Source: an uncultured virus (IMG/VR IMGVR_UViG_3300031234_000003) (lineage: Duplodnaviria; Heunggongvirae; Uroviricota; Caudoviricetes). From it: a stretch of DNA of 20,000 nt. The translations under genes and the position numbers were made by a program. Below the pieces are notes generated by a model. The model was not told the origin of the DNA. It saw only the letters and a program-made list of their open reading frames with translations, and made no database searches. The DNA lies in the IMG/VR virus record IMGVR_UViG_3300031234_000003; one strand, written 5' to 3'. Below, one piece after another: positions 1-20,000 of this stretch. Position 1 is the first letter of the stretch. The number at the start of each line of letters is the position of its first letter.

Positions 1-125
1 ATGTTGCCGTGGTAGGAGTATTCGCCCGGATAGAGCGGGCAACAGTTCGGAATGCCTGCGTTGTAACGGCGAGCCCAGACACGAATCTTAGAGATTGGCG
101 TCAACAGGAAGCATGGAGTGCCCAC
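1..125 (-). CDS. Hypothetical protein, 5' part only (runs off the left edge)
   Basis: Not in the ORF track. GTG at 123-125 follows the stop of the upstream gene (128-130) with AAGGGG about 6 nt upstream. The frame stays open to the edge: MGTPCFLLTPISKIRVWARRYNAGIPNCCPLYPGEYSYHGN. Confidence 0.55.
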   Translation of the reverse strand, partial: MGTPCFLLTPISKIRVWARRYNAGIPNCCPLYPGEYSYHGN

Positions 126-127
126 AG

Positions 128-457
128 TTACCCCTTTGAGGGATCAGGTGCCGCAGCGGTAGCCGTTGCCGTGTTGGTATTCGCGTTCGAGTTGTTCACG
201 TTCACGTCTACCGTTGGAGCGGGCGTTGTAGGATCAGGCCACTTCTGGTAAACCAAGGCGTGACCGCCGAGGAACCCGTAGAAGGCGTACAGCGAACTCA
301 CGTACCCCGGCAGCAAATCCTTGCCAGTGTGGAAACAGTACGCCGAGGTTGTCGCGAAGACGACGAGGGCAATCGGCACGTGCGAGTCATTCGTCAGCTT
401 GTCGAGAAAGCCCTTCAGCCTGTCGCGATGTTCCTTGAGAATCTCTGCAAAGCCCAT
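128..457 (-). CDS. Small membrane protein with two hydrophobic segments and a low-complexity N/T/A tail; possibly holin-like
   Basis: Start reassigned to ATG 455-457, which has AGGGGA upstream. Hydrophobic stretches VPIALVVFATTSAYCF and YVSSLYAFYGFLGGHALVY. The holin call rests only on size and topology. Confidence 0.65.
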   Translation of the reverse strand: MGFAEILKEHRDRLKGFLDKLTNDSHVPIALVVFATTSAYCFHTGKDLLPGYVSSLYAFYGFLGGHALVYQKWPDPTTPAPTVDVNVNNSNANTNTATATAAAPDPSKG

Positions 458-467
458 AAAATCATCC

Positions 468-488
468 CCTATGAAAGAGCCCGAAAGT
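468..488 (-). promoter_or_regulatory. Copy 1 of the RCTT-N6-TCT-N4-TRRG upstream motif (candidate phage-specific promoter)
   Basis: Minus strand reads ACTT TCGGGC TCT TTCA TAGG, ending 10 nt before ATG 457. Same spacing as the copies at 12565-12585 and 15042-15062. Confidence 0.45.
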
Positions 489-594
489 CGTGGGAAATTC
501 TTGTCAAGCAAAAAATGTCGCGTTGAAATCACGAGACTTGTTCGTCCGTAAGTGGCTCAAACGCCACGTTTTAAGCCTGTTTCCAAAACTCGAA

Positions 595-623
595 TGGTAT
601 AATGGTTATAGATCAAAGGAGGT
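595..623 (+). promoter_or_regulatory. Extended -10 promoter (TGnTATAAT) followed by a Shine-Dalgarno site
   Basis: TG-g-TATAAT at 595-603 and AAGGAGGT at 616-623, before ATG 628. Confidence 0.7.
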
Positions 624-627
624 CACT

Positions 628-933
628 ATGACCAAGATTAGCGAGCGCAAGACACGGCTGAGCTTCGAGACGGATGCCGAGATGCGGGGGTGGGGTAGCA
701 TCACCGTAGACAAGGAGAAGCGGAAGACACGACGTGTCCCCGTGACTCGGGCAATCATCGTGGACGTGGACAACGCATTCCACGGCACCGTGCGGTTGAA
801 GGGTACGCGGCAGACCTTCGACTTCTCGTGGGAGGGCTTGTTCCTGTGGGCGGTCGAGCAGAAGGTTATGAAGGAGCGTGCGGAGAAGAAGCGGCTGCGT
901 GACGCTAAGAAGAAAGGACGGTTTGTGCGGTGA
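628..933 (+). CDS. Small basic hypothetical protein (101 aa)
   Basis: ATG 628 has a strong SD and a promoter (the track's 490 start is unlikely). K/R-rich. Its 3' end overlaps the convergent giant ORF by 29 nt (905-933). Confidence 0.8.
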   Translation: MTKISERKTRLSFETDAEMRGWGSITVDKEKRKTRRVPVTRAIIVDVDNAFHGTVRLKGTRQTFDFSWEGLFLWAVEQKVMKERAEKKRLRDAKKKGRFVR

Positions 934-1285
934 CCTCAATGGGGGCGTTGTAGACAACGCTCCCATAAATTCTCAGGCTGTCTTGCCACGTACCCTTGCA
1001 GTTCTGCCATTCCTCATACAACTCATCTTCACTACGACCAAGCGTGTAGGTCAGAGGCTCAGCAACCGAGTTCTGGTCGGCCTCCAGCAACGCGGGGTTG
1101 AATGCACTGAGTGGTAACTTGATAACCTTGTATTCTTCCTCGGGTCCAATCTCTTCGGCAGCGGTCTCAGCGTAATACTCGGCGATCTCAGCGGTGCCCC
1201 ACCAGCTAGGCTCAGGCAGTACGCCGCCAGCACTCATGGCTCGATTGTAGTCCGTCATGCTCATGCCGTGGTAAAGGAACCCATC
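905..1285 (-). other. Segment 26 (aa 3758-3883): H-type ART-like module, paralog of segment 1
   Basis: DGFLYHG...SWWG...LPLSAFN...TWQDSLRIYGSVVY. Confidence 0.65.
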
Positions 1286-4200
1286 AGCCGCAGCGGTCAC
1301 ATAGCTTCGGGCTGGCTGTGCGTTGGGCGGGGTTGCTTCCTTCGCGTTGCAGGTATTCATCACAAACCACTCGGACTGCATACCCGGATAGTTGCTTTCA
1401 TCGGGGTGCGTTCGATTACGCCAAAGAACGATATCCTCCAGAGCGATACCTTGAATCTTGCCCACGGTCTGCCACACGATGCCCCGATGTCCGCCCGAGA
1501 ATCCCTTGGCGGTGTCGTAAGCTGCCGACCAAGACAACAGGTCTCGAAGATGTGGCTCCCACTTGGCGGGCTCGCGGTCGTCGCCCATGCGAATCTCTTC
1601 CCCACGATAGAGGCACTTTCGAGTAGTCGGCGGTACGAATGGCGTGAGTGATTTGACCAACTCAACCACTCGACCGGATGCCGCTGGGTTGTCCTCAAAG
1701 GCGTCGGCACACTGCACGTATTGACCGAAGTAGCCGTACAGCGCATCGTCCATGGCGATAGTGTAGCAAACCTTGTCGTACTTGCTACGAGGAAGATCGG
1801 CAGCGGTCACGGATCGGCCTAACGCTGGGAGTTCGACCTGAGCCTTGGGCTTGAGGCGGACTTCCTTCTCTTCGGGGAGAGTGACCCATGCCCTGAAGGT
1901 GTTAAGCCAGTCCACAGCGTTCGCTTTGATCTTACCCTCGAAGACCTCGATGCGGTGTTGATCGGGGTAGTCGATGTACTTATCTTCCGCAAAGTTCTCG
2001 GCAAACTTCCTATCCAAAGACCATGACCAACCGAAGGTGCTGTAGTCAATGTCATGACGCTCGTTGAAAACAGCCATGCCGCGATACACCGTGAGCGGGA
2101 ACTTTTGGGATTTCCAGAACGCCAACGCCTGATCGTACCAGCGTTTGCTTTCCTCGTCGCTGCCAAACATGAATTCGTCATCAGCCAAGGTGGATTCGTC
2201 CATCACCTGCTCGAAGGTTGGGAAGGCTGCCCCGAACTTCTCACCGGGCTTCCTGCCCTCGGTAGGGACGTAATCGTACTTGTGCATACCCGTGATCTTG
2301 ACCTTACCCAGATCGGCTGTAGGTACGAAGAACCCATCCTCCTTCTGGTCGGTGGTGATTGCCACGCCTTCGGGAACCTGTACTTCAATGATTGCCATCT
2401 GAGGTATTTGCTTCTTGTTTTCTTCCCACGAATTCTCTGGCTGCATGTTGCGTGTGAAGAGTTGACCCTCAGCGTAGGCGGCGTAAGCCTCGGAGTATTT
2501 CAAATCGTCGTAAAAGTAGATGCCGTCGCGTCCCTGCGGAGCGTAGTAGTTCTTCCACATACCTTGATCCACGGGCTTGAAGCCGTGAGCTTTGATGTCT
2601 TTGGCAATAGGCACTGTCGTGACGTGATAGAGCTTGAGGGCTCGGGCTGGTGTGGCTGCGGTCAACGCCTTTGCTTTACCGCCGCCGATCCTAATCTGGT
2701 CGGCTGAAAACACGCAATAGCTATACTTGCCGTTGTACTCATCCACCATGGTGCTGTCGTAGCCGCGTTCCTTCATGCGGTTGACGGCTTCCTGATTGTC
2801 CAAAATGTTCCAATCGAGGCCGTTCTGCTTCACAATCTCGTTGAGCCAGTTGCCTTCTGGGTCTACATCGATGGCAAAGGCTCCCAGTTCAATCGTCTTG
2901 ACGGAATTGCCTTGCAAGTCGGAATAGCCGTCACTCATACATAGCTCGCAGATGTAAGTCAGGTCGGCGATCTGTTTCTTGCTCAGATTGTATTGATCTT
3001 CTTGCCGAATCAGTGGCTTCTTCATCTTCAAGTAGCAGGTCATGACGTTTGAGCCGAACTCTTTCGCTTCCTCAGGGTCATCGGTGAAGAAGAACCCACC
3101 AGCTTGTACCTTAATCTCGGAGAAGAGAATGTATCGGGTGCCGGGTTTCTGCTCGAACTTGTCGAATTTCTTATCGGTGCCGTGATACACAGGACCCACT
3201 TCACCGCGAGCAGCGAGCTTTCGGGAGACTTTCCCCCGTGGCTCCTCGTAATCTCGTAGGTCCACGACCTTGCACTTGAGCAAGATGCCGAGCTTCATGG
3301 CGGCGTTTGCGCGGTGGTTGCCGTCGTACAGCCAATCGCCTTCGGTGGTGCGGCACACGAGGGGGTACAACTGCTCCGTGTCACTCAGCCCGACATTGCT
3401 GTGCGGCTTGGTGATCTCCTCGGGGTTGTCCAAGAAATACTGGAGGTCTTTCCGCTTGAGGGTCGCCTGATTCGTCTTCAGATCGGCTGGATGTAATTCT
3501 TCAAGTTGAGCTTCCTCGATCAAACGGTCACGCTCAAACAGACGCATGTGGCGGAAAGTCTCCATCACATCGGGACGTTCGGGGAAGACCTGAAGCATGT
3601 TCGGCATATCCCCGTCGTCGTCCGAAGCCGTCTTGGGCTTACCGAGAAGCTGCTCGATCTTCTTGCCGTCGCTCTTGAACAAACTGATGAGTCCCGGGTG
3701 GAAATCGCTGGCGTTATCCTTCACCATCTCCTGAATATCTACCCACGTGAACCATTCTAGACCCGTGGTTTCCCAGTGATGTTCGGACTGCGGGGCGAAG
3801 CGGAACTCCGTACCCACGGTGCCGAGGAAGTTGTGATAGGAAAAGCCGCCCTTTGAAAATACGTAAGCTGGGTGCATGGTGATGCCGCCCGTGAAGCCCG
3901 TCTCTTCCGTTAGTTCGGCCTTGGCACTGTCCGCGAGGCTCATCTTTGGCTTGACCGCTCCACCGATGGTGCCCCAGCAATTGCCGATGTGAACATCGGG
4001 TGACCGCCACGCGAGACAGATGCGACCAGTGGTGGTGCAGATCGGCAGCACGCCAGACGCGGCGTTACCCTCGCCCGCCCAGAAGCCCTCATTATTGAAT
4101 CCTTCGGCGATCTTCATCGACGCCGTTGCACCTTGAGCCTTCGCCCCAACGAAGTCTATGTCGCGGGCATAGACGTTATGGTCGGTGCCGCCCTTCGCCC

Positions 4201-7200
4201 ACTTGATCTCGTAGAACTTGTCAGCCCCACCGTGATACTGTTGTGCCACATCAGGCGGAATGCTGCGGATGTTCTTGATGACACCCTTCATCCCATCAGC
4301 CTTACGAGTGACCTTGGAGCCGATGTCACCCGGCTTAGACATGGCAGCGTCCACTTCATAGATGTGGCTCGCGTCAAACACACAAATCTGATCGCCGTCG
4401 AGCAGCTTGTACATGCCCTTGCCCTTGAACCATACGGCGTCAAACTGAGCCTTCAGGTGCTCGGTCATCGGCTTGGTCGCTTCCACGCGATTCTTCTTGG
4501 CGAGGTCCGCGTTGTAGCCCTGACTGATCCACCATTTCATCATGGTCTTCGGCACTCCGAAGTTGATGGTCTCCAGCCGTGGCACGTCGAGGTAGTAGGT
4601 CTTCATGCCCCGCGTGGTGCCGCCTGCGAACTGCTTGGCGATAGCCTTGGCGGTCGTGAAGTACACGCCGTAACCCAGATGGTGCACGGGGGCTGGGATG
4701 CCGTCATGGTAGGGTTGGTTACCTTCGTAACCGTGGGCAACGTCGCCCGATCCCGCGTCCCCGATGTAGACCTTGAAGCCCTCGTTCCCGATGTTCTCCT
4801 GCTTCTCCTCGGTGGTGCCATGGTAGACAGGGCCGAACATCTTGCGGTCAACGGCGTCCTGCTGGCTAATGCGGTTCATGGCGGCGAGCTTTGCCACGCC
4901 TGCCAGCTTCTTCATGAAGATGCCTGCGGTGCTGCTGTCGAACCATCGTGGCGGCGGGTCGATCACGTAGGGCTGGAACCCCAGACTGTTGTAGAAGGAG
5001 CTTAATTCCTTCCCAGAGAGCCCTGTGAGCGAATGAGCGAGCAAGAAGCACACTTGGGCACCCTGAGCCTTCGCTGCGTCGAGCACAGCCCCTACAAGCG
5101 CCCTGCCGAGCCCATTACGACGTGTCGCGACCTTGACGCTTACGGTGCCCAAAACGAAGGCTTTGTCGTAAATTCCAGCCCCACCTTTGGGTAAAGTGCT
5201 CCAATCAAACCACTTAACCAGCCCCTCGCGGTCTTCCATGGTGCCGGAAGCACTTCCATCGACGTGTTTGGCGGTAATTCGCCCGTCTGGTGCCGTGGTG
5301 ATCTTGATTTCTTCCTCAAACCCAGCCGTCTTGACGATCCGCCCACCATCGAAATACTTGATGGCGGTGATGTTCTGCCGAGAGATATCGCCCTCAATGC
5401 GACGGTACATGTCGCCTTCCTCGAAATGCTCCGGGTCAGGCTCGCTCTTGCCGTAATCCCAGATGAACTCGATCACGGCGTACTGGTCGCTGTCCGTCAC
5501 ACTCGCACCGTATTCCTTCGCCGCGAACTCCGCGATGGCGCACCAGATGTATTTCTTGCCGCCTGTCAGACGGTTGTCGCTCGCTTTCAGACCTTCCTTG
5601 TCGATCAGTTGAGCGGCCTGCCACGAGGTTCCGTGGTAGAAGACCTGAGGATCGTCTTCGTGAGCCGATGCCGCCACGCCCTTAGCCTTGGGCTGACCCT
5701 TGCGTGCGTCCACCACTTCATACTTGCTGCCGTACTTTGTATTCCACTGGCTGAAGAAATCCTGCGGGATGGTGCCCCAGTGTAGAAGCATTCGAACTGG
5801 CGATGGGGTTGCCCGCACTTCAAGGTCCCGAACTTCTACGAGAGCGAGAATGTGGTTTGACCCGCTGAAGCCAATCGGCTCATTGATGCGGGAGGTGTTA
5901 ATGTTGTATGTCTGGCTTCCTTCAGTGTTCGGACGGGCTAGGAGCCGCAATGTACGGGTGACCTTCTCTGCCGCTTCGCGGAACGCCGCCTCTCCCTCGG
6001 ACGCATCGGGGAGTATGGTGTTCATGTCGGGGCGTTGTTTCTCCTTAGGGGTGCCGTAGAAGACTTGATCCCATGCCCGAATGTAGGAGTAGTTGTCCTT
6101 GACGTGACCCGCCGCACGGGTGACGGCACCTAGCCACACGCTGGGTAGGAGCTTCTCAAGCTCAGCCTTCAGTTCGGGATGGAATGGCATCTTACGTTCA
6201 GCGAACTTGGCTTCCCATTGCGTGAAACACTTGCGGACGTAATCTTCCCGCATCACCCTGATCTCATCCTGCCAGTCTTGGGTTGCGCCTTCCTGTGTAG
6301 CTGCCAAGTAGTAGCAGAGAACGTGGAAGGTGTTATCGCTCATGTGCTTGATTGGAGCACCGAGAACCCCCGTAACGTTGTCCTCGTCAAGGTACATGGT
6401 GTTCGGCTGAAGCTCCATGATAACCACGAGCGAGCCGCCGCGAGCCTTTCTATCCTCGGTATCGGGGGCTCCCGCAGCCGTCATGAGGTTCTGTGACACG
6501 TAAATGCCGCCGTAAGATTGACGGCTGGGTGCGGATATCCCAGCATCAGGATCGTCTGCCCAAACCTTTTCCGTACCTTCAGGAACTAACCCCTGACTCA
6601 TGATGCTTCGCAGATTCTTGATGCTGGTGCCGTGATACCAGATGGACTTCGGTGCGGCGGTCTTGACTTGACGCACGACCTTGAGCGGTCCCATGTGAGC
6701 GGCCTTGCCACTGAGTTCGATGATTGCACGAGCGAGCTTGGGGTCATTCTTGACGATGTAGTCGGTCAGATACTTCATCTGCTCCGCAAGCTCTGCCGAG
6801 CCCTCGAACTCGATCTCGCCCCATGCTTTCCACGCTTCCTCGAAGTTTTTGTAGACCGGGAACTTCTCGGGCTCATTGTAGGAAGCATTCTCGTCATTCC
6901 ATTGCTTGAGCCACAAAGCCTTAACTCGCTTGGCTTGGGCGGAACCCTTGGCGTTCAACTCACCACCACGGTCATTGAGGAGTTCGTAAACATCGTCCTC
7001 ATCGGGCAGGAGCTTACTGATGTCAGGAGCGGCTACCTCAAGCACGGGTCCGCCGCGCTCGATAGCGTACTGGTTTGCTACGTCGAACTCTGCGATGTAT
7101 ACCGCCCCGTCACGCGGGATGTCGATGTCGTAGGTGGTCTCCTGATCTGGGCGTAGGTAACCATCCCCCATGATAATCTCGGCATTTTTCGTGGACGTGC

Positions 7201-10200
7201 CGTGATACCACTTCTTCGGCATGGCGGCGGTCACACCGATTGCTTTCGACTCCGCTGGGATCGATAGGGCGTAGTGGGGATATGTCTTTTTGAACAGGTC
7301 TACCACGTCGTTAGGTATCAACTCGTTTGTGGGGGTTGCCAAGGTCACGGTTTTCTGATCCACGTCGATCACCGCGTAGCCCCGTAGTACCTCTTCGTAC
7401 TTCCGCCCAGAGGACATGCCCTCACCCATAGTTCTCGCTATCAGTGTTGCATGAGGGCCTATGCTTCCCTTCTGCGAGAACGCGCCATAGTCAGGGTGGT
7501 AAATCCACTTTTCATTCCGCTTCTCATTCAGGCTGCCGATCTTACTCTTGAACACCTTGAAGTGGTCCGCAGGTAGTGGCTTTGTCAGTACAACCGTGCC
7601 GGGGAATGCCTTCTCGCTAAAGTTCAATTCTCTCTCAATGGTGTCCTCAGTGCCGTCCTCAGGATCAACTTCGAGATACGACATCGGGATGTTACGGACC
7701 TCAAGGATGGTGTCGCACCCCTTCTCATTGGCGAACCACTGAGCATTCTCAGGGAAGTTCGTGAGATAGAGGTACTGCGGCTGTCCAGCGTTCCCGCCCG
7801 ATGAGACTTGATTCGGCCCCCAGCCGTTCTTCATGATGGCTTCAGCGTTCTCGGGGCAGGTGCCATGGTACAGCGTAGGCGCTGTGGTGCCTGCATACTT
7901 GACAAACTGCTTCGGTTCCCAGTAAAGCTTCCAGTGGTCTTCGTACTTGCCGCTCAGTTCGCACAACGACTCACCCGGCTTCTCAACCTTGAGGACGGTG
8001 GTCTCTGCGACAGGCATCTTGTCGAACGTGAAGTAAACCTTCTCGTTCATCAGGACTGGCGGACGGCTTCGGAATGCCCAGAACTCCAGATTGTGCGCGG
8101 GCGGCTCGTCCCAGAAATGACCACGGGTTTCTTTCGGCACTTCGATGAAGAACGCAAACTTGGCGATATCTGACGATTTTCTGACGATACCTGACGATAA
8201 CGACCAGTGGGGTTTACGGGGTTCCAACTTCATAATCACGGCTGGAATAGTCGTTTTGCCCATCTTCTTAGCCGCACGGGTGCGGTGATGCCCCTCTTCC
8301 AAGTAGTATTTCCCCGGCTGGTCTTCGTACTCATCTACGAGGATGGCTTCGAACCACTTCTCCGCTTCCATCTGCGTGTGAATCTCGTCCACACGTCTGT
8401 CAGTTGTCCATTGCTCGCCCTGCGTTTCCACCACATCGGCGACGTTGATGAATTTCTGCTCGATTCCCTTCAGTTTCCGAACGAACGATGCGGGCAGCAT
8501 GTGTTCCTTGACTGGATCGGCACTGAAATCAATGTTCCAGCCCTGCCACTCACCTACACCCTGCTCAGACTTGTACTGTACGTTGGCTCGGTTGGGATTA
8601 AACATTCCCATCTTTGCCGACGCAGCGTCCTTACTGGCTTTGAGGCCGTTCTTTAGGATATCGTCGAGGTTCTCCGCTGCCGTGCCGTGGTAGAACTTCG
8701 GCATCTTCCGTGCGGCTTCCTTCTCATCGGAGAACAACGGCGGGTCGAACATCAGAGGGAAGTCCTGTCCGCCGATGCCCTTCTGACCACGCAAAGGCAG
8801 GTTCTTGGATTCGTCGCCGTATGCCATGACCCTTTTCTGAGCGGGCTTCTTATAGCCTTGCCCGTAATCGATACCAATCAATTGAAGCTCAGCGCCCGAC
8901 TCAATTGTGATCTCATTTTCATCTTCGTTGAGCATGTTAGCAAGAAGAGTCGCGTCCCAGTCCACATCGGTTGAGCGTAGTACCTTGGCTTTGAGGATCA
9001 AGGTTTGAGGATGTTTCGGGTGCGGACCACCTTGATCCCACATTGACCCCGAGCCAAAGTACGCATCGGCACTGTTCTCAACCCACGTCCAATAGACGCC
9101 CGCCTTTTCCAAATTCGGTTGCGTGCCCTGCTCAACTTGAACCGCACGATAGATCGTGATGGGGAAGTCCACTGTGCTGAAGTGGGCGACATTCTCGTCG
9201 TAGCGGTACTCAGCCTCGTTGAAATCGTCTGGCTGGTACATCGGATTCGCGTCACACCAGTTGTCGAACGGCATGGGCTTGAAGTTCTGCGCTGCCGCAC
9301 GGACTGTGCGAAGGTTCTTTGGCGGATTCTTCCACGCCTTCTCACCTTTGTATTTGTAGCCCGTGATCTGGATTTCTTCACCCGGATGAATGTTGATCTC
9401 CCGCTCATCGGCTGCCACGAGGTTCACGTAGGCAGTGCGAATCCAGTCGATCTGCTTGGGCGAACTCACGACGCCACGCAGGATTACGATGTGCGGGTGC
9501 CCAGCAGCGAGTTCTTCGTGCACATAGGCGTTATTCTCGTCGTAGGACCAATAGATGCCAGTCCCCTTCTCCGCGTATTGACCCTTGTTGATTTCCTTAA
9601 GGCTCACCGAGCCCAGCCCACGGTAAACCGTGAGGGGGAACTTCAGGGATTGAAGGCGATTCATAGTGATTTCCCATGTCGCCCCGAGCCACTCCCAGCC
9701 GATCTTGTCGAGCCACACTTCCTGCTCAGCCTCGGGCATCTTCTCCCAATCCTTGCCTTCGGCTTTCGCACGTCCAGCGGCTTCGGACCTGATCTTATCC
9801 CAATCGCCCTGTGCCTCGCTGAGGCTACCACCCCAAGCAACCACGTCCTGTAAATCAAGATCGTACACGCTGCCCGCTCCCGTCTTGAACAGGTCGGGTG
9901 AAAGCGATTCAAGCGACGGCAGGTCTTCCACACCCATCACACGCTCGGGGATGTCGGCGTAAGCATTCGTCTCCTCGCCCATCTCGGGATTCCTGTACTG
10001 CGTGTCGCTCATCGGCGGCGTCTTGTGGGATGCTGACTTTCGCGGCTTACCGAAAGGTACTCGAACCTGACCACCACCCTTCGTACTCAGGGTGATGCTG
10101 TCCACTTGGAAGGAAATGCCCTCGGCCCAATCCATTCCCTCATATTTGGCGGCAGCGTCAGGCTTGACGTAGGCAAGGGTCACGTGCGGTACGTAGGGAA

Positions 10201-12556
10201 AATCATCTTTGCGGGTGCCCATCGCTTCTGCGACCTTGTTGTGGAGAGCCTCAAGTTCGGGAGCGTGACACTGAACCACGATGGGGGCTTGGGCGTCAGA
10301 GCTTTCGCTCACGGAGAATACGTGCGTCTTCCCTAGCGTGACCGTAAACGGTTGCTGCTCGCCTACAACTTGACTCAACAGAGCGGGGTCGGGCTTTACC
10401 CCGTACTTAACTGTGATGTGTGGATCGTCCTCACGACCATCCTTGCCGAGTTCCTCATCTGGAATCTGCTTGGCGGCTTCCATCATCCCGGAGGCGGCAT
10501 CAGGCGGCAGGTTGATTTGAGACGTGGCGTTTTTGTGGGGACCTGACTTGGCTTTCTTTGCTGCCTCAATGTCGGCTTCATCCTGAGCGGCGGAACAACC
10601 GAACTTCGCCATCGGAGCATTCGCCCAAAGGTCCTGAATTTTCTGCTCCTGCTCTGGGGTGCGGGGCAGATTCCATCCGCCGTATTGTTTGATACGCCCA
10701 CGCCCACGAGTAAACACGTGGTCGTTCGTTTTGACCAGCTTGAATTCTCCCGAAGTCCAATCGAGTCCATCGAGGTACGCCATAGCCTGACGGCTGAGCC
10801 CCAGCGCCCATTGCCAGCCCAAACGTTGCTTGTGCCGACCGTAGACGTAGTTATTGAGCAGGAGCCAGTATTCTTTCGTTGGCTCATCGCTGATGACACT
10901 CTGATCGGAGAACTCGGTCACGAAGTCCGCTCCGTACTTCGCATTGAAGCGAGCGGCGACGGCCTGCCATTCTTTGCCGTGTCCCTCGGGTGCGAGTAGC
11001 TTTTTGTATTTGTTGTAGGCGTCGAACCCGACTTCCATGAGTTTCGGCTTCCCAATAAGCAGAGCCACTTCATGATGACACAGTTCGTGAGCGATAGTAC
11101 GGCGAAGCGATTCCTCGTGCCCCAGTATGGACTTCTGAATGCCGATTGTGGTGTTGTCCGCACCCCAAGTGTTACCCGCCTCATCCCTACCCCGTTCCCA
11201 CACATCGTACCCCAGCATACGGTTGGTCTGGTTTACGATCTTGACTTCGGGATGCGGGAGCCCGGAAGCGAGCACGCCCATCATTTCGTTAATGATGTTC
11301 TTGACCTGACCGATATCGGCGGCGGTTTTCTGTGCCGCAACCTTGGGATTCATGATGCCCATTATCATCAGTTCCCCGCCGTAGACCGAGGCAACCTGCT
11401 CAAAGTCGTTGCGTTCGTACCACTCCACCAAATTGAAGCCTTGGGCTTGTTCCTCAGCGGTGTCGGCAACCAACAGACAGATGCCCGCACCGCGATCCCC
11501 GGCTTCTCGCAAGAACTCGGCAAGCAGATAGTCCCCGTAGCCCTTGCCACGGGAATCCTCGTATACGTTGATGTTGTTTAGAACGGCGAAGGTGTCATAC
11601 TTCTTCCGCAGGTCGGCAACAAACTCTTTGTTCGTGTAGCCGAAACGGTCGAGCCAATTCTGGAGTTGTTCCGCATTGGTGTCCGCTGTGTACCCTTCTG
11701 CGGAACCCTGATCTTCCGAGATGTTGATTTCCCGTACCGAAGAGGATGCCAGTTTGCTGAACGTCTCGATTTGGCTCTGCGGCACCATGATTTGAACCTT
11801 TGGGTAACCCTGATCGCGGAGCACGGAGAAGCGGTGCCGACCGTTGGTGAAATGCGCCTCACCACCCGCATTGTCGCTCCACGACACAATAGGAGCCTCA
11901 ACTGGGGTGTTGGGGTTGTCCTGCCGCCACTGGGTAAAGCGAGCGTAGCGGTCGCCGATGTGATTGGTTTTATCCCCCGGAGCGAGGTACAGGTGTTTGT
12001 CCTTCGACCACTCGCGATCTAACTTTTGCGTATCAACCCAAACTAGCTCGTAGTCTTCGAGCTTCCTATCCGATGGTTGGGTGAACTTAAGCGGCGGCAA
12101 CTCGGTTGCGGTCTTGCTCGCCATAACCTGCCGACCTTCGATAGCATCGGCTGGTGTGACGGGCATATCCTCATCGTACATGACCGCTCCCCAAATCTTC
12201 AGCGAATCCATCCACGTCTTCTTGCTCGCCTTCCACGCACGATTCGTGGCGTTCATTTTCTTCTGATCGTAATCCCCGTTCTCGTCTTCCATGAAATACG
12301 GGTCTTGAATCATGTTCTCGTCAGGGAGTAGAAAGGCTTCGTTGAACCTGCTAACGGGCAGCCGTAACATGGCCCCGCCCTCATACATGTCCGCCGTCTC
12401 CCTCACGCCCCAATAGCTGTGCCCCTCCACCTTCCCTTCGGTCAGGATGGACTTGAGGTCTCGTAACGTGGTGCCGTGATAGAGAAAGCCGTCTGTCTCA
12501 AAGAATGAGGTCGTGGTCGCGGGCTGTTTGGCTATCTTCCGAAGCAATGGGTTCAT
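905..12556 (-). CDS. Giant multidomain effector (polyvalent-type) protein, 3883 aa, about 26 linker-delimited segments including 14 ART-like modules
   Basis: Uninterrupted 11.65-kb ORF with AGGA 7 nt upstream of the ATG. Repeated YHGT and YR[GA]..W[ST]..ExE motifs, plus HELCH, HxT/HxT, G[RHN]HR, GNAT and Nudix motifs. Confidence 0.95.
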   Translation of the reverse strand: MNPLLRKIAKQPATTTSFFETDGFLYHGTTLRDLKSILTEGKVEGHSYWGVRETADMYEGGAMLRLPVSRFNEAFLLPDENMIQDPYFMEDENGDYDQKKMNATNRAWKASKKTWMDSLKIWGAVMYDEDMPVTPADAIEGRQVMASKTATELPPLKFTQPSDRKLEDYELVWVDTQKLDREWSKDKHLYLAPGDKTNHIGDRYARFTQWRQDNPNTPVEAPIVSWSDNAGGEAHFTNGRHRFSVLRDQGYPKVQIMVPQSQIETFSKLASSSVREINISEDQGSAEGYTADTNAEQLQNWLDRFGYTNKEFVADLRKKYDTFAVLNNINVYEDSRGKGYGDYLLAEFLREAGDRGAGICLLVADTAEEQAQGFNLVEWYERNDFEQVASVYGGELMIMGIMNPKVAAQKTAADIGQVKNIINEMMGVLASGLPHPEVKIVNQTNRMLGYDVWERGRDEAGNTWGADNTTIGIQKSILGHEESLRRTIAHELCHHEVALLIGKPKLMEVGFDAYNKYKKLLAPEGHGKEWQAVAARFNAKYGADFVTEFSDQSVISDEPTKEYWLLLNNYVYGRHKQRLGWQWALGLSRQAMAYLDGLDWTSGEFKLVKTNDHVFTRGRGRIKQYGGWNLPRTPEQEQKIQDLWANAPMAKFGCSAAQDEADIEAAKKAKSGPHKNATSQINLPPDAASGMMEAAKQIPDEELGKDGREDDPHITVKYGVKPDPALLSQVVGEQQPFTVTLGKTHVFSVSESSDAQAPIVVQCHAPELEALHNKVAEAMGTRKDDFPYVPHVTLAYVKPDAAAKYEGMDWAEGISFQVDSITLSTKGGGQVRVPFGKPRKSASHKTPPMSDTQYRNPEMGEETNAYADIPERVMGVEDLPSLESLSPDLFKTGAGSVYDLDLQDVVAWGGSLSEAQGDWDKIRSEAAGRAKAEGKDWEKMPEAEQEVWLDKIGWEWLGATWEITMNRLQSLKFPLTVYRGLGSVSLKEINKGQYAEKGTGIYWSYDENNAYVHEELAAGHPHIVILRGVVSSPKQIDWIRTAYVNLVAADEREINIHPGEEIQITGYKYKGEKAWKNPPKNLRTVRAAAQNFKPMPFDNWCDANPMYQPDDFNEAEYRYDENVAHFSTVDFPITIYRAVQVEQGTQPNLEKAGVYWTWVENSADAYFGSGSMWDQGGPHPKHPQTLILKAKVLRSTDVDWDATLLANMLNEDENEITIESGAELQLIGIDYGQGYKKPAQKRVMAYGDESKNLPLRGQKGIGGQDFPLMFDPPLFSDEKEAARKMPKFYHGTAAENLDDILKNGLKASKDAASAKMGMFNPNRANVQYKSEQGVGEWQGWNIDFSADPVKEHMLPASFVRKLKGIEQKFINVADVVETQGEQWTTDRRVDEIHTQMEAEKWFEAILVDEYEDQPGKYYLEEGHHRTRAAKKMGKTTIPAVIMKLEPRKPHWSLSSGIVRKSSDIAKFAFFIEVPKETRGHFWDEPPAHNLEFWAFRSRPPVLMNEKVYFTFDKMPVAETTVLKVEKPGESLCELSGKYEDHWKLYWEPKQFVKYAGTTAPTLYHGTCPENAEAIMKNGWGPNQVSSGGNAGQPQYLYLTNFPENAQWFANEKGCDTILEVRNIPMSYLEVDPEDGTEDTIERELNFSEKAFPGTVVLTKPLPADHFKVFKSKIGSLNEKRNEKWIYHPDYGAFSQKGSIGPHATLIARTMGEGMSSGRKYEEVLRGYAVIDVDQKTVTLATPTNELIPNDVVDLFKKTYPHYALSIPAESKAIGVTAAMPKKWYHGTSTKNAEIIMGDGYLRPDQETTYDIDIPRDGAVYIAEFDVANQYAIERGGPVLEVAAPDISKLLPDEDDVYELLNDRGGELNAKGSAQAKRVKALWLKQWNDENASYNEPEKFPVYKNFEEAWKAWGEIEFEGSAELAEQMKYLTDYIVKNDPKLARAIIELSGKAAHMGPLKVVRQVKTAAPKSIWYHGTSIKNLRSIMSQGLVPEGTEKVWADDPDAGISAPSRQSYGGIYVSQNLMTAAGAPDTEDRKARGGSLVVIMELQPNTMYLDEDNVTGVLGAPIKHMSDNTFHVLCYYLAATQEGATQDWQDEIRVMREDYVRKCFTQWEAKFAERKMPFHPELKAELEKLLPSVWLGAVTRAAGHVKDNYSYIRAWDQVFYGTPKEKQRPDMNTILPDASEGEAAFREAAEKVTRTLRLLARPNTEGSQTYNINTSRINEPIGFSGSNHILALVEVRDLEVRATPSPVRMLLHWGTIPQDFFSQWNTKYGSKYEVVDARKGQPKAKGVAASAHEDDPQVFYHGTSWQAAQLIDKEGLKASDNRLTGGKKYIWCAIAEFAAKEYGASVTDSDQYAVIEFIWDYGKSEPDPEHFEEGDMYRRIEGDISRQNITAIKYFDGGRIVKTAGFEEEIKITTAPDGRITAKHVDGSASGTMEDREGLVKWFDWSTLPKGGAGIYDKAFVLGTVSVKVATRRNGLGRALVGAVLDAAKAQGAQVCFLLAHSLTGLSGKELSSFYNSLGFQPYVIDPPPRWFDSSTAGIFMKKLAGVAKLAAMNRISQQDAVDRKMFGPVYHGTTEEKQENIGNEGFKVYIGDAGSGDVAHGYEGNQPYHDGIPAPVHHLGYGVYFTTAKAIAKQFAGGTTRGMKTYYLDVPRLETINFGVPKTMMKWWISQGYNADLAKKNRVEATKPMTEHLKAQFDAVWFKGKGMYKLLDGDQICVFDASHIYEVDAAMSKPGDIGSKVTRKADGMKGVIKNIRSIPPDVAQQYHGGADKFYEIKWAKGGTDHNVYARDIDFVGAKAQGATASMKIAEGFNNEGFWAGEGNAASGVLPICTTTGRICLAWRSPDVHIGNCWGTIGGAVKPKMSLADSAKAELTEETGFTGGITMHPAYVFSKGGFSYHNFLGTVGTEFRFAPQSEHHWETTGLEWFTWVDIQEMVKDNASDFHPGLISLFKSDGKKIEQLLGKPKTASDDDGDMPNMLQVFPERPDVMETFRHMRLFERDRLIEEAQLEELHPADLKTNQATLKRKDLQYFLDNPEEITKPHSNVGLSDTEQLYPLVCRTTEGDWLYDGNHRANAAMKLGILLKCKVVDLRDYEEPRGKVSRKLAARGEVGPVYHGTDKKFDKFEQKPGTRYILFSEIKVQAGGFFFTDDPEEAKEFGSNVMTCYLKMKKPLIRQEDQYNLSKKQIADLTYICELCMSDGYSDLQGNSVKTIELGAFAIDVDPEGNWLNEIVKQNGLDWNILDNQEAVNRMKERGYDSTMVDEYNGKYSYCVFSADQIRIGGGKAKALTAATPARALKLYHVTTVPIAKDIKAHGFKPVDQGMWKNYYAPQGRDGIYFYDDLKYSEAYAAYAEGQLFTRNMQPENSWEENKKQIPQMAIIEVQVPEGVAITTDQKEDGFFVPTADLGKVKITGMHKYDYVPTEGRKPGEKFGAAFPTFEQVMDESTLADDEFMFGSDEESKRWYDQALAFWKSQKFPLTVYRGMAVFNERHDIDYSTFGWSWSLDRKFAENFAEDKYIDYPDQHRIEVFEGKIKANAVDWLNTFRAWVTLPEEKEVRLKPKAQVELPALGRSVTAADLPRSKYDKVCYTIAMDDALYGYFGQYVQCADAFEDNPAASGRVVELVKSLTPFVPPTTRKCLYRGEEIRMGDDREPAKWEPHLRDLLSWSAAYDTAKGFSGGHRGIVWQTVGKIQGIALEDIVLWRNRTHPDESNYPGMQSEWFVMNTCNAKEATPPNAQPARSYVTAAADGFLYHGMSMTDYNRAMSAGGVLPEPSWWGTAEIAEYYAETAAEEIGPEEEYKVIKLPLSAFNPALLEADQNSVAEPLTYTLGRSEDELYEEWQNCKGTWQDSLRIYGSVVYNAPIEVTAQTVLSS
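1286..1798 (-). other. Segment 25 (aa 3587-3757): R-S-E type ART-like module with a QxE motif
   Basis: LYRGE...LSWSAAYDTAKGF...QSEWFV (QSE at 1370-1378); ends in YVTAAA. Confidence 0.7.
1799..2224 (-). other. Segment 24 (aa 3445-3586): R-S-E type ART-like module, paralog of segments 7 and 8
   Basis: FPLTVYRG...GWSWSLDRKFAENFA...VDW...EEKEVRL; ends in SVTAA. Confidence 0.75.
2225..2653 (-). other. Segment 23 (aa 3302-3444): H-type ART-like module
   Basis: LYHVTTVPIAKDIKAHGFKP...GIYFYDD...AYA...IIEVQVP; ends in EKFGAA. Confidence 0.7.
2654..3208 (-). other. Segment 22 (aa 3117-3301): ART-PolyVal-like module
   Basis: VYHGTDKKFDKF...GFFFTDDPEEAKEFG..VMTCYLKMKKP...GYDS...YCVFSADQI, the pattern typical of ARTs in polyvalent proteins; ends in ALTAA. 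Confidence 0.8.
3209..3625 (-). other. Segment 21 (aa 2978-3116): ParB/Srx-like module
   Basis: LKTNQATL...PLVCR...WLYDGNHRANAAMKLG; ends in RKLAA. Confidence 0.8.
3626..4105 (-). other. Segment 20 (aa 2818-2977): Nudix-fold module with a degenerate Nudix box
   Basis: ASGVL...TGRICLAWRS...WGTIGG AVKPK M SLADSAK AELTEETGF ... ETTGLEWF ... FHPGL; ends in PKTA. Confidence 0.85.
4106..4879 (-). other. Segment 19 (aa 2560-2817): ART-PolyVal-like module plus a C-terminal SH3/KOW-like barrel
   Basis: VYHGT...GYGVYFT...AKQFA...FDAVWF...QICVFDASHI, then IGSKVTRKADGMKGVI...YEIKW (about 4148-4330); ends in MKIA. Confidence 0.7.
4880..5323 (-). other. Segment 18 (aa 2412-2559): GNAT acetyltransferase module
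   Basis: VSVKVATRRNGLGRALV...LSSFYNSLGF; ends in KKLAGVAKLAA. Confidence 0.8.
5324..5662 (-). other. Segment 17 (aa 2299-2411): H-type ART-like module
   Basis: FYHGTSWQAAQLIDKEGLK...YIW...AKEYG...VIEF...GDISRQNI; ends in VKTA. Confidence 0.75.
5663..6652 (-). other. Segment 16 (aa 1969-2298): H-type ART-like module with a long extension
   Basis: WYHGTSIKNLRSIMSQGLVP...GGIYVS...YLDED, followed by about 240 aa with no motif I recognise; ends in GVAASA. Confidence 0.7.
6653..7222 (-). other. Segment 15 (aa 1779-1968): H-type ART-like module with a helical insertion
   Basis: WYHGTSTKNAEIIMGDG...AVYIA...ANQYA...VLEV...LLPDED; ends in VKTAA. Confidence 0.7.
7535..7891 (-). other. Segment 13 (aa 1556-1674): H-type ART-like module
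   Basis: LYHGTCPENAEAIMKNGW...YLYLT...AQWFA...ILEV; ends in SKIG. Confidence 0.75.
7892..8152 (-). other. Segment 12 (aa 1469-1555): small beta-rich module, possibly ASCH/PUA/EVE-like
   Basis: EFWAFRSRPPVLMNEKVYFTFDKMPVAETTVLKV resembles the ASCH/PUA strand pattern; weak, by eye. Confidence 0.35.
8153..8605 (-). other. Segment 11 (aa 1318-1468): ParB/Srx-like module
   Basis: EAILVD...YYLEEGHHRTRAAKKMGKTTIPAVI; ends in AKFA. Confidence 0.8.
8606..8710 (-). other. Segment 10 (aa 1283-1317): truncated H-type ART remnant, 35 aa
   Basis: KFYHGTAAENLDDILKNGLKAS, then directly the AKMG linker; the rest of the fold is missing. Confidence 0.65.
8822..9289 (-). other. Segment 8 (aa 1090-1245): R-S-E type ART-like module, paralog of segment 7
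   Basis: FPITIYRA...GVYWT...VDW...DENEI; ends in RVMA. Confidence 0.7.
9290..9877 (-). other. Segment 7 (aa 894-1089): R-S-E type ART-like module
   Basis: FPLTVYRG...GIYWS...DEREI; ends in VRAAA. Confidence 0.7.
10031..10597 (-). other. Segment 5 (aa 654-842): 2H phosphoesterase module
   Basis: Two HxT motifs, PHITVKYG (10409-10420) and PHVTLAY (10175-10186), 78 aa apart; ends in RKSA. Confidence 0.85.
10598..11317 (-). other. Segment 4 (aa 414-653): SprT-like zincin metallopeptidase module
   Basis: TIAHELCH (HExxH at 11075-11089) followed by GHGKEW, as in SprT family proteins; ends in AKFG. Confidence 0.8.
11318..11746 (-). other. Segment 3 (aa 271-413): GNAT acetyltransferase module
   Basis: INVYEDSRGKGYGDYLL (acetyl-CoA motif A, RGxGxG) and LVEWYERNDF; ends in QKTAA. 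Confidence 0.8.
11747..12106 (-). other. Segment 2 (aa 151-270): ParB/Sulfiredoxin-like module
   Basis: APIV...FTNGRHRFSVLRDQG matches the ParB/Srx (D/N)GxHR motif; ends in SKLA. Confidence 0.7.
12107..12556 (-). other. Giant protein segment 1 (aa 1-150): H-type ART-like module, paralogous to the last module
   Basis: DGFLYHGT...SILTEG...SYWG; ends in SKTA. Confidence 0.65.
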
Positions 12557-12564
12557 TCTAGCGT

Positions 12565-12585
12565 CCTACCATAGAAAGTGGAAGT
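12565..12585 (-). promoter_or_regulatory. Copy 2 of the RCTT-N6-TCT-N4-TRRG motif, overlapping the RBS of the giant ORF
   Basis: Minus strand reads ACTT CCACTT TCT ATGG TAGG, filling most of the 29-nt gap between the JAB gene and the giant ORF. Confidence 0.45.
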
Positions 12586-13128
12586 TCAACGGCGGGACTT
12601 CTTCTTTTTCGCCAGTTTATAGCCCCTTTTGAGGGCTCGTTTGACCGACCTTGAGGGCGGTGTATCGCGGCGAATTGCGATGAGCGGGGTCACAGTAGGC
12701 CAGTATTCAACGCGGACGACCTTGCGGTTCAGGGGCTTTTGAGTCTTGGTTTCCTCATCAAGATAGGTAGTTTGGATGGCACAGATACCCATCATCACGT
12801 CTTGAGAATCCTGCGACTGCTCACAGTCAACTTCGCTGAACTGGGCGTCGTTGGCGTTCGGGTGGGTGTGAATGGTGCCGAGGTAAGTCAACCCGATCTC
12901 GGCTGCGTCCTCTTCATGTTCATCGATCTCGTAATCCTCGTACCGAAGGGTGCGTTTTCCGGGCTTGTGATCGACCTTCACAAAGGCATGAATGTAGAGG
13001 ATATCGCTGCGTACTTTGCCCCACAGGGCTTCCATGTATTCCAATGGGTAATGATTCAGGGCTCGGCGACGGAACTTCGCCTCCTCCTTCTTATCGACCA
13101 CAATGCGGGTGAAGGGTGCGACTGCCAT
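12586..13128 (-). CDS. JAB/MPN (JAMM) domain metalloprotease
   Basis: N-terminal glutamate in YPLEYMEALWG and LGTIHTHPNANDAQFSEVD (HxH-x8-S-x2-D, about 12826-12870). Basic C-terminal tail. Starts 6 nt after the stop of the upstream gene. Confidence 0.85.
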   Translation of the reverse strand: MAVAPFTRIVVDKKEEAKFRRRALNHYPLEYMEALWGKVRSDILYIHAFVKVDHKPGKRTLRYEDYEIDEHEEDAAEIGLTYLGTIHTHPNANDAQFSEVDCEQSQDSQDVMMGICAIQTTYLDEETKTQKPLNRKVVRVEYWPTVTPLIAIRRDTPPSRSVKRALKRGYKLAKKKKSRR

Positions 13129-13134
13129 GATGAC

Positions 13135-15021
13135 TTATTTTTCCTTTGTTGCCTCGGCTTTCAACTGTTGAGCAAGAGCTATAACCTCACTGCGGTTTGG
13201 CAGAACCCACAGCGTGCTGACTGGTTTACCCGGAGCAAGTCTCTCCATGGCCTCACGAATGTAATGCGTCTCACTCGCGGGCGATTCCTCGGGCTTGTGA
13301 TACCCAGCAGCTTCCCATGCTTTGCGGTACTTCTCATCGTCGGGCTTTTCCCAACGCGCTTTCCTGAGCGTCTCCGTGGCTTTCATGTAAATCGACCACA
13401 GGGATGTCTTGCTTCCAACAATAGCTCTGACAGCCGTCTCAATGTCGCCTACGGTCAGGGAGGCAGTCTTTCCCATCGACCGGGCTTTGAGACTCGTTGC
13501 CAAAGCTGCTGCAATTTCAAACCGAAGGCTTTCATCCGTGCGACCTTCGATGGCGAACTGAAGCTTTTCAAGCTCCCGTTCCCCTTCCTGCACTAACTTA
13601 TTCAGGTTGCTCAGAGTTTCGTGCTCTTCGGGCGTCAATCCGCCCTTTGTGGGCTTGTAAAGCAGGTCGTGCGTGACCTCGGCCCATGCGTGCATCAGGA
13701 CGGATGCTACCTGAATCTCGATCTGCGTGTCGGCGTACCGAAGCTCCTTCTTGCGGAGCGTCTCGGGGCGCAGGCGCACCAGATAGTGGGTTGCCGTGTA
13801 GCCCAGCGTATCGCCTTCCTCGGGCTTGCTGGCTTCGGGGAAGCTCTTTGGGGGTCGCACGGGGACGAATAACTTTTCAATGATCTGTCCAACCGCATCG
13901 CGGTCGGCTGGCATGTAAAGCGCCACACGGCAGCCAGCTAAATCGATGATGTCGTCGTCAATATCGCGGAACGTCTTATAGTTCCTCTTTTGATTTCGCT
14001 TGTACAGCTTTTTCCCCAGCCGATCTGGGGTCTTCGCACGGGAGCTAACCACCGCCTTGATCCCCGCATCCTGAAGAGCCTGATCCAATTTGTCCTGTAC
14101 GAGGTGCGCGACTTCATCGTAGAAGTCCACCTCGTGCTTGTAGTTCTTCAAAAAGGCTTCGATGACCGTGTACTTCTCACCGGCCGCTGTCAGAGCGATC
14201 ACATAACGGTTCTGCTTTTCATCATGCGTGACCGGATACCGTTTCTTGAGTCGGTCCCACGCTGGCTCAGCGGTAGCGGGGTCGCGTTGGTCATCCGACA
14301 GGAAATACTTCGCTCCTCGGCGCTTTACCTCGGCGATTGCCCGATCATAAATCTCCTGCCCCAGCCCGGTTTTCCGACGCTCCGGTGCGCTGATGAACTT
14401 TAGGCGATAGGCGGGCTCGCCTTTGTATCGGGTGCGGTATACGCTTGCACCACCCTGCCGCTCCCCGCTCGCGTCTAGACCGTTGATATCGAACATTGTC
14501 GAATCGCCCGTGATCCGCCACTGAAGGTCTTCGTTTGCAGCCTGCTTCTTGGCGGCGGCGTCCTTCTGTTTCGCCTTCACCGTGTCGAACAGGTACTCGA
14601 AATCGACCTCGGAGATGTCGCCCAGCAGTTCTTCGCCCGCTTGCCCAATGTACGCCTTTTCAGCTTCCTCTAGTGTGTCGAACCCCAGCATCACTTTGTA
14701 CTCGTCGAACTCTCCATCAGGTGTGTTTTGCTCAACAATGTAGGCATATTCGGCATCTTCGTTGGGACCCCTGTAGATGTCGAGATTCTCCTTATCCCCG
14801 GTTGCCGTCGTGTCGGGGATGTAGCCGTAATCGACTTTCATCTCTGTTTTGAACGACGTACCGTCAGGTTTCTTACCGACGCGGGTGCTTCCCTTCGGCC
14901 ACTCAATTATAACAGGGAGACCCCGAAATTCGGTAGAGTGTTCCTGTGGCAGCTTGTCGGCGATGACGATTTTCACGAAAATGCCCTGTTTTCTGTGGTT
15001 TTGGGGGTCTCTGGGTAACAC
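13135..15021 (-). CDS. Multidomain protein: inorganic pyrophosphatase (InPase-type) - GNAT - RelA/SpoT alarmone synthetase domain - unknown C-terminal domain
   Basis: InPase: IEWPKGS..DYGYIP..GDKENLDIY..DEYKVMLGF (14536-15021). GNAT: RRKTGLGQEIY (14182-14535). RelA/SpoT: RAK...K, DLAGCR, GYTATH, EIQV..HAWAEVTHDLLYK (13462-14181). Start is uncertain (GTG 15021 or GTG 14976). Confidence 0.9.
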   Translation of the reverse strand: MLPRDPQNHRKQGIFVKIVIADKLPQEHSTEFRGLPVIIEWPKGSTRVGKKPDGTSFKTEMKVDYGYIPDTTATGDKENLDIYRGPNEDAEYAYIVEQNTPDGEFDEYKVMLGFDTLEEAEKAYIGQAGEELLGDISEVDFEYLFDTVKAKQKDAAAKKQAANEDLQWRITGDSTMFDINGLDASGERQGGASVYRTRYKGEPAYRLKFISAPERRKTGLGQEIYDRAIAEVKRRGAKYFLSDDQRDPATAEPAWDRLKKRYPVTHDEKQNRYVIALTAAGEKYTVIEAFLKNYKHEVDFYDEVAHLVQDKLDQALQDAGIKAVVSSRAKTPDRLGKKLYKRNQKRNYKTFRDIDDDIIDLAGCRVALYMPADRDAVGQIIEKLFVPVRPPKSFPEASKPEEGDTLGYTATHYLVRLRPETLRKKELRYADTQIEIQVASVLMHAWAEVTHDLLYKPTKGGLTPEEHETLSNLNKLVQEGERELEKLQFAIEGRTDESLRFEIAAALATSLKARSMGKTASLTVGDIETAVRAIVGSKTSLWSIYMKATETLRKARWEKPDDEKYRKAWEAAGYHKPEESPASETHYIREAMERLAPGKPVSTLWVLPNRSEVIALAQQLKAEATKEK

Positions 15022-15041
15022 GTTCGGTCCAGCAGCATCCC

Positions 15042-15062
15042 CTCATAGAAGATACCGAAAGC
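15042..15062 (-). promoter_or_regulatory. Copy 3 of the RCTT-N6-TCT-N4-TRRG motif
   Basis: Minus strand reads GCTT TCGGTA TCT TCTA TGAG, then GGGATG. It shares CTTTCGG..TCTT..AT.AGGGGATG with the copy at 463-487. Confidence 0.45.
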
Positions 15063-15301
15063 GGGGAGTTTAGGCTGGCATTGGTTATCAGAAATTTTTT
15101 CCGCATAGATTGTGACGGAACTTGGGTATTACAAAAATGTGGGAGACTGCACTCAAAACACGGCAGGCCAGCTCGCCCCCATCGGCATCGGCGCTATCAT
15201 TTACAAGTGGCTCCGCACTGGCTCTACGCTGTCCCTACGCTGGCGCACCATTTTTGCAACTACGTGTTGCTTAGATGAGTCTCTTCTCGGAGGAAATGTT
15301 C

Positions 15302-16537
15302 TTGGCTAAGAAAAAAGATTCGAAGAAAGTCTCAAAGCAAACCCTCATCGCTGAAGCCCAGCGCCTAGCAACTCAAACAGACGAACTCACACGTGATTTT
15401 TTCCGTAACAAGAGTGAGTTCAAGGACGGCTGGAACATTTACTGGCCGACCTTCCAAGCCTTTCTCGCCGAAGCAAAAGTAGTCTCCAAGATCGCCAAGC
15501 CGTCACCCGACAAACAGGTCGAACTTGAGATCGAGAAAGTCCGCGACCGCAAGACCAATCTGAAAGCCAAATACGAAGCGGCTATTCACCGCGCCGAACG
15601 CGCCGAGGAAACCCTGTCGGTATTGCAGGACCTCCGCACCAAAACACCGCAGCATCTCAGCATCCTGCCGAAGGTTGTTACTGGCACCAGCGAATCAGTC
15701 GCAGTGTGGGCGGCAAGCGATTGGCACATCGAAGAAAAGGTCGATTACGCCGATGTCGAAGGTCGCAACTACTTCGATCTGAATACCGCGCATCACCGCA
15801 TTGAGATGTACTGGCAGAACATGATGCGCCTGACGGACATCATGCAGAAGGACACCAACATTCCCGTCGTCTTTCTGGCTCTGCTGGGCGATTTCATCAC
15901 CAACACCATTCACCCCGACGTGGCTGAAAGCAATCAGCTTGGTCCGGGCGATGCGATCTGGTGGGTGCAGGAGCGCCTTGTCAGCGGCATGAAGTTCGCC
16001 CTTGACAACCTCAGCAAGAACACGGTCCTCAAGGTCGCCTGTCACACGGGCAACCACGGTCGCAGCACACCGAAACAGCGCCAGAAGACTGAGCCTTCAA
16101 ACTCGTGGGAGCGGTTGATGTACCGCGAAATGAAGATGATCTTTGACGGCGACTCGAAGTACGGCAAGCGCGTCGAGTGGTGCATTGCTGACGGTTACCA
16201 CAGCACGCACGACCTGTTCAATGGAGCCTTCAAGCTTCGTACTCACCACGGCCACGCCATCGGTTACGGCGGCGGCGTTGGCGGCATCACGATTCCTGTC
16301 AACAAGAAGATCGCCAACTGGAACATCAACAACCCGAGAACTCCAAACCTCGATTTGTTCGGTCACTTTCACCAGTACATTGATAGCGGAACGTTCGTCA
16401 CAAACGGCAGCTTGATCGGCTACAACGCCTTTGCTAACACCATCGGCGCAGCGTTCGAGAAGCCCACACAGGCGTTCTTCCTCATCAACAAGAAGTTCAA
16501 CTCGAAGACAATGGCAACGCCAATTTTCCTCGACTAA
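15302..16537 (+). CDS. Calcineurin-like metallophosphoesterase with an N-terminal coiled-coil region
   Basis: All five motifs present: SDWH, LGDF, GNHG, HHGH, GHFH. Start placed at TTG 15302, 8 nt after GGAGG (15289-15293); the track start 15275 is an alternative. Confidence 0.88.
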   Translation: MAKKKDSKKVSKQTLIAEAQRLATQTDELTRDFFRNKSEFKDGWNIYWPTFQAFLAEAKVVSKIAKPSPDKQVELEIEKVRDRKTNLKAKYEAAIHRAERAEETLSVLQDLRTKTPQHLSILPKVVTGTSESVAVWAASDWHIEEKVDYADVEGRNYFDLNTAHHRIEMYWQNMMRLTDIMQKDTNIPVVFLALLGDFITNTIHPDVAESNQLGPGDAIWWVQERLVSGMKFALDNLSKNTVLKVACHTGNHGRSTPKQRQKTEPSNSWERLMYREMKMIFDGDSKYGKRVEWCIADGYHSTHDLFNGAFKLRTHHGHAIGYGGGVGGITIPVNKKIANWNINNPRTPNLDLFGHFHQYIDSGTFVTNGSLIGYNAFANTIGAAFEKPTQAFFLINKKFNSKTMATPIFLD

Positions 16538-16543
16538 CTGCTG

Positions 16544-16552
16544 TGATACACT
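16544..16552 (+). promoter_or_regulatory. Extended -10 element (TGnTACACT) 8 nt before ATG 16561
   Basis: TG-a-TACACT-gaggctag-ATG. Confidence 0.45.
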
Positions 16553-16560
16553 GAGGCTAG

Positions 16561-17004
16561 ATGACCTTTCGCAATAGCCTCGACGCCGAAGAACTCCCCG
16601 CCCTGTACGAAATCGAGAAGGGGTGCTTTGAAGCACCCTTTCTCTGGAGTCAAACGACCTTCAACAACTCCCTCCTCAAAGCTGCCAAAAAGAACAACGT
16701 CTGGGTCGCCGAAGAAAACGGCAAGATTCTGGGCTTCCTGCTGGCGGATAAAGAATTCGGCAAAGGCTACATCGACACCGTGGATGTTTCCCCCAAGGCA
16801 CGCGGGAAGGGGATAGCGACCAAGCTCATTGGCATGTACGAGGCGGCAGCTAAGAAGCGCGGCCTTGCGGAGATCAAACTGGAGGTCAGTATCGAGAACC
16901 CGGCGCAGGTGTTGTACTTCAAGCTAGGCTACCGGGTGACCGCATTCCGTCGCCACTACTACAAACTCCACTACCACGCGCTGACGATGGCTAAGAAACT
17001 TTAA
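16561..17004 (+). CDS. GNAT N-acetyltransferase, RimI-like
   Basis: IEKGCF...W, VDVSPKARGKGIATKLI, LEVSIENPAQVLYFKLGY, RRHYY, ALTM: the typical RimI-family pattern. Confidence 0.9.
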   Translation: MTFRNSLDAEELPALYEIEKGCFEAPFLWSQTTFNNSLLKAAKKNNVWVAEENGKILGFLLADKEFGKGYIDTVDVSPKARGKGIATKLIGMYEAAAKKRGLAEIKLEVSIENPAQVLYFKLGYRVTAFRRHYYKLHYHALTMAKKL

Positions 17005-17221
17005 GCTTGCGGTTCATGCGAGCTTCGATGCTCACCATTTGGAATTTGCCGCCCAACACGTCCTGAATCTCGTGAATCTCCATCATGCGATTCCAGCATC
17101 GCATACGCTCTTCTTCGAGAGCATCCATCTTGGTGCTATACTCCGCGAAGGTGCGAAGCAAGGTTTCATTGCTCATCGTCCTGACGCCGTTGCAGAACCT
17201 TTTGCTAGGCAACTTCGTCAT
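16991..17221 (-). CDS. Hypothetical protein (76 aa, coiled-coil-like)
   Basis: ATG 17219-17221 overlaps the TAA of the upstream gene (TAATG coupling). Convergent 14-nt overlap with the GNAT gene. Confidence 0.6.
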   Translation of the reverse strand: MTKLPSKRFCNGVRTMSNETLLRTFAEYSTKMDALEEERMRCWNRMMEIHEIQDVLGGKFQMVSIEARMNRKLKVS

Positions 17222-17424
17222 TAGAGTTCCACTCCGTCGTCCAGATACTTTTTCTCGCCGCAGAAACACTCGACCGTGGCGCTGTCGCCGAGGCCGCTCG
17301 GGACAAAGATGACTTTGCAATGTGCGCCCGAGAAGTCGGGCACAACCTTACAAGTCTTCCGGTGTTCCTCTTGCCAAGCGGAGTATTGCTCTACCTGCGT
17401 ATCGTTCAGTGTGAAAGTCCTCAT
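17221..17424 (-). CDS. Small Cys/His-containing hypothetical phage protein (67 aa)
   Basis: H..C...FVPSGLG...VECFCG, a possible zinc site. Preceded by a sigma70-like promoter. Confidence 0.75.
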   Translation of the reverse strand: MRTFTLNDTQVEQYSAWQEEHRKTCKVVPDFSGAHCKVIFVPSGLGDSATVECFCGEKKYLDDGVEL

Positions 17425-17430
17425 GCACCA

Positions 17431-17460
17431 ATCTTACCACGGGTGCGAGGCGGTAGTCAA
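17431..17460 (-). promoter_or_regulatory. Sigma70-like promoter, probably giving a leaderless mRNA
   Basis: TTGACT (17455-17460), 18-nt spacer ending in TGg, TAAGAT (17431-17436), then 6 nt to ATG 17424. Confidence 0.6.
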
Positions 17461-17706
17461 AAAGGTTCCGATCTTGTTCTCGCGACCGCGCCAGCCGAGT
17501 GAGCGGGCCTTGGCGATGGTCTTGCGGTAGGAAAGTTTGTCGGGTACGAACTGGAACGCACGCTGATCCCTGATGGCGACTTTGTTCGTGCGGGCGTTAA
17601 ACCCGAGCCAGCCTTCTAGGAGCCAGTAGCACATGTAGTAGCAGAGATTGGGTTGTTTGGCGTCCGCCGTGCGCTTGCTTCCGCAGACTTGGCAACAGGG
17701 AATCAT
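17434..17706 (-). CDS. Hypothetical protein with an N-terminal Cys cluster (possible zinc finger)
   Basis: CCQVC...CYYMC. ATG directly follows the stop of the upstream gene. Confidence 0.6.
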   Translation of the reverse strand: MIPCCQVCGSKRTADAKQPNLCYYMCYWLLEGWLGFNARTNKVAIRDQRAFQFVPDKLSYRKTIAKARSLGWRGRENKIGTFLTTASHPW

Positions 17707-17982
17707 TTAGCGTCTCGCGTACAGCCAAGCGCCGTGTGGGTCAACGGTGCTGATGTCCACGGTCGCCAGAGTCGAACGAACGCCCTTGGCAGGCGTCTTC
17801 CAGCCCGCTGCCTTGTAGATGTTGCCGTTGGCGTCAACGAAGCAATATACGCTGCGGCTATTGCTGCCCCGCATGGTCTGGACGATGCGTGTGTATTTGA
17901 TGCCTTCGCGCTCGATCAGGAAGGTGTAGCCGATGCTGTTGAATTTCACGTTGAGGGCGGTGATGAATTCCGTGTTCGTCAT
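17707..17982 (-). CDS. Conserved-looking phage hypothetical protein (91 aa)
   Basis: KYTRIV...SVYCFVD..GNIYKAAGWKTPAKGVR is a motif I recall from uncharacterised phage proteins. TATAAT lies 6 nt upstream of the ATG. Confidence 0.8.
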   Translation of the reverse strand: MTNTEFITALNVKFNSIGYTFLIEREGIKYTRIVQTMRGSNSRSVYCFVDANGNIYKAAGWKTPAKGVRSTLATVDISTVDPHGAWLYARR

Positions 17983-17988
17983 ACCCCT

Positions 17989-17994
17989 ATTATA
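17989..17994 (-). promoter_or_regulatory. -10 box TATAAT 6 nt before ATG 17982 (leaderless configuration)
   Basis: Minus strand tttggg-TATAAT-aggggt-ATG, in an AT-rich intergenic gap. Confidence 0.6.
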
Positions 17995-18050
17995 CCCAAA
18001 AATAGACGAGAATCGATAGGATTTTAGAGGTTTATTGCCTCTGTTTTCAG

Positions 18051-18887
18051 CTACCTACGCGGTGAATTGACGTTGATCGTCATCGAGCCGTCACCGCTGG
18101 TAAAGCTGGCGCTTTTCTGACCGAACTGTTTGTCGATAGCGCCTAAGCAGTCGTCACGGTAGCAACTTTTCGTGCTCGGCTTGTCGTAGTCGTGTTCGAT
18201 CTTAGGCGGCGGGTTGCTCTCCATTTGCCGCTGCGCTTCCCGTGGAATACTTTGATACGCATGTCCGACCGTGGTCGTGGTTACCGCCTCTACTTCTCCG
18301 TTGGAATCCGTTTCCACCACCTGCACGGGCTGCGCTGCAACGGCGGCTATCGGGGGAGGAAGCGCGGCTGCGGCAGGAGCAGGCTCGTCTGGAATGACGG
18401 GCGCTGGTGCCGCGAACAAATTGGCCGTTGCCATGTTGAACTCCTCGGTGCTGACCATGATCTGTTCCATCTGCCTGATCTGTTCACCTTGCATGACAAT
18501 GGTCCGTTCGTTGTTGTACATCCTGATCTGTTCGGGAGTCGGACCACCAAGATCGTTGCGGACACTGTAGGCAGTGATGAACACGAACAGCGCGGTGATT
18601 CCGCCTATGAACTTTAGCCAACCGTACTTTGCGGCGGCTTCCACTTTCGGGACGGTCTCAAGAGCCTTGTCGCTGAGGTCTTTCACGCCTTTCCACGCGG
18701 GATCGTGGTTCTTTATTTCGTCATTAGCCCCGTCGCGGGCGGTGCTGCTGGTGTCCTCGCCTCCCTTTTGAGAGTCATGCTCAGCTTGCTGCCCCTCGTC
18801 AGGATCAGTGACGGCTTTGCTGGCATTCTGCGTGAATTTATTTTCGAGGTTCTCGCGGATATTGGAGAGGACACTCCAGAAACTCAT
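18051..18887 (-). CDS. Single-pass membrane protein with a Pro/Ala-rich linker (278 aa)
   Basis: Hydrophobic segment WLKFIGGITALFVFITAYSV, PAPVIPDEPAPAAAALPPP linker, C-terminal Cys pair. ATGA overlap with the upstream gene. Confidence 0.8.
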   Translation of the reverse strand: MSFWSVLSNIRENLENKFTQNASKAVTDPDEGQQAEHDSQKGGEDTSSTARDGANDEIKNHDPAWKGVKDLSDKALETVPKVEAAAKYGWLKFIGGITALFVFITAYSVRNDLGGPTPEQIRMYNNERTIVMQGEQIRQMEQIMVSTEEFNMATANLFAAPAPVIPDEPAPAAAALPPPIAAVAAQPVQVVETDSNGEVEAVTTTTVGHAYQSIPREAQRQMESNPPPKIEHDYDKPSTKSCYRDDCLGAIDKQFGQKSASFTSGDGSMTINVNSPRR

Positions 18888-19141
18888 GCTGGTTTCCTTG
18901 TCTCAGTCATCCCACCCGCACCGATAACCGCAGCGATGGGGCTGGCGATGGAGATTGCGATGCCGATGTTGTCCGCCGACTCATGACCGATCACCAGCGA
19001 GGCGAGCACGCCCAAAACCATTGGGATTATGAACCCCAAAACGGCGTACCCGAAGGCTTTCCAGCGAGTCTGGCTCATGTAGATGCAACGAATTAACATC
19101 ACGAGACAAACGCAGTCGAGAAGAAACAGAAATGTGTTCAT
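18884..19141 (-). CDS. Small integral membrane protein, about 3 TM segments (85 aa)
   Basis: Three hydrophobic stretches; ATGA overlaps on both sides. Confidence 0.8.
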   Translation of the reverse strand: MNTFLFLLDCVCLVMLIRCIYMSQTRWKAFGYAVLGFIIPMVLGVLASLVIGHESADNIGIAISIASPIAAVIGAGGMTETRKPA

Positions 19142-19341
19142 AGCACGTCCTTTGATTTGCAGTTTGGGTCTTCTTTGACGAAGGTGCCGTTGTCTTTCAG
19201 GATGTAGTCGCAGCCATCTTCCCCGTGAAGCATGGTAGTCCCGTCCGCTCGTTTGTAAAATCGGGGATTGGGTTTAACGTCGTTACAGGCTACGGTCAGC
19301 CCGCAGAGAATCAAGACAGCAAAGACCACGATTTGCTTCAT
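19138..19341 (-). CDS. Putative small lipoprotein (67 aa)
   Basis: Start reassigned to ATG 19341: MKQIVVFAVLILCGLTVA-C, a signal peptide with a lipobox-like cysteine. Confidence 0.7.
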   Translation of the reverse strand: MKQIVVFAVLILCGLTVACNDVKPNPRFYKRADGTTMLHGEDGCDYILKDNGTFVKEDPNCKSKDVL

Positions 19342-19348
19342 GAGGACC

Positions 19349-19357
19349 ATTATACCA
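19349..19357 (-). promoter_or_regulatory. Extended -10 (TGnTATAAT) 7 nt before ATG 19341 (leaderless configuration)
   Basis: Minus strand ctg-TG-g-TATAAT-ggtcctc-ATG. Confidence 0.65.
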
Positions 19358-19388
19358 CAGTTATTGGATGCGGCTATGCACGAAGGTG

Positions 19389-19607
19389 CTATGCGAAAAG
19401 CTTGAGGTAGGCGTCCTTTTGGGTGCTCTGTTTGTTCAGAGGATGTTCGTCGGTCCACTCGACTTCGCGGGACGTGATCTCCATGACCTGAGGGTTGATG
19501 CAGTCGTTGGGGTAGTTCGCGTTCTCAAGAGTTTCCGCGATCTCGTTCATCGTCAGGTTGTCGTGGTTCACAATCAGCACTTCGATCTTGAATACTTTCG
19601 TTCTCAT
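19389..19607 (-). CDS. Hypothetical phage protein (72 aa)
   Basis: GAGAGGA directly upstream of the ATG; protein-like composition (REVEWTDEHPLN). Confidence 0.75.
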   Translation of the reverse strand: MRTKVFKIEVLIVNHDNLTMNEIAETLENANYPNDCINPQVMEITSREVEWTDEHPLNKQSTQKDAYLKLFA

Positions 19608-19916
19608 GGTTCCTCTCTTCGTTCTGGTTCATCAGCGCGTACTGGAGCCTCATGCGACCCGCTTCTGTGTCGGGCACCAGATTGCCGTCGATGGTAAAGA
19701 ATCCTCGCTCATCAATCTCAACGCCAGACCGCTTAGGGGTCTCGACGATCACGGGCTCGAAGTCCCGCTTGAACATTCCAGCGGGCGGCTTAGGTAACGG
19801 CCCGCACTCCTTCTCCCACTCCTCTCAAGGTCTTTCTTCTTGATCCAGTACGGGGCCAAACCTTCGGTTCTGATCTTCTCGTAGTTTTCGGCAGACGTGT
19901 AGTGGTAGCCGATCAT
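19525..19916 (-). pseudogene. Probable broken gene(s): ART-like N-terminus (MIGYHYTS..NYEKIRTEGL) joined out of frame to a second protein-like frame
   Basis: ATG 19916 is coupled (ATGA) to the upstream stop. The first frame loses protein-like character after KKKDLE and stops at 19749. A second frame opens right after a TGA near 19826 (EEWEKECGPLPKPPAGMFKRDFEPV...) and runs to 19525. Confidence 0.45.
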
Positions 19917-19999
19917 AAATTTCGGATTCGCTTTCCGTCCACTCGAACAAACTGCCGCAGGGGTCGCCCGCATTGAGGACAAGGAGCGGGGTTCTTGGC
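19913..19999 (-). CDS. 3' end of a gene entering from the right edge; CxxC zinc-ribbon-like
   Basis: Frame reads AKNPAPCPQCGRPLRQFVRVDGKRIRNL, with TGA at 19913-19915. Confidence 0.6.
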   Translation of the reverse strand, partial: AKNPAPCPQCGRPLRQFVRVDGKRIRNL

Positions 20000-20000
20000 C

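Follow-up and report, generated by a model that had tools for sequence, protein, structure and literature searches.

We wanted to know whether one phage gene can carry, as the initial annotation of this DNA had claimed, fourteen modules resembling ADP-ribosyltransferases (ARTs) from both major clades, and what class of protein such a gene would encode. The window, i.e. the whole stretch of 20,000 nucleotides that was analyzed, comes from an IMG/VR virus record of 85.7 kb with an estimated completeness of 45%, and when the window was compared by Megablast with phage and plasmid records, no match was returned, with nothing near-identical in either collection. Positions 905..12556 on the minus strand form an uninterrupted frame for a protein of 3883 amino acids (P0001), on which all modules and domains described below are encoded, likewise on the minus strand. 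The motif YH[GV][TM] occurs 10 times in this protein (at residues 26, 1289, 1563, 1784, 1974, 2307, 2578, 3124, 3310, and 3762) and YR[GA] four times (at residues 978, 1136, 3491, and 3650), exactly where the initial annotation had placed them in a single open reading frame; the 14 coordinates given there mark where each module, here called M1 to M14, ends on its C-terminal, low-coordinate side. When the protein was shuffled 2000 times, YH[GV][TM] was found 0.035 times on average and at most twice, compared with the 10 observed, and YR[GA] 1.2 times on average and up to 7 times, compared with the four observed; the latter motif alone is therefore not significant. Despite these weak motif statistics, three of the four R-type modules (M2, M3, and M12) are clear homologues that form one family (hhalign 99.4-100%). 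The sequence patterns described around the motifs were recovered as well: the YH strand is mostly followed by I-x-x-x-G (8 of 10 modules, the exceptions being M10 and M14), and YR[GA]...W[ST]...[EQ]xE is seen in all four R modules.

The ART-like modules alternate with other enzymes. Pfam searches with the whole protein and with excised pieces revealed ART-PolyVal at residues 3118-3289, two GNATs, an SprT-like zincin, a 2H phosphoesterase, a NUDIX domain, and a sub-threshold ParB_N. From the N terminus, the non-ART domains are GNAT acetyltransferase 1 (11321..11749, residues 270-412; Acetyltransf_7 E = 1.6e-5, 25.6 bits with a cut-off of 27; phrog_3810 acetyltransferase), the SprT-like zincin metallopeptidase (10571..11329, residues 410-662; HELCH motif; PF10263 at 30.7 bits, cut-off 25.6), the LigT/Acb1-like 2H phosphoesterase (10007..10579, residues 660-850; 2_5_RNA_ligase2 at 60.3 bits and Acb1 at 26.3 bits, the latter with a cut-off of 27), a ParB-like domain (8201..8605, residues 1318-1452; ParB_N E = 2.4e-4, 21.5 bits, cut-off 26.3; phrog_1033 E = 2.2e-8), GNAT acetyltransferase 2 (4877..5323, residues 2412-2560; Acetyltransf_7 at 27.8 bits, cut-off 27), and the NUDIX hydrolase (3617..4120, residues 2813-2980; PF00293 at 32.3 bits, cut-off 21.1). 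Other segments have no assigned family: residues 150-272 (11741..12109) match only LPD24 below its cut-off (E = 0.076) and contain NGRHR, which is ParB/Srx-like by eye, and residues 2978-3114 (3215..3625) have no Pfam match, contain a DGNHR that is ParB-like by eye, and weakly match phrog_3256 at residues 3064-3091. A conserved domain at residues 1450-1556 (7889..8209) has many homologues and neither a named family nor a Pfam match; in a HMMER scan with residues 955-2154 as the query, it drew many matches at query positions of about 499-605, several of them in short stand-alone proteins.

Several unrelated catalytic domains in one polypeptide (ART, GNAT, zincin, 2H, NUDIX, and ParB, according to Pfam) encoded by a phage (the IMG/VR virus record and PHROG matches across the genome) are what characterizes the polyvalent proteins described by Iyer et al. 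(2017; PMC5512222). That paper reports 2-15 domains per polyvalent protein. According to it, the protein-modifying domain seen most often is an ART with an H-Y-D active site, present in one or multiple copies, a GNAT typically adjoins an ART, and the MPTase is proposed to cut the polyvalent protein into units. The window protein resembles the multi-ART-PolyVal proteins described there in combining unrelated enzymes within a single, very large phage polypeptide, in having the H-Y-D ART as the commonest domain and a GNAT beside an ART, and in the presence of MPTase, 2H, ParB, and InPase/RelA-SpoT domains in the same protein or operon. We therefore consider it likely that the product of 905..12556 is a phage polyvalent protein of this class, carrying an array of ARTs together with other enzymes.

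Among the 14 modules, M10 (2657..3223, residues 3112-3300) is the only one that scores above a curated family cut-off (PF18760, ART-PolyVal, E = 3.7e-17, 63.8 bits compared with 31.2). The same model matches M9 (16.2 bits) and M8 (13.3 bits) below the cut-off and the other 11 modules not at all. Sub-threshold Pfam matches to PARP, Tpt1, DarT, or ART-PolyVal were found for M4, M7, M8, and M9, and nine of the 14 modules have no match to any ART family in Pfam; in NCBIfam, only Tpt1 matches in five of the 14 were seen, far below threshold, at 12-18 bits compared with equivalog cut-offs of 231-279 for full-length Tpt1/KptA. Profile comparisons tie the H-type modules to one another and to solved ARTs. 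With non-overlapping family alignments (the strict set; looser figures come from iterated alignments), hhalign joins M1 (12107..12529, residues 10-150; YHGT at 26, no Pfam match) to its paralogue M14 (908..1309, residues 3750-3883; YHGM) at 100%, and further links M5-M6 (97.5%), M6-M7 (97.9%), M1-M6 (96.2%), M6-M14 (96.0%), M6-M8 (88.3%), M5-M11 (56.6%), and M9-M10 (45.5% over 14 columns). A profile of 30 sequences (A5) was built from M5 (7529..7909, residues 1550-1676), M8 (5321..5671, residues 2296-2412), the N-terminal ART cores of M6 (6653..7243, residues 1772-1968; the first ~115 amino acids, 6899-7243) and M7 (5663..6673, residues 1962-2298; the first ~127 amino acids, 6293-6673), and stand-alone relatives. 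Against the PDB, A5 aligned with solved Tpt1/KptA (8tfz_A) across 69 columns that run from strand 1 to strand 3 (E = 6.8e-7), and its best 28 rows were all Tpt1/KptA or diphtheria-type toxins, only the first five of them below E = 1e-3. The profile of the M1/M14 family led to Tpt1 8tfi_A (E = 5.5e-4), spanning strand 1 and helix 1 only. M7, whose long C-terminal extension has no Pfam match, shows weak Tpt1 and PARP matches, and M8 equally weak ones to Tpt1 (E = 0.011) and ART-PolyVal (E = 0.14). Among solved structures, Tpt1/KptA is thus closest in sequence to the H-type superfamily, but only its ART half aligns, with no match to its N-terminal RNA-binding domain.

The catalytic residues of these modules are strongly conserved. 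In an alignment of 142 M5-type sequences, the strand-1 His is present in 142, the strand-2 Tyr in 139, and the strand-5 Asp in 139, and in sequence terms these residues are the H-Y-D triad of the published ART clade. The strand-1 His is found in all 10 H modules of the window; at the strand-2 aromatic position, M1 and M14 have Trp and M10 has Phe where the family has Tyr. The strand-1 His, strand-2 aromatic residue, and strand-5 acidic residue of the H-Y-[EDQ] clade, and its ART fold, were thus recovered for the H type; M4 lacks everything after helix 1. M9 (4397..4864, residues 2565-2720) is probably a divergent ART-PolyVal module: its match to PF18760, at E = 0.018 in one scan and E = 2e-4 (18.1 bits) in a second, is sub-threshold in both, and it aligns with the iterated M10 family at an hhalign probability of 95.7% over 80 columns. 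For M11 (2219..2665, residues 3298-3446; YHVT), a PDB sequence-profile search (A8) returned no ART and, because this module lacked a profile link, we folded with AF2 a natural relative, L028, which is about 81% identical and has M11-like and M13-like modules adjacent to each other. In the M11-like half, 12 of the 13 blocks of 10 residues had a pLDDT of 62-87 and one a pLDDT of 52, and PARP13 came first in Foldseek (probability 0.99, E = 0.025). In this model, the M11-like domain of L028 folds as an ART.

M4 is a different case. In a blastp alignment with P0002, the closest relative, residues 257-1317 of the window protein correspond to residues 1-1047 and residues 1305-3883 to residues 2854-5480; therefore, about 1800 amino acids are missing from the window protein. 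This indel lies at about 8600-8640 (residues 1305-1317), where it directly follows strand 1 and helix 1 of M4 (8621..8734; YHGT at 1289), and the weak PARP, Tpt1, and DarT matches of the M4 piece are confined to its residues 8-58. Because the break cuts the ART after the first strand and helix, we regard M4 as a remnant and not as a module. A word-indexed search revealed 11 giant homologues of 2243-5480 amino acids with blocks that are 39-95% identical and differently ordered; these relatives differ by gain, loss, and reordering of whole modules. In the HMMER scan with residues 955-2154, 812 proteins were found at E <= 0.001, including many stand-alone M5 relatives of 120-160 amino acids. Counted with the same HMMs, a procedure that misses M8 and includes the M4 region, ART modules number at least 16 in P0002, 13 in the window protein, 12 in P0003, and 10 in P0019.

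Among the R-type modules, M2 (9281..9694, residues 955-1092; R979, WS, ERE) and M3 (8813..9244, residues 1105-1248; R1137, WT, ENE) align at 100% in hhalign, and M12 (1793..2164, residues 3465-3588) aligns with both at 99.4-99.7%. Their family has no Pfam, PHROG, NCBIfam, or PDB-sequence match, and neither these modules nor M13 matched Alt/VIP2, ADPrib_exo_Tox (PF03496), or related curated R-S-E families at E <= 10 in Pfam or E <= 1 in NCBIfam. PDB sequence-profile searches returned no ART for R family A (A6) or M13 (A7), and scans of the genome contigs with R family A (A3) and M13 (A12) gave nothing usable, with one spurious match of 16 residues. The AF2 model of M3, made from a 19-row alignment, has a pLDDT of 84 and a pTM of 0.78. 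Foldseek against the PDB gave nothing at E <= 0.001 for this model, and its structure matches in the VIA lists are mostly ARTs, headed by cholera, LT, and pertussis toxins. The rows for IcmQ, BC2332, CNFy, CC0527, and a cyanophage ejection protein have titles without a link to ARTs or NAD+; most of the remaining rows are presumably ART-like, NAD+-using toxins. In BFVD, the model matched small uncharacterized proteins of phages, with E values as low as 7.4e-6, as well as "ParB-like" fusion proteins of mycobacteriophages. Across 86 sequences of the family, the Arg is present in 86, the following Trp in 86, Ser/Thr after it in 66 (Ala in the other 20), and the two Glu residues in 84 and 85, and the R, W, and E-x-E of M2 fall in the family's invariant columns. 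The Arg, a middle motif, [QE]-x-E, and the ART fold of the R-S-E clade were thus all found, the middle motif being W-[ST] instead of the S-T-S of cholera/pertussis-type toxins. Compared with cholera toxin, heat-labile enterotoxin, and pertussis toxin S1, identity is only 13-16% and no Pfam membership is shared, and M3 is a minimal domain of ~130 amino acids without the activation and delivery parts of these toxins. As modeled for M3, the M2/M3/M12 domain folds like the cholera/pertussis-type ARTs.

M13 (1283..1759, residues 3600-3758) can be assigned to the R-S-E ARTs only tentatively, from its sequence. The spacing of its YRG, SWS, and QSE fits the R-S-E pattern, and its ESM neighbors, which serve as leads only (range 0.88-0.92), are DRAT (0.92), ADPrib_exo_Tox, and Mod_ADP_RT (0.88); the last is also the only connection to T4 Alt, ModA, and ModB, to which no sequence-family match was found here. 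With M12, M13 aligns at 67% over 49 columns in hhalign, but with the PF03496 domain of the homologous polyvalent protein P0009, and with R family A under realignment, the probability was 1.2% or less. P0009 itself matches Pfam ADPrib_exo_Tox above the cut-off (34.1 compared with 23.4 bits), which indicates that R-S-E-type ARTs do occur among these polyvalent proteins, whereas Iyer et al. (2017; PMC5512222) state that they did not find them in genuine ones.

Taken together, an ART fold is at least moderately supported for 12 of the 14 modules that bear one of the two motifs; M13 is tentative, and M4 is truncated. It is thus probable that the protein contains 13 complete ART-like modules (nine H-Y-D, three of the new R...W[ST]...E-x-E family, and the tentative M13) plus one remnant. 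The claim of fourteen therefore holds for most modules and fails for the segment at 8606, i.e. M4, and M13 has no structural support; the proposed check by structure prediction and profiles returned ARTs for the M3 model, the M11-like model, and the M5-M8 profile, but the M13-like half of L028 had an AF2 pLDDT below 50. The presence of both clades in one open reading frame is borne out, for the H type by M10 in Pfam, by the Tpt1 profile of M5-M8, and by the M11-like model, and for the R type by the M3 model. The initial annotation knew of no protein described with so many. Such a number is not without precedent, because Iyer et al. (2017; PMC5512222) attribute 12 ART copies to a Pseudomonas aeruginosa prophage protein, and P0002 has at least 16. 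Compared with the proteins described there, the window protein differs in its three to four R-S-E-like modules and in its 13 complete modules (at least 16 in P0002) instead of 12 copies. The R...W[ST]...E-x-E family, as an ART-like family of polyvalent proteins hitherto without annotation, is possibly new as judged from sequence, and the mixture of both ART clades in one protein appears to be new, although the supplement of Iyer et al. may list similar architectures.

Immediately upstream of the polyvalent gene and on the same strand lie genes for a Prok-JAB domain protein of 180 amino acids (12586..13128, minus strand; PF14464 at 32.7 bits, cut-off 25), 29 nucleotides away, and for a protein of 628 amino acids with InPase and RelA/SpoT domains (13135..15021, minus strand; PF18823 at 105.6 bits, PF04607 at 43.6 bits). 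Both InPase and RelA/SpoT are named as phage polyvalent-protein domains by Iyer et al. (2017; PMC5512222). In the relative P0165, an M13-like module stands between an InPase on its N-terminal side and a RelA/SpoT domain on its C-terminal side (Pfam). Just upstream of this effector operon, on the opposite strand, are a phrog_284 exonuclease (15275-16537, plus strand) and a stand-alone GNAT (16561-17004, plus strand). Elsewhere in the genome, G000:C1:60024-61634 encodes a tail-spike-like protein with an Ice_binding-like beta-helix and K1-lyase_C, and G000:C1:63773-64630 a TonB_C-domain protein, whose sequence hints at a Gram-negative host. Outside the window, G000:C1:7080-8099 (plus strand) encodes an ADP-ribosylglycohydrolase-like protein (phrog_6572, E = 1.3e-22), a possible eraser alongside so many ARTs.

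Domain identities, folds, and conserved catalytic residues were observed; from the literature on the class, we infer how the polyvalent protein may act. It would be made together with the two upstream effectors (InPase-RelA/SpoT and JAB), loaded into the virion for delivery along with the DNA, and perhaps cleaved at the short K-T-A-[AS] junctions. Each ART module would then transfer ADP-ribose from NAD+ to a host target of its own, whether a protein, a nucleic acid, or a small molecule, and the non-ART enzymes would attack nucleotide signals and host factors. Such a diversified panel of effectors, as the initial annotation had proposed, agrees with the published polyvalent-protein concept. The idea that the R-type modules M2, M3, M12, and M13 are not ARTs, and instead represent another small alpha/beta domain with a chance R...E-x-E, is unlikely in view of the toxins that head the structure matches of M3, the near-invariant R, W, and E-x-E located where strands 1, 2, and 5 are expected, and the ESM leads of M13, all of which are R-S-E ART families. 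It is quite improbable that many of the modules are catalytically dead and serve as binders or decoys for NAD+-derived defense signals or host ART targets: the M4 remnant, the strand-2 Trp of M1 and M14 and Phe of M10, and the Ala in place of Ser/Thr in 20 of 86 R-family sequences would fit such a role, but H/Y/D are kept in 139-142 of 142 sequences and R and E-x-E in 84-86 of 86, and this conservation argues for selection on catalysis in most modules. The other suggestion of the initial annotation, that the array acts as an NADase that depletes host NAD+ rather than modifying targets, found no support. Some ART-fold toxins among the structure matches, e.g. Tne2, RES, and MbcT, are NAD+-degrading, but one reaction needs no thirteen divergent paralogues and the ADP-ribosylglycohydrolase-like protein of the phage fits reversible modification, making depletion very improbable.

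Whether the polyvalent protein travels in the virion is a separate matter, and here we regard it as rather unlikely that the protein is instead made in the infected cell and acts there as a giant multi-enzyme or is cut there. No head, portal, or terminase gene was recognized near the polyvalent gene, whose neighbors are the exonuclease, the GNAT, and small open reading frames, and the nearest structural-looking gene, the tail-spike-like one, is about 19 kb away; however, the genome is only about 45% complete, and the class is predicted to be virion-packaged by Iyer et al. (2017; PMC5512222). Further, the family of the InPase in the adjacent gene aligns (E = 3.4e-9) with the C terminus (631-744) of 9b41_L, a phage portal of solved structure, and portal fusions are noted in the same source. 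On this indirect evidence, packaging with delivery alongside the DNA is the reading that we prefer. According to that paper, T4 Alt is a virion-packaged, injected R-S-E ART that modifies host proteins, and it provides the model for a packaged phage ART, with the difference that Alt is a single enzyme and the window protein a multi-enzyme. The DdrB/DarB proteins of phage P1 are likewise similar to the window protein in combining ParB-like and zincin peptidase domains in one protein, but the latter has no helicase or methylase modules; for packaged anti-restriction proteins of the DdrB/DarB type, processing by the MPTase before packaging is proposed in the same paper (PMC5512222).

The boundaries between modules bear a short motif that may be relevant to such processing. 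[KV]-T-A-[AS] is found six times at module boundaries of the window protein, compared with 0.36 times in shuffles (e.g. at residues 411, 1776, 1966, 2976, 3584, and 3754). In 50 large homologues, the peptide TAA was observed 189 times compared with 49.8 expected; Lys precedes the motif in 45% of 300 contexts, and the motif lies 4-25 residues upstream of 36 of 189 YHxT motifs, compared with 3% of random positions. A leader resembling MNPLL-x-K-x-A-[AKS] starts 10 of 60 long homologues and forms residues 1-10 of the window protein. Different junctions encode the motif with different codons, so that conservation is at the peptide level, and recombination microhomology was rejected as the main cause of the motif. 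The conservation pattern suggests that the motifs at the junctions and in the leader may serve as signals for cleavage or packaging. The K-T-A-[AS] motif at the junctions is a difference from the proteins of Iyer et al., in whose text (PMC5512222) the word "linker" is absent, and the junction and leader motifs are possibly new here. On a tentative and rather speculative reading, the gene encodes a protease-cleavable effector polyprotein with a leader signal and junction signals ahead of most modules that is cut by a phage peptidase, freeing about 20 enzymes after delivery. Candidate peptidases would be the SprT-like zincin within the protein itself, the JAB protein encoded next to it, or a prohead protease, and the modules would be swapped as cassettes among related phages. 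The R clade would then be a new, widespread group of cholera-toxin-like ARTs in phages, present in unannotated small proteins and in ParB fusions.

Overall, we conclude that this kind of protein is known and that its ART count has a published precedent of 12; since many ARTs in one phage protein have already been published, the gain is one of degree and detail. Polyvalent proteins, predicted from sequence to be a first-strike toolkit of phages, have almost never been tried experimentally. With their 13 to at least 16 divergent ARTs, in which the catalytic residues are kept, the window protein and its relatives amount to a small natural collection of such domains, among them an unannotated family whose fold is cholera/pertussis-like, and a defined junction motif would make the processing of polyvalent proteins directly testable. 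The target of each module, once mapped, could show which host or defense components are disabled through ADP-ribosylation.

Follow-up and report, generated by a model that had tools for sequence, protein, structure and literature searches.

The closest described counterparts of the gene considered here are the polyvalent proteins of phages and conjugative elements, which Iyer, Burroughs, Anand, de Souza and Aravind characterized in 2017 as chains of 2 to 15 domains (PMC5512222). Those authors likened them to the polyproteins of RNA viruses and predicted both capsid packaging and release of the domains by peptidases, so that peptidase release of polyvalent domains is an idea already published (PMC5512222). 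The cutters they proposed were an embedded MPTase or C-terminal assemblin-like peptidases, and the available portion of their account gives no junction motif (PMC5512222).

A second group of relevant systems comprises the proteases that mature phage and herpesvirus heads. T4 gp21 cuts after Glu in (L/I)-x-E, a P3-x-P1 site, and its substrates (IPI-III and Alt) bear a capsid targeting sequence; the corresponding motif of phage SPN3US is A/S/G-x-E. One packaged gp21 substrate, Alt, is an ADP-ribosyltransferase (PMC5512222). As far as the accessible text of the later reports goes, phiKZ gp175 and SPN3US gp245 use a short motif to cut numerous head and ejection proteins, with long propeptides cut at several sites (PMC10052503, PMC5694885), and the SPN3US protease shows additional preferences at P4 and P1' (PMC10052503). 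Thirteen of the 14 measured SPN3US cuts remove N-terminal propeptides (PMC10052503, PMC5694885), the 14th being the one by which gp245 takes off its own C-terminal propeptide (PMC10052503). The R and M sites of herpesvirus assemblin are cut after Ala, with Ser or Thr following (PrV YLQA-T and VQA-S; PMC4498786).

The polyvalent gene and its neighbours

The window, a 20,000-nt stretch of DNA within an IMG/VR virus record of a soil phage that also carries TerL, includes three genes and two sites of immediate interest:

905..12556, minus strand: polyvalent protein gene P0001, 3883 aa, about 26 modules (translation, Pfam, 10 giant mosaic homologs)
12586..13128, minus strand: JAB/JAMM metallopeptidase gene directly upstream of P0001, 180 aa (Pfam Prok-JAB, E 7.7e-8)
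13135..15021, minus strand: InPase + RelA/SpoT protein gene of the same operon, 628 aa (Pfam InPase 2.3e-30, RelA_SpoT 4.1e-11)
14182-14193, minus strand: junction-type site ALTAAG in the InPase + RelA/SpoT protein, residue 277
13459-13470, minus strand: junction-type site GKTASL in the same protein, residue 518

The long reading frame of the preliminary description is indeed there, open on the minus strand for all 3883 aa with its ATG five codons past a stop. Pfam matches within P0001 include ART-PolyVal, Tpt1/KptA, PARP, 2H/LigT/Acb1-like, GNAT (twice), NUDIX, SprT-like zincin and ParB_N, at least 8 distinct domain types, each contained in a single module. The characteristic polyvalent set is among them (ART-PolyVal at 1.1e-18, SprT-like, GNAT, NUDIX), with ParB_N only below the Pfam cut-off. 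Ten modules are ART-like and have a YHGT-type motif near the module start, module 4 is SprT-like with the sequence HELCHH, the first and last modules are paralogs, and two of the "modules", only 36 aa long, are remnants. P0001 thus resembles the published polyvalent proteins in its ART-PolyVal, GNAT, NUDIX, ParB-like, 2H and zincin MPTase domains, in the InPase next door and in belonging to a terminase/portal phage. It differs from them, as they appear in the available literature, in its approximately 26 modules, in a defined K-x-A at the joints and in a likely cutter encoded separately as a head protease. The best reading of these sequence comparisons is that P0001 is a polyvalent effector and that the jumbo phage encoding it, which is uncultured, is a relative of Tunturi_5, a phage of acidobacteria. 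Megablast of the 7.4 kb of flanking DNA against cultured phages gave no match.

A second, overlapping record of this phage, 186 kb long (G001) and 99.985% identical over 65,967 bp, holds the head module (capsid protein, protease and sheath). The P0001 gene lies about 86 kb from this head module, amid replication- and repair-type genes, an arrangement that counts against the explanation favoured below. The InPase neighbour matches PHROGs named minor head or virion structural protein, an indirect hint at packaging in the virion, as is the sharing of leader and motif with head proteins; its two strict motif matches, against 0.7 expected, were reached by 62 of 400 shuffles and are no excess over composition. 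In the adjacent JAB protein the E...HxH...SxxD motif is intact.

Module borders and the junction motif

All 25 junction strings listed in the preliminary description were recovered in the order given, from residue 147 to residue 3752, each occurring once except AKFA, which occurs twice. The junctions are given below with the leader that precedes them (residue numbers in brackets). HSP ends are the ends of BLAST blocks against 28 mosaic relatives, counted within 10 aa of each junction:

12527..12556, minus strand: N-terminal leader MNPLLR and first K-I-A site, residues 1-10
12104..12115, minus strand: junction KTAT (148), 1 HSP end; ORF1 of relative G003 fuses its leader to the module here
11744..11755, minus strand: junction KLAS (268), 2 HSP ends; strict motif
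11318..11329, minus strand: junction KTAA (410), preceded by KVAA at 405, 1 HSP end; strict motif twice
10595..10606, minus strand: junction KFGC (651), loose form, 1 HSP end
10028..10039, minus strand: junction KSAS (840), 5 HSP ends; strict motif
9875..9886, minus strand: junction KTGA (891), the exact end of G003 ORF1; joined in P0004/P0005 to the module past 1086
9290..9301, minus strand: junction RAAA (1086), degenerate, 4 HSP ends
8819..8830, minus strand: junction VMAY (1243) of the preliminary description, weak; nearest HSP end 13 aa away, no fit to the family motif
8711..8722, minus strand: junction KEAA (1279) of the preliminary description, loose, 1 HSP end; borders a 36-aa segment
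8603..8614, minus strand: junction KMGM (1315), 8 HSP ends; about 1800 aa of P0002 are absent just before it
8150..8161, minus strand: junction KFAF (1466), 2 HSP ends; a confident AF2 block begins 2-3 aa later
7889..7900, minus strand: junction KYAG (1553), 8 HSP ends; stand-alone homologs of the following module begin here
7532..7543, minus strand: junction KIGS (1672), 10 HSP ends; four stand-alone homologs stop 1-6 aa upstream
7223..7234, minus strand: junction VTAA (1775), 2 HSP ends; strict motif
6653..6664, minus strand: junction KTAA (1965), 5 HSP ends; strict motif
5666..5677, minus strand: junction VAAS (2294), 5 HSP ends
5321..5332, minus strand: junction KTAG (2409), 2 HSP ends; strict motif
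4880..4891, minus strand: junction KLAA (2556), 2 HSP ends; strict motif
4103..4114, minus strand: junction KIAE (2815), preceding the NUDIX module, 15 HSP ends
3623..3634, minus strand: junction KTAS (2975), 7 HSP ends; strict motif
3209..3220, minus strand: junction KLAA (3113), 5 HSP ends; strict motif
2654..2665, minus strand: junction LTAA (3298), 4 HSP ends; G003 ORF2 begins 9 aa downstream
2228..2239, minus strand: junction KFGA (3440), 2 HSP ends
1799..1810, minus strand: junction VTAA (3583), 1 HSP end; strict motif
1289..1300, minus strand: junction VTAA (3753), nearest HSP end 12 aa away; strict motif

Borders defined without reference to the motif agree closely with these positions. 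Of the 153 HSP ends from the 28 relatives, 95 are no more than 10 aa away from a junction, compared with 20.2 +/- 7.5 expected from 5000 circular shifts (maximum 46), and 23 of the 25 junctions have such an end, compared with 8.2 +/- 2.1 in the shifts; the misses, at 1243 and 3753, are off by 13 and 12 aa. Module order varies among the relatives of P0001. The corresponding locus of G003, a 455-kb relative, is broken up into separate ORFs with an end or a start at junctions 891 and 3298, and module 13 has four stand-alone homologs of 120-128 aa that stop just before KIGS. These comparisons show that P0001 is a chain of independently shuffled modules and that the junctions are real module borders. 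Structure prediction, the other check suggested for the borders, was less informative: all 10 junctions between residues 1230 and 2420 fall inside low-confidence stretches or no more than about 5 aa from them, in weak agreement with linkers between domains, but the AF2 model of that region is itself too low in quality for a clean test of linker disorder (pLDDT averages 55.2 and is below 50 at 571 of 1191 residues).

The claim of a recurring motif at these borders stands for its core, K-T-A-[A/S], which is strongly enriched, and falls short for the loose form [KVL]-x-[AG], which hardly exceeds chance when all of P0001 is counted. K-x-[AG] occurs 54 times against 47.5 +/- 5.8 after shuffling (reached by 43 of 300 shuffles) and [VL]-x-A 56 times against 44.4; together the loose forms number 110 against 90.7 +/- 7.8, a count reached by 4 of 300 shuffles. 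Tighter patterns fare better: [KV]TA[AG] is found 6 times against 0.4, and K[TLFMIY][AG] 27 times against 13.2, neither count being reached in 300 shuffles. The strict family motif has 14 matches in P0001, 13 of them at a junction, one 5 aa upstream of a junction, and none inside modules. It fits 13 of the 25 junctions; the other 12 (e.g. RVMA, EKEAA and AKFG) are loose only, and RVMA fits no form of the motif.

Around block ends that were placed blind to the motif (within 12 aa of them), K[TLFIMVY][AG] is enriched 4.4x in P0001 (12 in 511 aa versus 18 in 3372 aa). Across 11 proteins KTA is enriched 8.8x near block ends, with no enrichment of E-, R- and reversed-pattern controls, although the relatedness of these 11 homologs means that p-values computed over them overstate independence. 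A K-x-[DE] control is also mildly enriched (1.8x), so part of the K-x-A signal may reflect lysine-rich linkers. At the positions left unforced, 96 non-redundant junctions show T in 49 and A or S in 56. The homologous counterparts of KIAE (2815) illustrate the pattern, reading KTAE, KLAE, KFAA, KIAR and KIAD, with KVAR in Tunturi_5. The K, T and A codons at the 25 joints vary as they do gene-wide (AAG/AAA, ACC/ACG, all four GCN) and form no conserved DNA word, which supports conservation of the junction motif as peptide rather than as DNA.

The head protease and other carriers of the motif

A prohead protease, sought in the rest of the genome at the suggestion of the preliminary description, was found on G001 (PHROG 18299, E 6e-15). 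Its AF2 model (pLDDT 79.9) superimposes on T4 gp21 (5jbl: VIA Z 11.8, rmsd 3.0 over 147 of 165 residues; Foldseek probability 0.99), the next-best structures being the VZV (Z 7.8) and HCMV (Z 5.8) proteases, and on the strength of this model the protein is a serine protease of the T4 gp21/herpes assemblin fold. Sequence identity to gp21 is about 14%, and the sequence matches neither Pfam nor, by sequence, the PDB, so that the identification comes from PHROG and the fold search. In four related records (G001, G002, G003 and Tunturi_5) there was no match to Pfam S78, and none to S77, a family that also failed to match in 14 control genomes and is hence silent on absence. Among 84 diverse homologs, the candidate catalytic residues H111 and S169 never vary, and H57 and H153 are each kept in at least 90%; relatives at E <= 0.001 form 957 representative clusters. 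A Lon-like Ser/Lys cutter, an idea that came by analogy with birnavirus VP4, itself a Lon-like Ser/Lys peptidase, was considered as well and set aside: the "ATP-dependent protease" PHROG match (G000 26214-27416) is a ClpX/ClpB-type AAA+ ATPase without a peptidase domain.

The protease carries the motif itself. Past its core, in a disordered tail, stands an island of K/R (80 of 84 homologs), any residue, A (78 of 84) and S (47 of 84), with gapped and variable surroundings. This island is placed like the self-cleavage site of SPN3US gp245 and the assemblin R-site in the available descriptions (PMC10052503, PMC4498786). A second K-x-A, at the N-terminus of the protease, is modelled as a beta-strand of the core (pLDDT 84-93); for this reason not every K-x-A is a site, and the likeness of that segment to the leader of P0001 may be coincidental.

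The motif was also looked for in head proteins, and it is present in the capsid protein, in a scaffold-like protein and in the protease linker, both in the same phage and in relatives. The N-terminus of the capsid protein reads ...LLKTAGGRQKLAAS, and the motif there is kept in G002, G003 and Tunturi_5. In the last of these, gp90, annotated as "major head protein", was rejected as the capsid (it has a Walker A and no junction motif); the real capsid gene is gp334. The scaffold-like protein of 732 aa has 8 motif matches against 1.8 expected, an acidic 551-aa protein immediately upstream of the protease has 3 against 0.6, and gp350-like giants have 7 against 1.4 and 9 against 2.7. Head- and ejection-type proteins of Tunturi_5 (gp328, gp332, gp345, gp348 and gp350) are dense in K-x-A-[AS]. 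Matches are at expectation in sheath, baseplate and fibre (1 each), in a 1300-aa protein (0) and in TerL (0). That said, the remaining ORFs show a mild excess, 44 against 28.9 expected, which counts against the explanation favoured below.

The N-terminus of P0001 is MNPLLRKIA, as had been claimed. Sequences of the form MNPL[LF][RQ]K begin three ORFs in 206 kb (P0001 and two with MNPLF[RQ]K), one of them adjoining the protease gene; the third MNPLF protein (481 aa) has the leader and lacks the strict site. MNPLL[QRL](M)K-x-A starts P0002, P0003, P0004, P0006 and G003 ORF1 ahead of differing first modules, and P0172 and P0180 begin MNPLLQ with no K-x-A after it. The recurrence of this leader suggests that MNPLLxK-x-A may be a head-loading signal.

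Cutting of the joints and its alternatives

The explanation that we favour, at a probability of roughly 60%, is that P0001 is a polyvalent effector which is packaged in the head and which the prohead protease cleaves at K-x-A. P0001 would be loaded into the prohead, perhaps by way of its N-terminal leader MNPLLxK-x-A, and there the phage's own gp21/assemblin-fold head-maturation protease would cut it at the K-x-A sites, with Lys at P3, Ala or Gly at P1 and the cut after Ala; the freed enzymes would then exit the head together with the DNA. Cleavage, the scissile bond, packaging, ejection and the functions of the modules are what we infer here. Head maturation is proposed as the cutting step because the motif recurs at the capsid N-terminus, in the scaffold-like protein and in the protease linker. 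Of the polyprotein originally envisaged as cut in the head, the modularity, the peptide motif, the gp21-fold protease and the presence of the motif in head proteins have all held up, but its approximately 24 products are an upper guess, as the motif is no more than degenerate in roughly half of the junctions. The preferred reading also leaves the conserved neighbouring JAB peptidase gene unexplained.

Several features of cutting by the head protease have parallels in the systems described above. T4 shares the protease fold, the three-residue P3-x-P1 site and a short N-terminal leader followed by a site on head-packaged proteins; the motif here is instead K-x-A, and P0001 would be cut about 25 times whereas each T4 substrate gives up a single propeptide. 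Sites in SPN3US have Glu as their last residue, and the cuts there, in the published account available, do not separate enzyme chains. Assemblin has a related fold and, so far as its description extends, cleaves itself just past the protease domain and before the scaffold part. Herpesvirus sites have a hydrophobic P3/P4 where Lys or Arg stands at P3 here, this phage encodes its protease and its scaffold-like protein in two different genes, and its candidate substrates, unlike those of herpesviruses, include giant multi-enzyme proteins. The accessible parts of the literature on head proteases of jumbo phages, Bxz1 and phage G, on capsid cleavage and on phage polyproteins yielded no published measured K-x-A site.

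Joints that stay uncut are the most serious alternative, to which we would give perhaps one chance in five. In that case K-T-A-[A/S] would have been kept as a linker, such as a preferred flexible one, or as a docking handle (for scaffold, portal or protease, in head loading) on a protein of about 430 kDa that remains intact. Precedents in the available accounts include N4 vRNAP, ArdC and TraC1, which are delivered unprocessed (PMC5512222), and the 42 SPN3US head proteins that are not cleaved (PMC10052503), and the protease has the same tripeptide as a structural strand at its own N-terminus. Against this, a four-residue island within variable, disordered linkers suits a protease site better than a spacer, the split genes and stand-alone modules show modules working as separate proteins elsewhere, and the P3-x-P1 layout is that of gp21-family sites (SPN3US: PMC10052503, as available).

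It is less probable still, and on balance doubtful, that the joints are cut by another peptidase, either the SprT-like zincin (MPTase) embedded in the chain or the upstream JAB/JAMM protein. The accessible text of the polyvalent survey does propose MPTase autoprocessing (PMC5512222), and the HELCHH of module 4 would provide the zincin; the JAMM motif of the JAB protein is intact, and its gene adjoins the polyvalent one in all four IMG/VR loci and belongs to the same cluster in Tunturi_5. However, HExxH is absent from P0003 (5245 aa), P0180 (1816 aa) and Tunturi_5 gp273 (1489 aa), all with complete N-termini and the junction motif present. JAB peptidases are known for cutting behind a ubiquitin-like domain that terminates in Gly-Gly, whereas the joints here are K-x-A after, among the annotated modules, ART, GNAT, NUDIX and other unrelated enzyme folds, with no Gly-Gly. 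The occurrence of the motif in capsid, scaffold and protease proteins and its retention past the protease core in 84 homologs also count against either peptidase.

That the motif is a trace of gene building with no role in the protein (a DNA recombination signal or a gene-fusion scar) is highly improbable: modules are indeed shuffled, inserted and deleted exactly at the motif, as where P0004/P0005 join 891 to the module past 1086, and several restart with Met directly after it, but a DNA-level recombination word is rejected because codons vary at the joints, split ORFs and stand-alone modules lack the motif at their ends, non-mosaic head proteins have it, and at least one rearrangement (the gap of about 1800 aa relative to P0002) ends inside a module.

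Cutting by the head protease can be extended to a broader proposal, which we put forward tentatively from sequence comparison and at somewhat worse than even odds. K/R-x-A followed by S, A or G may be the cutting rule of a huge gp21/assemblin-fold branch, that of the 957 clusters, and together with the leader it might constitute a "load and cut" code by which a single packaged product of about 430 kDa yields about two dozen separate enzymes, ten of them ART-like, in the host once injected. The preference for Ala and then Ser would on this proposal be ancestral to the lineage and not a herpesvirus speciality. Such a Lys-x-Ala rule for a protease family of hundreds would link gp21-type and assemblin-type specificities, and a three-residue code would let sequence alone predict the cargo of many uncultured jumbo phages. 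Provided that its joints are cut, P0001 would be a phage counterpart of the RNA-virus polyprotein, a single gene delivering about two dozen host-modifying enzymes. The cultured Tunturiibacter phage Tunturi_5 has the same gene cluster, protease and motif, so the reading can be tested there.

Organization of the polyvalent gene and its surroundings

The window belongs to an 85,753-bp IMG/VR virus record with an estimated completeness of 45% (CheckV). The polyvalent gene starts at an ATG five codons past a stop, and it lies among the following genes (window coordinates unless prefixed by G000, the record that holds the window):

905-12556, minus: polyvalent protein gene, a single open frame of 3883 codons
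12586-13128, minus: JAB/JAMM peptidase, 180 aa, upstream of the polyvalent gene; catalytic motif intact, basic C-terminal tail
upstream of the polyvalent gene, minus: InPase and RelA/SpoT protein, 628 aa
128-532, minus, and G000:C1:27644-28647, same strand: three small ORFs of 134, 220 and 114 aa after the polyvalent gene; the last is a DUF6527 protein, the other two have no family
15275-16537, plus: exonuclease (PHROG 284), divergent, flanking the cluster
16561-17004, plus: stand-alone GNAT, flanking the cluster

The JAB gene, which may encode a further effector, is kept in the polyvalent cluster of the overlapping record of the same phage (G001), of three other records (G002, G003 and L009) and of Tunturi_5. 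This acidobacterial myovirus of 309 kb is the closest cultured phage (TerL 41.6% identical over 94%), and its equivalent cluster comprises the JAB protein gp271, gp272 and the polyvalent gp273 (1489 aa), again adjoined by the exonuclease (gp270). Tunturi_5 gp271 bears the annotation 'minor tail protein'. Homing-endonuclease-type ORFs (GIY-YIG, HNH, EndoVII-like) are numerous across G000 and G001, several of them between structural genes.

Pfam recognizes ART-PolyVal, Tpt1/KptA, PARP, 2H phosphoesterase (LigT/Acb1-like), two GNAT, NUDIX and SprT-like zincin (HELCHH) domains in the polyvalent protein, along with a ParB_N match below Pfam's cut-off. When scanned module by module, every match was confined to a single segment of the preliminary description. 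An ART-type motif, [LFWV]YH[GV][TM], stands near the start of 10 of the 26 modules (residues 25, 1288, 1562, 1783, 1973, 2306, 2577, 3123, 3309 and 3761), and ten ART-like units within one chain is an unusual count. Modules 1 and 26 are paralogs, as are modules 7 and 8. Two of the 'modules' are 36-aa pieces; module 10 (window 8606-8713, residues 1282-1317) is no more than an ART's 36 N-terminal residues, and about 1800 aa are absent there relative to the relative P0002. On this evidence the gene appears to have arisen by deletion from a longer form of 5480 aa.

A short motif at module borders

All 25 junction strings reported in the preliminary description were found, in the order stated. The loose motif proposed there, K-x-[AG] or [VL]-x-A, exceeds chance only slightly across the full protein (110 matches against 90.7 +/- 7.8, a count reached by 4 of 300 shuffles). 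Enrichment is seen with a tighter core: [KV]TA[AG] occurs 6 times where 0.4 are expected and K[TLFMIY][AG] 27 times where 13.2 are expected, neither count being reached in 300 shuffles.

Because the original borders had admittedly been placed partly by the motif, they were redefined without it, from the ends of BLAST alignments with relatives. Ten giant homologs (2243-5480 aa) with differing module orders came from a search of 5.8 billion proteins, and 16 shorter relatives from a further one; these were compared together with two G003 ORFs and Tunturi_5 gp273. Within 10 aa of a junction lay 95 of the 153 alignment ends, against 20.2 +/- 7.5 (maximum 46) in 5000 circular shifts, and 23 of the 25 junctions had such an end (8.2 +/- 2.1 in shifts). 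Within 12 aa of block ends common to at least 2 partners, K[TLFIMVY][AG] is enriched 4.4-fold in the polyvalent protein (12 in 511 aa versus 18 in 3372 aa). Across 11 proteins KTA is enriched 8.8-fold near block ends, though p-values pooled over them overstate independence because the proteins are related. E-, R- and reversed-pattern controls were not enriched near these block ends, and a K-x-[DE] control was mildly so (1.8x). A candidate site was present at 137 of the 207 such borders; at many of the other 70 there are degenerate forms (LTAA, HTAS, RAAA).

Among 96 non-redundant sites, at positions that had not been selected for, Lys is followed by T in 49 and Ala by A or S in 56, which makes K-T-A-[A/S] the family motif. 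All 14 strict matches to this form in the polyvalent protein fall at junctions, one as a double site 5 aa upstream. Only 13 of the 25 junctions have the strict form, and RVMA does not fit the motif. Overall, the original observation is confirmed and sharpened. Both polyvalent proteins and the processing of packaged proteins by a head protease (T4, phiKZ, SPN3US) are known kinds; the new elements are the junction motif, the count of joints and the connection to a protease branch that is large and unstudied.

The modules also behave as independent units. On G003, a 455-kb record, the polyvalent locus is three consecutive ORFs with a different module order; the first (N-terminus MNPLLQKITAAS) ends exactly at junction 891, and the second starts 9 aa past junction 3298. 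Four stand-alone homologs of module 13 (120-128 aa) end 1-6 aa ahead of KIGS, and relatives P0004 and P0005 go straight from site 891 into the module that follows site 1086. Residues 1230-2420 were modelled with AF2 at low confidence (mean pLDDT 55.2, 48% of residues below 50). Junctions border each of the four confident blocks, and none of the 10 is more than about 5 aa away from a low-confidence stretch; with half the chain at low confidence, this placement supports the borders weakly.

The head module and its protease

G001 (186 kb) is 99.985% identical to the window record over 65,967 bp and adds 120 kb. The prohead protease that the preliminary description had suggested seeking elsewhere in the genome lies there, in a head module that contains:

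acidic protein, 551 aa, encoded immediately ahead of the protease gene
head-maturation protease (PHROG 18299, E 6e-15)
scaffold-like protein, 732 aa, Ala/Pro/Glu-rich
major capsid protein (PHROG 2522, E 2e-44)

Relatives of the protease number 957 representatives at E <= 0.001; an alignment of 84 of them keeps one His and one Ser throughout. An AF2 model from this alignment (pLDDT 79.9) matches T4 gp21 with VIA Z 11.8 (rmsd 3.0 A, 147 of 165 residues) and in Foldseek with E 1.4e-3 and probability 0.99, the next-best folds being the VZV (Z 7.8) and HCMV (Z 5.8) proteases. Residues 243-300, disordered in the model, hold an island of K/R (80/84), x (A 53, V 15), A (78/84) and S (47/84) in gapped, variable surroundings. 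Its position is like those of two known cuts: SPN3US gp245 cleaves off its own C-terminal propeptide at the corresponding point (PMC10052503), and the assemblin R-site there is cut after Ala, before Ser or Thr (PMC4498786). The family N-terminus (consensus MAFLK[YT]AxA) has K-x-[AG] within its first 10 residues in 85 of 134 members; despite its likeness to the leader of the polyvalent protein, this region is a core strand in the model. The cluster C mycobacteriophages have the homologous protease as the N-terminal part of a 1370-aa protein (Bxz1 gp95). NNKTAGY follows the protease core and RTAA sites lie farther along, so that on sequence grounds the junction motif may extend to this cultured model system.

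The preliminary description had suggested looking for the motif after propeptides of capsid and internal proteins; it recurs in the head proteins. Strict matches exceed expectation in the capsid protein (N-terminus MANLSRTQQQTAMLGQLLKTAGGRQKLAAS; 2 versus 0.2), the scaffold-like protein (MANQTKSKLAAA; 8 versus 1.8 from its own composition), the acidic protein (3 versus 0.6), a 1968-aa protein (7 versus 1.6) and two giant proteins near TerL (7 versus 1.4 and 9 versus 2.7). Sheath, baseplate, fibre-like protein, a 1300-aa protein and TerL have no excess (0-1 matches each), and the remaining ORFs, pooled, a mild one (44 versus 28.9). The capsid segment LLK[TS]A[GA]GRQKLAAS is kept in G002, G003 and Tunturi_5, whose head and ejection-type proteins are dense in K-x-A-[AS] (gp348, for example, has 8 matches in 530 aa). 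The Tunturi_5 capsid gene is gp334, 73% identical to the capsid protein here; gp90 (L013:23759-24988), annotated 'major head protein', carries the Walker A sequence GPPGTGKS, looks like an AAA+ ATPase and was rejected. The two giant proteins near TerL together match Tunturi_5 gp350 ('DarB-like'), one at its N-terminal and the other at its C-terminal end:

G000:C1:70695-79851: two giant adjacent ORFs, 1944 and 1115 aa

Between the gp350-matching ends their sequence is unrelated, and the pair may represent a second cargo protein of modular build, divided between two ORFs.

Three ORFs within 206 kb, encoding the polyvalent protein, the acidic protein and a 481-aa protein, begin MNPL[LF][RQ]K. Five relatives start MNPLL[QRL](M)K-x-A ahead of differing first modules; P0172 and P0180, also relatives, start MNPLLQ with no K-x-A after it. 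In T4 a capsid targeting sequence is followed by a gp21 site, an arrangement that this leader appears to resemble.

Candidate routes of processing

The most likely mechanism, with a probability of roughly 0.6, is a predicted one in which the polyvalent protein would be loaded into the prohead and cut at K-x-A by the gp21/assemblin-fold protease, Lys being P3 and Ala P1. No measured K-x-A cut was found in a literature coverage that took in few subscription journals.

It is unlikely, by our estimate, that the joints are an uncut linker or docking element.

Cutting by another peptidase, JAB or zincin, is more doubtful still. Iyer et al., in the accessible text of their paper, likened polyvalent proteins to polyproteins and proposed release by embedded MPTases or C-terminal assemblin-like peptidases; the word 'linker' is absent from that text (PMC5512222). 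Three motif-bearing relatives with complete N-termini lack any HExxH, and an embedded zincin is therefore not the general cutter. That the motif is a DNA-level scar is very improbable, because the joint codons vary synonymously, matching gene-wide usage, so that what is conserved is peptide and not DNA.

The ssrA degron is read by ClpX, and -LAA and -TAA ends resemble it. Speculatively, cutting of the joints behind the second Ala would give pieces with such ssrA-like ends. The phage encodes an ATPase of this kind:

G000:C1:26214-27416: ClpX/ClpB-type AAA+ ATPase that lacks a peptidase domain

Tunturi_5 gp106 is annotated as an HslV-like peptidase.

Follow-up and report, generated by a model that had tools for sequence, protein, structure and literature searches.

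The DNA analysed here (the window, 20,000 nucleotides) comes from an uncultured soil jumbo phage related to the cultured Tunturiibacter phage Tunturi 5, and its source is a virus record carrying TerL. The gene under study (the target) encodes a four-part enzyme protein made up of a pyrophosphatase-like domain, an acetyltransferase, an alarmone-synthetase-like domain and a helical tail. Unrelated effector or enzymatic domains (InPase, a GNAT fold and RelA_SpoT) reside in this one ORF of phage origin, relatives of which are found on viral contigs of 155-463 kb. A 186-kb contig bears a 100% identical copy of the gene, and a nucleotide-level search of a phage collection with the target returned no match. 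The surroundings of the gene contain zero tRNAs and no notable promoter or terminator signals. The features of the locus are as follows.

905-12556, minus strand: 3883-aa polyvalent protein (the giant; Pfam domains), with the same junction motif as the target
12586-13128, minus strand: JAB/JAMM metallopeptidase gene (Pfam Prok-JAB), between the two polyvalent genes
13135-14976, minus strand: target gene in its probable true extent, 613 aa; the longest ORF reaches 15021
13138-13461, minus strand: C-terminal helical region, aa 521-628, no recognised fold
13462-13473, minus strand: junction 3, GKTA, aa 517-520, the one place in the target with a strict K-T-A-S motif
13546-14166, minus strand: RelA/SpoT-type (small alarmone synthetase-like) nucleotidyl/pyrophosphokinase core, aa 286-492 (Pfam, AF2, Foldseek, VIA)
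13702-13719, minus strand: EIQVAS, aa 435-440, the form that the EIQxRT strand takes throughout the family
14182-14196, minus strand: junction 2, ALTAA, aa 276-280, 5-6 residues ahead of the first synthetase helix
14182-14535, minus strand: GNAT acetyltransferase module, aa 163-280 (Atlas structure; Pfam weak)
14536-14550, minus strand: junction 1, KKQAA, aa 158-162, flanking the inserted GNAT module on its left
14593-14940, minus strand: InPase (family-I pyrophosphatase-like) domain, aa 28-143 (Pfam PF18823)
14956-14976, minus strand: conserved N-terminal heptad V/M-K-I-V-I-A-D (N-termini compared in the family alignment)

The minus-strand ORF at 13135-15021 was confirmed from the ORF list and translation; read from its first GTG it is 628 aa long. 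Translation probably begins at the GTG at 14976, because the N-termini of homologues (M/V-K-I-V-I-A-D, also written M-K-x-V-T-A-D-K-L-P; family consensus M-x-x-x-T-A-D-K-L-P) and the 613-aa database gene call (P0004) begin there. The heptad is possibly a short leader that ends in a variant of the joint motif described below. The domain order originally proposed (InPase, GNAT, RelA/SpoT and a C-terminal region with no recognised fold) was borne out, and KKQAA, ALTAA and GKTA all fell exactly where the original prediction had placed them; EIQVAS, too, was located, at aa 435-440.

The InPase domain was identified by Pfam PF18823 (105.6 bits against a cut-off of 26.8, E 2.3e-30), is modelled by AF2 at a pLDDT of 91-98 and conserves YGYIPxT, DxYxG and FDExK. 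Its profile matches a PB1-type phage portal in that protein's C-terminal part (PDB 9b41_L, E 5e-25), and the domain is 38-48% identical to the C-termini of proteins annotated as portal or 'minor head protein'. The matches listed by Foldseek for the full-length target were all to the synthetase, with none covering the InPase domain.

The GNAT module falls below the Pfam threshold (PF00583, 13.6 bits against a cut-off of 20.7, E 0.084) and was recognised by structure: an ESM-Atlas model of aa 163-280, a range that sits exactly between the KKQAA and ALTAA motifs, matched GNAT clusters at a TM of 0.71-0.78 in 10 of 10 rows, nine of which are named GNAT, with a fold feature score of 0.94. The AF2 model of this segment is poor (pLDDT 51-74) because the alignment lacks the insert. 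Homologues that are 95% identical (P0005 and others) do not have the module, which on this sequence comparison appears to be a recent insertion between the InPase and the synthetase. Other giant proteins also embed it; exhaustive search returned 74 relatives of the module, and word-based search returned the target alone.

The synthetase core has the SAS-type alpha/beta fold in the AF2, VIA and Foldseek comparisons, with a pLDDT of 82-98, a Foldseek match to 2be3 (E 1.4e-8) and a VIA alignment to RelQ 5dec_B at Z 18.4 (rmsd 2.7 over 186 aa). Classification by RSH profile models, which had been proposed as a check, gave a divided answer, in that the general model PF04607 matched aa 327-458 at 43.6 bits (cut-off 27, E 4.1e-11) but the RelQ/YjbM equivalog NF053588 of NCBIfam failed at 20.8 bits against a cut-off of 320. 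The motifs that had been read from the sequence are all present, namely RxK (R328, K330), D360xxG363xR365, G407Y408xxxH412 and E435-I-Q437, and their residues are invariant or nearly so in 120 family members. We mapped further residues by motif spacing onto those named for FaRel2 and SaRelP in the accessible text of PMC11782079 and PMC5794853. Equivalents of the ATP-donor and Mg residues are kept at R328, K330, K338, K341/R342, D360, G363, R365, Y408, E435, Q437 and H451, and the sole change among those mapped is Arg334 in place of a donor-site Ser; judged by these residues, the ATP-donor site appears intact. The predicted departure from the canonical strand was likewise confirmed: where EIQxRT is seen in the 2be3 and 3l9d alignments, the target reads AS for RT, and in the family A439 and S440 reach at least 90% conservation among 120 sequences and do not vary at all among 64. 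A literature search, in the texts accessible to it, found no account of the role of Arg-Thr in EIQxRT. The acceptor is not readable from the sequence, because tRNA-targeting toxSAS lack a clear sequence signature, as stated in the accessible part of a 2021 preprint (10.1101/2021.04.30.441581). The suggestion that a phage alarmone synthetase could reprogramme the stringent response of the host is plausible on these features.

Downstream of the core, AF2 confidence falls to a pLDDT of 52-74 over aa 493-580 and rises to 89-97 over aa 581-628, the last 48 residues being modelled confidently as three helices. The C-terminal region reached an Atlas TM of at most 0.40 to anything, and Pfam and PHROG searches gave no match there.

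The original prediction had set the domain boundaries at three linkers, and its case is weaker for GKTA. KKQAA and ALTAA bracket the GNAT module; close homologues without the insert join at KKQAA, which lies in the low-confidence end of a predicted long helix (aa 141-171, pLDDT falling from 93 to 67), and ALTAA lies within a stretch (aa 262-281) with an AF2 pLDDT below 50. GKTA, in a coil (aa 516-523) with a helix on either side in the AF2 model, does not serve as an insertion point. It takes the form G-[KRHQL]-x-A-[STK] in the family, and since the post-synthetase insertions of homologues fall about 20 residues downstream of it, it is a conserved loop motif rather than an insertion boundary. 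As had been noted, both ALTAA and KTA are found in the giant as well; ALTAA is at aa 3297-3301, and there are five copies of KTA.

A strict regular expression, K-[T/V/I/L]-A-[A/S/G/D] (core K-T-A-A/S), was set on the family of the target and then tried elsewhere. Because the target alone holds one strict motif (GKTAS, 1 against 0.61 expected; KKQAA and ALTAA are looser variants), statistical support rests on the family and on neighbouring proteins. The 3883-aa giant contains 13 motifs against 2.67 expected, a count reached by none of 2000 shuffles. Enrichment was also found in the giants of two relatives (L009, 9 against 2.15; L026, 7 against 0.80; each 0 of 1000 shuffles) and was lacking in those of L012 (224 of 1000 shuffles) and L013 (535 of 1000), with zero motifs in L010b. 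In 32 giants from unrelated contexts that share the GNAT module, the summed count was 119 against 30.9; for twelve of them no more than 5 of 500 shuffles reached the observed count, and eight have zero motifs. The giants open with a short leader, M-N-P-L-L-Q-K-x-T-A-A, that resembles the N-terminus of the capsid protein.

Placement follows the modules. Of 61 distinct homologue linkers, 34 have a K-h-A-[ADEGS] sequence just ahead of the synthetase domain; shuffled linkers averaged 1.2 such cases and never exceeded 7. A second copy brackets inserted modules, for example in P0071, P0026, P0039 and P0157. Against a processing signal, 7 of the 61 linkers lack any motif-like sequence. Module boundaries, taken as the ends of BLAST blocks, coincide with the motif in 10 of 32 cases against 4.5 expected (12 of 5000 randomisations reach this), although with the strict expression the test is weak (6 of 32 against 3.2; 309 of 5000). 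The motif is short (about 4 residues) and of low information, and the sequences compared are related, so these conservation counts are not independent. Codons differ between instances of the motif, which indicates selection at the protein level and disfavours DNA microhomology as its origin. The idea of a shared processing signal has thus gained from enrichment, protein-level conservation, the bracketing of swapped modules and, as described next, occurrence in head proteins; the target taken alone is not statistically enriched.

The head genes were located only via the annotated record of Tunturi 5. In that phage, the motif is carried by the major head protein gp334 (at its N-terminus), the head maturation protease gp331 (near both ends), the acidic scaffold-like gp332, the portal gp7, the 'DNA ejection protein' gp328, and gp345 and gp348. 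Among the proteins that lack it are the sheath, three tail fibres longer than 1100 aa, DNA polymerase, TerL and RecT. It also occurs in the capsid and protease homologues of four related genomes (G001-G004). Five capsid proteins all begin M-A-N-L-S-R-...-L-L-K-T-A-G-G-R-Q-K-L-A-A-S, with two motifs in the first 30 residues. The 186-kb contig encodes a protease of the Tunturi 5 type (61-64% identity; phrog_18299, E 6e-15) and a capsid protein of that type (72-74% identity; phrog_2522, E 4e-43). On this contig 132 of 164 ORFs are motif-free, and six ORFs with 16% of the residues carry 41 of the 76 motifs; the six include the capsid protein and the ORF adjoining the protease. Further motif-rich ORFs of 678, 1115 and 1944 aa, two of which are tied by tblastn to Tunturi 5 gp348 and the 'DarB-like' gp350, gave no identification in Pfam, PHROGs or PDB sequence searches.

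One motif is accordingly common to the N-terminal region of the capsid protein, the protease, the scaffold-like protein and the portal in Tunturi 5, and to capsid and protease in G001-G004; since it is common to these and to ejection proteins, it is most likely the cleavage signal of the head protease. The protease matched no Pfam family. Pfam searches of five related records for head genes returned nothing with the prohead-protease families S78 and S77 or with the capsid families PF07068 and PF05065; for S77 and PF07068 the controls were also silent. The term 'mass spectrometry' does not occur in the text of the Tunturi paper. A Lon-type candidate with a birnavirus VP4-like A-x-A specificity, suggested by a PHROG match named 'ATP-dependent protease' (genome positions 26214-27416), was dropped when this gene proved in NCBIfam to be a ClpB/ClpA-type AAA+ module without a protease domain.

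From the domain identities, from the enrichment, conservation and placement of the motif and from its presence in head proteins, we infer packaging, cleavage, a protease and an enzymatic product in the following scheme. The target is probably the precursor of a head-packaged, injected 'polyvalent' effector that is cut at its joints by the head-maturation protease of the phage. Its conserved core consists of the N-terminal InPase, the RelQ/RelP-like RelA/SpoT pyrophosphokinase domain and the C-terminal helical region, with the GNAT acetyltransferase spliced between InPase and synthetase in this phage. The signal at the joints, K-[T/V/I/L]-A with A, S, G or D behind it, most likely marks where the phage's own protease cuts. 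After uptake into the prohead, a step suggested by the portal-fused InPase relatives, the 'minor head protein' annotations and the motif, the precursor would be cut during maturation alongside the capsid propeptide, the scaffold, the portal and the giant neighbour, and the freed enzymes would enter the next host together with the ejected DNA. In that cell the synthetase module would carry out ATP-driven pyrophosphorylation of a 3'-OH acceptor; a purine nucleotide is the most probable acceptor, and the product would be a (p)ppGpp- or (p)ppApp-like alarmone.

It is unlikely, on balance, that the motif is something other than a cleavage site (a conserved linker or helix cap, a tag for capsid targeting or ejection, or a side effect of module recombination) and that the target works as an uncut multi-enzyme. 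The low information content of the motif and the position of KKQAA in a predicted helix agree with such a role, and InPase and RelA_SpoT occur together in 97 of the 120 homologues listed, which suggests that the parts of the conserved InPase-synthetase-C-terminus core may act as one unit and not separately. Uncut delivery also has precedents in the N4 virion RNA polymerase and some plasmid polyvalent proteins, according to the accessible text of PMC5512222. The variation in codons, however, argues against DNA microhomology, large multi-domain tail fibres need linkers too and yet lack the motif, and cleavage accounts better than linker structure for its placement in the first 30 residues of the capsid protein, near both termini of the protease and in the acidic scaffold-like protein.

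A comparably low probability attaches to a toxSAS-like synthetase that would pyrophosphorylate tRNA 3' ends or another non-nucleotide acceptor and be held by a C-terminal cis-inhibitor until removal at GKTA. InPase-less homologues, 41-45% identical and reaching into the C-terminal region, ride as cargo in P2-like prophage tail clusters, a frequent spot for defence genes; the PADLOC candidate PDC-S33 matches the target weakly (E 1e-7); CapRel is itself a toxin fused to a C-terminal regulator; and the lack of a sequence signature in tRNA-targeting toxSAS leaves room for such an acceptor. The fold is nevertheless nearer to RelQ/RelP (VIA Z 16.5-18.4) than to CapRel (12.6) or Tas1 (10.2), a sequence profile search up to E 10 yielded RelQ/RelP-type chains only and no toxSAS match, and a block of translation would harm the infecting phage too.

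Less likely again is cleavage of the joints by the JAB or SprT-like metallopeptidase beside the polyvalent genes. A JAB enzyme could trim after small-residue tails (T-A-A), by analogy with deubiquitinases that cut after G-G, and a SprT-like protease could be activated by DNA in the filled head. The JAB gene product matches PF14464 at 32.7 bits (cut-off 25, E 7.7e-8); its putative JAMM residues E33, H87, H89 and D101 are invariant in 30 homologues and it has a polybasic C-tail. Its position is kept in 6 of 13 related loci (L006, L007, L008, L010, L026, L031), and the same slot is occupied by a SprT-like gene in L009, L011, L012, L013 and L015 (four of the five above the Pfam cut-off), so that a peptidase gene is found there in 11 of 13 loci. 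Tunturi 5 gp271 is a JAB homologue adjoining the InPase protein of that phage (similarity judged by eye), and the accessible text of Iyer et al. 2017 (PMC5512222) proposes zincin peptidases as processors of polyvalent proteins. Against this, the motif is enriched with either neighbour, SprT in L009 and JAB in L026, and it marks capsid, head protease, scaffold-like protein and portal, which are classical head-protease substrates; the SprT-like module inside the giant stays under the Pfam cut-off (23.2 against 25.6 bits); and the JAB protein, given its weak matches to defence-system JAB models (PADLOC E 3.6e-4, TIGR02256 E 8e-4), may be just another effector. Both peptidases are weaker candidates than the head protease.

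A bolder extension of cleavage by the head protease, for which we hold equally slight expectations, would have a clade of soil jumbo and mega-phages share one head-protease code, K-T-A|A/S, with the cut at GKTA|S freeing the synthetase from a C-terminal cis-inhibitor. The same code would trim the capsid protein and yield at least two dozen injected enzymes from a few giant genes; the RelQ-like pyrophosphokinase would be silent in the producing cell and armed only inside the capsid, and together with the co-delivered InPase it might act on some nucleotide outside the classical alarmones.

No other pool of predicted phage counter-defence enzymes is as large as the polyvalent proteins, and how one chain of 600 to 4000 residues gives rise to many working enzymes has been a puzzle. 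A joint signal common with the capsid propeptide is a concrete and testable answer for one clade; it allows mature products to be predicted from sequence and module boundaries to be read directly, and the cultured Tunturi 5 makes the idea checkable. The conserved phage family, in which a pyrophosphatase-like domain is joined to a RelQ-like synthetase with an altered catalytic strand, is also a candidate source of novel nucleotide chemistry as infection begins.

The class itself is already known, and the new part is the joint signal. Phage-type polyvalent proteins were described in 2017 by Iyer, Burroughs, Anand, de Souza and Aravind (PMC5512222), whose accessible text includes InPase, RelA/SpoT, GNAT, ART, 2H, NUDIX and ParB-like modules and already proposes that the proteins travel with the DNA and that proteolysis frees their units. 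Like the target, those proteins combine several unrelated effector domains in one phage polypeptide. The difference lies in the processing, for which that text proposes autoprocessing by a zincin (MPTase), whereas the clade of the target has a defined K-T-A-A/S joint that points to the head-maturation protease. In the part of PMC5512222 available, no cleavage motif is given ('linker' is not used at all, and 'cleavage site' appears only within the title of a reference), nor did we meet there the InPase, RelA/SpoT and C-terminal core with swappable inserts.

With RelQ/RelP (5dec, 2be3, 6ewz) the synthetase shares the fold (rmsd 2.7-3.5 over 179-194 residues) and the conserved ATP-donor, Mg and G-loop Tyr residues. 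It differs in its low identity (17-20%), its failure against the YjbM equivalog, EIQVAS for EIQxRT and Arg for the donor-site Ser, and in being phage-encoded and fused to an InPase and a long helical C-terminus. The toxSAS (CapRel, FaRel2, Tas1) and the MuF-RelA/SpoT toxins, the latter thought to be head-delivered (accessible text of PMC5512222), resemble the target as RelA/SpoT enzymes used as weapons of mobile elements; structural similarity to CapRel and Tas1 is lower, and no antitoxin or MuF domain was seen.

The closest parallel for the proposed processing is found in the heads of other large phages. The internal proteins of T4 carry a capsid-targeting leader and are cut by the head protease at L/I-x-E. 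In SPN3US, AXE is the site behind which the prohead protease cleaves capsid, portal and ejection proteins, according to the accessible text of PMC10052503. The T4 and SPN3US/phiKZ-like systems share with the clade of the target a short N-terminal leader followed by a consensus site, one motif in capsid, portal, protease and ejected proteins, and a cargo that includes ADP-ribosyltransferases. In contrast, the motif of the target clade is K-x-A plus a small residue, the protease matches no Pfam model, and the predicted sites lie between the many modules of giant polyproteins and not only behind an N-terminal propeptide.

Three genes are closely packed on the minus strand of the window:

13135-15021, minus strand: target ORF, InPase-GNAT-RelA/SpoT protein (ORF list and translation)
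12586-13128, minus strand: 180-aa gene for a JAB/JAMM peptidase, between the two polyvalent genes
905-12556, minus strand: 3883-aa gene for a giant polyvalent protein (ORF list)

The target is almost certainly a polyvalent effector with InPase, GNAT and RelA/SpoT domains; the available text of Iyer et al. 2017 (PMC5512222) already describes this polyvalent class, with InPase and RelA/SpoT among its modules, and proposes that the units are released by proteolysis. All coordinates originally given for the target were exact on re-check. Both the database gene call and the homologues start from the second GTG (window 14976; M/V-K-I-V-I-A-D-K-L-P), and the protein is therefore probably 613 aa long; residue numbering here follows the 628-aa version throughout. 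Divergent from the target gene, an adjoining exonuclease (phrog_284; window 15275-16537, plus strand) and a nearby stand-alone GNAT acetyltransferase (16561-17004, plus strand) are encoded. The exonuclease and InPase gene pair is syntenic with gp270/gp272 of Tunturi 5, the nearest cultured relative, described in the accessible part of PMC11924767 as a 309-kb Acidobacteriota jumbo myovirus.

InPase (aa 28-143, E 2.3e-30) and RelA_SpoT (aa 327-458, E 4.1e-11) were detected with Pfam. Despite a sub-threshold Pfam match (E 0.084), aa 163-280 is a GNAT fold as modelled in the ESM-Atlas, where all 10 of 10 rows aligned to GNAT clusters (TM 0.71-0.78, 9 named GNAT), and the proposed domain order was upheld. 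The aligned range is precisely the interval from KKQAA (aa 158-162) to ALTAA (aa 276-280), so that two of the three joints proposed as domain boundaries bound the GNAT exactly; the third, GKTA (aa 517-520), is instead a conserved loop motif, with insertions falling ~20 residues downstream of it. The AF2 model of the whole target (mean pLDDT 79.9) is confident for InPase (pLDDT 91-98), places KKQAA inside a long helix of falling confidence (aa 141-171) and begins the synthetase at helix 286. With no homologues of the GNAT insert in the alignment, this region is modelled poorly, and aa 262-281, which hold ALTAA, have a pLDDT <50. The AF2 model of aa 281-628 (mean pLDDT 85.4) has a confident core (aa 281-492), a helical stretch of low confidence (aa 493-580), in which a coil separating two helices holds GKTA, and three confident helices made by the final 48 residues. 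No fold was assignable to the C-terminal region (Atlas TM <=0.40).

Foldseek and VIA-align placed the synthetase core nearest to housekeeping small alarmone synthetases, with RelQ 5dec_B (Z 18.4, rmsd 2.7, 186 aa), 2be3 (Z 17.8) and RelP 6ewz (Z 17.5) clearly above Rel (Z 13.7), CapRel (Z 12.6) and Tas1 (Z 10.2) in VIA-align. PDB chains matched by the family profile at E up to 10 were of the RelQ/RelP type only. The target nevertheless failed as a RelQ/YjbM equivalog when checked with the NCBIfam model (20.8 bits vs the cut-off of 320). Donor-site residues named for FaRel2 and SaRelP in the available portions of PMC11782079 and PMC5794853, respectively, were transferred by motif spacing to R328, K330, K338, K341/R342, D360, G363, R365, Y408, E435, Q437 and H451, all invariant or at least 90% conserved across 120 family members, the sole exception being a Ser that is Arg334 in the target. 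As these residues are kept, the synthetase looks like an active ATP-dependent pyrophosphokinase, a prediction from sequence. The reading of EIQVAS in place of EIQxRT was confirmed in the target, and the variant is conserved through the whole family, InPase-less members included, which marks it in the alignments as a family trait and not decay. No account of the role of the absent Arg-Thr was found in the literature as far as it was accessible. The available text of a 2021 preprint (10.1101/2021.04.30.441581) states that tRNA-targeting toxSAS lack a clear sequence signature; a nucleotide is the favoured acceptor in the target because of the structural ranking only.

Among the matches listed, InPase and RelA_SpoT occur together in 97 of 120 homologues, RelA_SpoT only in 22 and InPase only in one. 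The viral contigs on which related loci were found are 155-463 kb long. InPase, synthetase and C-terminal helices form a fixed frame, and the modules that separate them vary: homologues with 95% identity to the target lack inserts, and others carry an ART-like module, small unknown domains and the like. InPase-less homologues of the synthetase and C-terminal region (phrog_9640) share 41-45% identity reaching into that region and are cargo in P2-like prophage tail clusters:

L018:9998-11272, L020:9902-11323, L021:9959-11278: InPase-less synthetase and C-terminal homologues

In one P2-like prophage, the phrog_9640 homologue is flanked by the genes for tail-fibre assembly and for the sheath. The group matches the PADLOC candidate PDC-S33 weakly, and may represent a defence-type RelA/SpoT family.

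Of 61 distinct linkers leading into the synthetase, 34 have K-[VITLMF]-A-[ADEGS] as their last residues, whereas 2000 shuffles gave 1.2 on average and 7 at most; as the sequences are related, these counts do not represent independent events. The rest comprise 16 with a looser x-x-A-small, four with K-x-G-small and seven without any such motif. A second copy often marks the left edge of an inserted module (EKVAA...KIAAD in P0071, KVAA...LNAA/LNAG in P0026/P0039, KKQAA...ALTAA in the target); of 16 linkers with an insert, however, only 5 have the strict form, K-[T/V/I/L]-A-[A/S/G/D], to the left of it.

The expression fixed from this family was applied unchanged to other proteins. The shared linker code that had been proposed is evident in the giant neighbour (13 motifs vs 2.67 expected, 0/2000 shuffles), where TAA is the fourth among over-represented tripeptides, but the target itself has one motif vs 0.61 expected. 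Enrichment is strong in two relatives' giants (L009, 9 vs 2.15 expected; L026, 7 vs 0.80) and none was found in three others (L012, L013, L010b). Within the giant, 10 of 32 module boundaries defined by BLAST block ends fall on a broader motif (4.5 expected; 12/5000 randomisations); for the strict one the agreement is weak (6/32 vs 3.2; 309/5000). The GNAT module also turns up in 74 proteins, of which many are giants, flanked in unrelated contexts by sequences such as PKTAS|PDFGY and EVKVAA|LS; 32 large proteins carrying it hold 119 motifs vs 30.9 expected, 12 being individually significant and 8 without the motif. A tally of 155 instances gave a K-T-A-[A/S] core (T at P2 in 89, A/S after Ala in 120) with mild preferences for Ser at -3 and Pro at +2, and codons vary between instances. 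In G001, a 186-kb contig of the same phage with a 100% identical target gene, 132 of 164 ORFs are without the motif, while six ORFs with 16% of residues (three giants, the 678-aa ORF, the ORF directly upstream of the protease gene, and the capsid protein) hold 41 of 76. Further motif-rich large ORFs of this phage, near TerL and in G001, were:

L004:12018-17852, minus strand: 1944-aa ORF near TerL, 11 motifs vs 1.8 expected
L005:10825-12861, minus strand: 678-aa ORF near TerL, 5 motifs vs 0.7 expected
L004:8696-12043, minus strand: 1115-aa ORF near TerL, 4 motifs vs 1.1 expected
G001:C1:94599-100505: 1968-aa ORF, 7 motifs vs 1.4 expected
G001:C1:78599-80254: 551-aa ORF directly upstream of the head protease, 3 motifs vs 0.4 expected

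Three tandem ...EGKTADYAEG... repeats occur in the 1944-aa ORF, which at its N-terminus matches the 'DarB-like antirestriction' protein of Tunturi 5.

The joint motif is rather likely to be a proteolytic site. Cutting of all three target joints is less certain than the existence of a cleavage code, given the single strict motif and one joint predicted to be helical. As to the enzyme, 11 of 13 loci have a small metallopeptidase gene in the slot that separates the two polyvalent genes (six with JAB, five with a stand-alone SprT-like zincin), and L014 and L016 have none. Across loci, enrichment showed no correspondence with the peptidase type, and it is unlikely that JAB or SprT, taken together, cuts the joints. 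The window's JAB/JAMM peptidase has a polybasic C-terminal tail (KKKKSRR), the SprT-like zincin is of 132 aa (e.g. L009:11529-11927, L013:11365-11763), and the Tunturi 5 JAB homologue gp271, upstream of the InPase gene, is annotated 'minor tail protein'. The phage also encodes an M24 (methionine-aminopeptidase-like) peptidase (L001:4264-5010, plus strand), an ADP-ribosylglycohydrolase (L001:7080-8099, plus strand), possibly linked to the giant's numerous ART modules, and a 400-aa ClpB/ClpA-like AAA+ D2 module (L002:14215-15417, plus strand; genome 26214-27416), for which the PHROGs label 'ATP-dependent protease' was ruled out as it is without a protease domain.

The decisive lead on who reads the motif was the annotated Tunturi 5 record. 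Strict motifs occur at the N-terminus of its major head protein (QKLAA|S, aa 26-29), near both ends of its head maturation protease (aa 33 and 265), in the acidic scaffold-like gp332 (three), portal gp7 (four, one at aa 65), 'DNA ejection protein' gp328 (three), gp345 (two) and gp348 (five). They are absent from its sheath, three tail fibres >1100 aa, tail terminator, RecT, 1423-aa DNA polymerase, TerL and others. G001 and three complete 332-463 kb relatives encode homologues of the protease (61-64% identity) and of the capsid protein (72-74% identity), and PHROGs independently labels these as head maturation protease (E 6e-15) and major head protein (E 4e-43). The N-terminus of every capsid homologue reads M-A-N/Q-L-S-R-T-Q-Q-Q-T-x-M-L-G-Q-L-L-K-T-A-G-G-R-Q-K-L-A-A-S, with two motifs within 30 residues. 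In the protease homologues, x-K-x-A-[AS] is found close to the N-terminus and again ~30 residues before the C-terminal end. The giants' leaders (M-N-P-L-L-Q-K-x-T-A-A, M-S-L-L-D-K-K-A-A and similar) look like the capsid N-terminus and may be capsid-targeting propeptides. The leader is conserved among the clade's giants (M-N-P-L-L-Q/R-K-...-A-A or M-S-L-L-D-K-K-A-A; first 17 codons of window 905-12556, minus strand). The head protease is put forward as a candidate for the joint-cutting enzyme, with about an even chance of being so. On the favoured explanation, the target would be an effector precursor that is taken into the prohead, cleaved at its K-x-A joints by the head-maturation protease and injected as separate parts.

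In the literature searched, as far as accessible, we did not find the K-x-A joint motif and its capsid-propeptide link in the Tunturi-5-like clade, the combination of a constant InPase-synthetase frame with exchangeable inserts, or the EIQVAS variant. Substrates of the T4 head protease show the same pattern of motif placement. Head-protease motifs in ejection proteins are known from other jumbo phages, and the substrates of the SPN3US head protease carry an AXE motif, according to the available part of PMC10052503. The placement of the motif in the head proteins described here is that of the substrates of both SPN3US, with AXE, and T4.
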